From Patescibacteria group bacterium (GTDB lineage Bacteria > Patescibacteriota > Minisyncoccia > GCA-002772825): 64,000 nucleotides of DNA. Positions 1 through 64,000 of this stretch are shown here, one piece after another (the first letter of the stretch is position 1; every line of letters starts with the position of its first letter). Below the pieces are notes generated by a model. It made no database searches and was not told the DNA's origin. It saw only the letters and a list, made by a program, of their open reading frames with translations. The stretch is from positions 128,137 to 192,136 of the forward strand of contig JANLHB010000016.1 in the NCBI GenBank assembly GCA_024654625.1. The letters are read 5' to 3'. Made by a program: the position numbers and the translations under genes.

Positions 1-59
1 ACGCAGATAAATTAACCCACAAGATAGAAGTCGAAGCCGTTGGCACTGCTTTTGATAAT

Positions 60-3000
60 GTGGCAAACCGAACTGCCCGCGAGATTCTCTATGATCCCTC
101 TTCGCCTAAAATCAGGCGATCACATTCAATCGTCTACGACAGCATCCATAAACGATATCTGCTTTTTGGCGGATGGAATGGCACAAGTCCTCGCTACAAC
201 GATGTGTGGGAGTTGTCTGCCGATGACCGATTTGGTTCTTCTCCTCCCCAATGGAGAAAATTAAATCCTTCGGGAACTCCGCCATCTGCCCGCACAACTC
301 ATCTCGCTTTCTTTGATGCCACCGGCAACCGAATGATCATTCACGGTGGATATGACGGCGCGGATAAAAATGACACCTATGCGCTTGATGTTACGACCAG
401 ATACAGCGAAGCGTGGACGACGCTTTCTCCTACCGGCACTGCTCCTGCCGCGCGAAGTCAAGCGGCTGGTGCTTTCAAAGCGTCTACGAGAAAAGCGTAT
501 GTTCAGGGCGGTTTGGTTGGCGCGGGCGATTATCGCAACGACCTTTTTGAGCTTGACCTCTCCACGACAAATGGAGCGTGGACTCAACTGAAAGCCGAAG
601 ATGCGGCCGGCAATCCTCCCAGCCGAGCAGACCACTCGATAGTTTTTGATATTACAAATAATCGTCTGCTTATTTTCGGCGGATACGATGGCACGAATCG
701 ACTGAACGATCTCTGGAGATGGGATATCGCCGGCGCTTCGTTTGCCGAAGTATCTGACGGCACTCCTCCGGGAGTGCGGCAGATGCATGTGGCCGTCTAT
801 GACGAAAATAATCCAAGAATGATTGTCTGGGGAGGGAGAAACGGCACTGCATCCTCAAATTATCTTTCGGAGATTTGGGAGCTCAACACCACATCGGGAA
901 GCGAAACATGGACTGACAGAAGCCAAGCGGCGGGAGATAAAGTCCCCGGCTCGCGTTCTTCGGCCGCATGTTTTGATACGGTCAACAAGATAATGGTCAT
1001 ATTCGGCGGCGAGGATTCGGCATTGGCGCAACACAAGCATGTATATTTCATTGACCTCGCTACATCTGGTTCTGCCCCATTTTGGGGGGCGCTTCACAAC
1101 AACTGGCTATGGGGCCGCGATGCGATAGGTTACGCCTATAATCCCGACAGAAACGAAACTCTTATTTTCGGCGGATTCGGCCGTCTGGTTGAAGATACGC
1201 TTGCCGAAGGAGAACACACGAATGAATTTTGGATTTACGACCACGCCAATGGCGAATGGTATCAGCCGATTTTCAATACGATGTTCGGCATATCAGAACG
1301 AGAAGGGGCAACGATTATTTATGATACTAACCGAGATCGCTACATTATTTTCGGCGGTTTGGGCGGCAACAATACTCTAAACAATATTTACTTCAACGAT
1401 GTCTGGGAATTAAAAGCCAGCGCCGTTGGCGCGACTGGAGTTTATACTCTCACTAAACTCAATCCCTCGGGCACGAAACCCGCCGCACGATGGTTGCACG
1501 CCGCAGTATACGATGCGACTAATGACCGAATGATTGTTTTTGGCGGAGATGACGGCTCGAATTTCTTGAACGACGTGAAAGCACTCTCGTTCTCCGGGGG
1601 AGCTGACGGCGCTTGGTCTGCGATCACGCCCACCGGGACTGCGCCATCTGCCCGCAGACAGACGGCTTACGCCATAGACACCGGCGAGAATGTGATGCTG
1701 ATTTCTCATGGCGGCACTGGGGTGAACTCCTTTGCCGGCGACACTTTCAAACTGACGCTTACCGCAGGATCAGAAGCATGGGGAAGCGTTACGGGAACTG
1801 GCGCTCCATCTGCCCGCCGCGGCATGACCGCCATCTATCGTTCAACAGATGACGCTTTCTACTTTTTCGGCGGATACAACGGCACGACTAATTTTGATGA
1901 ACTCTGGAAGCTAACTTTTGGCGCAACTCCAGCGTGGTCTGCCGTTGCCGATACAAGCCCGCCAGCAGGAAGGCGGTCTCATTCAGGGACTTATTCTCCT
2001 ACGGGAGACAAAATGCTGATTTACGGCGGCCGCGACAGCACTGAAATATCATTCAATACCTTAAATCAAACTTGGGAATATGATATCGCGGGAAATGTTT
2101 GGACAAAGAAAGACCCCAAAATTTACATTCGGGGCGGCGATGATGTGACCGGCTTGGCTTCGTCCACCTCGTATCACTGGCAATCTTGGGTTACGGGAGT
2201 ATCCGGCGGCGATGCCGACAAAGTGTCGGCGTTCGGAAACTTGGAGAGCGTGGCGGATTTTCTCACAGGAACTGGTCAAGCTTTTACTCAAACTCTTAAC
2301 GAAATAGTTGCTGTGGCCGATCAAGTTCCGAAGCAGGCCCAGAAAGCCGCAAGCGAAGTGTTATTAATCGTTGATTCTTTGACGAGAAGCACATCGCGGA
2401 TATTTACGGAAGTCATCGCCATAGTTGATTCAATATCAAATCAGGCGCAAAAAATATTCTCGGAAATAGTTTCAATTGCCGATTCGCTCATAAAGCAAGG
2501 GCAAAAGAATCTGGCAGAAGTTATCACTATTACCGATACCGTACTCACTCAATCAACGCTCTTTAGGACTTACTCCGAAATAATCACAATTACCGACTCT
2601 CTGGCGAAACAAGTTGCCCGATCATTCAACGAAATGGTGATTCTTACCGATTCAGTGACCGCAAAAATCACCGCAAAGATTTTTGAAGAAGTGGTGATTA
2701 TTGTCGATAGCATTCAGCGAACCATTTCGAGAACTTTCAATGAAGCTCTAACGATTATTGATACAAAAATACTCCAGCCGATTAAAAACTTTATTGAGAC
2801 AGTTATTATCGCCGATGTTCTGTCGGTGGTGTTGACCATAAAAAAAGAACTCTCGGAAGCGGTTTTACTGGTTGATTCAGCGATAAAAGATATCGGAAAG
2901 TTTCTGGCGCCAGAAATCGTGTTTGTTGCCGACAACGCGGCACGGTTAAGCGGAAAAAATCTACAAGACACAATTATTGCCGCAGATTCTATCGCTAAAG

Positions 3001-5690
3001 AAAGCCAGCGGAGTATCTTGGAATCCGTATTGGTGGCGGATACTTCCATCCGGCAAGACATCAAAACATTCGGAGAAGTAGTAACGCTGGCTGACAACTT
3101 TTTGAGAACTTGGACAATCCAGAGGGTATTTGAGGAAATCGTTGCCATTGCCGATGTCTTATCCCGTCAAACTCAAAAAGCGTTCAGCGAAGTGGTGATA
3201 ATTGCGGATGCAATCATTGGAAAAACAATATCCAAAGTTTTGTCAGAAATAGTCACGATAGCGGACGCAATCGAGAAACAGATAAGTAGGATTTTTAATG
3301 AAGTTGTGGCAGTGGCCGACAGTATTGTTCGTTCTACCTTAAAACTTTTGAGCGAGGCGGTGATTATCGCCGATATTTTCTTGGCGGTGGCTGTCGTTAA
3401 AAAAGAACTTGTCGAGGCAATTTTGCTGGTAGATTCGGCTATAAAAAGTGTCACGAAATCGATGACAACGGAAATCGTGCTGGTTACAGACAGCGCGGCG
3501 AGATTAGTGGAAAAAAATCTGCAGGACGCGGTTATTGTTGCCGACTCTGTCTTAAAAGAAAGCAGGCGGATCATTCTCGAATCAGTGTTGCTTGTAGACA
3601 CATCCTTCAGACAAGGGATCAAAACGCTCGAGGAAGCGGTGACACTTGTCGACAGTTTTTTGAAAACTTGGACGGCGCAAAGAATCTTTGAGGAAATTGT
3701 CGCCATCAGCGATTCCGTATTCCGGCAAGCGCAAAAGACACTCATTGACGCAGTAATAGTTGCCGACTCGTTAGTGAAATCGATTCAGAGATCGTTGGCA
3801 GAAGCTGTAGCCATCGCAGATTCACTTTTGAGGCAGGCCCAGAAATTAGCGCAAGAAGCTGTGTTTATTGTTGACACCCTCGCAAATCAACTGACTGCAA
3901 GCAGAATTTTTGCAGAAGTTGTCGCAGTGGCCGATACGATTTTTAAGCAAATGAGCAGAAGTTTGGCAGAAGTTGTGGCCATAGTCGACTTTCTTCTGCG
4001 GGCCCCGCAAAAGGTTCTTGCCGATGCGGTGGCCATCGCCGACTCTATCCTAAAATCCGCCCAAAGAGCTTTTTTTGAAGCCGTGGCCGTGGCTGACACA
4101 CTGGCAAAACAAATGATTCGAAGGTTCTCTGAATCAGTGGTTATTGCGGATACTGCCCAAGCTATAAAAACTTTTGTCAGAGATTTGGATGAAATTATTG
4201 CTGTTGTTGATTCAGTAGCGAAACAAACCGGCAGAAGTTTGGCAGAAGTCATATTGATCGTTGATTCGGCGATACGCTCGGCAGGAAAATTCATAACCGA
4301 AACAATTATTGTGGCTGATTCAATTATTCGAGAGACGAGCCGAACGATAAACGAGGTTGTGGTTGTCTCGGATAATCTTGTAAGACAAACTGGAAGAATT
4401 TTGAGCGATGCGGTTGCCTTAGCCGACTCAGTCACTACCAAGATAACCGCCAAGATTTTTGCTGAAGCGGTAGCGATTACTGATGCCATAGAAAAACAGA
4501 CGGGGCGAATTTTGAGCGAGATCGTGGCAATCGCAGACAATCTGATCCGGCAAGCCGGCAAGGTTTTGAGCGATCCCATAGTCGTAATCGATACTTTCAC
4601 CCGCACGATCTCCATTCAGAGAATATTGCAGGAAGCAGTGATTATCGCTGACAGCGTAAACAATCAGGCCCAAAAGATATTCGGGGAAATTATATCGGTC
4701 ATTGATAGTTTAAGCCGGCAGATTTCTCGTCTATTTGCCGAAGCGATATCGATAGCCGATTCGGTTTCAAAGACAGCTCAAAGAATACTTCAAGAAACCA
4801 TCTCAATTGCCGACGCACTCACAAGAGCTGGCGGCAAAGCTCTAAACGAAATCGTCACCATCGCGGATTCTTTATCAAAACAAATCACCCGAACATTAAA
4901 CGAAGTTGTCGCCATCGCTGATTCTGTCTTGAAGCAAGGATCAAGGATTTTTACGGAAGCCATATTGCTTGCTGACAACTTTATTCGGCAGGCCGGCAAA
5001 GTATTTTCCGAAGCAGTACAAATAGCCGATGGCGTGATCGCCGTCAAACTGCAGGTGCTTCTTTCCGAAATAATTGTCATCGCTGACAGCGTTATCATGC
5101 CTTTTACGAAAATGCTTGCCGAGATGATAAGCATTGCGGACGCGATTGTCCGTCAAACAGCCAAGATTTTTGGCGAGGCGGTTTCAATCGCTGATTCGCT
5201 CGGCAAACAGATTTTGAAAATATATGCGGAGATGGTTGCTGTCGCGGATTCAGCGATGCGCCAACCAATGAAGCTTCTCAAAGAAATAGTGACGATAGCA
5301 GATTCGATGGCTCGAATCGTGTCCAGAGTGTTTGCACAAACCATAACGATTGCCGATTCGGCTTTGAAAAAAGCAGTTCGAGTTTTTGCGGAAGCAGTGA
5401 GTATCGCTGAATCACTCGCAAAGCTTCTTACACGATACGCGAATCTTAACGAAATCGTGCAGGTGGCAGATTCGATCATTCGGGCAATTGGCAAGGCGGT
5501 CACCGAGACCGTCCGTATCGTGGCAGAGCTTTTGAATAAACCAACCTTCCCGCCTGTGCTCAAGGTTGCGATTCAATTTCTGACCGCAAAGATCGGTGTT
5601 TTGCTTTCGAGTTCAAAACAGAATACCGAACTAAAGAGCGCGAAAACAGGGGTCGATCTTAAGGGCGCGAAACAAGATATCAATTTGTAA
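60..5690 (+). CDS. Giant repeat protein, 5'-truncated at the window edge. N-terminal Kelch/galactose-oxidase-like beta-propeller repeats, then about 57 tandem copies of a 19-aa unit (x-F-x-E-V-V-x-I-A-D-S-x-x-R/K-Q-x-x-K). Putative phage fibre or adhesin.
   Basis: The reading frame is open from nt 3 with no in-frame stop upstream of the first in-window ATG at 60. Repeated ...FGG...W... Kelch blades run from about aa 1-700. From about nt 2250 to 5500 the sequence repeats with a 57-bp period, seen as recurring EVVAIADS / EIVTIADS / EAVAIADS peptides. Confidence 0.8.
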   Translation: MANRTAREILYDPSSPKIRRSHSIVYDSIHKRYLLFGGWNGTSPRYNDVWELSADDRFGSSPPQWRKLNPSGTPPSARTTHLAFFDATGNRMIIHGGYDGADKNDTYALDVTTRYSEAWTTLSPTGTAPAARSQAAGAFKASTRKAYVQGGLVGAGDYRNDLFELDLSTTNGAWTQLKAEDAAGNPPSRADHSIVFDITNNRLLIFGGYDGTNRLNDLWRWDIAGASFAEVSDGTPPGVRQMHVAVYDENNPRMIVWGGRNGTASSNYLSEIWELNTTSGSETWTDRSQAAGDKVPGSRSSAACFDTVNKIMVIFGGEDSALAQHKHVYFIDLATSGSAPFWGALHNNWLWGRDAIGYAYNPDRNETLIFGGFGRLVEDTLAEGEHTNEFWIYDHANGEWYQPIFNTMFGISEREGATIIYDTNRDRYIIFGGLGGNNTLNNIYFNDVWELKASAVGATGVYTLTKLNPSGTKPAARWLHAAVYDATNDRMIVFGGDDGSNFLNDVKALSFSGGADGAWSAITPTGTAPSARRQTAYAIDTGENVMLISHGGTGVNSFAGDTFKLTLTAGSEAWGSVTGTGAPSARRGMTAIYRSTDDAFYFFGGYNGTTNFDELWKLTFGATPAWSAVADTSPPAGRRSHSGTYSPTGDKMLIYGGRDSTEISFNTLNQTWEYDIAGNVWTKKDPKIYIRGGDDVTGLASSTSYHWQSWVTGVSGGDADKVSAFGNLESVADFLTGTGQAFTQTLNEIVAVADQVPKQAQKAASEVLLIVDSLTRSTSRIFTEVIAIVDSISNQAQKIFSEIVSIADSLIKQGQKNLAEVITITDTVLTQSTLFRTYSEIITITDSLAKQVARSFNEMVILTDSVTAKITAKIFEEVVIIVDSIQRTISRTFNEALTIIDTKILQPIKNFIETVIIADVLSVVLTIKKELSEAVLLVDSAIKDIGKFLAPEIVFVADNAARLSGKNLQDTIIAADSIAKESQRSILESVLVADTSIRQDIKTFGEVVTLADNFLRTWTIQRVFEEIVAIADVLSRQTQKAFSEVVIIADAIIGKTISKVLSEIVTIADAIEKQISRIFNEVVAVADSIVRSTLKLLSEAVIIADIFLAVAVVKKELVEAILLVDSAIKSVTKSMTTEIVLVTDSAARLVEKNLQDAVIVADSVLKESRRIILESVLLVDTSFRQGIKTLEEAVTLVDSFLKTWTAQRIFEEIVAISDSVFRQAQKTLIDAVIVADSLVKSIQRSLAEAVAIADSLLRQAQKLAQEAVFIVDTLANQLTASRIFAEVVAVADTIFKQMSRSLAEVVAIVDFLLRAPQKVLADAVAIADSILKSAQRAFFEAVAVADTLAKQMIRRFSESVVIADTAQAIKTFVRDLDEIIAVVDSVAKQTGRSLAEVILIVDSAIRSAGKFITETIIVADSIIRETSRTINEVVVVSDNLVRQTGRILSDAVALADSVTTKITAKIFAEAVAITDAIEKQTGRILSEIVAIADNLIRQAGKVLSDPIVVIDTFTRTISIQRILQEAVIIADSVNNQAQKIFGEIISVIDSLSRQISRLFAEAISIADSVSKTAQRILQETISIADALTRAGGKALNEIVTIADSLSKQITRTLNEVVAIADSVLKQGSRIFTEAILLADNFIRQAGKVFSEAVQIADGVIAVKLQVLLSEIIVIADSVIMPFTKMLAEMISIADAIVRQTAKIFGEAVSIADSLGKQILKIYAEMVAVADSAMRQPMKLLKEIVTIADSMARIVSRVFAQTITIADSALKKAVRVFAEAVSIAESLAKLLTRYANLNEIVQVADSIIRAIGKAVTETVRIVAELLNKPTFPPVLKVAIQFLTAKIGVLLSSSKQNTELKSAKTGVDLKGAKQDINL

Positions 5691-5693
5691 TTT

Positions 5694-6011
5694 ATGGCCA
5701 GCATTAAAATAGTACAAAACGATACGAAACCATACCTTGAGTTTGAAATAACCCAAGACGGCGCACCTGTCGATCTTACCGGCGCGACGGTGAAATTTTA
5801 TATGAAGGATTCAACCACCGGGTCCGTGAAGATCAATGGAAGCGCATGCACGATTACCGACGCCGCCAAAGGAAAATGCCGCTATGTCTGGGCGGCGGGT
5901 GACACCAACACGGTCGGGACATACCTTGGGGAAGTAGAGGTCACATTTCCCGATACGAAAATCCAGACGGGGTATAAGCAGGTGACGATCATTATTCGAG
6001 ACGACATATAA
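5694..6011 (+). CDS. Phage structural Ig-like protein (BppU N-terminal-like domain)
   Basis: The 105-aa N-terminus IVQNDTKPYLEFEITQDGAPVDLTGATVKFYMK resembles the BppU_N / phage Ig-like fold. It is tightly packed (3-nt gap) in a + strand operon. Confidence 0.5.
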   Translation: MASIKIVQNDTKPYLEFEITQDGAPVDLTGATVKFYMKDSTTGSVKINGSACTITDAAKGKCRYVWAAGDTNTVGTYLGEVEVTFPDTKIQTGYKQVTIIIRDDI

Positions 6012-6015
6012 ATTT

Positions 6016-6648
6016 ATGAACCGAGGAGAAATTAAAACCGCAATAAAAAATCAGGTTGACGATCAGAGTGTCACCGACGCCCTGCTTAATGAGTGGATTC
6101 AAGCCGCAGATGATCGCGTTCAAATTTGGCGTCCGCCGGCCGATCAGAGCCAGAGCTTTGACTACTGGGACTATTTGAAAGACCAAAAAAACTACACGAC
6201 GGTGGCGGATCAGAATAAATATTCTATCCCAGATGAGTACCGAGCGTTTATCGAGCTGACAGTCGGAGACGACACCGAGCCCTACCGGCTGGTTGATTTC
6301 TTGGATCGGGAAGAATTTAACGACCACATCGCTTGGATTCTGGGCAAGTTTTTCTATATGAAGAAAACGCCCTCGGTGGACGGTGACACGATGGTGTTCA
6401 CTTTTGCTCGCATGTCTGACGCGTTTGTCTCGGACAGTGATGAACCAGAAATTGAGCGGCCGTATCATCAGGCCCATGTGGCATTCGGAAAATCCCGCTA
6501 TTACAACCAGCAGGGCGACACGGAATTGGAGAACCAGAATCTAAACGAGTTTGAGAGGATCATGACGAATAAATGGAGGGATCAAGAGCAGGGGCGAATG
6601 GCCTCAGCAAGAGAGTCGGCATCCATCCCCAAAAACTTTTTAGTGTAA
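6016..6648 (+). CDS. Hypothetical phage-module protein
   Basis: Complete 210-aa ORF with a 4-nt gap to the upstream gene, lying in a run of genes on the same strand. No recognisable motif. Confidence 0.55.
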   Translation: MNRGEIKTAIKNQVDDQSVTDALLNEWIQAADDRVQIWRPPADQSQSFDYWDYLKDQKNYTTVADQNKYSIPDEYRAFIELTVGDDTEPYRLVDFLDREEFNDHIAWILGKFFYMKKTPSVDGDTMVFTFARMSDAFVSDSDEPEIERPYHQAHVAFGKSRYYNQQGDTELENQNLNEFERIMTNKWRDQEQGRMASARESASIPKNFLV

Positions 6649-6652
6649 CGAT

Positions 6653-8383
6653 ATGGCATTACTAAAGAAAATTTGGAAACTTTCAAGATTCGACAAGGGA
6701 GTCGGCAATGTGAATGCGCCGGGTATGTTCTGGTGGTCGCAGGGTTTGGATTTTGAATCATCGCCGCCCTATATTCGCGTTGCCGCAAAAATGATCAAGG
6801 AAGCGGATAGCGCGTCCGTCGCTACGCTGGGCGACATTTTCTGGGGAACGATTTTTGACAGCACGAACTGGGCGATCAATATGCTGGACGGCAAGGTTTT
6901 CAAATTCATCTATCCCAGCTGGACGGAAGTTCACGATAATGTGAACGCATGGGGCGGGCTTGGACTTTTCGGCGACAGCCAGATAGAAAATTTCACCGAG
7001 AAAGGATTTTTGTATTTTGCCTCGAACGGCTGGGCGGGACGCTATCAGCGCGAAACCGATACTTGGACTGACTCGTGGCAAAGCTTCGCGGTATCAAACA
7101 ACGCCGAACTTTGCCCGATAACAAAATTTCTCAAGTTCGTCTGTTTTGGCAATGAGCGATACCTCGCCACTTGGGATACCGCCGCAAGCTCGTGGAATGC
7201 GACGCGAATCACTCTTCCGCTAGGATACAGAATCAAATGGCTCATGCCACTCACCGATTACTTGGTGATATCGGCCCACCACAACGCGTTCGGCACAGCA
7301 CTCTTTTTCTGGGACGGAATCTCGGGGACTTATAACCGAGTTCTTCAACTGCCGAATGTGCGCGCGCTTGCCGGCGCGGTGGACAAAAACGCCCTCTATG
7401 TGATCACGGGCGATGGCTGGATCAATCTTTTCAACGGAGTAGGCCTTGTTCGCCTAAATCGCTTCCCAGATATCGAGCTCGACGCAAATTATGCCAGTAT
7501 CCTCAACATCAATCCCGACGCGGTGAAAGTGTTCCAGGGAGTTATTTTGATCGGCAAGGCGGCGAGCGGATTCAGTATGGAGAAGCGATTCTACCCGGGC
7601 GGAATTTGGGTGTTCAATCCCGCAACGCGAGCTCTGTATTTCAAACACACGATGTCGCATTTCGGAATCACCAATAACAGCGGATCAGGAGTTATTGGCA
7701 TCGGAAGCATCATTATTGACCAAGGCGGAAATATCTTCCGAGTCGCGTGGAATAAAGGCGGCGGCACCGGCCAGTATGTCATCGACAACTCAATGGATAG
7801 CGGAAGCGCAAGACCCTACAACTACGGCGCGTTTCTCGTCACTTCGCTTCTCGATGATGAACCATATCGAAGAAAGCGATTCATCCAAACCATAATCAAT
7901 TTTTGGAGACCCTTCGTGGATAGTTCTCTTGCCCGCGTGATCGTGAAATACAACATCACCGAGCAATACCAAAGAGATGTCCGTTTTGCGAGCGGCGGCA
8001 CGAGCACTACATTTACGCTTGGATTTGTGCCGAGCTACTGGGAAGTTGGAGACGAAGTGTCGGTGCTCTCCGGCAACGGCGCGGGACAGATCAGGCACAT
8101 CAAATCCATCAGCGGCACCACGATAACAGTAGATGAATTTCTGCAGGGCGGCGCAAGCTACGATACGACTTCTTTCTTACTGCTTTCAAAATTCAAAAAA
8201 GTCGGCGAGATCAAAGGAAGCACCGAACCAGAGATCGTCAATAAACTGATGCGATTTAATACGAGGTCAAAAAAAATTCAATTAAAAATCGAAATATGGT
8301 CTCCGTCCGGGTTCACCGGCGAGTGGAATATGGGCATTGCCGATATCTCCACCGTCTATGTCCCAGACCGAATCATTAAATAA
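6653..8383 (+). CDS. Hypothetical large structural protein, W/G-rich and probably beta-rich (tail, baseplate or capsid candidate)
   Basis: 576-aa ORF with non-repetitive, protein-like composition, co-operonic with the neighbouring genes. Confidence 0.6.
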   Translation: MALLKKIWKLSRFDKGVGNVNAPGMFWWSQGLDFESSPPYIRVAAKMIKEADSASVATLGDIFWGTIFDSTNWAINMLDGKVFKFIYPSWTEVHDNVNAWGGLGLFGDSQIENFTEKGFLYFASNGWAGRYQRETDTWTDSWQSFAVSNNAELCPITKFLKFVCFGNERYLATWDTAASSWNATRITLPLGYRIKWLMPLTDYLVISAHHNAFGTALFFWDGISGTYNRVLQLPNVRALAGAVDKNALYVITGDGWINLFNGVGLVRLNRFPDIELDANYASILNINPDAVKVFQGVILIGKAASGFSMEKRFYPGGIWVFNPATRALYFKHTMSHFGITNNSGSGVIGIGSIIIDQGGNIFRVAWNKGGGTGQYVIDNSMDSGSARPYNYGAFLVTSLLDDEPYRRKRFIQTIINFWRPFVDSSLARVIVKYNITEQYQRDVRFASGGTSTTFTLGFVPSYWEVGDEVSVLSGNGAGQIRHIKSISGTTITVDEFLQGGASYDTTSFLLLSKFKKVGEIKGSTEPEIVNKLMRFNTRSKKIQLKIEIWSPSGFTGEWNMGIADISTVYVPDRIIK

Positions 8384-8388
8384 CCACC

Positions 8389-8577
8389 ATGGCTTACACA
8401 TTGGAAAAAATTGACGCGGAAAATTTTAAGCTTATCGAAAGCAAGTCGGCAACTTCGGTATTCAATATCAATGAGTTGAAGAAATTAAAAACGCAATTAG
8501 AAAAAGAGGTCACGAGAATTAATAGCGAGCTCGCCAGAGTCAATACAATCTTGGACGAGTACGCAAAACTACCATAA
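8389..8577 (+). CDS. Small coiled-coil protein
   Basis: 62 aa, charged and helical (KLKTQLEKEVTRINSELARVNTILDEY), packed between the neighbouring genes. Confidence 0.4.
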   Translation: MAYTLEKIDAENFKLIESKSATSVFNINELKKLKTQLEKEVTRINSELARVNTILDEYAKLP

Positions 8578-8579
8578 CC

Positions 8580-8786
8580 ATGCCAAACGATCCAAACGAA
8601 AACAGAAATCCGCTTGATCCGCAATTGGGACTCATTCTCACTCTGTTGAGAGATATCCCGATTTTGAATACGGTCCCGAGCGACCCGCCAAAGTTTCCGA
8701 TCGGATTCGCGCTCTATGACGACGGTGTAAATCGGAGGTTTTACATTTTCTTCAATGGCAACTGGCGATATGTAGCTCTCACTTAA
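8580..8786 (+). CDS. Small hypothetical protein
   Basis: 68-aa ORF with 2-4 nt gaps to its neighbours on the same strand. Confidence 0.4.
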   Translation: MPNDPNENRNPLDPQLGLILTLLRDIPILNTVPSDPPKFPIGFALYDDGVNRRFYIFFNGNWRYVALT

Positions 8787-8790
8787 ACAT

Positions 8791-10161
8791 ATGGCAAACA
8801 CACTATTCGAATATTACAAAACAAAAGGCCAAAAACTCCCCGGCATTTCCGATAGATCGAAAACTTTCGAGGAACTTGGCTTGGGAGCGGCTTCGGCATA
8901 TAAGGGCGACTACCAGCAGAATGTTGACCTGTTGGAGAGGTTGAAAGCCGGGTCCCAGCCCAAAATAACCCCAATTCAGCCTCAAACCGCCTCTCTGCCA
9001 GCCCAGAAACCCCCCGTGGCGAGCCTTGCGACCCGTGTTGAAGCGGGGCCGACCCAGCCACCCATTTCACCACCTGTGCCGAGCTTGCCACCCAAAACGA
9101 CCATTTCTGGACAAGAGGTGCCAACCAGCACTGGACTATTCCAGCAGTATCAGGTGGACATAAACAAACGCATGCAGGATTTAGAAGAGCGAGAAAGAAA
9201 AGTTTTGGAATCACAAAAAGCTTTGCCGAGCAAAGCCGATCTTCTGAGCGGCGCGAGAACCGAGCAGGGTCTGCCAGAAGATACCAAAAGAGCCCAAAGC
9301 TTGGATGAACGGCTGGCCTCATTAGAGGGTTCAATCTTTGAATCCGAGAGGGATATTCGGGATCGCATCAAAAAGAGCGGCGGCATTGTGACGGAAAGTC
9401 AGGTGCAAAGATTAGCGGCTTCTGAAACCAGACCATTGCTTGAAGAATACAACCGGCTCTCTACGGAGAGACAACGGCTTGGCCAAGGCATCTCTTCAAA
9501 AGAAGGTCTTGCCCGCGAATTTGCCGGCGCGAAGTTTGAGGACTTGTCCCGCGCGCTTGGGATAGCGGAAACCGAACTTGAATTTGGCAGGAAGCGATAC
9601 GAAATTTATGCGGATATTGCCGGCGATCTCTTGAACGCATCTCAAAAAGACATCGCGCAGATTGTCGAAATGGCTCAATCCAAAGACAAGGCCGAAAGAA
9701 AAGCGGCCGAAGATGCCATTGATTTCGCATTCAAGATGGCGGACTTAGCAGTGAAAACTCCGGCTGGCACGACATTCGATATCGGTGGGAAAAAAGTGGC
9801 CGGCGTAAAACCGCCGACATCATCTTCCGTCAGTACGCTTGCGCCGACGCAGTTCAACATTCGCGCAGGCCTTGCAGGACTTACTAAAGATCAGGCAAAC
9901 GATGTCGCCGCTTCGGAAACTCCGCCGGCGTGGTTTAAGGCCCAAGAAGAAAACAAAGCGCAATCATCGCTGACATTCGCGGAACTTCAGAAAAGATGGA
10001 GCGCCATGAGAAGCAAGGTAGCGCAAGCGGCAGAGACAAAAGAATCTGATGATCCGTTCGCCAGAATCGTTGAGGCGGCGATTAGCGGCGGAGAAACAGG
10101 AACCGAAGGGGGCGATCTCTTCGAGGCCATCATTAAAAAAGCGTTGGCCGAAAGCCCATAA
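8791..10161 (+). CDS. Coiled-coil protein with a proline-rich linker (scaffold- or assembly-like)
   Basis: 456 aa. A central Pro/Gln-rich segment (PQTASLPAQKPPVASLA...PPISPPVPSLPP) is followed by long E/K/R-rich helices. Confidence 0.55.
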   Translation: MANTLFEYYKTKGQKLPGISDRSKTFEELGLGAASAYKGDYQQNVDLLERLKAGSQPKITPIQPQTASLPAQKPPVASLATRVEAGPTQPPISPPVPSLPPKTTISGQEVPTSTGLFQQYQVDINKRMQDLEERERKVLESQKALPSKADLLSGARTEQGLPEDTKRAQSLDERLASLEGSIFESERDIRDRIKKSGGIVTESQVQRLAASETRPLLEEYNRLSTERQRLGQGISSKEGLAREFAGAKFEDLSRALGIAETELEFGRKRYEIYADIAGDLLNASQKDIAQIVEMAQSKDKAERKAAEDAIDFAFKMADLAVKTPAGTTFDIGGKKVAGVKPPTSSSVSTLAPTQFNIRAGLAGLTKDQANDVAASETPPAWFKAQEENKAQSSLTFAELQKRWSAMRSKVAQAAETKESDDPFARIVEAAISGGETGTEGGDLFEAIIKKALAESP

Positions 10162-10166
10162 CAGCT

Positions 10167-19468: not shown

Positions 19469-20974
19469 TTATTTTACACCTTTTTCTGATTTTCTTCTTT
19501 CTACAACGAAATCATAGGTTTTTTTGAACTCATAGGCGTTAAGGATTTTTTCTGCGTCTGGCTTCGCACCGATTTGTCGTTCGATCATCCACTCCGATTG
19601 CGGGTTCAGTTTAAGATAGTCGTTCACCTTTGCGCTTTCTACATGTGTAATTTGAAGGTAGTATTTTGAGCTGTCGTTTTGATCTTGATTTTCAATTTTT
19701 ACGAAATCTCTCTGTTTGAGAAAATTATACCGGCCATCAAGTTCATAGAGGGCAAAAAAACTTTCATTGCCATGTTTCAACATATTGAAATCCTGATCGC
19801 TTAGTGTTACCCCTTTTTTATCGTGAATTTTACCTATCGCAGGAGACGGAAATGATGCAGGAAATTTCTTCACTCGCTTGTACCCCTCAAGCGATAATTG
19901 GGAGTTTTCTCCTTTTTCTAAATACTCATAAGAACCCGTGAAAGGACCAAGGCGAGAATCAAAATCGACAAATATGTGCGGAAATTTGTGCCACTCATCA
20001 CCCTTGTCGTCTATGACGAGCATCTCGTCATAGCGGATCAAGCCATTTCTGATAAATGTTACTTGGTTGCGATGCGGCAAGTGATCCCAGAAGTCCTCGA
20101 TTTTTTCTCGTATTTTTTGTTGCTTCTCTTTCTCCTCTTGAGAATCGCTTTCCCGATAAATTAGATTGATTGCATCCGTAAAATCGTACTCTTTTTTTTC
20201 AGGGTCAACATATGCAAAAAATCTATGCATATTCACAATTAATCCCAGCGGATAGTATGCAACTGTTTTGTATTCGCGCCAGCGCGGGCGTTCTTTAAAA
20301 TCTTTATACTCATTTTGATATGGATATTTTGCATCCTTTGAATCTCGCAAAAGAACCGATCTGTGAAGTTTGCCTTCATCGCCAAAAATCCTATAGAGCT
20401 TATTTTTATTGCTGACGATTTGCCGTATTTCAGTAGCTCGGGATCGTCTTCTACTAACTAAGGAAATGCCAAAAAAAGTGAAGAGGATGCGGTCGTTTTT
20501 GGGGAGATGAAGCATGTCTTCCAGCTCTGCTTTACCCCAGAGATAGAATTCCATAACCCCTTTCTTTCGGAGCTCTTCGCGGAAAATATCATATGATTCT
20601 TTTGAAAAGTTTGCCGAAGCGGCAAGTATATATCCGTATGGCGGATTTTTAGGATCGGCATCGGAAATGATTTCTTTTACTTGCTTGGGACCGATTTCTT
20701 TTTCTCTCTTACCTTGAATCATCCATAAATTACCTGCCATAGGATGCACCTCTTCCGAGTTCTCGTCCTCGCTTTCTATCGGTGAAGCTTTATAGGTTTT
20801 TTCGTAAGCGCGAATATCAAATCCGCTATCATTACCGCTCCTTCCAGTTGCCTCAATCGTCTGCCAATCCTTATAGTCGTAAATCAGTTCCCGAATCAAA
20901 TCTTCAAAACGATGAGGGTCTAAATCCTCAAAGTGAATAGGTCCGTATGTTCGTGTGACTTTGGATTTAGCCAT
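19469..20974 (-). CDS. Mrr-catalytic-domain (PD-(D/E)xK restriction-endonuclease-like) N-terminus fused to an uncharacterised ~370-aa C-terminal region. Candidate defence nuclease.
   Basis: The N-terminus HRFEDLIRELIYDYKDWQTIEATGRSGNDSGFDIRAY...WMIQGKREK...YILAASANFSKESYDIF matches the Mrr_cat pattern FE.lv..ll...G......gDgGiD...vQcK. Confidence 0.6.
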   Translation of the reverse strand: MAKSKVTRTYGPIHFEDLDPHRFEDLIRELIYDYKDWQTIEATGRSGNDSGFDIRAYEKTYKASPIESEDENSEEVHPMAGNLWMIQGKREKEIGPKQVKEIISDADPKNPPYGYILAASANFSKESYDIFREELRKKGVMEFYLWGKAELEDMLHLPKNDRILFTFFGISLVSRRRSRATEIRQIVSNKNKLYRIFGDEGKLHRSVLLRDSKDAKYPYQNEYKDFKERPRWREYKTVAYYPLGLIVNMHRFFAYVDPEKKEYDFTDAINLIYRESDSQEEKEKQQKIREKIEDFWDHLPHRNQVTFIRNGLIRYDEMLVIDDKGDEWHKFPHIFVDFDSRLGPFTGSYEYLEKGENSQLSLEGYKRVKKFPASFPSPAIGKIHDKKGVTLSDQDFNMLKHGNESFFALYELDGRYNFLKQRDFVKIENQDQNDSSKYYLQITHVESAKVNDYLKLNPQSEWMIERQIGAKPDAEKILNAYEFKKTYDFVVERRKSEKGVK

Positions 20975-21032
20975 AATAAAAAATATCTAACACCTCTATA
21001 AGAAAAATCTAGGGGCTATTTCGCCCCATAGA

Positions 21033-22754
21033 TTATTCCAATTTCTGCATGAAATTATTAATCTCATCAGCGATTGCTTTTCTGCGCCATCCCAAAAATT
21101 CTCTGAAGTTTGCTATCTCCCAAAGTTTTCTGTCCAAAGTGATCAGCTGAAGCTTTATTGCTTCTTCGCCTTTTTTAGCAATGATTTCCTTTTCAAGATA
21201 AACAGAGGGTTCTTTGTTGAGAATTTGTCTGTTCGTCTTGCCGCCAATGAAAGCAAAATTTGCGATCTCGTTAATTTCTTTCTTGTCATAACCGAATTTT
21301 GGTTCACGCAAAAGAGATTTTGGAAAGATGTGATGATACTGGATAGTATGCGCCCGGCCCGTGTGCTTCTCGGAAAGTTTCAAACCAGAAAACCAATCCT
21401 TGGCGCCATTATGCTTTAATACGAAATAAAGCATTGAGAAAAATGGACTTCGGATGCCTCTATTAACAAGATCGTCCAGATCAACAACGAATTTTTTGAC
21501 ATGCAGATGTAGCTGATTAATAAGATCATCGAGATTCTTATTTTTGAATAAGAGAGACAGGTCGGCTTCCAAAATAGATTCAGACGATCCCATGCTGTAG
21601 TGTCCGCGCATGTGAGCGAGATAAAACCAGCGCAGAAGTTTTTTCTGTTCTTCCGGGGTTAGCTTCTCGTCGCGCAGTGTCGCATAGACGGCAATCGGGA
21701 TCAGTAAGAAAGGAGATGAAAGATAACTAAGATTGTCTATGCCGGCATTGCTTCTTAAGAAGTTGATAGCAAAGCGCAAGCCGTTTGTGGCAAGCTTCCA
21801 AGAGTCGCCCAGTTTCTCTTTGCTGATTTTACCAACTGTCTTGAATCTGCTTTGATGTGTGGCGAACACCACGAGCATGCGAACGGGCAGACCAGTTTCT
21901 ACAATGTAATCCTCGTCATCCTTAAACTCGGCCGCAAAATCTTCAATAAGACCCATGAACCCCTTCCACCGAGATGTGATCTGGGCTAAGGCCAGATCAG
22001 AACCACGCAATTTGATACCAAGAGAATTGACACGCACGAAAATCTCCGTGACTTCTTCATACGACATGCTTTTTTCAAGCACCTGCATGACATACTGATA
22101 GTCGGAGATCGTTTTGACCTTTTGCAATCTGGCCGAATACTTTTTATAGCGCGGATCTTGTAAGGATGTGATGCCGACTTTTTCGAGTATTTCGCTGAAA
22201 TCTTTTTTGAAAATATCCGATACTGGGACCCAGAGTGGATCGTTTTGCAATGCACGGCTTGCCACTACAAAAGTTCTCTTTCTCATCTCTTCTTGAATAT
22301 CGCGCTCTGCGGTTTCTTCGTCCTCAACATCTTCCAAATCAGCGGTGAAGTCGCCATTATTTTCGTCTACTTCTGTGATTTCTACCGGCGGACCCTCGGG
22401 GTGCTCTAAATTAAAAAGAATGTCGATTGGCCGCTTGCGGTTTCTGACATGAACTGGCTCGCCACCCAAGACCGCAGATAAGGAGGTGATTCTTTGCTGA
22501 CCATCGAGTAGTAATATTTTTTGGGAAATCGTAGGAGTTCTTGTGGCTTGCACGGCAAGTTCTCGTGTCTCAATTTCTTCGTCAGTTTCCCAAACCAAAA
22601 TAGTCCCCGAGGGATACCCGCGATAGAGGGAGTCGAGAAGATCGCGCACTCGGGTTGCTGGCCAGACATACCGGCGTTGCATCTCGGGGAGAGTGAGCTC
22701 GCCGCGCTGAACCTTATCGACTAATTCACGAACTGATATATCTGTTTTTGGCAT
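21033..22754 (-). CDS. GmrSD-family type IV restriction enzyme (DUF262 ParB-like NTPase domain plus DUF1524 His-Me finger nuclease)
   Basis: N-terminal LPEMQRRYVWPATRVRDLLDSLYRGYPSGTILVW and the LLLDGQQRITSL (DGQQR) signature of DUF262. C-terminal TIQYHHIFPKSLL matches the DUF1524 HxxP motif. Confidence 0.8.
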   Translation of the reverse strand: MPKTDISVRELVDKVQRGELTLPEMQRRYVWPATRVRDLLDSLYRGYPSGTILVWETDEEIETRELAVQATRTPTISQKILLLDGQQRITSLSAVLGGEPVHVRNRKRPIDILFNLEHPEGPPVEITEVDENNGDFTADLEDVEDEETAERDIQEEMRKRTFVVASRALQNDPLWVPVSDIFKKDFSEILEKVGITSLQDPRYKKYSARLQKVKTISDYQYVMQVLEKSMSYEEVTEIFVRVNSLGIKLRGSDLALAQITSRWKGFMGLIEDFAAEFKDDEDYIVETGLPVRMLVVFATHQSRFKTVGKISKEKLGDSWKLATNGLRFAINFLRSNAGIDNLSYLSSPFLLIPIAVYATLRDEKLTPEEQKKLLRWFYLAHMRGHYSMGSSESILEADLSLLFKNKNLDDLINQLHLHVKKFVVDLDDLVNRGIRSPFFSMLYFVLKHNGAKDWFSGLKLSEKHTGRAHTIQYHHIFPKSLLREPKFGYDKKEINEIANFAFIGGKTNRQILNKEPSVYLEKEIIAKKGEEAIKLQLITLDRKLWEIANFREFLGWRRKAIADEINNFMQKLE

Positions 22755-22788
22755 AGGTTAACAAGTTGATAAATTGATTGTATCAAGG

Positions 22789-22890
22789 ATGACAAAATAT
22801 GACAATCTCTTTTTAGTTATCCACTTAGCATCGCTTAGCAGAATTTAAGAAATAGAGTAAAATGACAAAATATGACAGGTAGAGTATAAT
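22789..22890 (+). promoter_or_regulatory. Divergent promoter/operator region: two direct copies of ATGACAAAATATGACA (22789-22805 and 22862-22877) and a TATAAT -10 box (22885-22890) upstream of the HTH-mod-res genes
   Basis: Exact 16-nt direct repeat spaced about 73 nt apart. A consensus -10 hexamer lies 8 nt after the second copy and 15 nt before the HTH gene ATG. Confidence 0.4.
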
Positions 22891-22904
22891 GAACCTATAA
22901 GCAT

Positions 22905-23087
22905 ATGCCTGTGGAGAAATTTCTAACAATTAAAGAAGTTGCCAAAAAACTGCGTGTCAGCGAACGCTCGGTGATGCGCTATATTAAGGCGAAAAAACTG
23001 GTCGCCTCAAAAATGGGTCAATGGAGAATAAAAGACGGCGACCTTGATCGTTTTTTTAATGCGCACACCAACTCTAAAAAGAAGTAA
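22905..23087 (+). CDS. Excisionase-family (HTH_17, MerR-like) DNA-binding protein. Putative controller of the downstream type III restriction-modification genes.
   Basis: LTIKEVAKKLRVSERSVMRYIKAKKLVASKMGQWRIKDGDLDRFF matches the excisionase/HTH_17 helix-turn-helix. The mod gene starts 3 nt downstream. Confidence 0.7.
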   Translation: MPVEKFLTIKEVAKKLRVSERSVMRYIKAKKLVASKMGQWRIKDGDLDRFFNAHTNSKKK

Positions 23088-23089
23088 AT

Positions 23090-25210
23090 ATGAAAAATTT
23101 AAATAAATACGATATAGAATTTCTGATCGAGTGTTTAAAAAGCGGCAAGGAAATCCCAACAGAATATAAGTACGCGCTTTTTCCAACCAAGCAAAAAGAA
23201 TACGAGCTTGTTTATGCCGGGAAAATGCGAAAAGAGGATGTGCTGGCAGACACCGAGGAAGCCAAGCCAGTGCCGCTCCAAATCGAAAAAGTTTTTAATG
23301 GCAAGAAATATCCACTTTACTCCAAAGATTGGCACAACCTTTTGGTTTTTGGCGATAATCTTCAAATCCTTAAAACCTTTAATGAGAATAAGGACCTGCT
23401 CGTCAAAAATAAAATTAAGGGGAAAGTAAAACTGATTTATATTGATCCGCCATTTGCAACGGAAGATGATTTCAGAGGAAATGGTGGAGCGAAAGCATAT
23501 TCTGACAAAGCAAAAGGTGCTGAATTTGTTGAATTTTTGCGCCGCCGCTTAATAGTAGCAAAGGAAGTGTTGGCAGATGACGGTACAATTTGGGTTCATT
23601 TGGATCATCGCAAAGCAGAATACATAAAAGTTTTAATGGATGAAATTTTTCCAAGTTGTTATCTTAATACAATTTATTGGCGTAGTCAGGTGGCAAGGGG
23701 CGCAAAAGTTAATGCTGAATTTTTACCAAAAAGTTGCCAACAGATTTTAGTTTACAAAAAGCGCACTGATGCAAAGCCCTTGTGGGAAGCACCCAAAAGG
23801 GAAATTATTTTGACGGAAGAAGAAATTAAACAAGAAGGCAGTTATAAACAAGACGAAAAAGGAAATTACTTTAGAACATCGGACCCGGGATCATATTCAT
23901 TTGAAAGCCTGCTTGACTTTTACAAGCAAGGTCGCATTTATGTGAGCTATGGCGGTAAAGTGATTTTTGATAACAAAAAAAAGGAAGTAAAAACGACAAA
24001 AGGGAAAATCGGCATAAAGTATTATGCTGAAGGTTTGGGCGGCGGAAAGTATAAAATTATAAGGTCAATCGATAATATTTGGACGGATATACCAGGACTT
24101 GGAACGGTGCCATCAGAAGATACTGGATATCCAACACAAAAAGTTGAAACTCTTTTAGAGAGGATCGTAAGTTCAACAACAAACACGGGCGATTTGGTAA
24201 TGGATTTCTTTTCCGGGAGTGGAACAACGGCAATAGTCGCCGAAAAATTAGGTAGGCGTTGGGTTGCCTGTGATATCGGGAAGTTATCAATCTACACAAT
24301 TCAAAAGCGATTATTAGAGATAGATCGGGGCCGAGATTTGATCGACTTAAAGAAAAAATATGGTAAGCCGGCAAAATCTTTCGCCATCGTTACTTCGGGG
24401 CTTTATGATCTTGGAAAGATTTTTGCTCTACAAAAAGATGAATATACTCGCTTCGTGAAAGATTTATTTGAAATTGAGGAAACGAAGGTTACAAAAATAG
24501 GTGGTGTCGAAATCGATGGGAAGAAGCGAGAATTTTACGCGAAAATCTTTCCATATTGGGAACTGAAAAATGCCAGCGTTGATGAAAAGTATTTGCAGGA
24601 ATTACATAAGAGCATTGGCGGGAAAATTGATGAAAGATTTTACATAATCGCTCCCGCGAACAATGTAAATTTTATCAGCGATTATCACCAGATTGGCAAT
24701 GTTCGGTATTATTTTCTCAAAGTACCGTACCAGATCATTAAAGAATTGCACAAGGTTCAGTTTAAGAAGTTTCGACAGCCACAAAGCAAAAGCCAAATCA
24801 ATGATTTGGACGAGGCAATTGGTTTTCACTTTATTCGTCAGCCAGAAGTAAAATCAGAGGTTAAAAAGTTGAAAGATAAAATCGTTTTGAAAATCAAAAG
24901 ATTTGAGTCCGCATATTCACAGGACGAAACCGGCGAAAAACTCAAAAACTTTGAAAGCTTGGCAATGTTGCTTTTGGATTTAAATTATGACGGCGAAAAG
25001 TTTATGATGACAAACTACTTTTTCGCACATGATTTGCTTAATCATAAGTCAAGCGATCAGGAAGAAAGCGAGGAAGAAATTAAAATGGAATTAAAGAAAC
25101 AAAAAGAAATTATCAAAGAATTTCCGAGAAAAGATTGCGGTAAAGAAATTATGGCAATTTATGTTGATATTTACGGTAATGAATTTCGGGAAGTTTTTAA
25201 GGTTAAATAA
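23090..25210 (+). CDS. mod: Type III restriction-modification Mod subunit (beta-class N6-adenine/N4-cytosine DNA methyltransferase)
   Basis: Motif IV, LIYIDPPF (DPPF), lies N-terminal to motif I, DFFSGSGTTAIVAEKLGRRWVACD (FxGxG). This order is the beta-class arrangement, and the res gene follows immediately. Confidence 0.8.
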   Translation: MKNLNKYDIEFLIECLKSGKEIPTEYKYALFPTKQKEYELVYAGKMRKEDVLADTEEAKPVPLQIEKVFNGKKYPLYSKDWHNLLVFGDNLQILKTFNENKDLLVKNKIKGKVKLIYIDPPFATEDDFRGNGGAKAYSDKAKGAEFVEFLRRRLIVAKEVLADDGTIWVHLDHRKAEYIKVLMDEIFPSCYLNTIYWRSQVARGAKVNAEFLPKSCQQILVYKKRTDAKPLWEAPKREIILTEEEIKQEGSYKQDEKGNYFRTSDPGSYSFESLLDFYKQGRIYVSYGGKVIFDNKKKEVKTTKGKIGIKYYAEGLGGGKYKIIRSIDNIWTDIPGLGTVPSEDTGYPTQKVETLLERIVSSTTNTGDLVMDFFSGSGTTAIVAEKLGRRWVACDIGKLSIYTIQKRLLEIDRGRDLIDLKKKYGKPAKSFAIVTSGLYDLGKIFALQKDEYTRFVKDLFEIEETKVTKIGGVEIDGKKREFYAKIFPYWELKNASVDEKYLQELHKSIGGKIDERFYIIAPANNVNFISDYHQIGNVRYYFLKVPYQIIKELHKVQFKKFRQPQSKSQINDLDEAIGFHFIRQPEVKSEVKKLKDKIVLKIKRFESAYSQDETGEKLKNFESLAMLLLDLNYDGEKFMMTNYFFAHDLLNHKSSDQEESEEEIKMELKKQKEIIKEFPRKDCGKEIMAIYVDIYGNEFREVFKVK

Positions 25211-25215
25211 ACGCT

Positions 25216-27762
25216 ATGACAGAAGGCATTAAAATATACAAAACACAGGACTTGGTTTTGCAAGTGAAGCAAAATTATAATCCCGCCAAGCTCAATTTGA
25301 AAAAATGGGTTGATTTTATTGATGTACTTTGCGGCGATAGAGAGTTTCAAAAAGAAGCGATCAGGGATTCGGTTATTTTTCTTGCGTCTGGAGAATATAA
25401 CTCAATCGAAAGTTTAATTGAGGAAAACTTTAGAAAGAACGATGAACTACAGAAAAGATATAAAGATGTCCGTGACTATCAAAGAAATTTGCCATTACCC
25501 CATAAGCTTTCGGCTGTGATTGATTTGGCGACAGGGACAGGCAAAAGCTATGTTATTTATGGTATTGCGCAAATCGCGTTAGGACTTGGCTTGGTTGATA
25601 AGGTTCTGGTGCTTTGCCCATCGCTCACTATTGAGTCGGGCTTAAAAGAAAAGTTTGAGAAGCTTTCCGGGGATGACAAGATAAAGGCGACATTACCAGA
25701 TAATACCGTTTTCAAAAATCCGAGAATTATTGATGCAAACAGCACAATTAAAAATGGCGACATTTGCGTTGAAAATATCCATGCCGTTTATGAGCGGACC
25801 GGCTCATCAATAAATGACAGTTTGAAGAAAAACGGGGAGCGCGTTTTGGTTTTGAACGATGAAGTTCATCATGCCTACAATTCATCAAGCGAGCAGGATA
25901 TAAAAAAATGGAAAGCGTTTTTGCTGAGTCCCGATTTTAATTTCAAATATATTCTCGGTTTTACCGGCACGGCTTATATTGAAGATGAGTATTTTAATGA
26001 TGTTATTTATCGCTACTCAATCCGCGAAGCTGTCGATGATAAAGTAATCAAGTCGGTTGATTATGTTGCGAAAGACGAGAATATAGACAAAAACGAGAAA
26101 TTCCAAAAGATTTATGACAATCATGATGAATTTGTAAAAAAGTACCGGCTTATCAAGCCACTTACGATTTTAGTTACAAAAGATATTTCCAAAGCAAAAA
26201 CACTTCGGGAAGATTTGATTGACTTTTTGGAAAAGCGGGAAAAAATATCGCGCAAGGCGGTTGAAAAAAAGGTTTTGATTGTTACTTCGCATAAAGATCA
26301 CAAGAAAAATGTTTTGGAATTGAAAAATGTTGACGATAAGGATAATTCAGTTGAGTGGATTGTTTCCGTTTCTATGCTTACCGAGGGCTGGGATGTAAAA
26401 AATATTTTTCAAATCGTACCATGGGAGGATCGCGCTTTTAATTCAAAACTTTTAATTGCTCAGGTTTTAGGCCGAGGTCTGCGTATACCAGAAGAATATA
26501 AATCACCCCAGCCGAAGGTTAGGGTTTTCAATCATGACGCTTGGAGTCGGAACATTCGCGGCTTGGTTGATGAAATTTTAGAAATGGAAGTCCGTCTAAC
26601 GAGTGAGGTTTTAACTTCTGGAGATCGGGCGAAATATCACTTTGATTTATACACGATTGACTATGAAAAGCAGGAAAAGGCCGTTAAGGCGGAGAAAGAT
26701 ACGGAAGTTTTTGATTACTCGAAGGGGTATATAAATTTAGTTGCTCAAGTCGAACAGATAGAAAGAGAAACTGAATATGAGGATTTGAGTGGCGTTATCA
26801 AGTCAAAAACAACGGCGATTCAAAAAGAAGTTTTTGGTGTTGACGATGTGGTGGCCAAGATCGTTGAAACTTTCGAGACGAGAGATTTTGAGGCAAAACT
26901 TAGATTTCCAAAGGGTGAATACGAAAAAGAACACTTGCCGCCAGAGAATGAAATAAAAGAGATCGTCATAACCTCAATGCGGAAAGTCGGGATAAAAAGC
27001 GGGGTGTTGACAGAAGATAATGCAAACAGAATCTTCAAAGCGTTTCAAACCCTTTTCAGAGCAAGGGGATCGACAATTGTTTTGGAACGAACAGCAAACA
27101 AGCCGAAGTTAATCGGCACGAAACAACTTGAAAAAGAAAATGTTGCCGTTGGAGCGATCAAACACGGCTCGACGGTTTTCTATACCGAAAATTTCAAAGA
27201 CGAGTGTAAAAATGGAATGATCGATACCTTGCAAGACATAATCAGCGATGAAAATCTGCCGAGAAGCGCAAGCAAAGAAGTTAATCCTTATTGCTTCAAA
27301 ACGCCAGTCAATGTCGTTTTGACAAAACTTGAACCCGAAAGAAGATTTGTTGAAACTTTAGTCAGTCCTCACTTGTGCGAGAAGTTAGATGCTTGGATAA
27401 AATCCCGTGATATGGGATTTTACAGCGTTGAGTATTCGTGGAGAAAAGGTGAGCACCCAACTCAGGGGAGTTTTAACCCCGATTTCTTTATTAGGATTGG
27501 TGAAAAAATCGTTGTTGTTGAAATAAAATCTGACGGTGATGATTCGGATGAAAACAAGGCAAAATATCGTTGGGCGAAAAAACATTTTGAGGACTTAAAT
27601 AGTGAGTTGGCGGCCGCAAAAATCAAACAAAAATACTTTTTCCATTTCTTAAGCCCATCAAGCTATGTCGAATTTACAGAATACTTGTTCGATGGCAGAT
27701 TATTCAAGGGAGAATTTAGATCGGCACTTGAAGATTTGCTTGAAAAAAATCATAGTGAATAA
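25216..27762 (+). CDS. res: Type III restriction enzyme Res subunit (SF2 helicase plus C-terminal PD-(D/E)xK endonuclease)
   Basis: Helicase motif I DLATGTGKSYV, motif II LNDEVHHA (DEVH) and arginine-finger region AQVLGRGLR. C-terminal nuclease NPDFFIRIGEKIVVVEIKSD. Confidence 0.8.
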   Translation: MTEGIKIYKTQDLVLQVKQNYNPAKLNLKKWVDFIDVLCGDREFQKEAIRDSVIFLASGEYNSIESLIEENFRKNDELQKRYKDVRDYQRNLPLPHKLSAVIDLATGTGKSYVIYGIAQIALGLGLVDKVLVLCPSLTIESGLKEKFEKLSGDDKIKATLPDNTVFKNPRIIDANSTIKNGDICVENIHAVYERTGSSINDSLKKNGERVLVLNDEVHHAYNSSSEQDIKKWKAFLLSPDFNFKYILGFTGTAYIEDEYFNDVIYRYSIREAVDDKVIKSVDYVAKDENIDKNEKFQKIYDNHDEFVKKYRLIKPLTILVTKDISKAKTLREDLIDFLEKREKISRKAVEKKVLIVTSHKDHKKNVLELKNVDDKDNSVEWIVSVSMLTEGWDVKNIFQIVPWEDRAFNSKLLIAQVLGRGLRIPEEYKSPQPKVRVFNHDAWSRNIRGLVDEILEMEVRLTSEVLTSGDRAKYHFDLYTIDYEKQEKAVKAEKDTEVFDYSKGYINLVAQVEQIERETEYEDLSGVIKSKTTAIQKEVFGVDDVVAKIVETFETRDFEAKLRFPKGEYEKEHLPPENEIKEIVITSMRKVGIKSGVLTEDNANRIFKAFQTLFRARGSTIVLERTANKPKLIGTKQLEKENVAVGAIKHGSTVFYTENFKDECKNGMIDTLQDIISDENLPRSASKEVNPYCFKTPVNVVLTKLEPERRFVETLVSPHLCEKLDAWIKSRDMGFYSVEYSWRKGEHPTQGSFNPDFFIRIGEKIVVVEIKSDGDDSDENKAKYRWAKKHFEDLNSELAAAKIKQKYFFHFLSPSSYVEFTEYLFDGRLFKGEFRSALEDLLEKNHSE

Positions 27763-27785
27763 CGATCTCAAGAAAATCTGCTCTT

Positions 27786-27815
27786 AAAAAATAATGCCCG
27801 GGAGGGCATTATTTC
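27786..27815. terminator. Bidirectional intrinsic terminator (AATAATGCCC-GGGA-GGGCATTATT) between res (+) and a convergent small gene (-)
   Basis: Perfect 10-bp inverted repeat flanked by an A-run on the 5' side and a T-containing tract on the 3' side. Confidence 0.55.
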
Positions 27816-28042
27816 GTCTGGTGGGGAGTGTCGGTCCGATTGAGCCATTCCTGAAATTCTGCCTTTCTTTCTGGCGTTCCAGAGCGACCCAAAGAATTAA
27901 AAAGAGATTGAGCTTCGTTCTTGCTCGCACCCTTGAGTATTCCGGCGATCCATTTGAGATTTTTCTCGCCTTCAAGGTAAGAACGAAGGGAGTTTTTGAC
28001 CCAACGACTTCCCGCCTCTTGTAATGAGATGTTTCTCGACAT
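27809..28042 (-). CDS. Small hypothetical protein (77 aa), divergent from the XRE gene
   Basis: ORF with ordinary composition sharing a 160-nt divergent intergenic region with the XRE HTH gene. The alternative overlapping ORF 27784-28080 looks spurious. Confidence 0.35.
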   Translation of the reverse strand: MSRNISLQEAGSRWVKNSLRSYLEGEKNLKWIAGILKGASKNEAQSLFNSLGRSGTPERKAEFQEWLNRTDTPHQTK

Positions 28043-28133
28043 AGTAAAGCTACCTTAGCATTTTTTTGTTTTTTTATCAACTTGATAGACGGAATTTGAC
28101 AATGTGGGCAACCTATTGACTTTTATTTAGTGA

Positions 28134-28186
28134 GGTAGTACCATTGGGGTAGTATTACCGAATTGAGGTCATTTTGTAGTACAATC
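28134..28186 (+). promoter_or_regulatory. Candidate operator/promoter: three GTAGTA-containing repeats (GGTAGTA at 28134 and 28148, TGTAGTACAAT at 28176) with a TACAAT -10-like box 18 nt upstream of the XRE start
   Basis: Direct repeats read off the sequence in the 160-nt divergent intergenic region. Confidence 0.3.
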
Positions 28187-28203
28187 GTAAACAACACATT
28201 TTT

Positions 28204-28413
28204 ATGCCAAAACAACAAAATCCATTGGGTCGAAACCTCAAGTCGCTGAGAGAGAAGCGTGGTCTTTCGCAGGATCGATTAGCGAAGTTGGCGGATGTCT
28301 CAAACAATACGATCATTGGGATCGAGCAGGATGAGAATCCGAATCCGACACTTGAGACCCTCAAGAAAATAGCAAAAGCTCTTGAGGTAAGTATCGATGA
28401 TTTGACCCGATAA
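28204..28413 (+). CDS. XRE-family helix-turn-helix transcriptional regulator
   Basis: LGRNLKSLREKRGLSQDRLAKLADVSNNTIIGIEQDENPNPTLETLKKIAKALEVSIDDL is a classic HTH_3 sequence. The next gene starts 4 nt downstream. Confidence 0.8.
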   Translation: MPKQQNPLGRNLKSLREKRGLSQDRLAKLADVSNNTIIGIEQDENPNPTLETLKKIAKALEVSIDDLTR

Positions 28414-28417
28414 CCAT

Positions 28418-28948
28418 ATGCAATTTTTTAATATTTTCACCACGATCAGCCCTCAAGCGATAGAAGTCGCGCTCCTTTCGGTCGTGGCTATTTTATTAAT
28501 AGGGGTGATCCTGTCGATCAGCAAACTCACTACTGGATTTTTGAAAGCACTAACTCACCTGCGTGATAGCTTCCGAGAGGAAATACGATTCTCCATCCAA
28601 CCAAAAGTTATTGAGATGTCTTTAAGCGTGGAATCATTAGTTGAACTCGCCGTAGAGGTTTGGAGAATAGAGCAACGATTGGCAAAAGTTACTTCAGGAC
28701 TTACCGATATCCAGAAGAAAGGGCTTGAGAGTTCGGTCCAAAAGCTGAAGCGATACTTGGAAAAATACGATTTAGAAATCCGAGATTATACCAATCAAAA
28801 ATTCAACGAAGGCCTGAATTTGGATATTTTGTCAGTAGAAAAGGACCCGACAATTACCGAGCCGATAGTCAAAGAGACGGTTGAGCCAACGATCATGTGC
28901 AAAGGTCAGGTCGTGAAAAAAGCCAAAATCATACTCTTGAGCAATTAA
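28418..28948 (+). CDS. Membrane-anchored GrpE-like nucleotide-exchange-factor homologue
   Basis: N-terminal transmembrane segment (ALLSVVAILLIGVILSI) and a long helix. KGLESSVQKLKRYLEKYDLEIRDYTNQKFNEGLNLDI resembles the GrpE core motif G[VL]E..x.K.L...LEK.GVE.ID..G..FDPNLHEA. The terminal CKGQVVKKAKIILL resembles the GrpE C-terminus (GY.l.drvLRpAkV.V). Confidence 0.55.
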   Translation: MQFFNIFTTISPQAIEVALLSVVAILLIGVILSISKLTTGFLKALTHLRDSFREEIRFSIQPKVIEMSLSVESLVELAVEVWRIEQRLAKVTSGLTDIQKKGLESSVQKLKRYLEKYDLEIRDYTNQKFNEGLNLDILSVEKDPTITEPIVKETVEPTIMCKGQVVKKAKIILLSN

Positions 28949-28952
28949 ACCT

Positions 28953-31469
28953 ATGTCAAAACACAACGCGCAAAACATTCAAATCGGCATCGATTTGGGG
29001 ACGACAAACTCCGAGATCGCCATTAATAATAACGGCAATGTTGAGCTGGTGAAAAATGTCTTCGGAGACGAATATACCCCGTCCGTTTTTGGAATTGATA
29101 AAGCGAAAAACAAGGTGGTTGGAAAAAGAGCATACGAGAGGTTGTACAAGGATGCTTCGGAGGATGAATTTTCAAATAACAAAGCAGAGGTAAAGCGTTT
29201 AATGGGAACTTCGGAAACTGTACGCTTCCCGAGGATCAATCAAGAAATGACCCCTGAGGAAATCTCGGCGGAAATATTAAAGAGCCTCAAGGAAGATGTA
29301 TTGAGAAAGTACCCCGATTTTGAGACACGGACCGCCGTGATCACCATCCCGGCGTATTTTTCTACTCTGCAGGCAGAGGCGACCAAGAGAGCCGGCAATC
29401 TGGCGGGATTTGAGTATGCGGTATTGCTTCAAGAACCGATAGCGGCCGCAATGGCCTACGGGTTCATGAATGCGAAAAATGAGAACTGGATCATTTATGA
29501 TCTTGGCGGCGGTACTTTCGATGTCGCGCTTATCTCGTCAAAGGACGGAGCATTGTCAGTGCTTGGCCATAATGGCGATAACTTTTTAGGGGGAAAGGAT
29601 TTTGACTGGCTGATCGTGGACAAAGTTATCGTCCCCGCAATTTTAGAAAAACACGAAATAAAAGATTTCAATCGTGGCAATTCAAAATACAGAAGCGTGT
29701 TCGCAAAGCTGAAGTATATTGCCGAGAACGCGAAAATGTATTTGTCTCAATACGAAAAAACAAACCTTGAAATAGAGGGAATCGGAGATGATGACGATAG
29801 TAACGAAATTTATGTAACCGCTGAAATGACCCGTAAAGGATTTGAGCAACTCATAAAGCCGATGGTTGACCGAACAGTTGAGCTCGCTAAAGAGACAATC
29901 CAAGAGTCCGGGGTCAAACAATCGACTATTCACAAGATCATATTAGTAGGCGGTCCGACCCAAATCCCTTACATTAAAGACCGCTTGAATCGAGAATTTA
30001 AAATTACAGTCGATGCATCCGTAGACCCCTTGACGGTGGTTGCCCGCGGCGCATGCATATTTGCCGTCAGTCAGCGAATCCCCAAAGAATTCCTCAAGGA
30101 AAAGAAAGTGGCCGCTGGCGTGAAAACGCTGACGCTGAACTACGAATCGCTCACATCGGAAGAAGAAGTAACTGTGAGCGGTGTAGTCGAGCAACTGAAA
30201 AATTCAGATGATGAATATTATATTCAAATCCAAAGCGAGAGTGGATTCTATAGCGGATCGAAAATTAAGTTGAAGGGCGGCAAATTCTTCGACACGATTG
30301 CACTCGAACCGCACAAGACCAGCCTCTTCTGGGTTTACTTATTTGATAAGGATGGAAACTCTGTGCAAGTTGATCCCGATTCTTTCTCCATCACTCATGG
30401 ACTTTCCGTAACCGGCGCACCAATACCGCACTCTATCGGTGTTGCCGTAGCAAAAAGAGATATGAGCAGTGGCTTTGCTCTTACTGAAATGTTTGAGCCG
30501 TTCTTCGAAAAAAACAGCGTTCTGCCCCTACGGACCACCAAAACATATAAGACGGTAAAGAGATTGAAAAAGGGAGATACCGAAAATGCTTTGCCAATTA
30601 AGGTATACGAGGGAGAATCCGAAACACCAGACCGCAATCACATTATTTGCGACCTTAAGATCACGGGAGAAAATTTGCCGTATGACCTGCCAGACGGCAC
30701 CGAAGTGGAGATCAAGATAGAGGTCAATGAATCGAGAGAAGTAACGGTTGAAGCTTTTATTCCAACTATCGACTTATCTCTTAACGCGCGAGCCACAATC
30801 CACGCCGAAGATATTGATGTCAAGCAGATGGAGTCCGATCTCAATGCCCAACGGGAACGCATAAAAACCATTGAGGCGAACTGTACGGCGGAAGAAAAAG
30901 CAAAACTGGAAAACACTGTTCAATCAGTGAATACGAGCATAGGCAACGCCCACATCGATCAGGACGAAAAGCGGAAAGCGCACACACACCTGAAAGCTTT
31001 GAAAGTTAAGCTCGATCAGATCGAAAAAGCGAAAGAATTGCCGCAACTTACTAAAGAATTCAATGAGGGCATTGCTGATGTCCAGAAGGTCGTTGAAACA
31101 CTCGGCGATGAGAAAGAGAAGGGCATGAATAATGACCAGCTAAAAACGCTGAAAGAAGAAGGCGAAAGAGCTATCGAAAGTAAAGATAAATACTTACTCA
31201 TGCGAGTTAACGAACAGATCAAAGAGCTGGGCATACGGGTGGCATTGGCTAACCCGGCCATGTGGGTATACCACTTTGAGAAACTCACGACGGAAAACCA
31301 TGCTTTCCTAAGCGAGAAGGAGGCGAGCTATTACATTTCTAAAGGGAAACGCGCGATAGAACTGGGCGATGTCGATGAACTCAAGAGGTGCGTCCATAGT
31401 TTGATGCTTCTGCTCCCGCCAGAAGAACAGGAAGCGATCCGCGGCAATCTTTCCGGCATCACTCACTAA
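28953..31469 (+). CDS. Divergent Hsp70 (DnaK-family) paralogue of 838 aa, with an insertion between the nucleotide-binding and substrate-binding domains and an extended helical C-terminus
   Basis: IGIDLGTTNSEIAI (Hsp70 signature 1 region), DLGGGTFDVALI (signature 2) and ILVGGPTQIPYIKDRL (signature 3 region). A substrate-binding beta-domain-like stretch is IKVYEGESETPDRNHIICDLKITGENLPYDLPDGTEVEIKIEVNESREVTVEAF. About 150 extra residues separate the NBD and SBD. Confidence 0.85.
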   Translation: MSKHNAQNIQIGIDLGTTNSEIAINNNGNVELVKNVFGDEYTPSVFGIDKAKNKVVGKRAYERLYKDASEDEFSNNKAEVKRLMGTSETVRFPRINQEMTPEEISAEILKSLKEDVLRKYPDFETRTAVITIPAYFSTLQAEATKRAGNLAGFEYAVLLQEPIAAAMAYGFMNAKNENWIIYDLGGGTFDVALISSKDGALSVLGHNGDNFLGGKDFDWLIVDKVIVPAILEKHEIKDFNRGNSKYRSVFAKLKYIAENAKMYLSQYEKTNLEIEGIGDDDDSNEIYVTAEMTRKGFEQLIKPMVDRTVELAKETIQESGVKQSTIHKIILVGGPTQIPYIKDRLNREFKITVDASVDPLTVVARGACIFAVSQRIPKEFLKEKKVAAGVKTLTLNYESLTSEEEVTVSGVVEQLKNSDDEYYIQIQSESGFYSGSKIKLKGGKFFDTIALEPHKTSLFWVYLFDKDGNSVQVDPDSFSITHGLSVTGAPIPHSIGVAVAKRDMSSGFALTEMFEPFFEKNSVLPLRTTKTYKTVKRLKKGDTENALPIKVYEGESETPDRNHIICDLKITGENLPYDLPDGTEVEIKIEVNESREVTVEAFIPTIDLSLNARATIHAEDIDVKQMESDLNAQRERIKTIEANCTAEEKAKLENTVQSVNTSIGNAHIDQDEKRKAHTHLKALKVKLDQIEKAKELPQLTKEFNEGIADVQKVVETLGDEKEKGMNNDQLKTLKEEGERAIESKDKYLLMRVNEQIKELGIRVALANPAMWVYHFEKLTTENHAFLSEKEASYYISKGKRAIELGDVDELKRCVHSLMLLLPPEEQEAIRGNLSGITH

Positions 31470-31470
31470 T

Positions 31471-33105
31471 ATGCCCAAAACACTCAAAAACAATTCATAC
31501 CACATTCTGGGACTTGATACTTCTGTAAGCCAGAGGGATGTTTTGAAGCGATCAAAGGAAATTATCAATCGCCTCAAGATTGACGATTTACCAGTGTATG
31601 ATCTGGACTTGGATATTTTTGAGGATTTCCGAACGGAGGAGTCGGTAAAGGAAGCGGTCCAAAAATTATCCGCGCCCAAAAAGAGAATCAAAGAATATTT
31701 CTTCTGGTTTCAAATTGCGGATAGCGTTGACGAGCAAGCGGCCGGCCTTCTCAAGAGCAAGAATTATGCCGAAGCGAGCCGAGTTTGGGAGCACAACTCG
31801 GAGAAAGATACTGCGAAGTCGTTTCTATACAAAAAGAACCTTGCTATTTTGCACTGCCTGCTACTTTTCAAAAAGAACAGCAAAACAAATCTCACGCAAT
31901 CGATGAAGATTTGGAAAGAACTTCTTGACTCCGATAAGTTTTGGAACGCATTCGCCAAAGTATATAAGCTTCATGACGAACTTGGCACAAGCCAGGAGAT
32001 CATAGATGAGTTTAAATCAAACGCCATCTCTTATGTGGCGGATATTTATACTGAACTCGGGCATTTCCACAATGATAATTCGTATGTCGCGGAAAGCTCC
32101 AAGATTCTTGAAGCCAAAGGGGCGGCAACAGAAAAAACTGTCCTGAATCCAATCTATCAGAGCATCGCAGAGGTGGTGGATCAATTGGAATCGTTGAAGG
32201 TTAGCGAGGACGGGATGATTGATAAAAAGGAAGCGCAGACGATCAAGACGCTGATCGGGAAACTTCAAGGTGAGTTCAACAAGCTTATTGAGATAGGCCT
32301 GTACGAAGATAGCCAATCCAAAGCGATCAGGGATAGAGCCGCAAACGCCATTCGAGTCGTTGTGCTGGATTTGCATAATAATCTCAGCGAGACAGACAAG
32401 GCAATTGCATTAATGAATGTTGCATTAAAGATTTCCGGCACCGCCGGCCTTGAGTCAAAGGTAAAACATGATATCCGGGTACTCGAAGAAACAAAGAAAA
32501 ATGCTGGCCTTATTGCTCCTGTTGCCAATCTGGTAGCCGAAGAAAAATATGAAGAGGCGTTGAGACAGATTGAATCAGATAGGAAAAAGTTCAGTGGCAA
32601 TGCCGAATTGCAGGAATTTTACGATGGACAGAAAAAGCTCTGCATAAGCATGCTTGCACTAAATAAATACAAACAAGCCCGGGATTATTTTGATAAACAG
32701 CAAGAAGATAAAGCAAAGCCGTTATTTGATGAAGCGGGCAAGCTGATTCATGACAACATTAATCTCTTCAACTTTAATAATAAAGTTATTGACGAGATGG
32801 TTGAGGAGATTAAATCCAACATGGCAAAAGTGAATCTCAATAACTTGAGTCAATTTGACGAATACAGAAATTCTTACATCAATCTTGCGAAAGAAAAATT
32901 TGAGGGCCAGCTTGAGCAGGGAGCCTTTATCGTGCTGATCGACGCTCACATCTATGGCGGCTTAACTGGATTCATGAAAGGGGCGCGGCAAAAGAACAAT
33001 GTGGCCAATATTTTATATACCCTCGGATGGATAACTGTCTGGTTTTATGGGATCGGCCTGATTTTCTTCATAGCCGGCTGGGTTTACAAAAATCGAAATA
33101 CATAA
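31471..33105 (+). CDS. J-domain-like co-chaperone homologue lacking the HPD tripeptide, with a long helical region and two C-terminal transmembrane segments
   Basis: The N-terminus NSYHILGLDTSVSQRDVLKRSKEIINRLKIDD aligns with J-domain helices I-II (Y.iLGv....s..ei.kaYrkl..k.HPD), but IDD replaces HPD. The C-terminus (ILYTLGWITVWFYGIGLIFFIAGWVY) is hydrophobic. Confidence 0.5.
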   Translation: MPKTLKNNSYHILGLDTSVSQRDVLKRSKEIINRLKIDDLPVYDLDLDIFEDFRTEESVKEAVQKLSAPKKRIKEYFFWFQIADSVDEQAAGLLKSKNYAEASRVWEHNSEKDTAKSFLYKKNLAILHCLLLFKKNSKTNLTQSMKIWKELLDSDKFWNAFAKVYKLHDELGTSQEIIDEFKSNAISYVADIYTELGHFHNDNSYVAESSKILEAKGAATEKTVLNPIYQSIAEVVDQLESLKVSEDGMIDKKEAQTIKTLIGKLQGEFNKLIEIGLYEDSQSKAIRDRAANAIRVVVLDLHNNLSETDKAIALMNVALKISGTAGLESKVKHDIRVLEETKKNAGLIAPVANLVAEEKYEEALRQIESDRKKFSGNAELQEFYDGQKKLCISMLALNKYKQARDYFDKQQEDKAKPLFDEAGKLIHDNINLFNFNNKVIDEMVEEIKSNMAKVNLNNLSQFDEYRNSYINLAKEKFEGQLEQGAFIVLIDAHIYGGLTGFMKGARQKNNVANILYTLGWITVWFYGIGLIFFIAGWVYKNRNT

Positions 33106-33109
33106 ATTT

Positions 33110-33808
33110 ATGTCTGACAAAGAACGATTAAAATTTGATCTTGATTTTTTAGAGAAAGAACAGGAAAAACCTGCCGATGCAAAGCCGGCAGAGGTTCACA
33201 AACCGGCCGAGACGACCGGCGAGAAGTTACCCCTTATCGAATACATAAAAGCGATTTTTAAGGACTTCCCGGCATTTTGCAATAAATATCTTCGGGTAAA
33301 AAATCCGCCCTATCTGTTCTTTATTATCTGGGCTGTTGGAGTGGCAACTGCTATTGATCGAATGAGCGACTACGGGGGCAGTACTTGGCTCGAAGTTTGG
33401 GCTATCGTTTTAATCGGTGGACTCGTAGCGGGGTATTTGCAATATTGGATCGGTGGCGCAATTTATCACTTGCGGGTCAAGTGGTCGAAAGGCGGCGACA
33501 ATTATGATGCATCCAGAAACATCAATATGTTTTCTGGGATACCAGTTGCGATCGCCAGCATTGGCTCCTTACTTCTGAATACAATTGTTTATGGGAATGA
33601 TTACTTTAAATCCGGCGAGGGCAATTCTTTGGATATACTGTTCTTCTTTGTAATAGTCACCGCGATAGCATACTCCATTCGATTAAGCTACAAAGGAGTC
33701 ATGTTTATTCAGCAAACAGAGAAAACCAGAGCCATGATTTGGTTTGTCGTATTGCCGGCAATTTTCTATGTTTTGATATTTTCGGCCGCAATTTTTAATA
33801 AACTATGA
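33110..33808 (+). CDS. Polytopic membrane protein (Yip1-like topology) with the N-terminal MSDKERLKFDLDFLEKE motif
   Basis: 232 aa with four to five predicted transmembrane helices after a charged N-terminus. The N-terminal peptide is shared with the next gene. Confidence 0.55.
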   Translation: MSDKERLKFDLDFLEKEQEKPADAKPAEVHKPAETTGEKLPLIEYIKAIFKDFPAFCNKYLRVKNPPYLFFIIWAVGVATAIDRMSDYGGSTWLEVWAIVLIGGLVAGYLQYWIGGAIYHLRVKWSKGGDNYDASRNINMFSGIPVAIASIGSLLLNTIVYGNDYFKSGEGNSLDILFFFVIVTAIAYSIRLSYKGVMFIQQTEKTRAMIWFVVLPAIFYVLIFSAAIFNKL

Positions 33809-34416
33809 GCGATAAAGATAAAAAGTTAGATTTTGATCTGAGGTTTCTGGACGAGGAATCGCCTAAACCGAAACAAGCGATTCGAAAGGATCGCGCAAAA
33901 CCACAATCAGAGACCGCCAGCTCAATTAACTGGAATTGGAAAACAATATCGATAATTGCCGGCGTAATCATAGTGATAATTTGGATCGCTTCTTCGGAAG
34001 ATAGCACTACGCCAACATCAACTTATACGCCGCCGAGCACTAATCAAGTCAGAAACATATCTGCCGATGACGATAGTGTTGAATACGGAGAATATAGATG
34101 CTCGCGATACCATTATGATAAAGCTGTTGCGCTGTCTCCGAGCGAAAGCGAGCAAACCTTAAATAGCGCACAATTTTCTATGGATACTCGAGCCAGCGAA
34201 TTGGAGCGATTGCAAAGAGAAATCGAGTACAGTGATGTCAACGATTATTCGTCACAATGGGAAATCGATGACTACAACGAAAAAGTAAATACATATAATT
34301 ACAAACTCACTTCTTACAAACGAGATGCCACTGCACTTGACTCTCGCATCGATAGGTTTAATGCTCAAGTAGCGGTCCACAATAATTATCTCACTCAAAA
34401 TTGCACACCAAGATAA
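33805..34416 (+). CDS. Single-pass membrane protein with an extracytoplasmic domain and the N-terminal MSDKDKKLDFDLRFLDEE motif
   Basis: 203 aa with one transmembrane segment (ISIIAGVIIVIIWIA). The start overlaps the upstream stop (ATGA), and it shares the N-terminal motif with 33110-33808. Confidence 0.55.
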   Translation: MSDKDKKLDFDLRFLDEESPKPKQAIRKDRAKPQSETASSINWNWKTISIIAGVIIVIIWIASSEDSTTPTSTYTPPSTNQVRNISADDDSVEYGEYRCSRYHYDKAVALSPSESEQTLNSAQFSMDTRASELERLQREIEYSDVNDYSSQWEIDDYNEKVNTYNYKLTSYKRDATALDSRIDRFNAQVAVHNNYLTQNCTPR

Positions 34417-35501
34417 AAAATATGTCAGCACCAACCAAACCAATTTTATACAACAGCTTCAAGATTAAAGAAGGACTCACGATTAAAAATCGTGTAGAGA
34501 AGGTATTCTTTACCGAAGTATATCAGTTGTCAGATGACAGCTACTTTTACTTACTTTTGAACATTAAGCCGAATGAGATTGTAGACAGAGGTAAAAAATA
34601 CGAACTTATAAAAGTACAGCATGGCGGCAACGAATATGTCGGTATTATTACCAAAGAACATTCTCACGAAAAGGTCACTCAGATTATTGAGGATCTGACG
34701 GTTATGCGAGGTTTTGATTGTGTTGCCGGCATGAAGGAATTGAAAGCCCTTCTAATCAATGATGTAATCAGCCCACTTTTGCACCCTGAAAAATTCAAGA
34801 AGTTTAAATTATCGATTCCGAACGGAATTTTGCTCTTCGGACCGCCCGGCTGTGGCAAAACTTTTATTGTTAGAAAACTCGCGGAAGAAATGAGTTACAA
34901 TTTTATTGAGCTAAAACCCTCTGATGTGGCTACGCCTTATGTGCATGGCGCCGTTTCGAATATTGCCAAGGTTTTCGAAATGGCGAAGTTAAAAGCACCC
35001 TCAATTATTTTTATAGATGAGATCGAGGGATTGCTTCCCAAGAGAGAAGAATTGAGCTCCAGCGCGGACATTAAGAAAGAGGAGATCAATCAATTCTTAA
35101 TGGAGTTGAATGATGCCGGCAATAACAAGATTTTGGTTGTCGGAGCGACAAATCGTCCTCATATGATCGACACCGCAATCTTGCGATCAGGGAGAATGGA
35201 CAAGCGAATCTATGTGCCGCCGCCAGATTTTGAGGCGCGCAATGAATTATTCAAAATTTCTTTGTCCGGCCGGCCGTATGATAAAAATATCGACTTCGAA
35301 AAGTTGGCCAAGCTAACAGAAAACTTTGTAAGTTCCGATGTAGAGTTGATTGTTACGGAAGCGGCTCGTGCCGCTGTAGCCGGGAACATGGCTCTCATTG
35401 ATGAAAAACTAATCCGCACAATTATAGAAAGATTCACTCCCTCTGTGACAGAGGAGCAGGTTGAATATTACGAGCAGTTCAGAAATCTTGAGCGTTCGTA
35501 G
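34401..35501 (+). CDS. AAA+ ATPase (classical AAA clade)
   Basis: Walker A GILLFGPPGCGKTF, Walker B IIFIDEIEGL and second region of homology GATNRPHMIDTAILRSGRMDKRIYV. The start overlaps the upstream gene. Confidence 0.85.
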   Translation: MHTKIKNMSAPTKPILYNSFKIKEGLTIKNRVEKVFFTEVYQLSDDSYFYLLLNIKPNEIVDRGKKYELIKVQHGGNEYVGIITKEHSHEKVTQIIEDLTVMRGFDCVAGMKELKALLINDVISPLLHPEKFKKFKLSIPNGILLFGPPGCGKTFIVRKLAEEMSYNFIELKPSDVATPYVHGAVSNIAKVFEMAKLKAPSIIFIDEIEGLLPKREELSSSADIKKEEINQFLMELNDAGNNKILVVGATNRPHMIDTAILRSGRMDKRIYVPPPDFEARNELFKISLSGRPYDKNIDFEKLAKLTENFVSSDVELIVTEAARAAVAGNMALIDEKLIRTIIERFTPSVTEEQVEYYEQFRNLERS

Positions 35502-35810
35502 TTAAACCTTTTTGAGCGATTTGAAAAATACCGCCGCCACTACCAAATCAACAACCGACCAAAGGAAGTGACCAAAGTAAAATGGATTGATTGGGTTAAA
35601 GATAATTGCGACAACTATCATGACCCACATCCATTTTTTATTTTTATCTAAATGAAAGGTATACGCAGAGTAAGCCGCAGTGCCGAAAATCAAAAATTTC
35701 AAGAGCTGATAAAAAAAATACGGCCAGATTGGAATCATCGCGATCAACAGCGCTACGGCCGATAGTTTGGAGAATAAGTTTTTATAGTGTGTCTGTTCGG
35801 CGGTTATCAT
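35502..35810 (-). CDS. Small polytopic membrane protein
   Basis: 102 aa with three hydrophobic helices. It is convergent with the AAA gene. Confidence 0.45.
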   Translation of the reverse strand: MITAEQTHYKNLFSKLSAVALLIAMIPIWPYFFYQLLKFLIFGTAAYSAYTFHLDKNKKWMWVMIVVAIIFNPINPFYFGHFLWSVVDLVVAAVFFKSLKKV

Positions 35811-35909
35811 ACGAGCATCTTAACAAGATTCGTCCCTTTTCACCAATAAAAGGCCAAAAAAAGATTAAAAGAATCTAAAATAAAGATAAAGAAAAAATAA
35901 AGCCCATCG

Positions 35910-35938
35910 TTGACCACCATGAAGAAATGGTGTAGTAT
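35910..35938 (+). promoter_or_regulatory. Near-consensus sigma70-type promoter: TTGACC, a 17-nt spacer, then TAGTAT
   Basis: -35 at 35910-35915 and -10 at 35933-35938 with an exact 17-bp spacer, inside an A-rich intergenic region. Confidence 0.5.
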
Positions 35939-35944
35939 ATTGCT

Positions 35945-36293
35945 AACCCCAGAAGCCCAGAATAGTTATCCACTATTGCTCGGTTGACTCATCTGGACGA
36001 TTAGCATAGGGGTTGTGTTGAAGGCCAAAGTCGAGCCTTCACAGCAAACTTACAACTGCATATAACAAATCCGTTTCCCGAAAGGGAATCAATTCCGCGA
36101 AAGCGGAAATGAGTTGGAGCACGGAGTTGGCTAGCTACTGAAGTTGCTTAATGTGGGCGAAGGCTTCCATTAAACCGATTTTTGTAGTATCATAATCATG
36201 CCATGCCCTTTTGCAAAAGGGCGGCATGGAAATCCTGCCGCAAGGTTAGGTACAAGGCCACCCGTGAGCTCCAACTCTGGGTGGTTTTGTTTT
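35945..36293 (+). ncRNA. Unassigned structured RNA of ~350 nt between a strong promoter and an intrinsic terminator, immediately upstream of the tyrosine recombinase. Identity unknown; tmRNA and other classes were not confirmed.
   Basis: No ORF longer than 60 codons. GC-rich stem-forming segments are present (catgccc...gggcggcatgg, gcggca...tgccgc). It ends at hairpin CCACCC-N15-GGGTGG followed by TTTTGTTTT (36258-36293). Confidence 0.4.
36258..36293 (+). terminator. Intrinsic terminator (CCACCC ... GGGTGG followed by TTTTGTTTT)
   Basis: 6-bp GC stem followed by a T-tract, 25 nt upstream of the recombinase ATG. Confidence 0.45.
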
Positions 36294-36317
36294 ATGCACC
36301 TTACAACTTAAAAAAAT

Positions 36318-37337
36318 ATGCAATTTAAAGAAGCAATCGATCAATTTTCTAACTGGCGCAGGTTTAAGGTCAAAGTTCAGACCGTAAAAGGTTACGATCA
36401 GACACTGAGACAATTCTGCCTCTACCTTCGAAACCCCCAGATCGAGGACATATCAATCCATCATGTCATGGACTATTTGAATGGCATGAAAGAACTGGGA
36501 TGGGACCAAAATAGCTTTGTCGGGAAGTGCATGGCTCTGCGCAAGTTCTTTGAATTTTATCGACTTCAGAACTATGCAGTTCTCGATGAGAACCTGATTC
36601 CGATACCCAGCAAAGAACATAAACTTCCAAGGGTTGCAAAAGAGGCGGATTATAGGCAACTGATTGCCGCCATACCCGTAAAGACCACCGATCCTCGTCA
36701 TATCCGAAACTTAGCCATCGTGAATTTGTTATGGGACACCGGCGCGAGAAACGGAGAGGTGCTTGCATTAGATGTAGATGATCTGGACATGGAGAGACGC
36801 CGAGCGGTTATCAATACTGAGAAATCAAAAGGAAGGCGGCCGTTTCGGGAATTATTCTGGACACAATCAACCAACGACAGTATATGGGCTTGGTTGAAAA
36901 AAAGAGAACACCTAAAAAAGACAATGGCGTTCAAGGAACCAGATGCTCTCTTTCTCTCGATATGCGCCGGCCAGCACGATACGACAGGCAGACGATTCAC
37001 TATCCGAGGAGTCGGTGAAATGTTGAGGCGTTATTCAAACAGAGCTAAGTTGCCCTACTTGAACGCTCATAGTTTTCGACACCATATGGGTCACCACATT
37101 ATAAAGAGCGGCGGATCAAGCGCCGATGTGATGAATATACTTGGCCACTCGTCGGTCCAGAGCTCGACAATTTACACGATGATGACTGATCACGAATTGG
37201 AAAAGAGATATCGAGGATTCATGAACGATACTCCGACAAAAGAAAGAGCAGAGAGGATAGAGAGAGCAGAAAGAGTTGCGAGAGTCGAAAACTCCGTAGA
37301 GAAATTTGCGAGACCCGTCGTCCCGTTGCCAGATTAA
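36318..37337 (+). CDS. Tyrosine recombinase (XerC/XerD-like phage integrase family)
   Basis: SAM-like N-terminal core-binding domain. Catalytic residues: WDTGARNGE (Arg), HSFRHHMGHH (H-x-x-R) and LGHSSVQSSTIYT (Tyr). Confidence 0.85.
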   Translation: MQFKEAIDQFSNWRRFKVKVQTVKGYDQTLRQFCLYLRNPQIEDISIHHVMDYLNGMKELGWDQNSFVGKCMALRKFFEFYRLQNYAVLDENLIPIPSKEHKLPRVAKEADYRQLIAAIPVKTTDPRHIRNLAIVNLLWDTGARNGEVLALDVDDLDMERRRAVINTEKSKGRRPFRELFWTQSTNDSIWAWLKKREHLKKTMAFKEPDALFLSICAGQHDTTGRRFTIRGVGEMLRRYSNRAKLPYLNAHSFRHHMGHHIIKSGGSSADVMNILGHSSVQSSTIYTMMTDHELEKRYRGFMNDTPTKERAERIERAERVARVENSVEKFARPVVPLPD

Positions 37338-37654
37338 CCAACTGTGGGCATCTATCAGCTTGATAGAATACCCCGATAAGTTATAATGAATATACGAAAA
37401 GACAGCTGTGGGCAACTCAACTTGATGACTTTGAGAACTTAGCATAGGGTTGTCCTTGAAAGAGAAAAGACAGACCTTTGACAACCCGACTTTTACTCCC
37501 AGATGATCCGACGGCAACCTACCGACGGGCCATCTGGGGAGTAAAATAAACACTCGTAAGACAAAAGGTTTTGGGACTACCCAAAGACCCGCATGACAAT
37601 TAGCCCAGTGGATGAAATATAAAAAGTGTCATGGGAGGTAAAAATTAATAATCC

Positions 37655-37671
37655 GGCTATGCGATAGCCAG
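37655..37671. repeat. REP-like palindrome GGCTATGCGATAGCCAG (left flank of the RAYT gene)
   Basis: 6-bp stem GGCTAT/ATAGCC with a GCG loop. The identical copy is at 38321-38337 and the inverted copy at 38557-38571. Confidence 0.6.
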
Positions 37672-37686
37672 AAGTTAAAAAAAAAG

Positions 37687-38343
37687 ATGAAAGGTGATAT
37701 TTTTCATATTATAAACAGGGGAGTGGAAAAAAGAAAAATCTTTTTAACAGATGAAGATTATTTACGTTTCATTCATAATTTAAAGGATTTTAATTGTAGT
37801 GATCTAGTTACAGCTTCATATCATGATAGGCGAAAATATGAACAGTCGTTGCTTGAGAGACGGTTAAATACAAAATTAGACAATGAATTAGTGGATATAT
37901 TGTGTTGGTGCCTTATGCCAAATCATTACCATATACTTGTTCAGGAAAAAATAGATAAGGGGGTCAGTATGTTTTCTAAAAAAATAAGCAGCGGATATAC
38001 TCAATCTTTTAATTTAAAATATAAGAGATCGGGAGTTTTGTTTCAAGGTCGGTCAAAAATTATTCAAATAGAAAATGATGAGCATCTTCTATTTATCCCT
38101 TATTACATTTTTTCTAATCCCATTAAACTAATAAAAAAGAATTGGAAAGATTATGGTTTGGATAACGCGGAAAAAGCAGTTGAATTCTTAGAAAGCTATA
38201 AGTGGTCAAATTATTCAATTGTGACAAATAATAAGGACTATCCTTTCGTAGGTGACAGAGATCTGTTTTTTGAAATCTTTGATACTAATAAGGAGCAGTT
38301 TAGAAAAGATTTTATAACCTGGCTATGCGATAGCCAGAAATAA
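37687..38343 (+). CDS. IS200/IS605-family Y1 (HuH) transposase / REP-associated tyrosine transposase (RAYT)
   Basis: CWCLMPNHYHILVQ contains the HuH motif (HYH) typical of the IS200-like TnpA fold. The gene is flanked by REP-like palindromes. Confidence 0.75.
   Translation: MKGDIFHIINRGVEKRKIFLTDEDYLRFIHNLKDFNCSDLVTASYHDRRKYEQSLLERRLNTKLDNELVDILCWCLMPNHYHILVQEKIDKGVSMFSKKISSGYTQSFNLKYKRSGVLFQGRSKIIQIENDEHLLFIPYYIFSNPIKLIKKNWKDYGLDNAEKAVEFLESYKWSNYSIVTNNKDYPFVGDRDLFFEIFDTNKEQFRKDFITWLCDSQK
38321..38337. repeat. REP-like palindrome GGCTATGCGATAGCCAG (right end, inside the 3' end of the RAYT gene)
   Basis: Exact copy of the 37655-37671 element. Confidence 0.6.
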
Positions 38344-38556
38344 AAAGTGCCATGGAAAATAAATAAAGGTGATTAAGGCCAATGGTCTCGATCCCCTTAC
38401 TGGGGGCATTAGGTTCGTTTCATCAGATTTTTCTGCAAGTCGTGATCTTACAAAATCATCCAATAACTTATGGCCGCATTTTGCCCCCCCCCACGCGTAC
38501 TACATTATTGAGCCGAATACAGTATAGAAAAAGAATATATTATTGTCTAGGAACTC

Positions 38557-38601
38557 GGCTATCGCATAGCCGTAAGCATAGCCGTAAGTATAGCCGTAAG
38601 T
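38557..38601. repeat. Inverted copy of the REP-like palindrome (GGCTATCGCATAGCC) running into a 3x tandem 12-mer (G/T)CATAGCCGTAA
   Basis: The reverse complement of the flanking palindrome is followed by gcatagccgtaa gcatagccgtaa gtatagccgtaa. Confidence 0.55.
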
Positions 38602-38680
38602 TGAAAATAAAAATATTGAACATAGAGCATATTTGTATTATACTTATTATACTTATTGAAGAAAATTAAGGAGGTAATTT

Positions 38681-38899
38681 ATGGATAAAATAAAACTTGG
38701 AATATATGAACATAGTAAAAGCGGAAAAAGGTACGAAGTTTTAGGTGTGGGAAAGCACTCTGAAACTCTAGAGGAGATGGTTGTCTATAAAGCGCTCTAT
38801 GGAGAGGGTGGTATCTGGATAAGGCCACTTGAAATGTTTTTAGAAGAGGTGGAAATTGATGGTCAGAAACTCCCGAGATTTAAATATGTTGGAGAGTAA
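38681..38899 (+). CDS. DUF1653-family small protein
   Basis: YEHSKSGKRYEVLGVGKHSETLEEMVVYKALYGEGGIWIRPLEMF matches the DUF1653 pattern (YRHYKG..Y.V..VA.HTET.E..VVYQALYGD..LWVRP..MF). AGGAGG RBS upstream. Confidence 0.7.
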   Translation: MDKIKLGIYEHSKSGKRYEVLGVGKHSETLEEMVVYKALYGEGGIWIRPLEMFLEEVEIDGQKLPRFKYVGE

Positions 38900-38936
38900 A
38901 AACCCTTATTGTTTAATCAATAAGGGTTTTTCTTGT
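38900..38936 (+). terminator. Intrinsic terminator (AAACCCTTATTG-TTTAATC-CAATAAGGGTTT followed by TTCTTGTT)
   Basis: Perfect 12-bp inverted repeat immediately after the stop codon, followed by a T-rich tract. Confidence 0.6.
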
Positions 38937-39002
38937 TATTAAATTGAAATAATATCGTCTTATGTATATGATAAGAGGATATAAAATTTTTAAAATATAT
39001 GT

Positions 39003-40514
39003 ATGTTTAATTTTAGAAAAAAATTACCAATAGGCGTGGACATAAGCGACTCTTCTGTTGAAGTCTTAAGACTCAATGGGAAGAGAGAGATTGTTAATCA
39101 CGCTAGAATTATTTTACCTGAAGGCATAGTTGAGAATGGCAAAATAATAGATAAAGAAAAGCTTGTCTTAAGTTTAAAGGAAGTTTTAGAAAAAGCTGGC
39201 GGTAGAGACGTCGTATCTTCGTCAAAAAAGATAAAGGTTGTTATAAGCTTGCCCGAATCTAAGGTTTTTGTCCGTAATTTTGAGTTACCCATTGATCTGA
39301 AGAATGATGATTTGAAACAAGAGATAATGAGTGAGATAAATAAGATCGCCCCATCCGGATTGGATACTGTTTATTGGGATTACGTTTTGGTCTCTACCAA
39401 AAAATCTCATCATATATTATTTGTCGCTGTGCCTAAATATCTAGTAGATGAATACAAAGAAGTGGCTGAACTTGCCGGTCTTGAAGTTATAATAATAGAT
39501 GTTGAAGCGTCTTCTCTTGGGCGCGCTCTTTTGAAACCCTTATTTTTGAAAGCGAATTCTATGGTGGTGGACATTGGCACAAGGACAAGCGACATAAGTA
39601 TCTTTGGTCGTGATGGATTGCTTCATCTTTCTGTTTCAGCGCCCGTTGCCGGAAGTCAGTTAACTCAAGCTGTAATGGATAAATTAGCCAAAAGTCGCGA
39701 GGAATCCGAAGAATTAAAAAGAACTTTTGGTTTTAACGATAATGGAGAAGGGCATCAAATTTCTGTTATATTGAAAAATTCTTTTGAAGAGGTTTTGGAT
39801 AAAATAAAAAAAGCCATTAATTATTATCAAAATAATGTTAATGGAAAAGTGGAGGAGATTATTTTAGCGGGAGGGTCATCTTCTTTACCCGGTTTAGATG
39901 AATATTTAGAAAAGAGTCTTGGTGTAAAAGTTAAGATAGGCAATCCTATTGAAAAGTTAAAAAATGGGCAGATCTTAAATAATAGAGAAAAACAGTCAGT
40001 TCTTTTTTCCAACGTCATAGGATTGGCTCTAAGGGGTCTTGATGATTCTTGGAGGGGGATAAATTTATTGCCTAAAGTATCAGGAAGCAGTATCAAAAGA
40101 GAAGTGATTTTAAAATATTTACTTAGTTTGCTCGTTGGTATCTTAATTTTAGCGTCTTTGGGGTATACTTTTTATTCTCATCGTACAAAATCGCAAAATC
40201 AAGACGTTGTTCCACTTGTAGAAAATTCTCTTATTTCAGCTACGAGCACTGATATGATAAGTGATGAGATTGATGGTATGTCAATACAAATAGAGGAAGA
40301 GATTATAAAAGAAGAAGTAATTATAACAAACACACCCACAGGCTGGCTTAATGTAAGAAGTGGCCCTGGGACTAGTTATGCTCAAATAACTAAAGTCTAT
40401 CCAAAAGAAACCTACTCATTGATAGAAGAGAAAGACGATTGGTATAAGATAACAATAGATGAAAAAACTGAAGGGTGGGTCATCTCTGACTACGCAACAA
40501 TAAAGAGCAATTAA
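39003..40514 (+). CDS. pilM: Type IV pilus assembly PilM-PilN fusion protein with a C-terminal SH3b domain
   Basis: PilM-like actin-fold N-terminus (KKLPIGVDISDSSVEVLRL). PilN motif GINLLPK with a transmembrane segment (LLSLLVGILILASLGY). C-terminal SH3_3-like GWLNVRSGPGTSYAQITKVYPKETYSLIEEKDDWYKITIDEKTEGWVISDY. Confidence 0.7.
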   Translation: MFNFRKKLPIGVDISDSSVEVLRLNGKREIVNHARIILPEGIVENGKIIDKEKLVLSLKEVLEKAGGRDVVSSSKKIKVVISLPESKVFVRNFELPIDLKNDDLKQEIMSEINKIAPSGLDTVYWDYVLVSTKKSHHILFVAVPKYLVDEYKEVAELAGLEVIIIDVEASSLGRALLKPLFLKANSMVVDIGTRTSDISIFGRDGLLHLSVSAPVAGSQLTQAVMDKLAKSREESEELKRTFGFNDNGEGHQISVILKNSFEEVLDKIKKAINYYQNNVNGKVEEIILAGGSSSLPGLDEYLEKSLGVKVKIGNPIEKLKNGQILNNREKQSVLFSNVIGLALRGLDDSWRGINLLPKVSGSSIKREVILKYLLSLLVGILILASLGYTFYSHRTKSQNQDVVPLVENSLISATSTDMISDEIDGMSIQIEEEIIKEEVIITNTPTGWLNVRSGPGTSYAQITKVYPKETYSLIEEKDDWYKITIDEKTEGWVISDYATIKSN

Positions 40515-40524
40515 AATGCTCAAG

Positions 40525-40566
40525 AGCTATATATAGCTATATATAGCTATATATAGCTATATATAG
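40525..40566. repeat. Tandem decamer (AGCTATATAT)x4
   Basis: Four exact tandem copies directly after the pilM stop codon. Confidence 0.8.
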
Positions 40567-40569
40567 ATG

Positions 40570-40676
40570 GTAGCTCTACGGACGTCGGCTCTACGGACGT
40601 ACGACGTCCGTAGGACTTACATCCGTCGCTCTACCTACGGACGTCGTACGTCCGTAGAGCTTTTTGATTTTTTTTA
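40570..40676 (+). terminator. Extended GC-rich composite palindrome (CTACGGACGTACGACGTCCGTAG and its reverse complement, nested in GCTCTACGG...CCGTAGAGC) followed by a T-tract: strong terminator or structured element
   Basis: Copy 40597-40619 and copy 40635-40657 are exact reverse complements. The outer GCTCTAC/GTAGAGC arms pair, and T5GAT8 follows. Confidence 0.55.
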
Positions 40677-40695
40677 TTGATCAAGGTAGAATGAT

Positions 40696-41154
40696 GTGAT
40701 AATGGAAAATAACGAATATCTTCATGAGGTGGCAATCACCGCCATCATTATAAAAGATGGGAAGTATCTTATCACCAGGCGCGCGCCCGACAAGAAGAAA
40801 TTTCCAGGAATGTGGACTGTGCCGGGCGGGAGAATGGAGAAAAGCGATTATCTTAAACTTCCTAAAGACACTAATCATCATTGGTATAATGTATTAGAAA
40901 AGACACTAAGGAGAGAGGTTAAAGAAGAGACAGGTCTTGAGATTGATAATATCTGGTATGTGACGAGCCTTGCTCTTATAGGTAAAGATGATGTGCCTTC
41001 TTTAATAATCTCTTGCGCAGCTGATTACGTAGGAGGCGAAGTAAAACTTCAAGAAGAAGAATGTGATGAGTTTAAATGGGTGACTCTGGAAGAATCAAAA
41101 AAAATACGATTTAATAGAAGGGATATATGGAGAGCTATTAATGACAGAACATAA
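40696..41154 (+). CDS. NUDIX hydrolase
   Basis: Nudix box GGRMEKSDYLKLPKDTNHHWYNVLEKTLRREVKEETGL (GX5EX7REUXEEXGU). Confidence 0.8.
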   Translation: MIMENNEYLHEVAITAIIIKDGKYLITRRAPDKKKFPGMWTVPGGRMEKSDYLKLPKDTNHHWYNVLEKTLRREVKEETGLEIDNIWYVTSLALIGKDDVPSLIISCAADYVGGEVKLQEEECDEFKWVTLEESKKIRFNRRDIWRAINDRT

Positions 41155-41175
41155 GCTTAGAGGCGAGAAGGTGGA

Positions 41176-42678
41176 ATGGAAGAAAATATAATTATGGATA
41201 AATATACGCTCACTGTCGGACTTGAGATACATGCAGAGCTAAAGACGCAGACTAAAATGTTTTGCGATTCTTTGAATGACCCCTTAGAGAAACGGCCAAA
41301 TGTTAACGTATGTCCTGTCTGTATGGGACATCCAGGCACTTTGCCGGTTGCTAACAAGGAGGCGGTGAAAAAGGTGTTATTTGTCGGCAAGGCTTTGGGC
41401 GGCAAATTAGCTGACTATTCTCAATTTGATAGGAAAAATTATTTCTACCCGGATATTCCTAAAGGTTATCAGATAAGTCAGTATAAATATCCGCTTGTCT
41501 CAGGCGGCACTTTAAATGGGGTAGAGATTACTCGTATCCACTTAGAGGAGGATACGGGCAAGCTTTTGCATGACGATGATCCGAGTTCAAGTCATGTGGA
41601 TTATAACAGAGCCGGGATTCCTCTTATGGAGCTTGTGACAGAGCCTTGCATAACATCGGCTAAGCAAGCCAGTGAATTCGCTCAAGAGCTACAACTTCTC
41701 TTGCGTTATCTTGATGTGTCAGATGCTGATATGGAGAAGGGCTTGATGCGCGTGGAGGCGAATATTTCTTTAGCGCCTTTAATGGTGGACAGAGGCGGAG
41801 AGCTTGGTCTAAACCAATCTGAAAGATTGGTCGACCGAACAGATTTGCAAAGTAAATCTGTTTTAGGTACCAAAGTGGAAGTTAAGAATTTAAATTCATT
41901 TCGCTCCGTTTTGCGCGCCATAGAGTATGAAGCAAAGAGGCAGTCGGAGATTTTAGATAAAGGAGAGAAAATTGTTCACGAGACGCGCGGGTTTGACGAA
42001 GTGAAAGGAATTACTTATTCGCAGAGGGAAAAAGAGCTCGCGCATGATTATAGATATTTCCCCGAGCCGGATTTGCCTCCGCTTAAAATAAGCGAGCTTG
42101 ATTTTGGCGATATGCCTTTACCGGAATTGCCATGGGAAAAAAGAGAAAGATTTAAAAAAGATTATGGTTTAGCCGACGAAAAGATTCTAAATATTTTTAT
42201 ACAAGAAAAGAGTATTGCTGATTTTCTTGAGAAGACAGCAGTCATTTTAAAAGAAGATTCTTCTGTGAAGCTTGCTGTGAATTATATTACGACTGATTTG
42301 CTGGGCTTGATGAAAGACAAAGGGTATAGTTTTGCTGATATAAAAATCACTCCTGAGAATTTTGCGAAACTTATCAGAGTTATTAAAGAAGGGAGTATTA
42401 ATTCGCGCGCCGGCAAAGATGTGCTAGCGCTAACGCTTGAAAGCGGGGAAGACCCAGAGGCTATCATTAAGGAGAAGGGGCTGACGCAGACGAGTGACGA
42501 AAGCGCTTTAGAGGAAGTTGCCAAAGAGATAATAGAGTCGAACCCCAACGCCGTGGCGGATTATAAAGCGGGTAAGGAAAATGCCTTGAAGTTCTTCATA
42601 GGTCAGGGGATGGCCAAGACTCGCGGCAGTGCCAATCCGAAAGTCCTCGAAGATGTTTTTAAAAAACTTTTAGAGTAA
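41176..42678 (+). CDS. gatB: Aspartyl/glutamyl-tRNA(Asn/Gln) amidotransferase subunit B
   Basis: N-terminus YTLTVGLEIHAELKTQTKMFC and the overall length and C-terminal YqeY-like region are typical of GatB. The true start may be the ATG at 41194. Confidence 0.85.
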   Translation: MEENIIMDKYTLTVGLEIHAELKTQTKMFCDSLNDPLEKRPNVNVCPVCMGHPGTLPVANKEAVKKVLFVGKALGGKLADYSQFDRKNYFYPDIPKGYQISQYKYPLVSGGTLNGVEITRIHLEEDTGKLLHDDDPSSSHVDYNRAGIPLMELVTEPCITSAKQASEFAQELQLLLRYLDVSDADMEKGLMRVEANISLAPLMVDRGGELGLNQSERLVDRTDLQSKSVLGTKVEVKNLNSFRSVLRAIEYEAKRQSEILDKGEKIVHETRGFDEVKGITYSQREKELAHDYRYFPEPDLPPLKISELDFGDMPLPELPWEKRERFKKDYGLADEKILNIFIQEKSIADFLEKTAVILKEDSSVKLAVNYITTDLLGLMKDKGYSFADIKITPENFAKLIRVIKEGSINSRAGKDVLALTLESGEDPEAIIKEKGLTQTSDESALEEVAKEIIESNPNAVADYKAGKENALKFFIGQGMAKTRGSANPKVLEDVFKKLLE

Positions 42679-42690
42679 ACGGCTCCCTCA

Positions 42691-42725
42691 TGTCCAACAC
42701 TCGGTGTTGGACAGTTAGTGTTATG
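42691..42725 (+). terminator. Intrinsic terminator (TGTCCAACAC-TCG-GTGTTGGACA)
   Basis: Perfect 10-bp inverted repeat 13 nt after the gatB stop, followed by a T-rich stretch. Confidence 0.55.
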
Positions 42726-42792
42726 TGGATAAGGTTTATCAGAGATTATGTTATAATATCAGTATTATTATTTAATTTATTTAATCAAAGAT

Positions 42793-43821
42793 ATGGCAAT
42801 AAAAGTGGCAATTAATGGGTTTGGCCGTATAGGTCGGCAAGTTTTGAGATTAGCAAGTACTACTCCAGAGATTGAAGTGGTGGCTATTAATGACTTGGGA
42901 GATGTTGATAATCTTGCTTATCTTTTAAAATATGATTCAGCGCAAGGTAAATTTAAACATGATATCTCTACTTTAAAAGGAGAGGGAAGTCCGGCTCTTA
43001 TAGTAGACGGGAAAAGGATTGGTTTTTTCAGCGAGAAGGATCCGTCTGTCTTGCCGTGGGGAGAACTTGGTATTGATGTAGTAGTGGAATCTACCGGTTT
43101 CTTTACCGAATACAACAAAGCTAAAGCGCATATTGAAGCGGGTGCTAAGAGGGTTGTAATATCTGCTCCGGCAAAAGGAGAAGAAGGAGTAGACGGCAAC
43201 ACAATCCTTATGGGTATAAATGAAGAAGGATTGAAGACATGCGTTGTTTCTTCAAATGCATCTTGTACCACAAACTCTGTTTCTCCTGTGGCTCAGATTA
43301 TGCACGAGACGATAGGTGTGGAAAAAGCATTTTTAAATACAGTTCATGGCTACACTTCTACTCAGAAGCTAGTTGATAGTCCGGACGCGAAAGATTGGCG
43401 AAGAGGAAGAGCGGCGGCGGTGAATATAGTTCCTTCTACTACCGGTGCCGCTATCTCTGTGACAAAAGCCATTACAGAACTTGATGGAAAATTTGACGGT
43501 ATGGCTATGCGCGTGCCTGTTGTGTCCGGCTCAGTGGCGGACTTCACTTTTCTTGCTAAGAGAAAAACTTCAGCGGAAGAGATAAGAGATATCTTTAAGA
43601 AAGCGGCGCAAGATGAGAGATGGAAAGGGATCTTTGCTGTCAGCGATGAAGGTTTGGTCTCATCAGATATTATCGGTTTGCCGCATGCTTCTATTGTAGA
43701 CCTTGAATTTATAAAAGTGGTAGACGGTGATTTGGTGAAGATTCTTTCGTGGTATGACAATGAAATGGGGTATACGAACAGTTTGGTAAAACACGTTATT
43801 GAAGCCGGGAAATTAGTTTAA
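42793..43821 (+). CDS. gap: Glyceraldehyde-3-phosphate dehydrogenase
   Basis: MAIKVAINGFGRIGR NAD-binding N-terminus and an active-site region ASCTTNS. Confidence 0.9.
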   Translation: MAIKVAINGFGRIGRQVLRLASTTPEIEVVAINDLGDVDNLAYLLKYDSAQGKFKHDISTLKGEGSPALIVDGKRIGFFSEKDPSVLPWGELGIDVVVESTGFFTEYNKAKAHIEAGAKRVVISAPAKGEEGVDGNTILMGINEEGLKTCVVSSNASCTTNSVSPVAQIMHETIGVEKAFLNTVHGYTSTQKLVDSPDAKDWRRGRAAAVNIVPSTTGAAISVTKAITELDGKFDGMAMRVPVVSGSVADFTFLAKRKTSAEEIRDIFKKAAQDERWKGIFAVSDEGLVSSDIIGLPHASIVDLEFIKVVDGDLVKILSWYDNEMGYTNSLVKHVIEAGKLV

Positions 43822-43830
43822 TAATAATTT

Positions 43831-44274
43831 ATGATTTATTTAGCCTCTGACCACGCCGGATTTGAATTAAAAGAAAAGTTGCAGACTTTTCTTAGCGAGC
43901 TTGGTTTTGAAGTTGAAGATATCGGGAATCATAATCATGAAGAAGGAGATGATTATCCGGATTTTATTTTTCCTGCGGCAAAAAAAGTAGCCGAAGACCC
44001 TGAGAATAACAGGGCGATAATTTTGGGCGGTTCAGGACAAGGCGAGGCAATAGCCGCTAACCGTATTAAAGGGGTGAGGGCGGCTGTTTTCTATGGCGGA
44101 CCGCTTGATATTATTAAACTATCTCGTGAACATAATGATGCTAACATATTGTCGCTTGGCGCCAGATTTATTTTTGAAAATGAAGCTAAAGAGGCGGTAA
44201 GGATGTGGCTTGAAACCTCGTTTTCCGATGGAGAAAGACACAAAAGAAGGATTGAGAAGATAGATAAAATTTAA
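43831..44274 (+). CDS. rpiB: Ribose-5-phosphate isomerase B (RpiB/LacAB family)
   Basis: MIYLASDHAGFELKEKL N-terminus, about 147 aa with an RpiB-like core. Confidence 0.8.
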   Translation: MIYLASDHAGFELKEKLQTFLSELGFEVEDIGNHNHEEGDDYPDFIFPAAKKVAEDPENNRAIILGGSGQGEAIAANRIKGVRAAVFYGGPLDIIKLSREHNDANILSLGARFIFENEAKEAVRMWLETSFSDGERHKRRIEKIDKI

Positions 44275-44275
44275 T

Positions 44276-45532
44276 ATGTTTGAAAATCAATTTGAAAAAA
44301 CCGTTGTAGATAAAGCGGGAAAAGAGGAAAATATTCAAGAGGTATTTTCAGAAAAATCAGTTGATGAAAGTATTAAAGAAAATCCAAAAGGTTTTTTAAA
44401 TTGGTTCTCATCATTTAAGGATTCTATTGGAAGTTGGCCGGAAAAATTTTTCAAAGATAAATCTTTAAGGAGCTCTATTTTATACGCTTCTATCACTGCC
44501 TGTATATTGCAAGCGGGGACGGTAAATGCCTCAGAAAATGAAATAGATAAAGTGGCGCTTGGAGCGAATAACACCACTGCTGTCTCAGAAATTATAGAAA
44601 GTGAAAGTTCGGAGTCTCCCAAAAGAATCAGGGTGGAAGATTTGGCGAGTATCCAAGATAGAGAGGATAGGGAAGCGGTAGCTGAACGGGTGAATTTTGA
44701 ATTGGAAACTTTTGACAGACTCTCAAGTGATTTTAATAGTTATCTTAATGATAAAATTAAGGGAAGTCCGGATCTTTTTCCCGACGAGATTATTAAAAAA
44801 GTGGCAGGTGGCGAAAAAGTGTTTGACATTGCAGGGAGAATGGAGGCCAAAATTATTGAGGCAAATGATAATTACCTGGAATACAAAAATGGCAACTTTG
44901 ATATTGAAGGCTATTTTGACCGGACTAAGAAGATATTTGATAATGGCAAAATAAGTTTCTCTGAACTTGCTAAAGTTTTGCCTGAGGTGGTGTTAGCTCA
45001 GAAGATGTCTGTCCTTGTGCACGAGATTGGACATGAGAATGAGGCGCTCCGACAAGGTGCAGATACGGCGACAACCACTTTAAATCTATTTGGAGGGTAT
45101 ACAGAATGGAGTGGTGATGTTAAAAATACGGCGGCTATCAATGTTTCCGGTATGAATGCTGATAAAAGATATGGCGAGTTTCTTGTGAATACGATGAGAG
45201 AAGGAGATTCTCCCGGTCAGTTTATGGCTATTATGGCACTTGTCGCCAAGTCGGAGGCGATGAATTATGCGTTATCGACATATTTAACAAGCGCCATGCA
45301 GGAGCATAAAGGGAATGACATTATAGGATATGCGAAGAACACAGGCGCTTCCGTAGAAGAGCTTGCATTAGGATTGACGGCTGATTTTATCATGGATAGT
45401 GATAATTGGAGGCTCATGGGGACTGCGCTTGGGATGGATGGGATCAAATTTCCACAAACAACTTTTTCTCCCATGTATGAGCTTGGAGAGCGCGGACCTA
45501 TTATAGGAATAAAGTTTAAGGGAACATGGTAG
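44276..45532 (+). CDS. Hypothetical protein with an HExxH motif (putative metallopeptidase-like)
   Basis: 418 aa with a hydrophobic segment near aa 60-80 and VLVHEIGHENE (HEIGH). It is embedded in the sugar-phosphate gene cluster. Confidence 0.45.
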   Translation: MFENQFEKTVVDKAGKEENIQEVFSEKSVDESIKENPKGFLNWFSSFKDSIGSWPEKFFKDKSLRSSILYASITACILQAGTVNASENEIDKVALGANNTTAVSEIIESESSESPKRIRVEDLASIQDREDREAVAERVNFELETFDRLSSDFNSYLNDKIKGSPDLFPDEIIKKVAGGEKVFDIAGRMEAKIIEANDNYLEYKNGNFDIEGYFDRTKKIFDNGKISFSELAKVLPEVVLAQKMSVLVHEIGHENEALRQGADTATTTLNLFGGYTEWSGDVKNTAAINVSGMNADKRYGEFLVNTMREGDSPGQFMAIMALVAKSEAMNYALSTYLTSAMQEHKGNDIIGYAKNTGASVEELALGLTADFIMDSDNWRLMGTALGMDGIKFPQTTFSPMYELGERGPIIGIKFKGTW

Positions 45533-46194
45533 AGGTAATACCGGCAATTTTAGAGAAGAATTGGCAAGAGATTAAAAATAAAATTAATCTCGTAAAAGAT
45601 TTTTCTCCTTGGGTGCAGATAGATATTACTGACGGCGTATTTACTCTTGATACTACTTGGAATAATCCACTTGATTTAAAAAATTATTTGGCGGTTCAAC
45701 CGCCAAGTGGAAGGGTAGACGTGGAAGTTGATCTGATGGTGAAAGATCCAGAGCTTGTAATAAAAGATTGGGTGAGTGCTGGCGTTCGAAGAGTGATAAT
45801 CCATATTGAGTCTACTGATAATGTGAATAAATCTATAGATTTGGCAAAAAATTCCGGCGTGGAAGTAGGCCTTGCCTTAAACATTGATACGCCAAATGAA
45901 GCCCTAGATAAATATATGACGGAGATTGATTTCGTGCAGTTTATGGGGATTGCCAAGATTGGGATTCAGGGTCAACCTTTTGATGAAAGAGTTTTACACA
46001 AGATAGAAGGTTTACGCTCGGCGTATCCTAATGCTATAATATCTGTTGATGGCGGAGTTAATATAAAGACAGTTCCTCTGCTTGTGAAAGCCGGCGCAAA
46101 CAGGCTGACAGCCGGTTCGGCAGTGTATGTTGATGAGAACGGGGCGGAAGCTAGCTGGAGGAAATTAATGGATTTAACAAAAAATCAAAATTAG
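45526..46194 (+). CDS. rpe: Ribulose-phosphate-binding TIM-barrel enzyme, most likely ribulose-5-phosphate 3-epimerase
   Basis: IPAILEKNW...WVQIDITDGVFT resembles the Rpe N-terminal motif (S.L.aDf...hvDvMDG.FVPN). Context is rpiB and transketolase. An HPS or OMPDC-family assignment is not excluded. Confidence 0.55.
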   Translation: MVEVIPAILEKNWQEIKNKINLVKDFSPWVQIDITDGVFTLDTTWNNPLDLKNYLAVQPPSGRVDVEVDLMVKDPELVIKDWVSAGVRRVIIHIESTDNVNKSIDLAKNSGVEVGLALNIDTPNEALDKYMTEIDFVQFMGIAKIGIQGQPFDERVLHKIEGLRSAYPNAIISVDGGVNIKTVPLLVKAGANRLTAGSAVYVDENGAEASWRKLMDLTKNQN

Positions 46195-46208
46195 ATTTTA
46201 ATATAAAA

Positions 46209-47078
46209 ATGGCAAGCTTACTTGACGAGAAGATAAAATTTTTAGAAGAAAAAGCAAATAATATAAGAAGATCTATTGTTGAAATGCTTCTTGAAGCCGG
46301 CTCCGGTCATTCAGCCGGCCCTTTGGGTATGGCAGATATTTTTGCTCTGCTTTATTTTCATATTCTAAAACATGATCCTAAGAATCCTAGTTGGCCCGAA
46401 AGAGATAGAGTTATCCTTTCTAATGGGCATATTTGTCCGGTTTTATATGCGGCAATGGCACACTCAGGATATTTCCCAATAGAAGAGCTTAAAACTTTGC
46501 GTAAATTCGGTTCTCGTTTGCAAGGTCATCCGCACAGGGAATGGCTTCCCGGCATAGAGACAAGCTCCGGTCCCTTGGGCTCCGGTCTTTCTCAAGCAGT
46601 GGGTATGGCTATAGCTAATAGGATGAATGACGGCAAGAGTGATGATAAATGGTTCTACTGTCTTATGGGCGACGGAGAACTTGATTGCGGGCAAGTATGG
46701 GAGGCGATAATGATGGCAGGAAGAGAGAAGCTTCACAACATAATAGGCATTATAGACAGGAATAATATCCAGATAGACGGCTTCACTGAAGATATTATGC
46801 CTCTTGATTCGCTTCGCGATAAATTTGAGAGTTTTAATTGGCATGTTCTTGAAGTTGATGGGCATAATTTTGATTCAATCAATGATGCGATAGGGCAGGC
46901 TCAGGCTATGTTTTCCAAGCCTTCTGTAATTATCGCGCATACTATACCAGGCAAAGGGGTAGAGTTTATGGAGAGGAAATTTGAATGGCATGGCAAGCCG
47001 CCAAATAAAGATGAAGCTAAAGAAGCTTTGAACCAGTTGCGAACATTGGGAGGTAAGATAAAGTCTGAGCATGAATGA
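46209..47078 (+). CDS. Transketolase, N-terminal (thiamine-diphosphate-binding) subunit of a split transketolase
   Basis: GSGHSAGPLGMADIFALLYF...SNGHICPVLYAAM and GDGELDCGQVWEAIMMAG (TPP-binding GDG motif). Confidence 0.85.
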   Translation: MASLLDEKIKFLEEKANNIRRSIVEMLLEAGSGHSAGPLGMADIFALLYFHILKHDPKNPSWPERDRVILSNGHICPVLYAAMAHSGYFPIEELKTLRKFGSRLQGHPHREWLPGIETSSGPLGSGLSQAVGMAIANRMNDGKSDDKWFYCLMGDGELDCGQVWEAIMMAGREKLHNIIGIIDRNNIQIDGFTEDIMPLDSLRDKFESFNWHVLEVDGHNFDSINDAIGQAQAMFSKPSVIIAHTIPGKGVEFMERKFEWHGKPPNKDEAKEALNQLRTLGGKIKSEHE

Positions 47079-47090
47079 TATTTTTATAAT

Positions 47091-48089
47091 ATGTTAAACC
47101 CAGATCAAAAATTAAATCCAAAACTTTTAGATAAAGATGTAGAGCAAACTCCTATCAGGTTTGGTTACGGCGACGGTCTTCTGATGGCAGGCGATGAGAA
47201 TCCAAATATTGTGGCGCTCTGCGCGGATCTTACTGACTCCACTAAGACCTCTACTTTTTCAAAAAAATTTCCTGAGAGATTTGTGGAGATGGGAATAGGA
47301 GAGCAGTCTATGGCTTCTGTTGCTTCCGGTATGGCCGCTATGGGGAAAGTGCCTTTCATTGCATCGTACGCGATGTTTTCTCCCGGCAGAAATTGGGAGC
47401 AGATAAGAACCACCATCTGTTACAATAATTCAAATGTTAAAGTAGCCGGCGCGCACGCCGGTATATCAGTGGGTCCGGACGGAGGCACACATCAAGCTAT
47501 TGAAGATATCGCTATCACGAGAGTTATCCCGAGGATGAATGTTGTTGTTCCATGTGATGCTATAGAAGCGAAAAAGGCAACTTATCAAGCATCAAAGATT
47601 GAAGGACCTTTCTATTTGCGATTTGCCCGCGAACCGACCCCTATTGTTACGACAGAAGAATCGCCGTTTGAAGTCGGTAAGGCTAATCTTTTACGCGATG
47701 ACGAGGATCCGCAAGTTGTCATTATTGCTTGCGGTCCATCTGTTTACAATTCGCTTATGGCGGCAGAAGAACTTGCTAAAGAGGGGATAGGATGTTTAGT
47801 TTTAAATAATCATACCATTAAGCCGATGGACGAAGTTTCTGTAATAGATATTGCAAAGAAAGCCGGCAGAGTAGTGACGGTTGAAGAGCATCAAGTTCTT
47901 GGAGGCATGGGGAGCGCCGTGGCTGAAGTTTTAGCTAAAAATTATCCTGTTCCAATGGAGTTTGTGGGCGTGGAAGATAAATTCGGGCAGTCCGGTACTC
48001 AAGAAGAACTTGTGGAGCATTACGGTATGGGCATAAACGGGATAAAAGATGCAGTTAGAAAAGTTATTAAATTAAAAGGTAATGATTAA
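47091..48089 (+). CDS. Transketolase, C-terminal (pyrimidine-binding/C-terminal domain) subunit
   Basis: FVEMGIGEQSMASVASGMAAMGKVPF and the downstream transketolase C-terminal fold. Confidence 0.85.
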   Translation: MLNPDQKLNPKLLDKDVEQTPIRFGYGDGLLMAGDENPNIVALCADLTDSTKTSTFSKKFPERFVEMGIGEQSMASVASGMAAMGKVPFIASYAMFSPGRNWEQIRTTICYNNSNVKVAGAHAGISVGPDGGTHQAIEDIAITRVIPRMNVVVPCDAIEAKKATYQASKIEGPFYLRFAREPTPIVTTEESPFEVGKANLLRDDEDPQVVIIACGPSVYNSLMAAEELAKEGIGCLVLNNHTIKPMDEVSVIDIAKKAGRVVTVEEHQVLGGMGSAVAEVLAKNYPVPMEFVGVEDKFGQSGTQEELVEHYGMGINGIKDAVRKVIKLKGND

Positions 48090-48102
48090 ATATTAAATAG
48101 TT

Positions 48103-49086
48103 ATGTATGATTTTATAGCAATTGGGGATGTTGTAACAGACGCTTTTATAGAACTTGAAGAGAAAGAAGCTGAGGTGGAGAGAGATGATGGTCTTACTAA
48201 GATTTGTATGAGTTTCGGCGACAAAATTCCTTATAAAGACGTGCATATAGTCCCGGGTGTAGGCAATAGTCCGAATGCGGCAGTAAGCGCATCTCGCTTG
48301 GGTTTAAAAACAGCTCTGGTGTCAAATATAGGCAATGACTATTTCGGCCGCGAGTGCGTTGAAACTCTAAAGAAAGAGAATCTCGGTATAGAATTTATAA
48401 AATCTCACGAAGGGAAGAAAACAAATTATCATTACGTCCTTTTATATAAAGGAGAAAGAACTATTTTAATAAAGCATGAGGAATATGCTTACGACTTGCC
48501 TGACATAGGCAAACCGCGATGGATATACTTATCTTCTCTTGGAGCGGGCTCTCTCTCTTTCCACTCGGTCATAGAGAAATATTTGAATGATAATCCTGAA
48601 GTCAAACTCGCTTTCCAGCCGGGAACTTATCAGATAAAGTTCGGTAAAGATTCATTGGCGGGGATTTATAAAAGAGCGGAAATATTTTTCTGTAACAAAG
48701 AAGAAGCGCAGAAGATATTGGGAAACAAGGAAGGAGATATTAAAAAATTATTGCAAGAAGTTTCCGCTTTAGGACCGAAAATTACGGTTATCACTGACGG
48801 GAGAAACGGAGCCTTTGTCTATAATGGCGAACGTTTCTGGCAGATGCCGATCTACCCGGATCCAAGTGCGCCTGTGGATAGGACTGGCGCCGGAGATTCT
48901 TTCTCTTCGGCATTTACATCAGCAATCGCTCTTGGATTTGATATACCGCAAGCTTTAAGATGGGGGCCTATTAATTCTATGTCTGTTGTTCAGTATATAG
49001 GGGCTCGAGCAGGACTTCTTACCAGAGAAAAGCTTGAAGAGAATTTAGCTAAAGCGCCTGTCGGTTACGAGCCGAGATTGATATAA
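48103..49086 (+). CDS. PfkB-family carbohydrate kinase (ribokinase/phosphofructokinase-like)
   Basis: PfkB signature DRTGAGDSFSSAFTSAIALG near the C-terminus. Confidence 0.8.
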   Translation: MYDFIAIGDVVTDAFIELEEKEAEVERDDGLTKICMSFGDKIPYKDVHIVPGVGNSPNAAVSASRLGLKTALVSNIGNDYFGRECVETLKKENLGIEFIKSHEGKKTNYHYVLLYKGERTILIKHEEYAYDLPDIGKPRWIYLSSLGAGSLSFHSVIEKYLNDNPEVKLAFQPGTYQIKFGKDSLAGIYKRAEIFFCNKEEAQKILGNKEGDIKKLLQEVSALGPKITVITDGRNGAFVYNGERFWQMPIYPDPSAPVDRTGAGDSFSSAFTSAIALGFDIPQALRWGPINSMSVVQYIGARAGLLTREKLEENLAKAPVGYEPRLI

Positions 49087-49301
49087 ATATGAAGTGCTTA
49101 GGTCATAAAAAATTAAAAATTAAATATCAAGTTCACAAGATTTTTATACTTTTGAGGATTAACTATAAATAAATGAGTTATGGAGTAGAAAAATTATGGG
49201 TTCCACGCGGAGCAAGGGAGAATTTTTCACGAACAGAACGAATATTATTTATTTAAGATGAAAACGTATAAAAATCCTGTGAATTTGATGTAGGATAAAA
49301 T

Positions 49302-50165
49302 ATGAATACCACTTTAAAACAAGTTTTGGAGGAAGCAAGAGAAGGGAAGAGGGCCGTCGGGCATTTTAATATCGCTAATATTGAGGTGTTGAGAGGGATT
49401 TTTAACGCCGCAAAGAAACTTAACTTGCCTGTTGTCATCGGTGTGTCGGAAGGGGAGAGAGATTTTATCGGCATCAAACAATCAGTGGCGCTTGTGAAAA
49501 GTTTGCGCGAGGAATTTGATTATCCGATCTTCATAAATGCCGATCATACTTATTCGCTTGAGAGAGTGAAAGAGGCCATTGACGCTGGCTTTGATTCCGT
49601 GATTTTTGATGGCGCTAAACTACCGATGGAAGAGAATATAAAGATAACGAAAGAGTGTGTGGATTATGCGCGGTCTGCTAACCCTGATGTCCTTATAGAA
49701 GCGGAGTTAGGCTACATAGGACAATCTTCTAAATTGCTTGATGAGGTGCCGGAGGGGGTCTCTTTAGACCAGCTGACTACACCCGAAGATGCTAGAAGAT
49801 TTGTGGAAGAGACGGGGGTGGATCTCTTCTCTCCTTCTGTCGGCAATATCCATGGTATGTTGAAAAATGCCCCTAACCCGAAGTTGAATATTGATAGGAT
49901 CAAAGAAATAAAAGAGTCTGTCAGCGTGCCACTCGTGCTCCATGGAGGCTCCGGTATCTCTGATGACAATTTTAAAGAGGCGGTGGAAGCGGGTATCTCT
50001 TTGATTCATATCAGCACTGAACTTAGGGTCGTTTATAAAGAGGCGATGAAAAAATCGCTTGAAGAAAACCCTGACGAGATGGCGCCGTACAGGATAATGA
50101 AGCCGGTTGTGTCGGCAATAGAAGAGAAAGTCAATCAAAGATTGAGGCTGTTTAATGGTATTTAA
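49302..50165 (+). CDS. fba: Class II fructose-/ketose-bisphosphate aldolase
   Basis: VGHFNIANIEVLRGIFNAAKKLNLPVVIGVSEG and downstream His-rich metal ligands (LHGGSGISD). Confidence 0.8.
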   Translation: MNTTLKQVLEEAREGKRAVGHFNIANIEVLRGIFNAAKKLNLPVVIGVSEGERDFIGIKQSVALVKSLREEFDYPIFINADHTYSLERVKEAIDAGFDSVIFDGAKLPMEENIKITKECVDYARSANPDVLIEAELGYIGQSSKLLDEVPEGVSLDQLTTPEDARRFVEETGVDLFSPSVGNIHGMLKNAPNPKLNIDRIKEIKESVSVPLVLHGGSGISDDNFKEAVEAGISLIHISTELRVVYKEAMKKSLEENPDEMAPYRIMKPVVSAIEEKVNQRLRLFNGI

Positions 50166-50171
50166 GTATTT

Positions 50172-50252
50172 TGGAAAAATTTCATAGCTTATTTCCCTCC
50201 AGAACGGTCATAAGGGAAATTCTTCGGAAAACAACTATGAAATTTTTCCAAA
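50172..50252. repeat. Nested inverted repeat. Outer arms TTGGAAAAATTTCATAG / CTATGAAATTTTTCCAA (17 bp, perfect). Inner arms ATTTCCCT / AGGGAAAT.
   Basis: Read directly from the sequence. It lies between fba and the dehydrogenase gene. Confidence 0.6.
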
Positions 50253-50283
50253 GAGTAGATTAATAAGTAATTCAAAAAATTTT

Positions 50284-51252
50284 ATGAAAGTATATATCAC
50301 AAGAAGGATTCCGGAGGTGGGTATAAAGATGCTCCAAGATAAGGGTTACGAAGTGGATGTAAATCCTGAAGATAAAGTATTGTCTAAGGACGAGCTTATC
50401 TTCGCTTTAAAACAGAAAGAGTATGACGCCGTGCTGTGTCTTCTTACGGACACGATTGACGGCGAGGTGTTTGATGCGGCGCCGAAGGCGAAGATCTTTG
50501 CTAATTACGCTGTTGGTTATAACAATATCAACGTAGAAGAAGCAAACAAAAAGGGAGTGATGATAACAAACACACCCGGGGTCTTGACTGAAACTGTCGC
50601 CGAACATGCTTTCGGTTTGCTTTTGTCTATTGCTCAGAGAATAACAGAGGGAGACAGATTCACTCGCGCTGGCAAGTATGTAGGCTGGGCACCGATGCTG
50701 ATGCTTGGTAATGATGTCACTGGAAGGACTCTTGGTGTGTTGGGCTTAGGGAGGATCGGCACAAGGGTTGCTCACCATGCTTCTCGCGGATTTGAGATGA
50801 AGATTATCTACTATGACATAAAAAGAAACGAAGAATTTGAGAAAGAATATAATGCCGAGTTTAGAGAGAGTGTGGATGACCTTTTGAAAGAAGCAGATTT
50901 TGTGTCAATTCACGTTCCACTTCTTGATTCAACGCATCATCTTATAAATAAAAAGCGACTTTCTTTAATGAAGTCATCGGCTTATCTGGTAAATACTTCA
51001 CGTGGGCCAATTATAGATGAGACAGCGCTTGTAGAGGCTCTTAAGAATAAAATTATTAAAGGTGCAGCTTTGGATGTATATGAAAATGAGCCGGCGCTTG
51101 CACCGGGCTTATCAGAACTTCATAATGTGGTCTTGACGCCTCACGCGGCTTCAGCCACAGAAGAGACTCGAGGGAAGATGGCTGAGCTCGCCTCGGCAAA
51201 TATCATCGCCGTCGCCGAAGGGCAGACCCCTCTCAATATAGTTAAAAAATAA
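50284..51252 (+). CDS. D-isomer-specific 2-hydroxyacid dehydrogenase (glyoxylate/hydroxypyruvate reductase or PGDH-like)
   Basis: NAD-binding GVLGLGRIGTRVA and the catalytic region NTSRGPIIDETAL...TPHAASAT. Confidence 0.8.
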   Translation: MKVYITRRIPEVGIKMLQDKGYEVDVNPEDKVLSKDELIFALKQKEYDAVLCLLTDTIDGEVFDAAPKAKIFANYAVGYNNINVEEANKKGVMITNTPGVLTETVAEHAFGLLLSIAQRITEGDRFTRAGKYVGWAPMLMLGNDVTGRTLGVLGLGRIGTRVAHHASRGFEMKIIYYDIKRNEEFEKEYNAEFRESVDDLLKEADFVSIHVPLLDSTHHLINKKRLSLMKSSAYLVNTSRGPIIDETALVEALKNKIIKGAALDVYENEPALAPGLSELHNVVLTPHAASATEETRGKMAELASANIIAVAEGQTPLNIVKK

Positions 51253-51281
51253 GAATCCGGTTAGATAATCCGGATTATCAT

Positions 51282-51878
51282 ATGACCAAATCTAACAGAA
51301 AGGGATTTACATTATTAGAGCTTCTTGTCGTTATTGCGATAATTGGTCTTTTGGCTTCTGTTATAGGGGCAACCTTAAGCAGAGCAAGGGCTAGCGCGAG
51401 AGACACTAAAAGAGTCCAAGATTTGAATACCATTGCAAGCGCTTTGGAGAATTTTGCTATTGACAATAATAGATACCCCTTACCGTCAGAGATAGATGCG
51501 GATATTTATAATTTTGATCGTTCAAGTTACGACGATGACTTTTTGGATATTTTGGTTTCTGAAGGTTACTTGACCTCTGTTCCACGAGACCCATTGAATA
51601 CCGGCTGGTCTCCTTGGGAGGCCGGTCAATATTTATATGCCTACGGAGCTTCCCCAAGTGGCAGATATTATATGTTAATATCTCAATTGGAAAATCCAGA
51701 TCACCCCGAATCGGCTCAATATAAATGTGGCAGGTGGACCGGCGGTTGGCCAATGAGTGAAGAAGATTTTGTTTTTGGAATTCGTGTCACTCCCTCATGT
51801 TGCCCTTCTCCATACACTTATTGCACCGGCCACGCTGGTATGGATAGCGCTTATGTTGTAAATAGTGTTTATCCTTAA
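51282..51878 (+). CDS. Type IV pilin / pseudopilin with an N-terminal prepilin methylation motif
   Basis: KGFTLLELLVVIAIIGLLASVI is the class III signal peptide (G/FTLxE). Confidence 0.8.
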   Translation: MTKSNRKGFTLLELLVVIAIIGLLASVIGATLSRARASARDTKRVQDLNTIASALENFAIDNNRYPLPSEIDADIYNFDRSSYDDDFLDILVSEGYLTSVPRDPLNTGWSPWEAGQYLYAYGASPSGRYYMLISQLENPDHPESAQYKCGRWTGGWPMSEEDFVFGIRVTPSCCPSPYTYCTGHAGMDSAYVVNSVYP

Positions 51879-51930
51879 TCCCCCCTCCTTTTTTTTGCGC
51901 AGACAGCCCCCTGTGGATAACATCCTTATA

Positions 51931-51956
51931 CCCCCCCCCACTAAAAAAGGTATAAT
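51931..51956 (+). promoter_or_regulatory. Poly-C(9) tract abutting a candidate promoter (TATAAT at 51951-51956) upstream of the giant surface-protein gene. Upstream C6 and T8 tracts lie at 51880-51896.
   Basis: Homopolymer CCCCCCCCC at 51931-51939 lies in the -35/spacer position relative to TATAAT. Confidence 0.4.
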
Positions 51957-52036
51957 AGTATGATATTAATCCCGTTTGAAATTTATTAACCATAAATACT
52001 TACGGGCAAAGATTATTAATCTAAATTTCAATTGGG

Positions 52037-55000
52037 ATGATATTAAAATTATTCAAAGGGAGAGAAGGGGTAAAAACAAACAGAAACCTTACCAGTAAAC
52101 TTATCCTTTTAGCTATCTCTCTCTTCCTCCTCTTCTCCTCTTTCACTCAAACTACAGAAGCAGCCACAGAATCAATAAAGACGATAAGAGAAGATGGAAC
52201 AGGGGACTACACTTCACTCTCCGCATGGGAAGCCGGAGAACAGAGGGACCTCACCGCTACCGATGAAATAGCCGTCGCCCGTATCGAAGGGACCTGGACT
52301 AACCCTGATACTACCGCTGTCACTATAGACGGTTGGACTACAGACGCGACTAGATATATTAGGATATATACTGCGCCGGAGGCGAGGCACACAGGAAAGT
52401 GGGATACGGGGAGGTATATGCTACAAGCCGGAGGAAACACTTTAAATATCCAAGAACAATACACCAGAATCGATGGGCTTCAGGTTTATCAAACCAATTC
52501 AGGAAACTGGAACAACGGTGCTATAAACGTGAATGTAGCTAAACCCTATGTTCAAATTTCTAACAACATAGTTAAATCGGCATTAGCTAACAATGTCAGT
52601 CTCAACGGCGGTGGCGCATTGATATTGATTCAGTATTTTAACAATACGAGTAATATAAATAAAATTTGGAACAACATTCTTTATGATAAGCCGGGAACTT
52701 ACGGAATAGGGATAAATGCCTATGGTTATAATGAGATAACTTATATTTATAATAATACGATAACAGGTTCGGCGGTGGGGATATATGTTTATACGGGGAT
52801 TTATGAAGTGGTGGTTGCAAAAAATAATCTTGTTTACAACAACACAGACAATTATAACGGCACTTTTAATGTCGCTTCGACTAACAACCTATCTGGCCAT
52901 TCTCAGGCAGACGCTCCCGGATCAAATTCAAAAAACTCTACTACCGTCTTTTTTGTAGATTCAACAAGTAAAGACTTCCATCTTGTTTCAGGCGATACAG
53001 GGGCGAAAGATTCAGGAACAGACTTATCAGGAGATGCAAATCTAGCTTTCTCCACAGACATAGATGGAGAGACCCGTTCAGGGACTTGGGATATCGGCGC
53101 GGATGAAACTTCAGGTGGTACTCCACCACCTTCCTACCAATGCTCCGACGGCCTAGACAACGACGGAAACGGCCTCACCGACTATCCTTCTGACTCGGGC
53201 TGTACTTCTACCACCGACAACGACGAATACAATGCGCCCACCGACATCACTCCACCCACTCGGTCTACCGGCTCACCCACAGGCACCCTAACATCCGGCA
53301 CCACCTCCACCACACTATCAATCACCACCGACGAGAACGCCACCTGTAAGTACGGCGTAAACTCAAACACCGCCTACGCTTCCATACCAAACACTTTCTC
53401 CATCACCGGAGGCACTAGCCACACCACCACCTTAACCGGTCTCACAGGTGGCACATCCTACACCTACTACATAAGGTGCCAAGACACGGCCGGCAACCCT
53501 AACACCTCAGACTATCCGATCACCTTCTCTGTCGCGTCAGCTCCTACAACAGGCACCCCTTCGGTAAGTGGAGTGTCGGGAGCATTCACTAATGATTCTG
53601 CAATCACAATCACGGGCAGTAGCTTTGGGTCCAATGGACCAAACATCGTAGTCTTTGACGATTTTGAGGGTGGTACAAACGGGTCTGTTGTTTCCACAGG
53701 AGCAAATTCTGCTACCGTAGGAAAATGGGACAGAGTGGGCGGTGGCGACAATAATAACCCGCCTGTTTATGATAATATTTTTTCTGTTTCCGGGAGCAGG
53801 GCTATGAAGTCTGATTATACTGTTAAGACCAATACAGGCACAGATTCAAACTCAGCCGCTTTTGTAGATGGAATTGATACGGGAGATGTATTTTTATCCT
53901 ACTGGTATTACTTGCCAACGACTTCGAGCTTCCCTTGTTATAACAGGGGGATCTGTAACTGGAAAGTAGCGTGGCTATATGGCGCGGATACTCGCTATGA
54001 TGACCAGGTTTTACCTGTCGGTTTGCCGGGCGGGACAACTCCACCTTATTCAAGCTGGGCTGTTTCTTGTAATGACTGTTTTGGTGGTACTGCAAACTGG
54101 TATACCCTGAATATGGCTAAAGGGAAATGGTATCGGGTGTCGGCATGGGTTCATGCAACCCCTGATTCTTCCAGTGAAAAGACGTTATGGGTGGTCAGCA
54201 CAGATGATGCAATACCTGTTACCCAAAAGGTCAATTGGACAGGTCAGATATTCAAGGATATTGGCGATGTATTTAAAACTTTTTCTTTTAGCTCATGGGC
54301 GAGATGGTGCAATGACTGCGCTGAAAGCGCGCCAAGATTTGATGATGTATATATGGCAACCGGATCGAATGCAAGAGCAAGAGTGGAAATAGGTAATGCT
54401 TCCACGTATTCCGCCAGCACCAATCTTTCGATAGCTACTGTAACTTCCTGGAGCGACAGCTCCATTGCCGCGACGGTAAGGCAAGGCTCCTTCACCCCCG
54501 GCCAAACCGCCTACCTTTATGTCATAGACGCCAACGGCAATGTCAGCGCCGGCAAACAGATAACGATAGGAGGGACAAGTGTCCCACTGACTGACATCAC
54601 AGCGCCGACTACCACCACTTCATTATTAGGTGGCACCTACAACGGAGCTCAGACAGTAACCCTCTCCACTAACGAGACAGCAACCACTTACTACACCATC
54701 GACGGTTCAACCCCAACCATTTCATTAACAGTCTATTCATCAGCCATCTCCATACCGCAGACCACAACATTAAAATACTTTTCCGTAGATACGGCGGGAA
54801 ACACCGAAGGCGTCAAAACCCAGACCTACACTATCAATACCTCCACCAAATTCAGCTTAAACAACAGAGTCCAAACAACCTCCACCTTAAATGTCAGACA
54901 AACCCCTTCCGCTACTGGCACCCTCTTGGGTACGGAAGCTCAAGGAAACTTAGGCACTGTAACAGGTGGCCCAACTTACGCCGATAGCTTCTGGTGGTGG

Positions 55001-58000
55001 CAAGTTCAATATGATTCAGGTCTAACCGGCTGGTCTGTTGAAGATTACTTAACTTTGTATTCTGCTCCTACATCAGGCACCCCTTCGGTAAGTGGAGTGT
55101 CGGGAGCATTCACTAATGATTCTGCAATCACAATCACGGGCAGTAGCTTTGGCGCCAATGGACCCAACATCGTAGTCTTTGACGATTTTGAGAGGGGGAC
55201 GAACGGAAGTGTTGTCGCAACCGGCGCAAACTCTGCTACCATAGGAAAATGGGACAGAGTGGGGGGTGGAGATAACAGCAACCCGCCAAAGTATGATAAT
55301 ACCTATTCCGTTTCGGGGAATATGGCGTTTAAGGGGGATGCCACGAAGCAAACCAACCCCGGCAGTTCAGATTCTACCAGCGCCGCCTTTATTGATAATT
55401 TAAACTCTTCGGATGTTTATCTTTCATATTGGGTCTATTGGCCGACCACTTCTAGTTTCCCCTGCAAAGATGGGGGGATTTGTAATATTAAATACGCATG
55501 GTTTTATGACACCACTACATTAAATGATAGGACTATGTTTTCATCTATGCCTAGCAGTAACAGCACCGTCAGCTCCATTTATTTTTTTGGTAACGGAAGC
55601 GCTACCGGCGAACATTATTTCTCACCTTCTGTATCCATGCAAAAAGGGAAATGGTACAGATTGTCCGGCTGGATACACGGCGCTTCCGATTCTTCAGGCC
55701 GGGAGAATGCTTGGATTATGAGCCCTTCTGATCAAGCGAATATCGCTGTGTCTCAAAGAGTAGGTTATTCAGGACCAGTACTTAATCCAGGAGGATTATT
55801 CAAACACTTCTCTTTTAATGCATACGAAAGGTGGTGCAACGACTGTGCTGAAAGCGCCCCAAGGTTTGACGACGTCTATTTGGCAACCGGACCAAACGCC
55901 CGCGCAAGAGTAGAAATAGGCAACGCCTCCACCTACAATGCCAGCACCAATCTTGCCATAGCTACTGTAACTTCCTGGAGCGACAGCTCTATCACGGCGA
56001 CAGTAAGACAAGGCTCTTTCACCCCCGGCCAAACCGCCTACCTCTATGTCATAGACGCCAACGGCAATGTCAGCGCCGGCAAACAGATAACGATAGGAGG
56101 GACAAGTGCCCCACCTACCTTGGGTGACCCTGTGGTGAGTGGAGTCTCGAGCACGTTCAATCATGGTTCCAGTGTCACGCTAACGGGTAGCAATTTCGGA
56201 TTAAAAGCTTCAGCCACCCCAATGGTATGGGAAAACTTTGAGTGGGGCGTGAACGGGGATGAGATAACCGGAAAAAATGGATGGATTGAATCGAACGCCG
56301 CGACTCAACCGAATACTTCTATAAATACCGCGCAGGCTTACGGTGCCGGTTCCCGTTCTTCCTATTACATGGTAGACCCCCCGGAAGGCAGTCAAGCGTC
56401 GGAGACTCAGGAATTCGGGTTTATAAAGAAAACATTTCCTGAAAGCGATCAAGTTTATGTCAGTTATTTGACGAGAATTGATCAAACTGTCGCTTCGGGT
56501 TCAAGAATGTGGAAGATTGGCAGAATTGGAAATTGGAGTACCGTACCTTCTTACAATCAGCCTCCATATATGGGAGTTACTTGGTTTCCTACAGAATGGA
56601 ACTCTCATTATGATGTAGGGAATGGGCAGACGGGGGTATACGATGGTGGCGGTTATGCGACTAACACATGGCATCGAGTGGAAATGTGGATTAAGTTGTC
56701 AAGCCCTGCTGATACCGCAAACGGAGAACTGGAGTACTGGTTAAATTATGCGCAGAAAAATCCTAAGAATGTTACCGTAACAAGAACAGCGACCATTGCA
56801 AATGAGAAAATAGATACATTTACTTCTCCTCATATGTATGTTAATGCCGTTGGGGGGAAATATGAAATATGGATGGATGATGTATATATTGATAATACAA
56901 AATCCAGAACAGAGCTTTGCAATAGTTCTACATGGGCTACTCGCATTCAGTGCGAAATCCAAATACCATCCGCATGGTCTCCCAACTCTATCACTCTCAC
57001 CGCAAATCAAGGTGCGTTCACTCCCGGCCAGACAGTCTATCTCTATGTCATAGACGCCTCCGGCAAAGTGAACGCAAGCGGTTATCCTGTAACGATAGGG
57101 GGGATAAGTACTCCCACCTACCAATGTTCCGACGGCACCGACAACGACAGTGATGGTTTTACTGACTACCCTTCAGACCCCGGTTGTACTTCCACCACCG
57201 ACAACAACGAATACAATCCACCAGCCGACACCACCGCCCCAGTCCTCACCGCCATCACCGCAACCTCAATCGGCCCAAACTCCGCCACCATCTCCTGGGC
57301 CACCAACGAACCGTCAGACACTCAGGTAGAGTATGGTCTCTCCACTTCTTATGGTACTGCCACCAACTTAAACTCCAACCTGACCACCACCCACAGTCAG
57401 ACCTTAAACAACCTTTCACCTTCTACCCTCTACCACTACCGAGTAAGGTCAGTTGACGCTTCAGGCAACAACTCTATCTCCACCGACCAGACCTTCACTA
57501 CTTCAGGAGTTCCGGACACCACCCCACCTTCTGCCATCACCAACCTCTCCACCTCCTTCATCAACCACACCTCCATTACTCTAAACTGGACCGCACCGGG
57601 AGATGATGGCACCCAAGGTGCCACCCGCTCTTACGATATAAGGTATTCAACTTCACCGATAGACGACACAAATTTCTCTTCTACCACTCAAGTCACCGGA
57701 GAACCAACCCCTAAAGTCTCCGGCACCTCGGAATCTTATCCTATCGCCGGCCTCTCTTCAGCCACCACCTACTACTTTGCCCTGAAAACCACCGACGATG
57801 CCGGTAATGTCTCACCCCTCTCCAACATCGCTAGTGACACCACTCACTCTCTCACCCTCTCCGTCAATCTCTCCGCCAACAAAACATCAGGCAACCCACC
57901 ATTATCCATCAACCTCACTGCCTCATCCGCCGGCGACACCTTAGGTCAGACCACCTACACCTTCTATTGCAACAGGGAAGACACCGGCACCAACATCACC

Positions 58001-59035
58001 ACCGACTACAACACTCAAGGCCCATTAGAAACCCACACCTGTACTTACCCCACCGTCGGAAGTTACACCGCTAAAGTGATCGCCCAGAGAGGTACCATCT
58101 CCTCAGAAAACAGAGTCAGTATCAATGTCACATCTCCAACTACCACCGGAAACACCACCACCGTCACTTCAGGTGGGGGAGGAGGAGGCGGATCCTACGG
58201 CGGCGGCGGTAACTACTACGACACCACTCCACCAGCTGTCCCTCAAGCCTTCACCGCCCAATCCGCCGAGAACCAAGCCACCCTTACTTGGACCAACCCA
58301 CCCGACTCCGACTTTGTCCGTGTGGCGGTCGTCCGTTCTCTTACTCCTATCTCTAACCTCTCCACTTTCACTCAAGCCCAGACTCAAGGAGAAGTAATCT
58401 ATGAAGGAACAGACAACGAATACACCGACATTAATCTTTCCAACAATACCCCTTACTATTACGCCATCTACTCTTACGACAAGAAACCTAACTACTCCAA
58501 TCCGATTATCGTCACTGCCACTCCGAAACTCGGTCAGACCTCTATCTCCACCCAAACAACACCAACCTCTCTTCCTATCTTCACCCCAACCATCACCACT
58601 CTCCCACCGCTAGAGGGTCCGTTCTCCATCGGTATGGAAAACAATCAAGTCAAACTCCTCCAACAATACTTAGCTCAGGACAAAGAGATCTATCCCGAAG
58701 GGATCACTTCCGGCTACTACGGCGCCTTAACTCAAAGAGCCGTCGAAAGATTCCAAAAGAAATACAATATCATCTCTTCCGGTTCCCCTTACACCACAGG
58801 CTACGGTCTTGCCGGTCCCGGCACCCGTGCCAAGATCATGGCCGTCTTAGGTGCCACCCTTTCCACCTATGGTGGGGGAGTAAGCACCCTACCTGGGCAG
58901 ACAATCCCAACCTCCGAAGATGCCCTGAAAGCCCTCTTGATGAAACAGATTGAAGAACTTCAGGCGATCTTGCAAGATCTTTTAGCTCAACTGGTAGAGG
59001 CTTTGATGTTGCAACTTCAGGGGATGGCGAGGTAG
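52037..59035 (+). CDS. Giant secreted surface protein: N-terminal beta-helix-like region, two MopE-like Cys/Asp metal-binding motifs, three tandem ~350-aa modules ending in IPT/TIG-like domains, FN3 and PKD-like domains, a Gly-rich linker and a C-terminal peptidoglycan-binding domain
   Basis: Signal-anchor LILLAISLFLLFSSF. YQCSDGLDNDGNGLTDYPSDSGCTSTTDN is repeated at aa ~365 and ~1,695. FN3-like TAPVLTAITATSIGPNSATISWATNEPSDTQVEYG...YHYRVRSVDASGN. C-terminal PG_binding_1-like VKLLQQYLAQDKEIYPEGITSGYYGALTQRAVERFQKKYN. Confidence 0.85.
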   Translation: MILKLFKGREGVKTNRNLTSKLILLAISLFLLFSSFTQTTEAATESIKTIREDGTGDYTSLSAWEAGEQRDLTATDEIAVARIEGTWTNPDTTAVTIDGWTTDATRYIRIYTAPEARHTGKWDTGRYMLQAGGNTLNIQEQYTRIDGLQVYQTNSGNWNNGAINVNVAKPYVQISNNIVKSALANNVSLNGGGALILIQYFNNTSNINKIWNNILYDKPGTYGIGINAYGYNEITYIYNNTITGSAVGIYVYTGIYEVVVAKNNLVYNNTDNYNGTFNVASTNNLSGHSQADAPGSNSKNSTTVFFVDSTSKDFHLVSGDTGAKDSGTDLSGDANLAFSTDIDGETRSGTWDIGADETSGGTPPPSYQCSDGLDNDGNGLTDYPSDSGCTSTTDNDEYNAPTDITPPTRSTGSPTGTLTSGTTSTTLSITTDENATCKYGVNSNTAYASIPNTFSITGGTSHTTTLTGLTGGTSYTYYIRCQDTAGNPNTSDYPITFSVASAPTTGTPSVSGVSGAFTNDSAITITGSSFGSNGPNIVVFDDFEGGTNGSVVSTGANSATVGKWDRVGGGDNNNPPVYDNIFSVSGSRAMKSDYTVKTNTGTDSNSAAFVDGIDTGDVFLSYWYYLPTTSSFPCYNRGICNWKVAWLYGADTRYDDQVLPVGLPGGTTPPYSSWAVSCNDCFGGTANWYTLNMAKGKWYRVSAWVHATPDSSSEKTLWVVSTDDAIPVTQKVNWTGQIFKDIGDVFKTFSFSSWARWCNDCAESAPRFDDVYMATGSNARARVEIGNASTYSASTNLSIATVTSWSDSSIAATVRQGSFTPGQTAYLYVIDANGNVSAGKQITIGGTSVPLTDITAPTTTTSLLGGTYNGAQTVTLSTNETATTYYTIDGSTPTISLTVYSSAISIPQTTTLKYFSVDTAGNTEGVKTQTYTINTSTKFSLNNRVQTTSTLNVRQTPSATGTLLGTEAQGNLGTVTGGPTYADSFWWWQVQYDSGLTGWSVEDYLTLYSAPTSGTPSVSGVSGAFTNDSAITITGSSFGANGPNIVVFDDFERGTNGSVVATGANSATIGKWDRVGGGDNSNPPKYDNTYSVSGNMAFKGDATKQTNPGSSDSTSAAFIDNLNSSDVYLSYWVYWPTTSSFPCKDGGICNIKYAWFYDTTTLNDRTMFSSMPSSNSTVSSIYFFGNGSATGEHYFSPSVSMQKGKWYRLSGWIHGASDSSGRENAWIMSPSDQANIAVSQRVGYSGPVLNPGGLFKHFSFNAYERWCNDCAESAPRFDDVYLATGPNARARVEIGNASTYNASTNLAIATVTSWSDSSITATVRQGSFTPGQTAYLYVIDANGNVSAGKQITIGGTSAPPTLGDPVVSGVSSTFNHGSSVTLTGSNFGLKASATPMVWENFEWGVNGDEITGKNGWIESNAATQPNTSINTAQAYGAGSRSSYYMVDPPEGSQASETQEFGFIKKTFPESDQVYVSYLTRIDQTVASGSRMWKIGRIGNWSTVPSYNQPPYMGVTWFPTEWNSHYDVGNGQTGVYDGGGYATNTWHRVEMWIKLSSPADTANGELEYWLNYAQKNPKNVTVTRTATIANEKIDTFTSPHMYVNAVGGKYEIWMDDVYIDNTKSRTELCNSSTWATRIQCEIQIPSAWSPNSITLTANQGAFTPGQTVYLYVIDASGKVNASGYPVTIGGISTPTYQCSDGTDNDSDGFTDYPSDPGCTSTTDNNEYNPPADTTAPVLTAITATSIGPNSATISWATNEPSDTQVEYGLSTSYGTATNLNSNLTTTHSQTLNNLSPSTLYHYRVRSVDASGNNSISTDQTFTTSGVPDTTPPSAITNLSTSFINHTSITLNWTAPGDDGTQGATRSYDIRYSTSPIDDTNFSSTTQVTGEPTPKVSGTSESYPIAGLSSATTYYFALKTTDDAGNVSPLSNIASDTTHSLTLSVNLSANKTSGNPPLSINLTASSAGDTLGQTTYTFYCNREDTGTNITTDYNTQGPLETHTCTYPTVGSYTAKVIAQRGTISSENRVSINVTSPTTTGNTTTVTSGGGGGGGSYGGGGNYYDTTPPAVPQAFTAQSAENQATLTWTNPPDSDFVRVAVVRSLTPISNLSTFTQAQTQGEVIYEGTDNEYTDINLSNNTPYYYAIYSYDKKPNYSNPIIVTATPKLGQTSISTQTTPTSLPIFTPTITTLPPLEGPFSIGMENNQVKLLQQYLAQDKEIYPEGITSGYYGALTQRAVERFQKKYNIISSGSPYTTGYGLAGPGTRAKIMAVLGATLSTYGGGVSTLPGQTIPTSEDALKALLMKQIEELQAILQDLLAQLVEALMLQLQGMAR

Positions 59036-59059
59036 GTTTGACTTAAGTTAAGGTAACAA

Positions 59060-59186
59060 TTAAACGCCTGCCTGCCGGTAGGCAGGGCTCAATGCTAAAC
59101 GGCTCATTCCTTAAGGGGAATGAGCCGTTTAGGTTTAGGAGTGAGGCGTTTAGGTAGTTGACCCCGTCGCTCGCGAGCGACGGGGT
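59060..59186 (+). terminator. Three consecutive strong hairpins after the giant gene: CCTGCC..GGCAGG, AAACGGCTCATTCC-TTAAGG-GGAATGAGCCGTTT and ACCCCGTCGCTCG/CGAGCGACGGGGT
   Basis: Perfect 14-bp and 13-bp inverted repeats read from the sequence. CGTTTAGGT is also directly repeated twice. Confidence 0.5.
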
Positions 59187-59219
59187 TGATTTATAGACAA
59201 AAATATATATAATAGGAGG

Positions 59220-59867
59220 ATGACAAAATTAATGTTAAACGCTGAAAAACGCGATGTTTTAAGGAAGAGACTCAAGGAATCCCGTCTAGGCGGGAAGCTT
59301 CCTGCGGTTGTTTATGGACCTAAGACTAAGCCTGTATCAATATTTGTTTCTTCTGTAGATTTTAAAAAAGTATTTAATGAGGCTGGAGAATCAACTGTTG
59401 TTGATTTAAAGCTTGATAATAAACCCTTAAGCGTTCTTATTCATGAAGTATCTATTGACCCTGTTTCAAGAGAGCCTCTTCATGTTGATTTTTATGCCGC
59501 TCTGATGAATAAACCGGTTGAAGCAAGTATTTTTCTTGAATTTGTCGGTATATCGCCTGCTGTAAAAGGATTAGGCGGCATGCTTGTAAAAGTGATGCAC
59601 GAGATTGAGGTTGAAGCTCTTCCTGCAAATCTTCCTCATAGTCTTGAGGTGGATATTTCAGTACTTGTTAATTTGGGTGATCATATTATTGCTTCTCAAA
59701 TTCCAATGCCTTCCGGCGTTAAACTTATCACTAAAGGAGACGAGAGTATCGTCTTGGTAGAAGCTCCTAGGGAAGAAAAAGTGGAAGAAGTAGAAAAAAC
59801 AATAGCAGATATTGAAGTAGAGAAGAAGGGCAAGAAAGAAGAAGTTGAAGCTGAAGTTGAAGGATAA
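59220..59867 (+). CDS. rplY: Ribosomal protein L25 (general stress protein Ctc form)
   Basis: MTKLMLNAEKRDVLRKRLKESRLGGKLPAVVYGPKTKPVSIFV resembles the L25 N-terminus. C-terminal acidic extension. Confidence 0.75.
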   Translation: MTKLMLNAEKRDVLRKRLKESRLGGKLPAVVYGPKTKPVSIFVSSVDFKKVFNEAGESTVVDLKLDNKPLSVLIHEVSIDPVSREPLHVDFYAALMNKPVEASIFLEFVGISPAVKGLGGMLVKVMHEIEVEALPANLPHSLEVDISVLVNLGDHIIASQIPMPSGVKLITKGDESIVLVEAPREEKVEEVEKTIADIEVEKKGKKEEVEAEVEG

Positions 59868-59897
59868 AATAATCTCTTTAAAAAAAGAGCCTCATTT

Positions 59898-61235
59898 ATG
59901 TTAAAAAAAAATTTATTTTTTTTCGCTATCTTTCTATCCATTTTTGTTTTTTTATCCGGGTACAATTCTTTGTCTGCGGAAATTTTAGACCCTGATACGG
60001 TTATTAAAAAAAGAGCGGAACTTGAAGCAGAGCTCGCTGATATTGAAAGGCAGATTGATGCTCAAAATTCCATAATCAAAGAAAAGCAAAGAGAATCAAC
60101 AACACTTGAGAGAGATATTGCAATTTTTGAAAGTAAGATAGAAAAATCGCGGCTTGAGATTAAGGCAAGAGATTTAGCTATAAAAAAATTAGGAAACTCA
60201 ATAAAAGAGAAAGAAGGTGTCATAGGGATATTATCTTCAAAGATAGATAGAGAGAAGGAGTCTCTGGGCGAGCTTTTAAGGAGGACTAATGAGATTGATT
60301 CAACCTCTCTTATTGAGGTTATATTAGGGTATGAGGATATGTCCGATTTTTTCAACGACTTAGACACTTTCGGTTTTATAGAAGAGGCGGTACAAGATTC
60401 GTTTAATGAACTGAGAAATGATGTTACTAAAACTCAAGCGGAGAAAGAGGAGCTTGTGTCGGCTAGGACTGAGCAATATGAACTAAAGTCAATTCAGGAG
60501 CTTCAAGAAAAAAAGAATCAAGAGTATAAGAAAGAGAAGGAGCAGATTTTAAAAATCACTAAGGGCGAAGAGAAAAAATATCAGGAGATTTTGAAAGAGA
60601 AGCAAAAAAGCGCGGCAGAGATAAAGAGCGCCTTGTTTGTCCTAAGGGGGTCTGACGCTATTCCTTTTGAAAAGGCGCTTCTTTATGCGAATAATGTTTT
60701 TAGGGAGACGGGCGTAAGACCGGCGTTTCTACTTGGCATAATAACGGAAGAATCAAATTTAGGCGCTAATGTAGGCTCTGGTAACTGGAAAGATGATTTA
60801 TATGATTGTTATATCAGGATAGGGTATAAGACTTCTGCTGAAAAGCAAAAGACTGCGTTTATGGAAATAACAAGCGAGTTAAGGCTTAATCCTGATATTT
60901 TGCCTGTATCTAAAGCTCCTTATTACGGGTGCGGAGGCGCTATGGGTCCGGCGCAGTTTATGCCTACAACTTGGAGTTTGTATAAAGATTTGATAGCAAA
61001 AAAGACAGGTAATAATCCGCCTAGCCCATGGAATCCGGAAGATGCTTTTATGGCTTCAGGATTACTTCTAAAAGATAATGGAGCGGCGGCCGGCGGATAT
61101 GAGGCTGAGCGCCGAGCCGCGCTTAGATATCTGGCCGGAGGCAATTGGCAGAAACCGGCTTATGCTTTTTATGGAGATGATGTTATGGAAATAGCCGCTA
61201 AATATCAAAGCCAGATAAATATACTCGGCTTGTAG
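59898..61235 (+). CDS. Secreted coiled-coil protein with a C-terminal lysozyme-like/transglycosylase-like domain
   Basis: Signal peptide (LFFFAIFLSIFVFLSG), about 250 aa of coiled coil, then ...LLGIITEESNLGANVGSG... (ES-containing, SLT-like). Confidence 0.5.
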   Translation: MLKKNLFFFAIFLSIFVFLSGYNSLSAEILDPDTVIKKRAELEAELADIERQIDAQNSIIKEKQRESTTLERDIAIFESKIEKSRLEIKARDLAIKKLGNSIKEKEGVIGILSSKIDREKESLGELLRRTNEIDSTSLIEVILGYEDMSDFFNDLDTFGFIEEAVQDSFNELRNDVTKTQAEKEELVSARTEQYELKSIQELQEKKNQEYKKEKEQILKITKGEEKKYQEILKEKQKSAAEIKSALFVLRGSDAIPFEKALLYANNVFRETGVRPAFLLGIITEESNLGANVGSGNWKDDLYDCYIRIGYKTSAEKQKTAFMEITSELRLNPDILPVSKAPYYGCGGAMGPAQFMPTTWSLYKDLIAKKTGNNPPSPWNPEDAFMASGLLLKDNGAAAGGYEAERRAALRYLAGGNWQKPAYAFYGDDVMEIAAKYQSQINILGL

Positions 61236-61246
61236 TTTGTAATATA

Positions 61247-62224
61247 TTATTGAAGAAGAGCCTTTTCTTCTTCAAGCAGACTATCTATTATAGGATCAAG
61301 ATTTCCATTTAGAATATTCTCTATATTGCTCCAAGATTTCTTTATGCGGTGGTCTGTTATCCTGTCTTGAAGAAAATTATAAGTTCTAATTTTTTCTGAT
61401 CTGTCCCCTGTGCCTATTTGGCCTTTTCTTTCACTGGCCAATTTTTTTTCTTCTTCTTGGCGCTTTATGTCTTCAAGTCTGCTTGAAAGAAGACTGAGCG
61501 CTTTTTCTTTATTTTTCAATTGGCTTCTTTCGCTAGTGCAATGAACCATAAGACCGGATGGCTTGTGGACTATGCGGACAGCTGTTTCAACTTTGTTTAC
61601 ATTTTGTCCGCCTGCGCCGCCTGAGCGCGCAAATGTTATTTCAATATCTTCCGGTTTTATTTCAATTAAGGAGCTTTTCGGTCTAAGGGGCATTACTGCA
61701 ACTGATGCGGTTGAAGTGTGTATTCTGCCGGATTTTTCTGTTGCCGGCACTCTTTGGACGCGATGTACTCCGGATTCAAGCCTCAGTTTTTTATAAGCGT
61801 CAGTTCCTTTAATTTCAAAAACCGCTTCTTTATATCCGCCGGAAGCGCTTTTTGATTCGTCCAGTTTTGTAACGCTCCAATTGTTTTTCTCAGCGTATTT
61901 TCCGTACATTTCCGAAAGATTGAATGCAAAAATAGAAGCTTCATCGCCACCGGCGCCAGCGCGTATCTCAAGTATTATTGATTTAGACTCTTCCTGTTCT
62001 TCAGGTTTCTTGGCTTCTAAAATGAGCCGAGCCTGATTTAAGATTTCGTCTTTTTGTTTAGAGAGAGATAAAATTTCTTCCTCGCTTAAGTCTTTCATCT
62101 CAGGGTTGGAAATAATTATCTTCTCTAATTCTTTTATCTTATTTTCAATACGCAAATATTCTTCCTGGAGATATTTTGTTTTATAGTCTTCTAATTCTTT
62201 TGGTAACATAGAGTAAATATTCAT
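61247..62224 (-). CDS. prfA: Peptide chain release factor 1
   Basis: [16 protein letters not shown] (GGQ) and [25 protein letters not shown]. The PAT/PxT tripeptide discriminates RF1 from the SPF of RF2. Confidence 0.8.
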
Positions 62225-62272
62225 CTTGCATCGGCTTAGGCCACAAATCTGATTTGCAAGCGGGGTTTTTGG

Positions 62273-62551
62273 TTATTTTGCTTTTGTCTCTTCTTTAGCT
62301 TCTTTTTTTGACTTAGTTTGAGTTTTTTTGGTTTTTTCTAGGTGTATTTTAGATGATTCAAGGCGCGCGCGGAATTTCTCAACCCTTCCTGTTGAGTCTA
62401 TAAGTTTCTCTTTTCCGGTGAAAAACGGATGGCAAGCGCTACAAATTTCCATCTCTATGTTTTTTTTAGTAGAGCCGGCTTTTATAATGTTTCCACAAGC
62501 GCATTTTATGACTGCGTCTGTGTAATATTCTGGGTGAGTGTCTTTTTTCAT
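62273..62551 (-). CDS. rpmE: Ribosomal protein L31 (Zn-ribbon type) with a lysine-rich C-terminal extension
   Basis: [47 protein letters not shown]. Confidence 0.85.
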
Positions 62552-62753
62552 AATATTATTATTTAATTTGTGAATACTTGCCCGTCCGAAGCTTTAGCGA
62601 AGGAGTAGGGTCTTTTTCCATTGTCAGAATATACTACCAAAAATGGTTTTAAAAGGCAAGTGTCTTGGCGGTTGAACCGCCAATTATTATTATCCCCATT
62701 TAGTCACTTTTTCCCATTGATTATCTTATTTTTTATTTGTAGAATTAAGGTAA

Positions 62754-63149
62754 ATGAAAGACGAATCAAATGGGAAGTTAAAAATAGATCCGAGAGTGAC
62801 CCCGCTTCGCAAGAAAGAGCTGTTTTCCAACCTTAATTATATAGAAGCCGCGGTTTTAGTTTTAGGAGTAAGTATTTTAATTTTTGTATTGATAAATGTA
62901 AAGAGAAGAGAAGCGGGAATCTTAGATAATGAAGGATTACGTATTCAGGAAGAAAATGAAACACAGAAAAATGAATTGATTGATTTAAGAGAGAAAGCGG
63001 GCGTTAACCTGCTTTCCGAACAAGAAAAACAGGAACAGTTAAGTGAATTAGACGGCTTTAGGAATCAGACCGAAGTCAAGCCTTTTTCTTCCGATGAAAA
63101 ACAGCAACAACTTGACGAGTTAAATAAATTACACAATTTAAATTATTAA
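62754..63149 (+). CDS. Small membrane-anchored coiled-coil protein
   Basis: 131 aa with one transmembrane segment (AAVLVLGVSILIFVLI) and E/Q/K-rich repeats (LSEQEKQEQLSELD / SSDEKQQQLDELN). Confidence 0.45.
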   Translation: MKDESNGKLKIDPRVTPLRKKELFSNLNYIEAAVLVLGVSILIFVLINVKRREAGILDNEGLRIQEENETQKNELIDLREKAGVNLLSEQEKQEQLSELDGFRNQTEVKPFSSDEKQQQLDELNKLHNLNY

Positions 63150-63167
63150 TTAGCATTTTAAATATAT

Positions 63168-64000: not shown

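Follow-up and report, generated by a model that had tools for sequence, protein, structure and literature searches.

The shafts of the adenovirus fibre and of reovirus sigma1 are triple β-spirals, built from pseudo-repeats of 15–20 residues that each comprise a fixed strand, a turn favouring Pro/Gly, and a loop of variable length; because they are obligate trimers, such shafts are not predictable as monomers. Coils of 18 residues also occur in left-handed β-helices and RTX β-rolls. Among coiled coils, 18/5 (7+7+4) is an accepted periodicity (PMC4786415). In phage SU10, the head-to-tail adaptor is the docking site for long, trimeric fibres, and the gp10 protein is predicted to resemble both the minor capsid protein of epsilon15 and the base of the phi29 head fibre (PMC9509320). 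T4 Hoc and the tentaclins provide a precedent for a protein with an N-terminal binding head and a C-terminal anchor (PMC10743442). For bacteria of the Candidate Phyla Radiation (CPR), almost nothing is known of how phages find and attach to their hosts.

Here, we analysed a 64,000-nucleotide stretch of a Patescibacteria (CPR) genome, hereafter the window (GenBank assembly GCA_024654625.1, contig JANLHB010000016.1, positions 128,137 to 192,136 of the forward strand). The window starts inside a giant gene that, judged from its neighbours, belongs to the structural genes of an SU10-like podovirus prophage in the bacterial chromosome. We consider its product to be probably a giant modular virion fibre (i.e., a host-adhesion protein) of this short-tailed phage, in which a shaft of adjustable length would connect a binding head at the N-terminus to a tail at the C-terminus for anchoring and/or assembly.

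Reading frame and limits of the giant gene

3..5690, + strand: 5′-cut ORF of the putative giant fibre, open at the 5′ edge; 1895 aa encoded up to the stop codon (5688–5690)
2714..5563, − strand: five long antisense ORFs (144, 190, 242, 114, and 136 aa) in one frame, from the ORF list

Translation encounters no internal stop between the window edge and the stop codon. A full-length orthologue of 1949 aa (P0001), 89% identical to the window protein over aa 1–1072, has 216 more N-terminal residues than the window protein, up to an ATG. The N-terminus is thus missing, as the preliminary description of this DNA had stated; by homology, ~216 residues would sit upstream of the window, and the GTG start listed at position 60 is an artefact. 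That description had also held that an in-frame stop just beyond the window edge would count against an open frame, a point answered only indirectly, by an orthologue that stays open for these 216 codons.

The antisense ORFs are non-coding by-products of the repeat, and had rightly been called spurious: their frame contains 14 stops in 1068 codons, compared to 40–74 in the other two antisense frames, and substitutions between the window and the orthologue fall mostly at sense third positions. Long antisense ORFs generated in this manner can be mis-called as genes.

A proposed Kelch head precedes a repetitive shaft

3..2117, + strand: Kelch β-propeller region of ~12 blades, proposed distal ligand-binding head (Pfam Kelch families, GG motifs)
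2118..2294, + strand: conserved propeller–shaft linker (…YHWQSW…GGD..K.S.FGN.ES.ADF…YTQTL), a motif that precedes the repeats in P0001–P0005 and P0020

Kelch families match residues 1 to ~700 with Pfam E-values of 1e-105 to 1e-15 (1.2e-105 for PF24681), and the scores exceed the curated thresholds for PF24681 (352 bits, cut-off 50), PF13415 (152, cut-off 22), and PF01344 (56, cut-off 20). The preliminary reading of the architecture, with Kelch blades ahead of a short and nearly regular tandem repeat (aa 765–1832), is therefore correct; the ~14 blades counted there are replaced by 12 GG…W blade motifs at aa 54–674, spaced 51–63 aa apart. Kelch blades measure about 50 residues, carry a GG doublet and a conserved aromatic, and close into propellers of 6–7 blades; from this motif count, the region probably folds as two six-bladed propellers. 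Relative to the orthologue, it has accumulated 212 synonymous and 37 non-synonymous codon changes, indicative of strong purifying selection. Between close relatives, the head is more conserved than the shaft, the opposite of the usual fast-evolving receptor-binding tip and a point against the fibre reading.

Upstream of the propellers, the orthologue carries an N-terminal jelly-roll domain, modelled by AF2 as a β-sandwich of moderate quality (pLDDT 65–89 over residues 33–153). Foldseek returned only generic jelly-rolls for this model (GOLD, CUB, viral capsid; TM ≤ 0.5), which are uninformative with respect to attachment.

The proposed shaft is an array of 18-residue units

2295..5498 (aa 765–1832), + strand: shaft, 58 tandem units (position-matrix segmentation, autocorrelation, phrog_12240, profile search)
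3336..3728 (aa 1112–1242), + strand: main extra block of a ~10-unit (186 aa) duplication (gap versus P0001 in global alignment; lag-186 identity)

The shaft unit follows the consensus [LF]-x-E-x-[VI]-x-[LIV]-x-D-[ST]-h-x-[KR]-Q-x-x-[KR]-x, and is divisible into a rigid 9-residue core (L-x-E-x-V-x-I-x-D) and a variable half of 9–11 residues with a Gly/Pro-tolerant turn; insertions are confined to positions 10–19. Segmentation with a position matrix yielded a spacing of 18 aa (the mode) 42 times, 20 aa nine times, and 19 aa six times. At lag 18, self-identity of the protein was 0.264 (z = 22; shuffled sequences, 0.086 ± 0.008), compared to 0.117 at lag 19; for the DNA, it was 0.412 at lag 54 and 0.316 at lag 57. 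Of the ~57 tandem units of 19 aa (57 bp) originally proposed, the strong tandem array thus stands, at 58 units by segmentation, but the modal unit is 18 aa (54 bp) in length. Tandem Repeats Finder returned no rows for the DNA, because the repeat copies are too diverged at that level.

Identity at lag 186 rises to as much as 0.67, only for aa ~800–1060 compared with aa ~986–1246, and global alignment shows the orthologue to be without ~10 units at the duplicated block. The absence of these units from the orthologue and the confinement of the lag-186 signal to a single region together point to one recent segmental duplication. The ~190-residue super-repeat of the preliminary description hence corresponds to a real duplication of ~10 units (186 aa), confined to aa ~800–1246, and not to a pervasive higher-order period. 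A weaker rhythm of 93 aa (five units), set by 20-residue units, is present in the first half of the shaft. Shafts of close relatives contain 58, 49, 43, and 40 units; gain and loss of units would tune shaft length.

A conserved tail and exchangeable modules in a large repeat family

5499..5687 (aa 1833–1895), + strand: conserved C-terminal tail (…PPVLKVAIQFLTAKIGVLLSSSKQNTELKSAKTGVDLKGAKQDINL), common to relatives; proposed virion anchor and/or assembly (trimerisation) element

The same C-terminal tail ends P0001–3 and P0010, as well as a 14-aa-repeat protein (…KKQDINL) that is otherwise unrelated and occupies the same genomic slot at another locus (L013). One class of tail pairs with at least eight different N-terminal domains, and one class of N-terminal domain with three different tails; Kelch, LamG_3, DUF2341, and DUF7483 are among the N-terminal domains found across the family. 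Across the family, heads, shaft lengths, and tails reassort independently of one another, and heads and tails may be exchanged between phages as modules. The modules of this head–shaft–tail design, here with the proposed, less common polarity of an N-terminal binding head, move between podovirus and siphovirus backgrounds, and the module scheme helps to annotate host-recognition genes in metagenomic phages. The conserved basic tail (~60 residues) would anchor the fibre and/or nucleate its assembly at the head–tail junction. Alternatively, this element could serve only to nucleate folding, as the foldon does in T4 fibritin, and the fibre would then be anchored by its N-terminus.

The repeat had already been clustered, as indicated by a match of phrog_12240 to the repeat region (5.4e-31, seven stretches), a PHROG family that comes without annotation, structure, or described function. 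A profile search identified 7,871 representative proteins carrying the repeat at E ≤ 1e-3 (~7,900 clusters at 50% identity), with 769 at E ≤ 1e-30; the repeat is common in uncultured phages. No Pfam or NCBIfam match was obtained for it. Against 50,697 GenBank phage records (INPHARED), tblastn gave one weak match (21% identity, E = 5e-6), in which the annotated gene lies on the opposite strand, and scans of IMG/VR and GTDB gave no close relatives of the giant protein. A family of this size with neither a Pfam/NCBIfam model, a solved relative, nor a usable AlphaFold model is a target for structural work on phage fibres.

Genomic neighbourhood and role of the protein

5694..6011, + strand: 105-aa BppU_N/Ig-like protein that may dock the fibre and corresponds in gene position to SU10 gp10 (Pfam BppU_N, 3.2e-11; weak Ig/Rib matches)
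6016..6648, + strand: head-to-tail adaptor of the SU10_adaptor family (Pfam PF24175, 2.5e-15, profile positions 1–187 of 194)

Beyond the adaptor gene, the structural module continues with genes for an LPD38 polyvalent protein and a lysin, and the right part of the window contains an integrase and CPR-like cellular genes (GatB, PilM). In the orthologous locus (L001), an SU10_MCP gene is found upstream of the giant gene. The 105-aa protein has 60+ metagenomic clusters at 70–95% identity, the matches listed all being 69–114 aa in length. Its gene follows the giant gene in three loci (L001, L002, L012), and in L001 and L012, as in the window, an SU10 adaptor gene accompanies it; in L013, it follows a pair in the same slot that encodes a tailspike-like β-helix protein and the 14-aa-repeat protein bearing the C-terminal tail of the giant fibre.

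Across 11 related phage loci, siphoviruses included, the homologous gene is grouped with the head/neck genes of the structural module, directly before the adaptor/connector gene, with three virion types using this slot. It comes after the capsid genes, except in L002 (where it is before the major capsid gene) and in L007, L008, and L010, whose retrieved flanks show no recognisable capsid gene. In none of the 11 loci does it come after the tape measure. In four siphovirus loci, the homologue lies upstream of a gp36/gp6-type connector; in the Mu-like siphovirus loci, this connector has an extra N-terminal extension of 140–185 aa. The initial suggestion of a phage-fibre or adhesin context was a sensible one.

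Four roles were considered for the product. (i) As a surface adhesin of the CPR bacterium, or as a cargo gene for lysogenic conversion, it would not be a virion component. Some of the window is cellular, a second giant surface protein is encoded in it (52037–59035), and CPR genomes commonly encode large proteins with LamG or DUF2341 domains. Nevertheless, we consider such a role very improbable, given a gene that is co-directional with and 4 nt from the next structural gene (overlapping it in L001) and a slot shared by 11 phage contigs that represent three virion types; moreover, by eye, the C-terminal tail has no membrane anchor or cell-wall sorting motif, and the start of the full-length orthologue has no evident hydrophobic leader.

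(ii) In a tape-measure-like or internal (ejection/scaffold) protein, the repeats would measure length like a ruler, or form a conduit that can extend, packed inside the particle. Tape-measure genes follow those for the tail tube and chaperones, with one per long-tailed phage. The siphovirus loci with the family possess their own tape measure (TMP_2/TMP_3) further downstream, and the phage in the window is short-tailed; the tape-measure and scaffold readings were rejected on these grounds. N-terminal lectin-like, Kelch, and LamG domains are also suited to an external binder. Great length, repetitiveness, and weak PHROG matches (phrog_305, 1.7e-4; phrog_167, 7.5e-3) speak in favour of an internal protein, yet these tape-measure matches are far weaker than that of phrog_12240, and the reading can hardly be correct.

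(iii) The protein may instead be a capsid (head) fibre or decoration protein, for which the C-terminal tail or the 105-aa Ig-like protein would bind the capsid surface and the fibre would project from the head, as for phi29 gp8.5, T4 Hoc, and the long filaments on phiCbK and 7-7-1 capsids, with no attachment to the neck or adaptor. Its gene is located in the head part of the module between the MCP and connector genes (in L002, even upstream of the MCP gene), and the 105-aa Ig-like gene holds the position of SU10 gp10; in addition, capsid fibres of 88–114 nm exist for which no genes have been identified (PMC12796354). Conversely, no feature of the slot is more constant than its position next to the adaptor/connector gene, and the slot can hold a tailspike-like β-helix protein instead, fitting a tail or neck appendage. 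The podovirus loci show no other receptor-binding candidate downstream of the adaptor, and tblastn found nothing in 7-7-1 or phiCbK-type records. Attachment to the capsid is thus judged unlikely, though by no means negligible.

(iv) The role that we favour is that of an adhesion fibre at the neck. From the above, we infer that the protein is present in the virion, that its N-terminus is distal, and that attachment is via the neck/adaptor rather than the capsid. The jelly-roll (upstream of the window) and the two six-bladed Kelch propellers would form the distal ligand-binding head, the 58 copies of the 18-residue unit would form the shaft, and the C-terminal tail would likely dock on the 105-aa Ig-like BppU_N protein and the adaptor, both encoded immediately downstream. 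Such a fibre would widen the capture radius of the virion and mediate a first, reversible attachment to a ligand on the host surface.

Fold of the shaft

The earlier remark that the period fits neither heptad coiled coils nor common β-solenoid periods does not hold, as periods of 18–20 residues are typical of several fibrous and solenoid folds, e.g., 18/5 coiled coils (PMC4786415). The statistics of the unit are in conflict. On the one hand, hydrophobicity follows a period of 3.6 residues: the k = 5 harmonic contains 0.47 of the power in the window protein and 0.44–0.63 in 13 homologues (permutation p ~0.01), with ~0–4% of the power at period 2 (k = 9; 0.02). On the other hand, conservation alternates with a period of 2 (k = 9, 0.60 of power, p = 0.003), and the composition across the family is T 12%, V 12%, I 11%, S 9.5%, E 6%, and K 5%, amounting to 35% β-branched residues (T+V+I) and 22% S+T. 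Among 514 units, Gly is found at position 16 in 26% and Pro at position 15 in 9%, compared to ≤4% elsewhere. Thr reaches 26% in one homologue (P0012), and the distant members P0034 and P0033 contain Pro or Gly in every unit. For a block of 16 units, run with an alignment of 42 rows (paralogous plus orthologous blocks), single-chain AF2 produced an all-helix model at a pLDDT of 33, such that the shaft would need partners. Neither a single-sequence nor a profile search of the PDB yielded more than designed helical bundles, all of them insignificant.

An α-helical array is a possible, if doubtful, reading of these data. An 18-residue unit would span about five turns, giving either a nearly straight segmented coiled coil or a phi29-like multi-stranded helix-turn-helix supercoil, with the 19- and 20-residue units as discontinuities. 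In keeping with this, the 3.6-residue harmonic holds 44–63% of hydrophobicity power across the window protein and its 13 homologues, the helical wheel splits into nine contiguous hydrophobic and nine polar positions, and opposite charges can be read from the consensus at i/i+4 (D9–K13, K17–E3′). AF2 draws helices, the sole echoes in PDB and PHROG are helical designs and tape measures, and 18/5 is accepted for coiled coils (PMC4786415). However, AF2 confidence is very low, the Gly 16/Pro 15 hot spot and insertions at positions 10–19 interrupt the register, 60% of conservation power lies at period 2, and a sequence rich in Thr/Val/Ile/Ser and poor in E and K is not helix-compatible. We rate an obligate-oligomer, β-rich shaft as somewhat more probable than one built from coiled coils or helix-turn units. 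The rise per unit would be ~0.5 nm for a solenoid coil, ~1.3 nm for a β-spiral repeat, and ~2.7 nm for a continuous helix, which would give shafts of ~28, 75, and 160 nm, respectively.

Among β-rich folds, the triple β-spiral may be considered for a period of 18–20 residues with indels in the second half of the unit, yet Gly/Pro occupies positions 15–16 in only ~35% of units, and conservation alternates while hydrophobicity does not. A left-handed β-helix, which follows [LIV]-[GAED]-x2-[STAV]-x in every hexad, was rejected: read in register 1/7/13, the unit has a pair of fitting hexads (L…V, I…L) and a third with K/R at both inward positions, and no Pfam Hexapep match was found. We also dropped an argument in favour of helices, by which the 14-residue repeat of L013 would be the 18-residue unit minus a 4-residue stutter, because the hydrophobicity spectrum of that repeat is split between periods of 3.5 and 2.3. 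Mean-field DCA (1,012 two-unit windows) and mutual information (991 subsampled unit pairs) are dominated by same-position couplings between neighbouring units, which are a lineage or homogenisation effect; a far-unit control leaves only weak i/i+2 signals, near noise.

More speculatively, the unit might represent an undescribed obligate-oligomer fibrous fold (neither coiled coil, triple β-spiral, nor triple β-helix), anchored C-terminally at the head–tail junction or on the capsid and used as a length-adjustable shaft in thousands of uncultured phages, including those of CPR bacteria and archaea. Such proteins might then be the long head or neck filaments for which no genes are known. We consider this extended proposal unlikely as a whole.

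Comparison with known fibre systems

By its MCP and adaptor families, the virion type at this locus is that of phages with SU10/T7-type adaptor-docked tail fibres (SU10 gp12–gp13), and in SU10 the fibre genes likewise neighbour the adaptor gene (PMC9509320). There, the fibre genes follow the adaptor gene and the fibres are anchored by their N-termini, whereas here the giant gene precedes the adaptor gene, the conserved end is C-terminal, and a BppU_N protein is encoded in between; the SU10 fibres have no sequence similarity to the giant protein. As for phi29 gp8.5, which has an accessory function in adhesion, the fibre is encoded between capsid and tail/connector genes. The gp8.5 shaft is formed by a short repeating motif that exists only as a trimer, a design that the giant fibre would share. 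At 280 aa, gp8.5 binds the capsid through an N-terminal base and has its distal knob at the C-terminus, without a sequence match to the giant fibre.

With respect to shaft construction, the triple β-spiral differs in that the Gly/Pro turn is present here in about a third of units and hydrophobicity does not alternate; the conserved Glu, Asp, and two Lys/Arg of each unit also have no triple β-spiral counterpart. Non-heptad coiled-coil stalks (18/5, 19/5, β-layers) of trimeric autotransporter adhesins and T4 fibritin (PMC4786415) share with the giant fibre an 18-residue period and, as proposed here, a segmented rod with discontinuities and a role as an adhesin stalk. The giant fibre departs from these stalks in being rich in Thr/Ser/Val/Ile and poor in Glu/Lys/Leu, with a Gly/Pro hot spot in each unit and period-2 conservation. 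The polarity proposed here is instead that of T4 Hoc and the tentaclins (PMC10743442), in which an N-terminal binder, a spacer, and a conserved C-terminal virion anchor serve adhesion to the environment or host surface. These proteins are monomers of 300–650 aa with a spacer of one to four Ig domains, whereas the spacer of the giant fibre extends over 1,070 residues of 18-residue repeats.

A Kelch head followed by an 18-residue-repeat shaft

In frame 3 of the + strand, no stop intervenes between the window edge and the one at 5688-5690 (1895 codons), and the GTG at 60 in the ORF-finder listing is merely the first possible in-window start of a truncated gene. P0001, the closest relative and the orthologue from phage contig L001 (1949 aa), aligns with window residues 1-1072 without gaps at 89% identity from its residue 217 onward. 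The window therefore lacks ~216 N-terminal residues, and the preliminary description was right to place the N-terminus outside it. For the corresponding part of P0001, AlphaFold predicts a generic jelly-roll β-sandwich at moderate confidence (pLDDT 65-89 across residues 33-153); Foldseek matched this model, at low TM-scores, to GOLD, CUB, and capsid jelly-rolls. From residue 1 to ~700, the window protein matches Pfam Kelch families far over threshold. Twelve GG...W blade motifs lie here, 51-63 residues apart, which suggests two six-bladed propellers and not the ~14 blades first proposed.

The short tandem repeat described after the Kelch region is real, but its period is 18 residues rather than 19. 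Protein self-identity is maximal at lag 18 (0.264; shuffles, 0.086 ± 0.008; z = 22) and only 0.117 at lag 19, while DNA self-identity is greatest at 54 bp (0.412) as opposed to the claimed 57 bp (0.316); Tandem Repeats Finder detected no repeat in the window DNA. A position matrix derived from the units places 58 of them in aa 765-1832, with spacings of 18 (42 times), 20 (9 times), and 19 (6 times), 18 also being the modal spacing in homologues. The units share the consensus [LF]-x-E-x-[VI]-x-[LIV]-x-D-[ST]-h-x-[KR]-Q-x-x-[KR]-x. High identity at lag 186 (up to 67%) is confined to aa ~800-1060 versus ~986-1246, and P0001 is without ~ten units precisely there; what had been read as a ten-unit, higher-order super-repeat is one single duplication event of 186 residues. 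Close relatives contain 58, 49, 43, and 40 units, so shaft length changes quickly.

Antisense ORFs across 2714-5563 all occupy one antisense frame, left nearly stop-free by sense codon usage, and substitutions relative to the orthologue are concentrated at sense third positions, bearing out the earlier view that these ORFs are spurious. The sole GenBank phage record to match the repeat, albeit weakly (MW202615.1, 5739-7637), has an opposite-strand hypothetical protein annotated there, consistent with an artefact of the same kind.

In the comparison of window 3-3218 with L001, the Kelch head displays 212 synonymous and 37 nonsynonymous codon changes, versus 80 and 84, respectively, for the shaft; identity falls to 45-60% in the C-terminal half of the shaft. 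Purifying selection acts far more strongly on the head than on the shaft, which would be unusual if the head were a fast-evolving receptor-binding tip.

Prophage context of the gene

Genes flanking the giant ORF in the window.
5694-6011, + strand: BppU_N protein (105 aa), next gene after the fibre ORF; weak Ig/Rib-like similarity
10167-15893, + strand: LPD38 polyvalent protein (1908 aa); putative metallopeptidase domain; phrog_9854 at 4e-125
19469-35501: defence/accessory block between lysis genes and integrase
36318-37337: integrase
39003-40514: PilM, cellular gene right of the integrase
41176-42678: GatB, cellular gene right of the integrase
52037-59035, + strand: giant ORF (2332 aa); CHB_HEX_C, fn3, purple-acid-phosphatase-N, SH3, and PG_binding domains
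59898-61235: SLT transglycosylase, cellular gene right of the integrase

Downstream of the BppU_N gene lie those for a head-to-tail adaptor of the SU10 type, two proteins without annotation, the LPD38 protein (a probable ejected or internal virion protein), and a peptidase/PG-binding lysin. In two related loci (L004 and L012), relatives of the LPD38 protein have methyltransferase and other modules. The defence/accessory block encodes Mrr-like and GmrSD-type nucleases, a DNA methyltransferase, a helicase, an 838-aa Hsp70-like protein, and an AAA ATPase. The 2332-aa ORF had no PHROG match and resembles a surface or cell-wall protein of cellular origin more than a phage gene. Most of the nearest GatB relatives among GTDB genomes (48-57% identity) come from Patescibacteria, and GC content drops from 44-52% in the left part of the window to about 40% in the right. 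Given the downstream phage genes, the integrase, and the cellular genes with Patescibacteria-like GatB to its right, the left ~36 kb represents an SU10-like prophage in a CPR chromosome; positions 36318-64000 are cellular, and the window spans the prophage-chromosome junction.

L001, the closest related phage contig, has an SU10-type capsid gene upstream of the giant gene, at a distance of four small genes; this contig also encodes a diversity-generating retroelement (reverse transcriptase and bAvd; 23420-24834) downstream of its lysis genes. The BppU_N/Ig-like protein is conserved far more strongly than the fibre upstream of it (70-95% identity over >60 clusters, every listed match being 69-114 aa). 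Contigs that carry its relatives reach 300 kb, suggesting that many prophages of the same type are integrated.

A widespread repeat in a recurrent genomic slot

A word-indexed search returned 35 proteins. With a full profile search for the repeat, 7,871 representative proteins were recovered at E ≤ 1e-3 (769 at E ≤ 1e-30), the longest being 4,442 aa. The repeat matched no Pfam or NCBIfam model, its sole family assignment being the unannotated phrog_12240 (5e-31).

Eleven loci were read for gene order, none of which has the fibre gene after the tape measure. In the SU10-like podoviruses (L001 and L012; L004 is similar), it follows the capsid genes and directly precedes the BppU_N and adaptor genes. 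In siphoviruses with Mu-like heads (L003, L006, L007, and L011), it directly precedes the gene for a 300-aa protein in which a C-terminal gp36/gp6-type connector domain follows an unannotated 140-185-aa extension, a candidate docking domain for the fibre; capsid genes lie inside the fetched flank for three of these four loci (L003, L006, and L011), and there the fibre gene follows them. It sits between portal and capsid genes in L002, with the BppU_N gene next, and ahead of tail genes in L008 and L010. In L013, reached through the conserved BppU_N protein, the slot is occupied by a 513-aa pectate-lyase-type β-helix protein, then by a 447-aa protein (8661-10004) with 24 consecutive 14-residue units (T-Y-x-L-D-I-R-N-L-x-x-K-x-x). 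As the latter ends in the C-terminal tail of the window protein (…KKQDINL), a second, different shaft repeat is joined to the same tail.

Fold of the shaft

The assertion that no known fibrous fold accommodates the period was incorrect, though no known fold is confirmed. AlphaFold2 rendered a single-chain 16-unit block as broken helices (pLDDT 33), as would be expected of a fold that exists only in oligomeric form. We hold with about even confidence that the shaft is an obligate-oligomer, β-rich structure (β-spiral or β-helix-like). A helix-turn or 18/5 helical array is a tentative second reading: 18/5 is an accepted coiled-coil periodicity (PMC4786415), the 3.6-residue harmonic dominates unit hydrophobicity (power 0.47 here and 0.44-0.63 in 13 homologues), the helical wheel has nine contiguous hydrophobic and nine polar positions, and opposite charges are spaced i/i+4 (D9-K13 and K17-E3'). 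Continuous helices would nonetheless be at odds with several properties that favour a β-rich trimer. Across 514 units, Gly reaches 26% at position 16 and Pro 9% at position 15 (≤4% elsewhere), with Pro or Gly recurring in units of the distant relatives P0034 and P0033. Insertions occur only in the latter half of the unit, the added residues of 19- and 20-residue units always falling at positions 10-19 and never at 1-9. Conservation has a period of 2 (60% of power in this harmonic; permutation p = 0.003), averaging 2.55 bits at odd and 1.55 bits at even positions. Finally, the family is rich in Thr (12%; up to 26% in the relative P0012), Val (12%), Ile (11%), and Ser (9.5%) and has little Glu (6%) or Lys (5%). 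Some other architecture is unlikely. The conserved positions are also compatible with three hexads (L-S-E-A-V-T / I-A-D-S-L-I / K-Q-A-G-K-I); a left-handed β-helix was rejected, as the third hexad has Lys/Arg where aliphatic residues are needed and no hexapeptide profile matched.

Proposed fibre architecture and attachment

With the last 55 and first 250 residues clustered separately, one C-tail class was paired with at least eight unrelated N-terminal domains, and one N-terminal class (jelly-roll plus Kelch) with three different tails. At their N-termini, family members carry modules of lectin-like or propeller type (Kelch, LamG_3, DUF2341, and DUF7483), and some members have shafts interrupted by globular domains. 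The simplest reading is that the window protein is a putative modular phage adhesion fibre, in which an N-terminal head would bind, followed by a shaft of adjustable length and a C-terminal element that would anchor or nucleate the fibre. Such fibres are an already known kind of protein; the shaft repeat is widespread and uncharacterised.

A capsid fibre is a serious alternative as to location: the Ig-like 105-aa gene occupies the position of SU10 gp10, which has been likened to capsid-binding proteins (PMC9509320), and long capsid filaments with unidentified genes exist (PMC12796354). We favour attachment at the head-tail junction, since the most constant neighbour of the fibre gene is a head-to-tail adaptor or connector, with an extra domain or partner protein, and the slot can alternatively hold a tailspike-like protein. 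By analogy, the fibre would be attached as are those of SU10 and T7, at the head-tail junction (PMC9509320), and its proposed polarity, with the head at the N-terminus, has precedents in Hoc and the tentaclins (PMC10743442).

Follow-up and report, generated by a model that had tools for sequence, protein, structure and literature searches.

In the presequence translocase-associated motor of mitochondria, the Hsp70 (mtHsp70/Ssc1) acts with Mge1, Pam18, Pam16 and Tim44 to pull polypeptide at the membrane, one of these components, Pam16, being a J module devoid of the HPD motif. In E. coli, HscC is a specialised, non-essential Hsp70 whose C-terminally anchored J partners, DjlB and DjlC, are encoded nearby (PMC8215388); Hsp70 proteins have also been described in the GAP1-N2 GTPase systems, together with GrpE and DnaJ/TPR-fused proteins (Kaur et al. 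2020, PMC7159879), and in CoCoNuT, where the CnuD proteins are Hsp70-like with degenerate Walker motifs (PMC11090510).

The locus considered here lies in a window of 64,000 nucleotides (the whole stretch of DNA that was analysed) from a Patescibacteria group bacterium. The cassette appears to be undescribed: as the first-pass annotation had supposed, the literature searched yielded no published account of it, and none of the PADLOC models fits its core proteins. We hold, with about even confidence, that it is a self-contained, horizontally mobile Hsp70 machine working at the membrane's cytoplasmic side, which remodels or extracts its own membrane proteins, probably in phage-host conflict. Its genes, with the one that abuts them, are the following:

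28204..28413, + strand: XRE-family HTH regulator, 69 aa (Pfam HTH_3, E = 1.3e-16)
28418..28948, + strand: GrpE-like exchange factor with an N-terminal TM helix (PF01025, at family level)
28953..31469, + strand: atypical Hsp70, 838 aa (Pfam HSP70, E = 1.3e-84)
31471..33105, + strand: J-like/TPR-like protein without HPD, tail-anchored (profile match to J-domains)
33110..33808, + strand: Yip1-family multi-pass membrane protein (Pfam Yip1, E = 2.7e-11)
33805..34416, + strand: single-pass membrane protein (alignment of 14 relatives)
34401..35501, + strand: classical-clade AAA ATPase (Pfam AAA, E = 4.6e-35, plus AAA_lid_3)
35502..35810, - strand: DUF6804 small membrane protein (Pfam DUF6804, E = 1e-21)

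Seven tightly packed plus-strand genes had been described in the first-pass annotation, and open reading frames were found at exactly those positions. The intergenic gaps across 28204-35501 are of 4, 4, 1 and 4 nt, followed by a 4-nt overlap; the last junction is a 16-nt overlap if the AAA gene starts at the TTG at 34401 and a 5-nt gap if it starts at the ATG at 34422, the latter being the more likely start since the homologues are 358-359 aa long. The seven molecular assignments also stand, those of the GrpE-like and J-like proteins being weak for the window proteins and convincing only family-wide, and the proposed membrane tethering is borne out by TM anchors that agree with hydropathy. The seven genes taken together are not a conserved unit: the core consists of the GrpE-like, Hsp70, J-like and AAA genes, to which the single-pass membrane protein is usually added, the Yip1 and XRE genes being optional and DUF6804 a recurrent eighth gene.

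The best PDB sequence match of the Hsp70 is DnaK (E = 2e-59), across the NBD, with a weak alignment of SBD-beta; the Pfam HSP70 match covers the NBD (aa 11-371), and Foldseek searches with the AF2 model (pLDDT 79) return full-length DnaK as top matches (E = 6e-36). The protein comprises an NBD (1-373), a beta-rich insertion (about 390-482), an SBD-beta (495-614) and ten helices (623-831), with a conserved, flexible linker, ITHGLSVxGAP, at 480-490. An insertion between NBD and SBD had been noted before and does exist, but its size, first put at ~150 aa, is about 110-120 aa (roughly residues 374-494); ~100 aa of additional C-terminal helix are also present. The catalytic residues D8, K70, E171, D194, T199 and D201 and the hydrophobic pocket of the SBD are retained, and the protein is predicted to be ATPase-competent, with a peptide-binding SBD-beta. 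Its identity to a canonical DnaK NBD (L014) is only about 32%, its NCBIfam DnaK score is 282 bits versus an equivalog cut-off of 648, and three residues of DnaK are substituted (R167 by Val, N170 by Gln, R151 by Ala).

The GrpE-like and J-like assignments both survive profile searches. The window GrpE-like protein scores 19.4 bits against PF01025, below the cut-off of 25.8, its aa 99-172 corresponding to profile positions 90-162; at the family level, PF01025 is matched by all 30 of 30 members (best E = 1.7e-8), and many relatives carry a precomputed GrpE annotation, some of them being named GrpE by NCBI or JGI. The alignment to E. coli GrpE obtained with hhalign is colinear (E = 0.011, with an E. 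coli sequence entered by hand), and a profile search of the PDB retrieved no GrpE. The call is thus put forward as weak for the window protein and convincing for its family. A single N-terminal TM helix (about aa 15-37) takes the place of the long N-terminal helix of canonical GrpE.

The J-like protein is composed of a J-like domain (aa 1-77), an all-alpha TPR-like solenoid and a tail anchor (TM about 514-540). The window protein has no Pfam match of its own; nevertheless, 14 of the 17 PDB matches of a profile built from aa 1-89 are J-domains, in the correct register (best E = 0.013), and Pfam DnaJ is matched by 14/25 family members (best E = 1.9e-4), so that this putative assignment, too, is weak for the window protein and convincing family-wide. 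The C-terminal anchor and the lack of HPD, both noticed at first pass, are confirmed, HPD being lost throughout the family, where [KQ]-I-[DEG]-[DE] stands in its place. Together with the Val found at the DnaJ-contact position R167 of the Hsp70, this family-wide loss suggests a co-adapted Hsp70/J-like interface. In five relatives (P0371, P0416, P0431, P0456 and P0474) the J-like protein is fused to the outer domain of the single-pass protein.

The two membrane proteins encoded between the J-like and AAA genes have different architectures. The Yip1 protein, with 4-5 TM segments by hydropathy, bears the motif MSDKERLKFDLDFLEKE in its cytoplasmic N-terminus; its gene is found in the window and in L001, L002, L015, L018 and L022, and is missing from many other loci. 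The single-pass protein carries MSDKDKKLDFDLRFLDEE in its cytoplasmic N-terminus, followed by a TM segment (about 47-63), a Ser/Thr-rich linker and an outer coiled-coil hairpin with two conserved Cys, terminating in NNYLxxNC; its PDB matches are coiled-coil-like only. The similarity between the two proteins is limited to the first 38 aa (E = 2e-5), and both carry a common motif, h-x-[FI]-D-x-x-F-L-[DE], which is present in 22 of 619 scanned ORFs, all 22 of them located between the J-like and AAA genes and belonging to at least three unrelated membrane architectures. Four loci (L009, L011, L017 and L025) have no separate motif-bearing membrane protein; such proteins cannot, therefore, be obligatory substrates.

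The AAA ATPase has its best PDB matches in the D2 rings of Cdc48/VAT/p97 (E = 6.5e-90) and NCBIfam matches to CDC48, PAN and FtsH; the Arg fingers are directly legible in the sequence, as are Walker A (GPPGCGKT) and Walker B (IDEIE), and the protein is a single-ring, Cdc48/p97 D2-like ATPase. Its N-domain (about 100 aa) has no PDB match. An identification as IetA (PADLOC 3.5e-32, NCBIfam 5.9e-28) was rejected as generic AAA-core similarity, since the NCBIfam IetA score reaches only 98 where 510 is required, and is exceeded by the scores of the Cdc48, PAN and FtsH models. In the window the DUF6804 gene is convergent and abuts the AAA stop codon; the same family adjoins the cassette in L002-L006, L010, L016, L018, L020, L022, L023 and L027, on either side and usually co-directionally. 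Protease genes often accompany the cassette, on its downstream side: Peptidase_S49/NfeD in L002, L005, L015 and L018 and Trypsin_2 in L003 and L022. At the other end, the XRE gene is a frequent but not universal first gene, since in L001, L004, L010 and L026 an HTH gene immediately precedes the cassette in the same orientation; in the window, direct repeats TGrGGTAGTA (28131-28154) overlap a promoter-like site (28116-28144). The top PADLOC matches of the XRE protein, CapH and R-M control proteins, are generic.

The flanking genes had been read as a defence island, and Pfam agrees with the individual calls:

19469-20974, - strand: Mrr-like gene (Pfam Mrr_cat)
21033-22754, - strand: GmrSD-like gene (Pfam GmrSD_N)
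23090-25210, + strand: type III R-M mod (Pfam N6_N4_Mtase)
25216-27762, + strand: type III R-M res (Pfam ResIII + SWI2_SNF2)
36318..37337, + strand: tyrosine recombinase (Pfam Phage_integrase, E = 7e-24; PHROG integrase)

The conflict genes are thus present, but the island is in its turn carried by a prophage-like element, as cargo near the element's integrase: phage-type genes (BppU_N, SU10_adaptor, LPD38) occur upstream in the window, the recombinase marks the right end, and beyond it lie host genes, including PilM, NUDIX, GatB, GAPDH and RpiB. The core order GrpE-like, Hsp70, J-like, AAA is kept in about 25 further loci, repeatedly beside defence or mobile-element genes, as the first reading of the locus would lead one to expect; since it recurs in so many independent loci, the arrangement is not due to chance. 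These loci are labelled Patescibacteria, Omnitrophota, DPANN archaea and others, and the identity of their Hsp70s (55-89% overall; 55-70% between MAGs labelled as different phyla and archaea) marks the cassette as horizontally mobile rather than as a housekeeping dnaK set. The cassette proteins are unusually conserved for defence genes (55-70% identity across phyla), an observation that counts against a defence role.

An integrase or serine recombinase is nearby in the window and in L002, L004, L005, L010, L017, L018, L020 and L028. Other neighbours are a Gabija-like pair (adjoining the cassette in L022), BpuJI (L005) and MvaI/BcnI (L020) R-M genes, AbiEii and Schlafen-type genes (L015 and L010) and a giant kinase-helicase-nuclease protein (L025). 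The L023 copy is embedded in a phage head module: terminase, SPP1 portal and minor capsid genes flank it at one end, SU10 major capsid and head-tail genes at the opposite end, a position that fits a function of the phage's own as well as it fits a moron.

In the machine that we propose, the N-terminal motif would attach the membrane proteins to the chaperone scaffold; the most likely receptor is the J-like/TPR protein, because some relatives fuse it directly to the outer domain of the single-pass protein. The J-like domain and the GrpE-like factor would drive the Hsp70 cycle on the motif-bearing proteins, the AAA ring would thread or extract the polypeptide, and the substrate would be degraded in those loci that have an S49/NfeD-like or trypsin-like protease gene downstream. 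Such docking, cycling and extraction would serve to control how much of a membrane protein is present, or in what state; the closest analogy is the handing of sigma32 by DnaK/DnaJ/GrpE to membrane-bound FtsH. Since prophages and defence islands carry the cassette as cargo, a role in phage-host or phage-phage conflict is, judged from this context, the most likely; candidate roles are superinfection exclusion and abortive infection, the latter possibly set off by release of the membrane proteins once the infection has disturbed the chaperone. Against such a role, no toxin or nuclease effector is recognisable in the cassette, the small membrane proteins being the sole candidate effectors.

The head-module locus L023 keeps alive the alternative that the cassette serves the mobile element itself, as a phage or prophage chaperone/unfoldase set for the element's own steps at the membrane, for example the assembly of virions or giant proteins, the timing of lysis, or the translocation of DNA or protein. 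Such a function would suit the very large proteins and lysin-type genes carried by the elements of the window, L018 and the ERZ1426841 contig, the high sequence conservation, expected of a machine with many fixed partners, and the layout, which resembles that of the mitochondrial import motor (Ssc1, Pam18/Pam16, Mge1). We nevertheless regard it as rather unlikely: most loci sit at the integrase end among R-M and defence genes instead of in morphogenesis or lysis modules, the cassette is found in none of the 50,697 phage genomes of INPHARED and on only one of the 2.9 million contigs of IMG/VR, a scarcity that also weighs against the reading we prefer, and in L026 its neighbours are ordinary host genes, no phage gene being visible.

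Considerably less probable is a general accessory role in membrane-protein quality control or stress tolerance, with the cassette as an HscC-DjlB/DjlC analogue hitch-hiking on mobile DNA. HscC-DjlB/DjlC indeed offers the same pairing, a specialised Hsp70 and a J partner with a C-terminal anchor (PMC8215388), stress genes are often carried by mobile islands, and small-genome CPR and DPANN cells might benefit from an additional proteostasis module; yet the cassette encodes its own membrane proteins with a dedicated motif, which argues for private rather than general clients, the neighbours are overwhelmingly conflict and mobility genes and not stress genes, and the absence of both HPD and R167 points to a cycle that is closed and specialised. 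It is very improbable that we are dealing with the divergent housekeeping grpE-dnaK-dnaJ operon of the organism, despite the gene order and the lack of a canonical dnaK within the 64-kb window, because the cassette is carried by prophage or phage DNA (beside an integrase in the window, inside a phage in L023); furthermore, the Hsp70 identity across labelled phyla and archaea indicates recent horizontal spread, the Hsp70 falls far below the DnaK equivalog cut-off and is distant from the canonical NBD, HPD and R167 are absent, and all cofactors are membrane-anchored.

Compared with DnaK/DnaJ/GrpE, the cassette has the same actin-fold NBD with all catalytic residues, an SBD-beta hydrophobic pocket, a GrpE-type exchange factor, a J-fold cofactor and the grpE-dnaK-dnaJ order, and the lobe IIB loop at the 'GrpE signature' (residues 290-295) is present and not deleted. 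It differs in the size of its Hsp70 (838 aa, enlarged by an inserted beta-domain of about 110 aa that precedes the linker and by additional helices amounting to about 100 aa) and in the changed R167, N170 and R151; in a J-like protein that has a TPR-like solenoid and a tail anchor in place of HPD, G/F region, zinc finger and client-binding domains; in a TM-anchored GrpE-like protein lacking the long N-terminal helix; and in being mobile, accessory and coupled to a Cdc48-type AAA ATPase, not to ClpB. With the mitochondrial motor it shares a membrane-held Hsp70, a GrpE-type factor and a membrane-anchored J module; the likeness is one of layout only, the membrane parts being non-homologous, no channel being identified in the cassette and an AAA unfoldase being added. 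As proposed for the cassette, in sigma32/FtsH and in Hsp70-ClpB/Hsp104 an Hsp70 triad passes a specific native client to an AAA machine, and stress, by titrating the chaperone, sets the client free; unlike FtsH, the cassette AAA is soluble, single-ring and Cdc48-D2-like, with no fused protease, and its clients are putative. The AAA ATPase matches IetA models, which is the likeness to IetAS, whose IetS-type protease partner the cassette lacks.

HscC resembles the cassette Hsp70 in being specialised, in having a nearby gene for a J partner with a C-terminal anchor, and in its presumed membrane-proximal clients (PMC8215388); unlike the cassette Hsp70, HscC proteins are only 550-580 aa long, carry no GrpE signature and do not depend on an exchange factor, the J-domains of DjlB and DjlC are functional, and there is no AAA partner, no dedicated membrane protein and no prophage or defence-island context. 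GAP1-N2 and CoCoNuT have neither an AAA unfoldase nor motif-bearing membrane proteins, whereas the cassette has no GTPase, tubulin, McrBC or HEPN partner and its Hsp70, unlike CnuD, retains the catalytic residues; what is common to all three is an Hsp70 recruited to predicted conflict systems on mobile islands, accompanied by GrpE and J/TPR proteins in GAP1-N2 only, as in the cassette.

All seven plus-strand reading frames that the first-pass annotation had placed at 28204-35501 were recovered among the ORFs of the window; together with the gene that adjoins them, they are the following.

Genes of the cassette and the adjoining gene (positions within the window)
28204-28413 (+): XRE-type HTH protein; Pfam HTH_3, E = 1.3e-16
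28418-28948 (+): GrpE-like protein
28953-31469 (+): Hsp70
31471-33105 (+): J-like protein
33110-33808 (+): Yip1-family multi-pass protein; PF04893, 44.1 bits against a cut-off of 28.6; four TM segments by hydropathy
33805-34416 (+): single-pass membrane protein; linker rich in Ser/Thr, outer coiled-coil hairpin bracketed by two conserved Cys
34401-35501 (+): AAA ATPase
35502-35810 (-): DUF6804 small membrane protein

The intergenic spacings are, in gene order, 4, 4, 1 and 4 nt, followed by a 4-nt overlap; the AAA gene may start at a TTG (34401, 16-nt overlap) or, more plausibly, at an ATG (34422, 5-nt gap), its homologues being 358-359 aa long. Since a perfect 11-bp hairpin (27789-27814) is found immediately past the stop codon of res, one of the type III R-M genes upstream, and a promoter-like site (28116-28144; a consensus match, not in itself evidence of function) with direct repeats TGrGGTAGTA lies ahead of the HTH gene, the first of the cassette, the latter is probably a transcription unit of its own. 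Between the cassette and res there is a small unannotated minus-strand ORF (27784-28080, 98 aa, no Pfam match), which diverges from the HTH gene and has the hairpin at its 3' end. The PADLOC matches of the HTH protein (CapH and control proteins) are generic. An invertible segment was considered as the cause of the opposite orientation of the DUF6804 gene and dropped, because inverted repeats flanking this segment were not found in the window.

The product of 28953-31469 is a genuine Hsp70: it matches PF00012 (Pfam) at E = 1.3e-84, its NBD matches DnaK at E = 2e-59 in a profile search of the PDB, and all six catalytic residues (D8, K70, E171, D194, T199 and D201) are identical to those of E. 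coli DnaK in a pairwise comparison, as well as invariant in the family alignment. Its AF2 model (pLDDT 79) displays a beta-sandwich SBD followed by a helical lid, and can be divided as follows.

Segments of the window Hsp70 (residue numbers; AF2 model)
1-373: NBD
about 390-482: inserted six-strand beta-domain (~93 aa)
between the insertion and SBD-beta: linker ITHGLSVxGAP, almost invariant, of low model confidence
495-614: SBD-beta, eight strands; pocket positions stay hydrophobic
623-831: C-terminal region, ten helices

At the sequence level, similarity to DnaK residues 376-496 is weak; in Foldseek searches, the model aligns end to end with full-length DnaK (640-790 columns), which dominates the matches of the whole model, so that these gave no fold for the inserted beta-domain. 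The insertion, previously estimated at ~150 aa, is in fact a segment of about 110-120 aa, a further ~100 aa being extra C-terminal helix. Canonical DnaK is about 640 aa long and carries its hydrophobic VLLL linker directly after the NBD, whereas the window protein has 838 aa and a beta-domain that parts the NBD from the different, conserved linker ITHGLSVxGAP. The cassette Hsp70 is not DnaK, because both the equivalog test and the interface residues fail: against the DnaK equivalogs NF001413 and TIGR02350 (NCBIfam), it scores 282 and 276 bits, the cut-offs being 648 and 823; the position of R167, which in DnaK contacts D35 of DnaJ, is occupied by V157 (at least 90% conserved) and that of N170 by an invariant Q160, both in the family alignment and in the pairwise comparison with E. 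coli DnaK. The extreme C-terminus (31410-31469; LLLPPEEQ…NLSGIT[HR]) is also nearly invariant in the family (L817, L820, P822, G835 and I836); since it recalls the EEVD tail, by which eukaryotic Hsp70 docks onto TPR co-chaperones, it may bind the solenoid of the J-like protein.

The window J-like protein has no Pfam match; its AF2 model (pLDDT 86) is all helical, and its first 77 residues reproduce the helix pattern of a J-domain, with predicted helices at 9-13, 21-36, 56-66 and 69-77 that fit the J topology. Profile searches of the PDB gave marginal matches only with the full-length protein, and the J-domain signal emerged only when the profile was restricted to the first 89 aa; J-domains then accounted for 14 of the 17 matches, in the same register and with E from 0.013 to 3, none being significant singly. 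Pfam DnaJ (PF00226) is matched by 14 of 25 relatives (best 1.9e-4). That this protein lacks HPD, as had been read from its sequence, turns out to hold family-wide: at the corresponding position, between helices II and III, the window protein carries K-I-D-D and the family [KQ]-I-[DEG]-[DE], and HPD occurs at the aligned position in none of the 223 members. This loss parallels V157 and Q160 of the Hsp70, at R167 and N170 of DnaK, and we infer from it a co-adapted, non-canonical interface. The remainder of the J-like protein resembles TPR-type solenoids (the top Foldseek match, a weak one, is the BiP co-chaperone P58IPK), and the C-terminal membrane anchor noted earlier is a tail anchor at its very end. 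Among 1.84 billion representatives, the family accounts for 213 clusters (50% identity) with a threshold of E < 1e-30 and for 807 with one of E < 1e-10; its variants include members with added N- or C-terminal TPR repeats (P0408, P0412, P0389, P0440) and one with a GYD/GFD-repeat N-terminus (P0495).

Canonical GrpE possesses a long N-terminal dimerising helix and binds, as a homodimer, lobe IIB of the NBD; in the cassette protein, the N-terminal part consists of one TM helix and a short helical region. Its designation as GrpE-like stands for the family and not for the window protein alone, whose C-terminal half reaches 19.4 bits against PF01025, under the gathering score of 25.8; indeed, 30 of the 30 aligned relatives match PF01025 at E <= 0.01 (best 1.7e-8), many relatives carry a GrpE annotation in public sources, some being named GrpE, and hhalign places the family on an E. 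coli GrpE sequence in a colinear but weak alignment over the four-helix-bundle and beta-domain part. As a family-level assignment by sequence, GrpE is convincing; the kinship is distant, since GrpE was not retrieved by the family profile from the PDB.

The product of 34401-35501 is a classical AAA ATPase (PF00004, E = 4.6e-35; AAA_lid_3 lid, 3e-7), nearest in the PDB to the D2 ring of Cdc48/p97/VAT (E = 6.5e-90). The motifs GPPGCGKT, IDEIE and LRSGRMD are readable in its sequence, which has intact Walker motifs and Arg fingers and an aromatic pore loop; no informative PDB match was found for its N-domain (about 100 aa), and its PADLOC match, IetA, is generic.

The membrane proteins encoded between the J-like and AAA genes all start with one cytoplasmic motif, roughly K-x-h-x-[FI]-D-x-x-F-L-[DE], exemplified in the window by MSDKERLKFDLDFLEKE and MSDKDKKLDFDLRFLDEE. 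A pattern scan of 619 ORFs across 476 kb retrieved 22, all of them between the J-like and AAA genes and none elsewhere. Its bearers represent no fewer than three unrelated architectures, among them Yip1, the single-pass family and a 307-aa protein with four TM segments, and the similarity between the two window proteins is confined to the first 38 aa; the outer domain of the single-pass protein found no informative match in the PDB. According to the positive-inside rule, the motif and every soluble domain lie on the cytoplasmic side. In some members of the J-like family (P0371, P0416, P0431, P0456, P0474), the J-like protein and the outer coiled-coil domain known from the single-pass protein form one chain, joined through the TM segment of the former; such natural fusions argue that the two proteins act together, and suggest that, where they are separate, the motif is the docking element.

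Relatives of the Hsp70 number in the thousands, and about 120 of the best have a length of 834-850 aa and an identity of 61-96%. Thirteen genome contigs (Hsp70 identity 55-89%) and a dozen further metagenomic loci preserve the order GrpE-like, Hsp70, J-like, (membrane protein(s)), AAA, so that the neighbourhood is indeed conserved; what recurs of the proposed seven-gene unit is the four-gene core of GrpE-like, Hsp70, J-like and AAA, the single-pass protein being usual, and Yip1 and HTH optional. The titles of the 13 contigs name Patescibacteria, Omnitrophota, Gracilibacteria, Gammaproteobacteria, Thermodesulfobacteriota, Bacteroidales, Woesearchaeota and Nanoarchaeota. Such labels derive from MAG bins, and some of them are probably binning errors, since L010 and L012, two loci of one study, have identical genes throughout, yet were binned as Gracilibacteria and Bacteroidales. 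DUF6804 accompanies the cassette in at least 12 loci, and in related loci a protease gene (Peptidase_S49/NfeD-like or Trypsin_2) often lies beyond the AAA and DUF6804 genes (L002, 17703-18539; L005, 15959-16825; L015/L018, about 17430-18499; L003, 16518-17513 (-); L022, 14379-15665); the window has none.

The flanks of the window cassette are those described at first pass, namely Mrr_cat, GmrSD_N, an N6_N4 methylase with ResIII, and a tyrosine recombinase. Farther upstream lies a phage-like block (60-17452) with a 1876-aa Kelch-repeat protein, BppU_N, an SU10 adaptor, a 1908-aa LPD38 'polyvalent' protein, one region of which is DUF6782 metallopeptidase-like, and a papain-like peptidase that also has a PG-binding domain. 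As these phage-type genes are found upstream and host genes begin past the integrase, the island forms cargo that a prophage-like element carries at its integrase end; the left end of the element is beyond the window. The accessory region of this prophage also contains, just upstream of the Mrr-like gene, a SAM riboswitch (18649-18762 (-), 61 bits) and a LOOT RNA (19109-19231 (-), 82.6 bits); the ORFs putatively under their control, 18169-18600 (-) and 18815-19141 (-), have no Pfam match. Past the integrase, and ahead of pilM, the first host gene, are an IS200-like Y1 transposase (37687-38343) and a DUF1653 gene (38681-38899). A 2332-aa protein with CHB_HEX_C, Fn3, SH3 and PG-binding domains, a probable surface protein, is encoded at 52037-59035, in a stretch where G+C (0.45-0.50) exceeds that of the adjacent sequence.

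In other loci, the neighbours of the cassette are a Gabija-like pair, BpuJI and MvaI/BcnI R-M systems, AbiEii and Schlafen-type genes, a 2347-aa kinase-helicase-nuclease protein, Fic, VapE and ArdC; integrases or large serine recombinases adjoin it in nine loci. One locus (L023; GCA_040960315.1, JBFOMO010000469.1, 5347-21629) has the cassette inside a phage structural (head) module, in the order terminase, SPP1 portal, minor capsid, cassette with a 289-aa gene and DUF6804, SU10 major capsid, HK97 gp10-like and tail completion genes. Searches of catalogued phages (PHROGs, INPHARED, IMG/VR) found the cassette almost absent. The cassette fits a mobile accessory module; that it might simply be a divergent housekeeping set is contradicted by these prophage and defence-gene settings, including the head module, and is ruled out as far as testable here.

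Judged by sequences and models together, the cassette contains the components of an Hsp70 cycle driven by ATP (NBD, SBD, exchange factor and J-fold cofactor) and a substrate-threading AAA ring, predicted to lie at the inner face of the membrane with private membrane proteins bearing a common motif. A scaffold would recruit these membrane proteins through the motif, the Hsp70 would bind or remodel them, the AAA ring would extract or unfold them and the neighbouring protease, where present, would degrade them. Locus context alone cannot separate a defence function from one useful to the element. A role in conflict, that is superinfection exclusion, or abortive infection on disturbance of the machine, is the most likely biological reading, with about even confidence or slightly less; that the cassette serves the element itself ranks next, as a possible, rather unlikely alternative. 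Within the role in conflict, it is tempting, albeit doubtful, to see in the cassette the first Hsp70-centred anti-phage immune system, acting by chaperone titration or as a guard sensor. In the uninfected cell, the membrane-tethered set of Hsp70, J-like and GrpE-like proteins and the AAA ATPase would continuously hold or extract the motif-bearing membrane proteins; a flood of viral protein, a phage inhibitor or damage to the envelope, which the outer coiled-coil domain would sense, would divert the machine, the membrane proteins would accumulate, and entry would be blocked or the membrane collapsed. Such a system would be the prokaryotic counterpart, put to immunity, of BiP-gated IRE1 or DnaK-gated sigma32, and phages would have spread it among CPR bacteria and DPANN archaea.

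As a kind of machine, an Hsp70 machine is known; the probability that this one plays a biological role of a new kind is substantial. If the cassette is a defence system, its proteostasis-sensing mechanism would be new to current catalogues; in the service of the phage, it would make the latter one of the rare viruses that come with a complete Hsp70 machine. An HPD-less J-like partner with an Hsp70 devoid of the matching contact residue represents a natural experiment in rewiring the Hsp70 cycle, the cassette ties Hsp70 to a Cdc48-type unfoldase in prokaryotes, and a short motif marks its presumed clients in a testable way. Prophages and defence islands carry the cassette in CPR and DPANN organisms, about whose phage biology next to nothing is known.

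Comparison with known systems gave no identity. In PADLOC-DB v2.0.0, the GrpE-like, J-like and membrane proteins have no match and the Hsp70 matches only at E > 0.03; a known anti-phage system of this database was rejected, as the core proteins match no system model with its required partners. IetAS, CoCoNuT and the GTPase-HSP70 systems were each rejected because the partners they need are absent; in the last of these, a GAP1-N2 type GTPase is linked to HSP70, GrpE and an FNIII-DnaJ/TPR protein (Kaur et al. 2020, PMC7159879), and the cassette and its flanks, both in the window and in related loci, yielded no GTPase domain. ARMADA, considered as a candidate Hsp70 system, is unrelated. HscC is a short Hsp70 (550-580 aa) that lacks the GrpE signature, works unaided by an exchange factor and is served by a J partner with a functional HPD (PMC8215388), whereas the cassette Hsp70 has 838 aa, its own GrpE-like gene, a retained lobe IIB loop and an HPD-less partner; identity with HscC-DjlB/DjlC was therefore rejected on length, exchange factor and partner. 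The searched literature holds no description of the cassette, in line with the earlier statement that no described locus of this make-up was known; three prokaryotic Hsp70 types (DnaK, HscA and HscC) are recognised in reviews, in which the remaining DnaK derivatives count as 'dark matter' yet to be explored (PMC8215388, PMC13580251), and a review from 2026 describes the DnaK derivatives of bacteria as largely unexplored. Beside these three, the cassette defines a large, coherent fourth type with private cofactors. Its nearest working analogy is the hand-over of sigma32, which DnaK/DnaJ/GrpE pass to FtsH; its layout also recalls the mitochondrial import motor, with the HPD-less Pam16, and Cdc48-driven extraction.

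Follow-up and report, generated by a model that had tools for sequence, protein, structure and literature searches.

In the stretch of DNA analysed here (the window, 64,000 nucleotides) we identified a diverged member of the GrpE family whose domain is joined to a membrane anchor. We consider it likely, with a probability of roughly 70%, that this protein is a membrane-held co-chaperone and the dedicated exchange factor of a membrane Hsp70/AAA+ machine. The open reading frame is a real gene, its product has a predicted GrpE fold and a conserved hydrophobic anchor, and it stands in strict synteny with genes for an Hsp70, a J-like protein and an AAA+ ATPase (Table 1), a set with a mobile and patchy distribution. 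Two points had escaped an earlier note on this DNA. The predicted partner of the GrpE-like protein is an 838-aa Hsp70 paralogue and not DnaK. Moreover, the cassette comprises several genes, one of them for a Cdc48-like AAA+ ATPase, it is patchily distributed, mobile and horizontally spread, and it is not a general Hsp70 system.

Table 1. Features of the cassette, in positions of the window
Feature	Position	Strand	Details
XRE-type HTH regulator, 69 aa	28204-28413	+	Pfam HTH_3, E 1.3e-16; PADLOC capH-like, E 1.6e-14
Membrane-anchored GrpE-family protein	28418-28948	+	176 aa; ATG 28418, TAA 28946-28948
Predicted transmembrane helix of the GrpE-like protein	28466-28522	+	residues 17-35; N-terminus outside, C-terminus cytoplasmic (predicted)
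GrpE-homologous core	28628-28945	+	residues 71-176; AlphaFold2 and Foldseek; best-conserved part of the family
Long Hsp70 paralogue, 838 aa	28953-31469	+	Pfam HSP70, E 1.3e-84
Tail-anchored J-like protein, 544 aa	31471-33105	+	N-terminal J-like domain, helical middle, transmembrane helix 518-536
Yip1-domain membrane protein, 232 aa, 4-5 transmembrane helices	33110-33808	+	Pfam Yip1, E 2.7e-11
Single-pass membrane protein, 203 aa	33805-34416	+	N-terminal tag KLDFDLRFLDEE
Cdc48/p97/VAT D2-like single-ring AAA+ ATPase	34401-35501	+	Pfam AAA, E 4.6e-35, and AAA_lid_3
DUF6804-like small protein with 2 transmembrane helices	35502-35810	-	tblastn with the protein of related locus L004: 66% identity, E 1.3e-36

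Gene identity and predicted fold

The open reading frame is confirmed as a genuine gene. Homologues of its product numbered 440 at E <= 1e-3 in a database clustered at 90%, the family comprised 907 representatives in a library clustered at 50%, and conservation was strong over the C-terminal 125 residues of the protein. The earlier note had placed a GrpE signature in the C-terminal half, quoting strings that are present exactly in the translation; family-level profile matches together with the predicted fold assign the GrpE-family domain to the C-terminal two thirds. Its assignment to the GrpE profile held at the level of the family, but the window protein taken alone falls short of it, which the note had missed. 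Pfam PF01025 matched 34/34 aligned homologues at E <= 0.01 (best 3.5e-9), most database relatives hold a precomputed PF01025 assignment, and some of them are named 'nucleotide exchange factor GrpE' or 'molecular chaperone GrpE'. In the window protein itself, residues 99-172 matched profile positions 90-162/165 at E 9.1e-4 with 19.4 bits, and this single-sequence match is weak because the score lies under the curated gathering cut-off of 25.8 bits.

Neither phmmer with the window protein nor hmmsearch with the family HMM retrieved a GrpE among PDB sequences, tblastn with E. coli GrpE at E 1e-3 did not find the GrpE-like protein, and no NCBIfam model was matched by it or by the J-like protein. 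An hhalign comparison of the family with a single E. coli GrpE sequence was in register at a probability of 4%, which makes it a pointer only. In this alignment the near-invariant G102 of the family lies opposite E. coli GrpE G122, the residue changed in the classical grpE280 allele. Since sequence methods were too weak for this protein, a comparison of folds was needed.

The AlphaFold2 model reached a mean pLDDT of 80.4, with 87-91 in the C-terminal domain. It contains a helical hairpin (helices 71-94 and 97-115) followed by a C-terminal beta domain (119-175). This is the arrangement of GrpE, in which the hairpin provides half of the four-helix bundle of the dimer and a small beta domain follows. 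In a Foldseek search of the PDB, ranks 1-12 were occupied by GrpE structures only (9a81, 1dkg, 9bls, 4ani, 3a6m and 8gb3; probability 0.99-1.00, E down to 2.3e-5), including the GrpE-DnaK complexes 1dkg, 4ani, 8gb3 and 9bls, and at rank 13 the E value drops to 0.67. The conserved beta domain and the helical hairpin include 33 invariant positions of the family. Upstream of them, the model shows the transmembrane helix and ~22 further helical residues before a low-confidence break at 61-68, and these elements replace the long N-terminal stalk helix and the disordered tail of canonical GrpE. The protein must therefore be regulated in another way than canonical GrpE, and it perhaps also dimerises differently.

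The Hsp70 partner and the other proteins of the cassette

As expected for a GrpE family member, the gene is linked to an Hsp70 gene, which starts 4 nt past its stop codon. The spacing between the two genes was -20 to +18 nt in 44/48 loci, and their adjacency was retained in all related loci. According to its AlphaFold2 model the Hsp70 is composed of a nucleotide-binding domain (NBD, 1-372), an extra beta domain (~393-482), SBD-beta (495-614), a lid (623-717) and an extra helical domain (723-833), and the best Foldseek matches of the model were full-length bacterial DnaK structures. With 838 aa and two extra domains it is not a DnaK-type partner of ~600-640 aa, and against the NCBIfam DnaK model it scored 282 bits at a cut-off of 648. 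The NBD shares 33% identity with that of E. coli DnaK, and the positions aligned to the catalytic DnaK residues D14, K81, E161, D183 and T188 were invariant in 24 homologues. Besides, the loop opposite DnaK 28-34 retains its length and the Gly-Asp, and nothing is deleted opposite DnaK 276-302. A review locates the GrpE signature motif within this segment, at DnaK residues 290-295, and describes it as deleted in HscA. The protein thus looks like an active enzyme of the DnaK type, judged from its sequence, and it may depend on an exchange factor, although the residues that form the nucleotide-cleft salt bridges of DnaK, K55/R56 and E264, are not kept; Y61/E62 and Y255 of the Hsp70 align with them, at sites where the confidence of the model is low.

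The operon is tightly packed, and the GrpE-like gene is its first structural gene after the HTH regulator, the stop codon of which lies 4 nt upstream of the GrpE-like start. An XRE homologue was found upstream in about one third of the related loci, and in related locus L001 a MerR/HTH_17 protein stands there instead. For the J-like protein, the profile of the N-terminal domain had J-domains as its 17 best PDB matches (E 0.027-1.2, none individually significant), and hhalign with E. coli DnaJ gave E 1e-4. Pfam DnaJ did not match the protein at E <= 1, and the HPD motif of J-domain proteins is missing: the corresponding position reads Y-[DE]-x-D in the family, where only Y43 and D46 are invariant. 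The Hsp70 of the cassette has a Val at the position aligned to DnaK R167, the contact of the J-domain HPD.

The membrane proteins encoded in the cassettes are of Yip1, RDD and single-pass types. They share an N-terminal tag, LDxDLxFLD (approximately [KH]-L-[DN]-[IF]-D-L-[DE]-F-L-D), which reads LKFDLDFLEKE in the Yip1-domain protein of the window. The motif was exclusive to the genes of tagged cassette membrane proteins, to which 44/44 matches among 2,038 open reading frames belonged. The AAA+ reading frame opens at TTG 34401, and the start is likely ATG 34422, which gives a protein of 359 aa like its homologues. In related cassettes the gene downstream of the AAA gene is usually a DUF6804 gene, as in related loci L003 and L004, and in the window it lies on the opposite strand.

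These features also bear on a reading in which the GrpE fold was kept as a docking module, so that the protein would serve as a membrane tether or an adaptor, recruiting the Hsp70 to the membrane or parking it there without catalysing nucleotide exchange. The canonical stalk is missing, and the cleft salt-bridge positions of the Hsp70 are unconserved, so that the Hsp70 may exchange nucleotide quickly by itself, which a review has argued for HscA and HscC. A rewired cycle is suggested both by the J-like partner lacking HPD and by the replacement of DnaK R167. However, conservation in the family is highest in the beta domain and the hairpin, with their 33 invariant positions, and these parts contact the NBD in GrpE-DnaK structures. 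Binding in the mode of GrpE opens the NBD and would alone promote nucleotide release. We regard docking without exchange as rather improbable and prefer the function of an exchange factor.

Distribution and genomic surroundings

A scan with a strict pattern found the cassette in 48 loci among 185,579 species genomes. These scattered loci belong to classes of Patescibacteria and, beyond them, to Omnitrophota, Elusimicrobia, a DPANN archaeon and other groups. Conservation of the operon extends to more than 40 loci, most of them in Patescibacteria, and the gene order GrpE, Hsp70 (~837 aa), J-like, AAA was the same wherever a locus had sufficient length to reveal it. Serine recombinases, integrases and defence genes often flank the cassette. 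Its neighbours in the window include a type III restriction-modification pair, GmrSD and Mrr, and distant relatives adjoin BREX on the plasmid pHALHY02 of the cultured Haliscomenobacter hydrossis. A 117-aa protein encoded upstream of a related Hsp70 on a Pseudomonas plasmid had no convincing similarity to GrpE. The base composition did not set the cassette apart as a distinct island, and in a scan for promoters and terminators the promoter results were no better than those for shuffled sequence.

Such a distribution is difficult to reconcile with a housekeeping GrpE that serves a general DnaK and owes its hydrophobic N-terminus to a quirk of the lineage. This reading could draw on the name GrpE given to some relatives in databases and on the fact that no other GrpE or DnaK is encoded within the 64-kb window. 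A canonical GrpE is distributed broadly and vertically and is soluble, with a disordered tail and a paired stalk of ~50 residues, whereas the protein described here departs from this on each count and occurs in few loci scattered over phyla, frequently next to recombinases, integrases and defence genes. Moreover, its partner is an Hsp70 with two extra domains that remains far below the cut-off of the NCBIfam DnaK model, and E. coli GrpE misses the protein by tblastn. The GrpE-like protein is probably not a housekeeping GrpE, and we give the opposite view very little credence.

With regard to defence, we searched PADLOC-DB v2 with the HTH, GrpE-like, Hsp70 and J-like proteins. The HTH protein matched capH and control-protein models, the Hsp70 gave marginal matches only (AbiLi, E 0.034; Ppl, E 0.088), and the GrpE-like and J-like proteins had no match; the four scanned proteins correspond to no known anti-phage system of this database. 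A phage origin of the cassette was rejected, as a search of 50,697 phage records gave no match. In IMG/VR only 1 contig matched, on which the cassette is surrounded by a Gabija-like pair and a gene for type IIG restriction-modification, and no virion genes were present among the genes scanned on this contig. Taken together, the genomic company points to inter-genome conflict or to a specialised remodelling of membrane proteins, and not to general proteostasis. Conflict or defence is one candidate for the biological role. As a tentative suggestion, the cassette could be an undescribed conflict system, anti-phage or linked to mobile elements, in which a membrane-tethered Hsp70 cycle and the unfoldase would sense infection or would control membrane effector and sensor proteins by way of the shared N-terminal docking tag. 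Horizontal transfer would have carried it through Patescibacteria and to other groups.

Predicted membrane anchor and topology

Textbooks treat GrpE as a soluble protein. The N-terminal transmembrane helix, which the earlier note had pointed out as absent from canonical GrpE, was borne out by our analysis and recurs across the family. Residues 17-35 are predicted to form this helix on the basis of their hydropathy (mean Kyte-Doolittle value 2.87 over 19 residues), of conservation across relatives and of a helix that spans residues 12-59 in the AlphaFold2 model. A hydrophobic N-terminal segment was present in 34/34 homologues, while the sequence of the segment is unconserved. In these homologues the mean number of Lys and Arg residues was 0.35 in the 15 residues preceding the helix and 3.4 in the 15 residues following it, from which the positive-inside rule predicts an outward-facing N-terminus and a cytoplasmic GrpE domain. 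In the wider family, 83/103 full-length representatives had at least one transmembrane helix. About 20% of the members lack it though they belong to the same core cassette. Therefore, the anchor is common but not obligatory. The membrane-localised Hsp70 cycle that the earlier note proposed would follow naturally from the gene order, with the Hsp70 gene next, then the gene for the tail-anchored J-like protein and further membrane proteins.

A hydrophobic segment close to the N-terminus could also be a cleavable signal peptide, in which case the GrpE-like domain would be exported. The charges around the segment are distributed in the reverse of a Sec signal peptide, however, and its hydrophobic core of ~19-23 residues has the length of a transmembrane helix. 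Besides, the Hsp70 and the AAA+ ATPase have no hydrophobic N-terminus and require cytoplasmic ATP, so that export is hardly credible. A spurious reading frame or a chance likeness to GrpE, for which the single-sequence Pfam E value of just 9e-4 might be cited, is refuted by the 440 and 907 relatives, the C-terminal conservation, the conserved synteny and the fold matches exclusively to GrpE.

Proposed mechanism and significance

In the reading that we prefer, a membrane-held exchange factor, a stub of ~15 residues would lie outside and the GrpE domain would sit on the cytoplasmic side of the membrane. There the protein would bind the NBD of the Hsp70, open it and free ADP, like GrpE on DnaK, and its anchor would confine nucleotide exchange to the inner membrane face. 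The tail-anchored J-like protein could act as a scaffold that delivers Hsp70-ATP to the tagged membrane proteins. The Hsp70 would then clamp the client and be reset by the anchored GrpE-like protein, and the AAA+ ring would unfold or extract the client. In this scheme the Cdc48-D2-like unfoldase would be soluble, and the tags of one or two membrane proteins would be cytoplasmic. We infer the exchange activity, the dimerisation, the binder of the tag and the biological role.

In the papers accessible to us, including those on combinations of Hsp70, AAA and defence and on DUF6804, we came across no account of a membrane-anchored or transmembrane GrpE or of the cassette. The reviews of bacterial Hsp70 machines and GrpE-like factors that we consulted recognise DnaK, HscA and HscC as the only prokaryotic Hsp70 types, and a membrane-anchored GrpE is not mentioned in them. 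Our findings suggest a family of hundreds of representatives that joins a putative exchange factor to a membrane anchor. Next to these three types, the cassette would represent a fourth prokaryotic Hsp70 machine with a mechanism of its own, and it would give bacteria an equivalent of the membrane-tethered exchange factors of eukaryotes. Its putative docking tag, its two anchored co-chaperones and its unfoldase are concrete parts open to testing. The accessory genome of Patescibacteria is poorly understood, and the cassette may contribute a function to it. Should the conflict reading hold, this would be a chaperone-based mechanism of defence.

Comparison with known systems

The GrpE-DnaK systems of E. 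coli (1dkg), Geobacillus (4ani) and M. tuberculosis (8gb3) share with the cassette protein the predicted fold of hairpin and beta domain and the Pfam family. Likewise, the gene next to that of the GrpE-like protein encodes an Hsp70 whose ATPase site is intact and whose subdomain IIB loop resembles that of DnaK. In contrast to GrpE, the cassette protein of 176 aa has a transmembrane helix where GrpE has its disordered tail and the greater part of its long stalk helix, shows only 10-18% identity to GrpE structures and is paired with an 838-aa Hsp70 paralogue. Moreover, it belongs to a mobile accessory set and not to a heat-shock operon.

E. coli HscC with DjlB/DjlC is, like the cassette, a specialised and sporadic Hsp70 system with a J-type co-chaperone that is tail-anchored in the plasma membrane, and a review suggested that HscC acts at the membrane on transmembrane clients. 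The review describes HscC as a protein of 550-580 aa, without the GrpE signature and presumably independent of an exchange factor, whereas the cassette Hsp70 has 838 aa and a GrpE-like protein of its own. In addition, the J-like domain of the cassette is devoid of the HPD that the J-protein of the HscC system carries, and an AAA+ unfoldase is encoded in the operon, so that among the features of HscC-DjlB/DjlC the tail anchor alone is common to both.

Yeast Snl1, a BAG-domain exchange factor with an N-terminal transmembrane segment as its anchor, follows the same principle, that of an Hsp70 exchange factor fixed to a membrane with exchange at the membrane surface. Its anchorage in the ER membrane has been described (PMC3962485). 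The folds are unrelated, a BAG helical bundle versus GrpE, and Snl1 is eukaryotic and shares no operon with an Hsp70.

Modules of Hsp70, GrpE and DnaJ have also been reported in conflict systems centred on GAP1-N2 GTPases (Kaur et al. 2020, PMC7159879), which are a precedent for a dedicated set of Hsp70, GrpE and J-domain protein in a predicted conflict neighbourhood. Those systems contain GTPases and FNIII-repeat proteins and occur in Actinobacteria/Firmicutes, whereas the cassette is without a GTPase and has a Cdc48-like AAA+ ATPase, membrane-anchored co-chaperones and tagged membrane proteins as its hallmarks. The AAA domain of this ATPase matches the D2 domains of Cdc48/VAT/p97 (phmmer against the PDB, E ~1e-89), and its sequence shows Walker A and B motifs. 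In contrast to the two-ring Cdc48/p97/VAT proteins of ~740-840 aa, it is a protein of 359 aa with a single AAA domain, preceded by an N-terminal region of ~100-130 residues without an assigned fold.

GrpE identity of the anchored protein

The gene of the GrpE-like protein runs on the forward strand from an ATG at 28418 to a TAA at 28946-28948 and encodes 176 aa; no long competitor ORF overlaps it. Its translation matched exactly the sequence quoted in the earlier note, which had proposed a membrane-anchored GrpE-like exchange factor. In the comparison with the Pfam GrpE profile (PF01025), residues 99-172 aligned with model positions 90-162 of 165 at E 9.1e-4, although the score of 19.4 bits stayed under the curated cut-off of 25.8. 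The GrpE signal of the single sequence is suggestive, short of conclusive. NCBIfam models gave no match to the protein. In a large protein database we found 440 relatives at E <= 1e-3, nearly all of which are 165-185 aa long and stem from assemblies of Patescibacteria (Candidate Phyla Radiation). A precomputed PF01025 assignment is attached to many, and a few bear the source name 'nucleotide exchange factor GrpE'; the GrpE homology itself had already been caught by automatic annotation.

In an alignment of 34 relatives with 50-97% identity, the C-terminal ~125 residues were strongly conserved (33 invariant positions), while the N-terminal ~45 residues were variable in sequence and hydrophobic in every member. 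All 34 matched PF01025 at E <= 0.01 (best 3.5e-9). The AlphaFold2 model calculated from this alignment (mean pLDDT 80.4) comprises a helix (residues 12-59), a low-confidence break (61-68), a helical hairpin (71-94 and 97-115) and a C-terminal domain of six strands (119-175). Foldseek placed only GrpE structures (9a81, 1dkg, 9bls, 4ani, 3a6m, 9blt, 8gb3) at ranks 1-12 of the PDB, with probabilities of 0.99-1.00 and a lowest E of 2.3e-5, and rank 13 had an E of 0.67. Such a predicted fold is compatible with the GrpE beta-domain, in line with the earlier proposal. Sequence-only searches of the PDB with the protein or its family retrieved no GrpE, hhalign of the family against the single E. coli GrpE sequence gave an in-register yet weak alignment, and identity to solved GrpEs was 10-18%. 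Therefore, the family is far diverged from GrpE. By predicted fold and profile, the window protein is a member of the GrpE family; it is not a canonical GrpE orthologue, since stalk and tail, DnaK-type partner and vertical distribution all fail.

Predicted membrane anchor and topology

The N-terminal transmembrane helix that had been read from the sequence is supported by hydropathy: residues 17-35 (VALLSVVAILLIGVILSIS) have a Kyte-Doolittle mean of 2.87, and an equivalent segment is present in 34/34 relatives. On average these relatives carry 0.35 K+R in the 15 residues upstream of the helix and 3.4 in the 15 downstream. This charge pattern is the signature of an anchor whose N-terminal end lies outside the cell and whose C-terminal end lies within it; the predicted topology would place the GrpE domain in the cytoplasm alongside its ATP-dependent partners. 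The same charge values speak against a cleavable signal peptide.

When 1.84 billion cluster representatives were searched with the profile, 907 matched as family members at E <= 1e-3, of which 244 reached E <= 1e-10. Among the 103 full-length proteins within the 150 best of the 907 matches, 83 had at least one predicted transmembrane helix, some had four and ~20% had none. One member without a helix occupies the same core gene cluster, so the anchor is the usual state of the family and not an obligatory one.

The operon and its chaperone genes

The GrpE-like gene comes second in a forward-strand operon whose genes are tightly packed, -16 to +5 nt apart (Table).

Table. Features of the cassette and its surroundings in the window
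Feature	Position	Strand	Evidence or remark
Giant ORF, 1876 aa	60-5690
Giant ORF, 1908 aa	10167-15893
SAM riboswitch	18649-18762	-	Rfam, 61 bits
LOOT RNA, full-length	19109-19231	-	Rfam, 82.6 bits
Mrr-like nuclease	19469-20974	-	upstream of cassette
GmrSD	21033-22754	-	upstream of cassette
Type III methylase	23090-25210	+	upstream of cassette
ResIII restriction subunit	25216-27762	+	directly upstream of cassette
XRE-type HTH regulator	28204-28413	+	Pfam HTH_3, E 1.3e-16
GrpE-like protein with TM helix	28418-28948	+	PF01025, AlphaFold2/Foldseek, hydropathy
Hsp70, 838 aa	28953-31469	+	Pfam HSP70, E 1.3e-84
J-like protein, 544 aa, C-terminal TM helix	31471-33105	+	J-domain profile comparison, TM prediction
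Yip1-domain protein, 4-5 TM helices	33110-33808	+	Pfam Yip1, E 2.7e-11
Single-pass membrane protein, 203 aa	33805-34416	+	TM prediction
Classical AAA ATPase	34401/34422-35501	+	Pfam AAA, E 4.6e-35
DUF6804-like protein, 2 TM helices	35502-35810	-	tblastn, E 1.3e-36
Tyrosine integrase	36318-37337		directly downstream of cassette
IS200-like Y1 transposase	37687-38343		downstream of cassette
Type IV pilus gene (PilM-like)	39003-40514
Giant ORF, 2332 aa	52037-59035

The order GrpE-like, Hsp70 (~837 aa), J-like (~490-620 aa), 0-2 membrane proteins and AAA (~359 aa) was seen in four contexts reached via identical proteins and, wherever the contig was long enough, among 48 loci from a strict-pattern scan of a species-genome collection (185,579 genomes). 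The GrpE stop lies -20 to +18 nt from the Hsp70 start in 44/48 loci, and Hsp70 identity across loci is 49-89%. The gap of ~440 bp that separates the HTH gene from the restriction gene (27763-28203) contains no convincing ORF and no Rfam match; a weak sigma-70-like site lies at 28116-28144 (+), but shuffled sequence yields sites of this kind at least as often. In other loci the AAA gene is followed, on its own strand, by a gene whose product is 66% identical to the DUF6804-like protein; the DUF6804-like gene of the window is inverted.

The Hsp70 shares 33% identity with E. coli DnaK over the nucleotide-binding domain (NBD), and 24 homologues show no variation at the residues aligned with the catalytic positions of DnaK. 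Its AlphaFold2 model (pLDDT 77), whose closest structural matches are full-length bacterial DnaKs, contains the NBD (1-372), SBD-beta (495-614) and lid (623-717). There are two extra domains, a beta-rich one between NBD and SBD-beta (~393-482; window 30129-30398) and a helical one C-terminal of the lid (723-833; window 31119-31451), and the length of ~836-839 aa is remarkably constant in more than 100 homologues. Opposite DnaK 28-34, the loop is unchanged in length and retains the Gly-Asp. The residues aligned to K55/R56 and E264, the cleft salt-bridge residues of DnaK, are Y61/E62 and Y255 and lie in a low-confidence part of the model. DnaK residues 290-295 hold a GrpE signature motif that is deleted in the exchange-factor-independent HscA (review of bacterial Hsp70s); in the alignment with DnaK, the cassette Hsp70 showed no deletion opposite residues 276-302. 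Overall, its sequence gives no readout of exchange-factor dependence.

When the profile of the N-terminal 110 residues of the J-like protein was compared with the PDB, the 17 best matches were all J-domains (E 0.027-1.2, none significant alone), and hhalign of this domain (window 31471-31800) against E. coli DnaJ gave an E of 1e-4. The HPD (His-Pro-Asp) position reads Y-[DE]-x-D in all ~45 J-like orthologues, and the cassette Hsp70 has Val at the position of DnaK R167, a contact of the HPD aspartate. Both changes together suggest that the J-Hsp70 interface was rewired on both sides. The main alternative to an exchange factor is a GrpE fold that acts as a membrane tether only, the cycle having been rewired along with the loss of the HPD; we consider it improbable. 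The active sites of the Hsp70 and the AAA+ protein look intact.

AAA protein and tagged membrane proteins

At E ~1e-89, the AAA protein matched Cdc48, VAT and p97 in their D2 domains, and Walker A and Walker B motifs can be recognised in its sequence. All proteins whose genes lie between those of the J-like and AAA proteins begin with a common peptide, ~[KH]-L-[DN]-[IF]-D-L-[DE]-F-L-D-[KE]. The carriers are otherwise unrelated membrane proteins, either Yip1-like, RDD-like or single-pass proteins of 200-350 aa. A regular expression applied to the first 60 residues of 2,038 ORFs from the related loci and the window gave 44 matches, and 44/44 fall between these two genes (window 33110-33150 and 33805-33850; counterparts in loci L001-L053). 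Since the tag precedes the first transmembrane helix, it would face the cytoplasm if the topology is as inferred. The tag probably serves for docking to a soluble component; candidates are the N-terminal region of the AAA protein, the middle helical part of the J-like protein and the SBD of the Hsp70. Saccharibacteria-type cassettes are without tagged membrane-protein genes, and their J-like protein is longer.

Taking as established the predicted fold, anchor, topology signature, synteny, shared tag and mobile, patchy distribution, we propose that the GrpE-like protein binds the neighbouring Hsp70 at its NBD, as GrpE does with DnaK, and frees ADP. As it and the J-like protein are both predicted to be membrane-fixed, the Hsp70 cycle would be confined to the inner membrane face and act there on the tagged membrane proteins, which the Cdc48-like ring may then unfold or extract.

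Distribution and genomic neighbourhood

Most hosts belong to the Patescibacteria (Saccharibacteria, Paceibacterota, Moraniibacteriota, Uhrbacteria, Gracilibacteria, Peregrinibacteria, Doudnabacteria); further labels include Omnitrophota, Elusimicrobium, Bdellovibrionales, Woesearchaeota and others, some of them possibly binning errors. This sparse and patchy distribution, at the 48 loci of the strict pattern, argues against a housekeeping role. In the window, a cluster of defence genes adjoins the cassette upstream, with the type III restriction-modification pair (methylase and ResIII) nearest to it and GmrSD and the Mrr-like nuclease farther off (Table). Among the 148 nearest flanking ORFs of 39 loci, the commonest families were large serine recombinases (10 ORFs) and S49/NfeD membrane proteases (5), and further common ones were DNA methylases, AbiEii, SNase and integrases. 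The cassette also occurs on one IMG/VR contig, the only one to match. Its immediate upstream neighbours there are a type IIG methylase, a Cas4-like nuclease and a Gabija-like pairing of OLD-type ATPase and UvrD helicase. Phage genome records gave no match to the cassette, and none of the PADLOC models covers the GrpE-like, J-like or Hsp70 proteins.

A distant relative was found in cultured Haliscomenobacter hydrossis on plasmid pHALHY02 (NC_015512.1, 8539-16064). One of its proteins shares the J-like domain at the N-terminus (hhalign 97%, E 1.7e-10), and another, of 299 aa, combines a transmembrane helix with a C-terminus that weakly resembles GrpE (hhalign E 0.0027). The further products are an 841-aa Hsp70, a protein kinase-AAA fusion and TerB. 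A 5-methylcytosine restriction component and the BREX genes brxL and pglZ directly adjoin this relative.

The neighbour genes are suggestive of a conflict or mobile-element role. That the cassette is a new conflict or defence system is possible, though less likely than not; the remaining probability is split between specialised membrane-protein remodelling or quality control and other mobile-element functions. S49/NfeD-type protease genes lie a few genes downstream of the AAA gene in loci L003, L012, L015, L017 and L020, a hint that some variants are connected with proteolysis; none was seen downstream of the cassette in the annotated stretch of the window. The two RNA elements, both above the Rfam gathering score, lie ~350 nt apart. 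Giant ORFs and type IV pilus genes, as in the window, are common in Patescibacteria.

Comparison with known systems

Reviews of bacterial Hsp70 machines and GrpE-like factors do not mention a transmembrane GrpE or such a cassette, and targeted literature searches, mostly outside subscription journals, returned no description of either the protein or the cassette. The anchored architecture and the machine around it appear undescribed, and both are experimentally tractable. There are three nearest functional parallels. HscC works with the tail-anchored DjlB/DjlC; in that system the Hsp70 is shorter, the HPD is intact and an exchange factor is absent (review). Yeast Snl1, an exchange factor whose fold is unrelated to GrpE, is anchored in a membrane (PMC3962485). 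GTPase-centred conflict systems contain Hsp70-GrpE-DnaJ sets (PMC7159879).

Follow-up and report, generated by a model that had tools for sequence, protein, structure and literature searches.

A J-like protein without HPD is encoded beside an atypical Hsp70 in a mobile cassette of chaperone and membrane-protein genes

The window, that is, the whole stretch of 64,000 nucleotides that was analysed from a Patescibacteria group bacterium (contig JANLHB010000016.1, positions 128,137 to 192,136), carries on its forward strand an open reading frame at 31471-33105 that encodes a J-like protein of 544 aa and is the third gene of a tight seven-gene cassette. The cassette runs in the order membrane-anchored GrpE-like protein, Hsp70, J-like protein, Yip1 protein, TM/coiled-coil protein, AAA+ ATPase and DUF6804 protein, and its members are located as follows.

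28418..28948, + strand: membrane-anchored GrpE-like protein of 176 aa, putative nucleotide exchange factor (Pfam GrpE at E 9.1e-4, short of the gathering score)
28953..31469, + strand: atypical Hsp70 of 838 aa (matched in two stretches by Pfam HSP70, E 1.3e-84)
31471..33105, + strand: tail-anchored J-like protein (open reading frame; family search; AF2 model)
33110..33808, + strand: Yip1-domain multi-pass membrane protein of 232 aa (Pfam Yip1 E 2.7e-11)
33805..34416, + strand: single-pass membrane protein p203 of 203 aa with a coiled-coil two-Cys domain (TM at residues 47-65)
34401..35501, + strand: classical-clade AAA+ ATPase of 366 aa from TTG (Pfam AAA E 4.6e-35, AAA_lid_3)
35502..35810, - strand: DUF6804 small membrane protein of 102 aa (Pfam DUF6804 E 9.9e-22), inverted in the window

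The J-like open reading frame is real, and its pairing with the adjacent Hsp70, already proposed from the sequence alone, was borne out, with one base separating the stop of the 838-aa Hsp70 gene from the start at 31471. The family comprises 2183 representatives of 50%-identity clusters (E<=1e-3). Relatives are annotated as 'TPR repeat protein' in some sources. About 45 loci, drawn from Patescibacteria, Proteobacteria, Bacteroidota and archaea, keep the cassette order; in them the J-like gene always lies 3′ of the specialised Hsp70 gene and a GrpE-like gene precedes this pair in most complete loci. Downstream of the J-like gene comes a classical AAA+ gene, usually after one to three genes for small membrane proteins and present in nearly all loci that reach far enough; orthologs of p203 lie between the J-like and AAA genes in most bacterial loci. 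The DUF6804 gene is a frequent last member: in about 17 loci it comes straight after AAA or no more than a few hundred bases away, and in about ten others it lies at another place close to the cassette. Pseudogenised copies of the cassette also exist (loci L032, L052 and L054).

The GrpE-like protein has one N-terminal TM segment (residues 17-35, hydropathy 2.87) followed by a GrpE-like C-terminal half, and was assigned to GrpE because PF01025 is matched by 27 of its 38 orthologs, at best with E 2.8e-9; a search of PDB sequences with its family profile did not find GrpE. The AAA+ ATPase, the true start of which may lie slightly 3′ of the TTG, contains Walker A (GPPGCGKT), Walker B (IIFIDEIE) and an arginine-finger region, scores ~1e-55 against the NCBIfam CDC48, PAN and FtsH models and 3.5e-32 against PADLOC IetA, and has no TM segment. 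The membrane proteins of the cassette share an N-terminal 'LDxDLxFLD' tag (KKLDFDLRFLDEE), read as L7-K-F-D-L-D-F-L-E15 in the Yip1 protein (nt 33128-33154) and as L8-D-F-D-L-R-F-L-D16 in p203 (nt 33826-33852), the coiled-coil two-Cys domain of which is probably extracytoplasmic. This tag occurred in 48 of 3589 open reading frames, 46 of them cassette-linked, and is carried by non-homologous proteins (Yip1, RDD/Zn-ribbon and others).

The J-like protein, modelled at full length by AF2 with a pLDDT of 86.9, consists of the following parts.

31492..31704, + strand: divergent J-domain, residues ~8-78, with helices I (9-13), II (21-36), III (56-66) and IV (69-77)
31576..31638, + strand: extended helix II-III loop, residues 36-56 (KIDDLPVYDLDLDIFEDFRTE), in place of the HPD loop (position counts over 116 relatives)
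31723..32910, + strand: all-helical TPR-like solenoid domain, residues ~85-480 (AF2 secondary structure)
33010..33084, + strand: sole predicted transmembrane segment, C-terminal, residues ~514-538 (hydropathy maximum 1.82)

Every score that supports the J-domain is either sub-threshold or profile-based, and single-sequence searches gave nothing: the window protein had no PF00226 DnaJ match at E<=1, no match in NCBIfam or PADLOC, and no J-domain match by phmmer against the PDB, where its best single matches were unrelated proteins. A sub-threshold PF00226 match was found for the N-termini of 15 of 28 relatives, with a best E of 2.3e-4, so that the curated threshold was reached neither by these relatives nor by the window protein, and the Pfam search suggested by the sequence-only reading thus gave a signal at the level of the family and none for the protein itself. 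With the family profile, all 12 matches in the PDB were J-domains (best E 0.023), and hhalign against a J-domain alignment returned a probability of 92.8% and E 3.9e-7 over 69 columns, which is the profile similarity on which that reading had staked its claim. The AF2 full-length model shows the four-helix J fold at the N-terminus (a short helix I, antiparallel helices II and III, and helix IV), also as anticipated, with a pLDDT of 82-95 over residues 1-80. Modelled in isolation, the domain reached a pLDDT of only 70.7, and of the top 48 PDB matches that Foldseek returned for the N-terminal model almost all were J-domains, at a probability of up to 0.99, a TM to target of up to 0.68 and E>=0.11.

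The weak single-sequence results, the Foldseek E values and the modest confidence of the isolated model could be taken to mean that the likeness is a chance property of a small helical bundle and that the protein is merely a TPR-like membrane protein. We consider this very improbable, as the results of four independent tests, the hhalign E value among them, all point to J-domains and to nothing else, and the strict linkage to Hsp70, usually with a GrpE-like gene as well, in about 45 loci is the company expected of a J-protein. We conclude that residues ~8-78 are a genuine, strongly diverged J-domain that lacks HPD and that, judged from sequence profiles, is likely to be homologous to J-domains although the formal PF00226 threshold is not reached. 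The likeness, which had been placed in helices I-II of the first 35 residues, is therefore broader than proposed and extends over all four helices.

Behind the J-domain, the solenoid contains many invariant residues, for example in VLDLHNNL and RDRAA, and resembles TPR proteins weakly, with an E of 0.11 for Pfam TPR_2 and Foldseek matches of the full-length model to TPR structures in the PDB such as P58IPK (E>=0.017, TM 0.12-0.19). The C-terminus was read earlier as a double transmembrane anchor. Membrane anchoring at this end stands, and the second segment does not: a Kyte-Doolittle 19-residue mean above 1.6, the threshold used for TM segments, is exceeded by residues ~514-538 only, and six residues after this segment end the protein. 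The segment at 484-502, which peaks at 1.37 and contains conserved Asp, Ser and His, was rejected as a membrane span on its sub-threshold hydropathy. The protein is probably single tail-anchored, with a re-entrant hairpin at most, and thus joins an N-terminal divergent J-domain without HPD to a C-terminal membrane anchor.

The absence of HPD was confirmed in all 116 aligned relatives, none of which has the motif at the positions aligned by HMMER or by hhalign. The loop between helices II and III is 19 residues long, compared with about 9 in DnaJ, and three registers can be drawn through it. HMMER and the ungapped register place H-P-D on K36-I37-D38, the KIDD of the sequence-only reading, which is accordingly one of three candidates; hhalign aligns Y-H-P-D with Y43-D44-L45-D46; and in the third register the HPD proline falls on the near-invariant P41 of L40-P41-V42. 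Conservation over the 116 relatives is 111 for Y43 and 115 for D46, against 91 for D38 and 59 for K36. The HPD-equivalent residues are ambiguous among K36-I37-D38, L40-P41-V42 and D44-L45-D46, and any contact residues proposed for the loop are guesses that depend on the choice of register. The near-invariant residues of the loop over the same relatives are I37, P41, Y43, D46, R54, T55 and E56, and the loop is more strictly conserved than the helices of the J-domain. In a few distant representatives HPD or HPE occurs at positions 40-42; the idea that this chance motif is the true one was not supported, given that the partner Hsp70 still has V at the R167 position in the three such loci examined (L028, L055 and L056).

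The HPD contact with Hsp70 is regarded as the universal switch from J-protein to Hsp70: the motif contacts R167, Q378, L391 and P419 of DnaK, its aspartate hydrogen-bonds R167 and Q378, and its loss abolishes stimulation in every canonical pair tested (PMC8215388). In the window Hsp70 the equivalents of R167 and Q378 are V157 and F370. Across the partner Hsp70s, the R167 position is V in 37, I in five and A in one of the 43 that could be read, with Arg in none, and the Q378 position is F in 11 and Y in nine of 20 readable, with Gln in none. An alignment that included E. coli DnaK together with four orthologs showed the catalytic residues of the NBD to be intact, the equivalents of DnaK K70, E171 and T199 being invariant, and the acidic loop to be shortened. 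The protein consists of the NBD, an insertion of ~110 aa at the interdomain linker between the NBD and SBD-beta, SBD-beta itself and a helical C-terminal extension of ~230 aa. The loss of R167 and Q378 points to a co-evolved and probably orthogonal interface; the insertion at the linker and the shortened acidic loop may also mean that the allostery of this Hsp70 is altogether different.

In the window, the cassette lies among Mrr (Mrr_cat), GmrSD and type III restriction genes, an integrase and an IS200-like transposase. Neighbours at other loci include SMODS+SLATT, Zeta toxin, AbiEii, Fic, R-M genes, serine recombinases and TraG, with recombinases the commonest and with mobile or defence domains in only about a fifth of flanking open reading frames. 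PADLOC-DB v2 gave no match for the GrpE-like, J-like and Yip1 proteins and only noise for Hsp70 and p203; it holds no specific defence model for the cassette, the IetA match of the AAA+ protein being generic and scoring below Cdc48/PAN/FtsH. No toxin, nuclease or signalling domain was found in the cassette proteins with Pfam and PADLOC. A tblastn search of the family against PLSDB plasmids and INPHARED phages gave no match and IMG/VR yielded one locus only, results on which the idea of a phage or plasmid gene was rejected. The cassette is horizontally mobile and sits in a defence island, and no description of it was found in the literature searched.

On balance we lean towards an explanation that we place just on the probable side, namely that the J-like protein belongs to an Hsp70 machine that is self-contained and horizontally mobile, and serves it as dedicated co-chaperone and as scaffold at the membrane. 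The conserved loop residues (I37, P41, Y43, D46 and R54-T55-E56) would form, with V157 and F370 of Hsp70, a co-evolved and more hydrophobic interface through which the J-like protein stays coupled to the Hsp70 cycle while the pair is insulated from host DnaK/DnaJ, as would suit a cassette that passes between bacterial and archaeal hosts. Hsp70 would be kept at the membrane's inner face by the helical solenoid and the tail anchor, next to the tagged membrane proteins; we propose that the LDxDLxFLD tag is a peptide that docks onto the substrate-binding domain of Hsp70, the solenoid or the N-domain of AAA+, and the AAA+ ring may unfold or extract the proteins that Hsp70 has captured. Judged by its genomic company, the cassette would most likely control tagged membrane effectors and in this way take part in conflicts with phages or mobile elements, which is the weakest step of the scheme; we infer this role, whether defence or membrane proteostasis, and the case for defence comes from genomic context.

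A different view of the J-like domain, the one put forward in the sequence-only reading and in our estimate an unlikely one, is that it is catalytically incompetent and only tethers or down-regulates Hsp70 at the membrane, as for the HPD-less Pam16/Tim16, with substrate alone, or else J-proteins of the host, driving the Hsp70 ATPase. It would account directly for the lack of HPD in all 116 close relatives, given that the motif is needed in all canonical pairs tested (PMC8215388), and for the non-conservative L-P-V at 40-42 and K-I-D at 36-38, and the large non-J helical domain and membrane anchor suit a scaffold. However, no bona fide J-protein was found in the cassette for a Pam16-like partner to regulate, Pfam and NCBIfam giving no signal for a second J-domain in its proteins (a partner encoded elsewhere in the genome is possible); activation by host DnaJ proteins is unlikely because the cassette Hsp70 lacks R167 and Q378; the cassette is present in archaeal lineages; and the loop is conserved more strictly than the helices, as for an active interface. 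An inert J-like domain, which would bind Hsp70 without stimulating ATP hydrolysis as the sequence-only reading had it, is possible, and for the loss of R167/Q378, the conserved loop and the missing second J-protein an inert adaptor is no better an explanation than an activating interface of a non-canonical kind.

The same machine might alternatively serve as a transferable module for membrane-protein quality control or stress tolerance, with the tagged membrane proteins as adaptors or clients, in possible analogy to heat-resistance islands. Transmissible heat-resistance/protein-quality-control islands carry ClpG/ClpK, small Hsps and FtsH paralogs, and all soluble components of the cassette are of chaperone type (Hsp70, GrpE-like, J-like and Cdc48/FtsH/PAN-clade AAA+), with no toxin, nuclease or signalling domain; recombinases, the commonest neighbours, mark mobile cargo of any kind. 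We nevertheless regard this role as somewhat unlikely, since the cassette of the window is surrounded by three restriction systems together with an integrase, other loci have SMODS+SLATT, AbiEii, Zeta toxin and R-M genes as neighbours, variable membrane proteins with one tag resemble an exchangeable effector slot, and pseudogenised copies exist. More specific, and offered as a tentative and rather doubtful proposal, is that the cassette represents an unrecognised class of membrane-acting anti-phage or anti-mobile-element systems in which the orthogonal Hsp70 and AAA+ restrain or activate exchangeable tagged effectors (Yip1, RDD, TM/coiled-coil). That anti-phage reading would have the class spread over CPR bacteria, Proteobacteria, Bacteroidota and DPANN/Thaumarchaeota, with a J-domain working without the HPD-R167 contact.

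Whatever the role of the dedicated Hsp70 machine, this is a large natural family in which HPD has been lost on the J side and the receiving residue is gone in all 43 readable Hsp70s while the pair is still genetically locked, a natural test of J-Hsp70 coupling rebuilt with different chemistry and, it may be, a source of chaperone pairs without host cross-talk. The complete membrane-tethered Hsp70/GrpE/J/AAA+ operon also gives shape to part of the 'dark matter' of DnaK derivatives (PMC13580251). Should the defence reading hold, prokaryotic immunity would gain a mechanism driven by chaperones, for example in Patescibacteria and Woesearchaeota.

Among known systems, E. coli HscC with DjlB/DjlC provides a close architectural parallel, being a specialised Hsp70 with class C J-proteins encoded next to it; in these, a long helical stretch connects the N-terminal J-domain with a C-terminal tail anchor, an arrangement that brings Hsp70 to the cytoplasmic membrane (PMC8215388). 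This comparison, suggested by the sequence-only reading, holds for architecture and not for sequence: DjlB/DjlC retain HPE and HscC retains the R167 equivalent, hhalign of the J-like family profile against DjlC found no homology even over the J-domain (probability 0.4%), and an orthologous relationship was rejected on that result. The cassette Hsp70 is also larger than HscC (838 aa compared with 556 aa), only 32% identical in the NBD and extended by the insertion and C-terminal region, and the region examined at the hscC locus is without GrpE-like, AAA+ or tagged membrane-protein genes.

The HscA system recognises a short LPPVK motif on the single client IscU, and a working model in which LDxDLxFLD marks clients by a short conserved peptide would, by analogy, resemble HscA/HscB/IscU. 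That system likewise joins a specialised Hsp70 to its own J-protein (HscA-HscB pairing, PMC8215388). It differs in that HPD is present in HscB and R167 in HscA, in being soluble and in having IscU as its client. The motor of the mitochondrial presequence translocase (mtHsp70, Pam18/Tim14, Pam16/Tim16, Mge1) resembles the cassette in its membrane-tethered Hsp70 with its own GrpE-type factor, and Pam16/Tim16 is a membrane-associated J-like protein without HPD (PMC3806816 and PMC8605242), a J fold without the motif being common to this type and the J-like protein of the cassette. Pam16 forms a heterodimer with a true HPD-bearing J-protein, unlike the cassette, in which none was found; the two systems have no evolutionary connection other than the J-fold, no translocase channel can be recognised, and the cassette adds an AAA+ ATPase.

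Hsp70 homologs in conflict systems have a precedent in CnuD of CoCoNuT (PMC10542128) and in EACC1-proteases fused to DnaK-like domains (PMC12642450). Unlike the cassette, these modules are fused or paired with McrBC-type GTPases, HEPN RNases or proteases and are without GrpE-like, J-like or AAA+ partners, and CnuD has degenerate ATPase motifs. The combination of Hsp70, J-protein and nucleotide exchange factor with an AAA+ unfoldase is also that of the DnaK-ClpB/Hsp104 bi-chaperone disaggregase, as outlined in PMC4436881 and PMC3413357. In contrast to ClpB, the cassette AAA+ is a single-ring classical-clade protein of ~360 aa (Cdc48-D2, PAN or FtsH-like) without an M-domain or second ring, and in contrast to DnaK-ClpB the cassette is membrane-tethered and encoded as one operon.

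The gene for the J-like protein (31471-33105, plus strand, 544 aa, the same interval as in the sequence-only reading) starts one base past the stop of an 838-aa ORF (28953-31469) that was identified as an Hsp70 by Pfam HSP70 (E 1.3e-84) and NCBIfam DnaK (7e-84). It lies among six plus-strand genes (28418-35501) that are spaced or overlap by a few bases, with a seventh adjoining on the opposite strand:

28418-28948, plus strand: GrpE-like protein, 176 aa, one N-terminal TM segment, weak GrpE match
28953-31469, plus strand: Hsp70, 838 aa (Pfam HSP70, NCBIfam DnaK)
31471-33105, plus strand: J-like protein, 544 aa, assigned by family-level J-domain tests
33110-33808, plus strand: Yip1-domain membrane protein (Yip1 E 2.7e-11)
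33805-34416, plus strand: 203-aa protein, one TM segment and a coiled coil
34401-35501, plus strand: classical AAA+ ATPase (Pfam AAA E 4.6e-35)
35502-35810, minus strand: DUF6804 membrane protein, adjoining the cassette end

The AAA+ ATPase is nearest to Cdc48-D2, PAN and FtsH (about 1e-55). The DUF6804 gene is inverted in the window and lies directly against the stop codon of the AAA gene, without any intervening sequence; elsewhere it is usually on the same strand and last in the cassette, and in several of the other loci compared (L005, L028-L030, L055) it is instead found upstream of the GrpE-like gene.

Searched alone, the J-like window protein had no match in Pfam, NCBIfam or PADLOC, and phmmer against PDB sequences returned unrelated proteins only. 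Its family is large, and conservation within it is high. Among scored candidates in a 90%-clustered database 519 matched, mostly from Patescibacteria and labelled 'hypothetical' or 'TPR repeat protein', and an exhaustive profile search with a cut-off of E<=1e-3 retrieved 2183 sequences, each representing one 50%-identity cluster. At the family level, Pfam DnaJ was matched by 15 of 28 non-redundant N-termini (best E 2.3e-4), among which no other Pfam family recurred more than twice. A profile of the N-terminal 100 residues retrieved 12 PDB sequences at E<=10, all of them J-domains (best E 0.023), and hhalign aligned the family over 69 columns (probability 92.8%, E 3.9e-7) with a small J-domain alignment composed of E. 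coli DnaJ, DjlB and DjlC, taken from the genome, and six further sequences. The AF2 model of the full-length protein (pLDDT 86.9; 82-95 in the first 80 residues) places helices at 9-13, 21-36, 56-66 and 69-77, and the top 48 Foldseek hits in the PDB for a separate model of residues 1-100 (pLDDT 70.7) were almost exclusively J-domains, with probabilities up to 0.99. The weakness of the single E-values is expected because the domain is helical and only 70 residues long, and the agreement of the four family-level tests is not chance. The J-domain proposed in the sequence-only reading from helices I-II is thus borne out, and extends over all four helices.

The window protein lacks His-Pro-Asp in every register, and HPD was found at the aligned loop positions in none of 116 relatives, which were aligned without gaps for all residue counts given here. 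The helix II-III loop comprises 19 residues versus about 9 in DnaJ, and the register of the HPD site is therefore not unique. The previous assignment of KIDD to this site holds in the ungapped and HMMER register, where K36-I37-D38 falls on H-P-D; hhalign, by contrast, deletes eight residues and places Y43-D44-L45-D46 on DnaJ Y32-H33-P34-D35. Conservation favours the hhalign register, since position 43 is Y or F in 116/116 and D46 is retained in 115/116, as opposed to Asp at position 38 in only 91/116 and Lys at position 36 in only 59/116. A third register puts P41 (110/116) on the HPD proline; position 42 is Glu in 85/116 relatives and Val in the window protein, and HPD or HPE is present at positions 40-42 in a few distant members.

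The partner Hsp70 was aligned with E. coli DnaK, the sequence of which was verified from NC_000913.3. The catalytic residues D8, K70 and E171 and the phosphate loop DLGGGTFD are invariant in five Hsp70 orthologs. In DnaK, R167 and Q378 are hydrogen-bonded by D35 of the HPD (PMC8215388); the window Hsp70 has V157 and F370 at these positions. None of 43 partner Hsp70s has Arg at the R167 position, where V (37), I (5) or A (1) stands instead, and this includes the partners of J-like proteins that read HPD at 40-42 (L028, L055, L056); the Q378 position holds F or Y in all 20 partners in which the search pattern matched. HPD is thus lost on one side and R167/Q378 on the other, so that neither half of the canonical contact survives across the family, and despite this the J-like and Hsp70 genes stay inseparable. 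The window Hsp70 also has a shortened acidic loop (DnaK 206-217), a beta-rich insertion of ~110 residues between NBD and SBD-beta (residues ~385-490) at the site of the usual hydrophobic interdomain linker, and, in place of the usual lid tail, a helical C-terminal extension of ~230 residues (~610-838) with a conserved end (...GDVEELKRC...LLLP...NLSGITH). By analogy with EEVD-TPR binding, the J-like protein could hold on to this tail with its TPR-like domain.

That middle domain (residues ~85-480) was modelled by AF2 as all-helical with confidence. Its likeness to TPR solenoids is weak (best Foldseek match P58IPK, a TPR/J co-chaperone, E 0.017, TM <0.2), and it contains many invariant positions, such as VLDLHNNL, RDRAA and G323-T324, which is more suggestive of a dedicated binding surface than of a generic repeat. 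At the C-terminus, where AF2 confidence is low (about 55), residues ~514-538 (LGWITVWFYGIGLIFFIAGWV), followed by six residues, are the sole stretch above a Kyte-Doolittle mean of 1.6. The segment 484-502 reaches no more than 1.37 and includes conserved Asp, Ser and His; by hydropathy, the double transmembrane anchor suggested earlier is not supported, and the protein is read as having a single, DjlB/DjlC-like tail anchor.

When one genome per GTDB species was scanned, 47 loci emerged; ORFs were called in these and in the earlier loci and searched with the window proteins. Essentially all loci with enough flanking sequence have the order GrpE-like, Hsp70, J-like, AAA+, with optional Yip1 and then TM/coiled-coil genes (one or two copies) before the AAA+ gene and optional DUF6804 after it, and the archaeal and some bacterial cassettes consist of the four-gene core only. 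Hosts include many Patescibacteria classes, Omnitrophota, Bdellovibrionales, Gamma- and Alphaproteobacteria, Bacteroidota and Akkermansia among bacteria, and Woesearchaeota and Thaumarchaeota among archaea. PF01025 is matched by 27 of 38 GrpE-like orthologs (best E 2.8e-9), and on this profile evidence the cassette opens with a divergent GrpE gene; GrpE was not recovered when PDB sequences were searched with a profile of this family. In three loci (L032, L052, L054) Hsp70, J-like or AAA genes are split into several ORFs, apparently as pseudogenes or through frameshifts introduced by assembly. The J-like family had no match in PLSDB plasmids or INPHARED phages, and the sole IMG/VR contig with a relative (L057, IMGVR_UViG_3300037483_001825, labelled 'viral') carries a complete seven-gene cassette at 4949-12318. 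The only clear synteny exception is a distant homolog (32% identity) in a gammaproteobacterial MAG (L046, 6278-7843), where no cassette Hsp70, GrpE-like or AAA gene was detected in the 17.7-kb locus. Apart from this exception, the J-like gene is obligately linked to genes for a GrpE-like protein, an AAA+ ATPase and a specialised Hsp70 with intact catalytic residues, and the cassette has spread widely and horizontally.

The membrane proteins of the cassette share an N-terminal tag with the consensus K-x-L-D-[FI]-D-L-x-F-L-D, seen in the Yip1 protein (MSDKERLKFDLDFLEKE; tag at 33128-33154) and the 203-aa protein (MSDKDKKLDFDLRFLDEE; 33826-33852). Across all loci, 48 of 3589 ORFs matched a loose pattern for the tag within their first 60 residues, and 46 of the 48 are cassette-linked: they come immediately after the gene for the J-like protein or the AAA+ ATPase or, in a single instance, immediately before that for the GrpE-like protein. 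The bearers are mutually non-homologous (Yip1, RDD plus zinc ribbon, 71-aa, 200-aa and 447-aa proteins). Besides many more, they include:

L003, 9607-9822 and 10909-11583: tagged ORFs
L022, 1361-1858 and 2949-3839: tagged ORFs
L043, 5610-6953: tagged ORF

Between the tag and the TM segment that comes after it lies a Lys/Pro-rich linker; the tag is therefore expected to face the cytoplasm, and it is a putative docking peptide for one soluble cassette component.

Three restriction systems in a row lie directly upstream of the window cassette (19469-27762), with an integrase and a transposase downstream:

19469-20974, minus strand: Mrr-like (Mrr_cat) endonuclease
21033-22754, minus strand: GmrSD type IV endonuclease
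23090-25210 and 25216-27762: type III methyltransferase and restriction enzyme
36318-37337: tyrosine integrase
37687-38343: IS200-like Y1 transposase

The region is a defence island on what is likely an integrated element, and beyond the mobile genes comes a housekeeping set (PilM, NUDIX, GatB, GAPDH). The PilM-like protein at 39003-40514 (PilM_2 E 1.3e-40) continues into a TM segment and a C-terminal bacterial SH3 domain (SH3_3 E 2e-13). The window also holds three giant ORFs (60-5690, 10167-15893 and 52037-59035; 1876, 1908 and 2332 aa), which may encode giant secreted or surface proteins, and AT skew is strongly positive (0.19-0.28) at 8-16 kb.

Cassette neighbours in other loci include SMODS+SLATT, VapE, ArdC, Cas4-like nucleases, UvrD, Zeta toxin and serine recombinases. 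The Pfam families met most often in 150 ORFs immediately flanking the cassettes were Resolvase/Recombinase (6/5), N6_N4 methylase (3), TraG (3) and phage integrase (3), alongside Fic (3), HerA (3), AbiEii (2), SNase (2) and several restriction enzymes. The cassette is not represented by any PADLOC model. It sits in variable, mobile surroundings with many defence genes, which for its role is guilt by association and not proof. For that role we lean, at somewhat under even chances, towards a role in conflict with phages or mobile elements; that the cassette is instead a mobile membrane-proteostasis module would be the more doubtful proposal.

Mechanistically, the J-like loop may form a co-evolved interface with the changed surface of the Hsp70, leaving the pair functional yet orthogonal to the host chaperones. 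The solenoid and anchor would set the Hsp70 beside the tagged membrane proteins, and the AAA+ ring would unfold or extract captured material. The sequence-only reading, largely right in observation, was half right in interpretation: it took the HPD-less protein for a recruiting or regulatory adaptor. An inert, Pam16-like adaptor is a credible though less probable alternative, weakened because the cassette is without any true J-protein and the J-like loop is strictly conserved.

Among known systems, E. coli HscC and its tail-anchored partners DjlB and DjlC, which have the same co-chaperone architecture, come nearest in function (PMC8215388). The comparison with these proteins, proposed earlier, holds for architecture and not for descent: hhalign found no homology to DjlC, and the J-like protein is rejected as a DjlB/DjlC ortholog. 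DjlB and DjlC (L006, the K-12 locus at 677415-681663) keep HPE (SFHPETDPQG and LCHPETDPQG), which is absent from the window protein and shows, as a natural functional variant, that the HPD Asp is conservatively replaceable. HscC retains the R167 Arg that the cassette Hsp70 has lost, and the hscC region shown is without a GrpE-like or AAA gene, unlike the cassette. For a dedicated Hsp70 reading one short motif, the model is HscA/HscB/IscU. The mitochondrial import motor provides a precedent for a membrane-bound HPD-less J-like protein beside Hsp70 and GrpE, although with a true J-protein partner that the cassette lacks, and DnaK-ClpB a model for Hsp70 and AAA+ cooperation. Hsp70 homologs occur in conflict systems, as in CoCoNuT CnuD (PMC10542128) and EACC1-DnaK-like fusions (PMC12642450), with partners that differ from those of the cassette. 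No account of the cassette was found in the literature searched, which covered subscription journals in part, and a 2026 review describes bacterial DnaK derivatives as largely unexplored 'dark matter' (PMC13580251). The J-like/Hsp70 cassette belongs to the known J-protein/Hsp70 systems, as a new variant.
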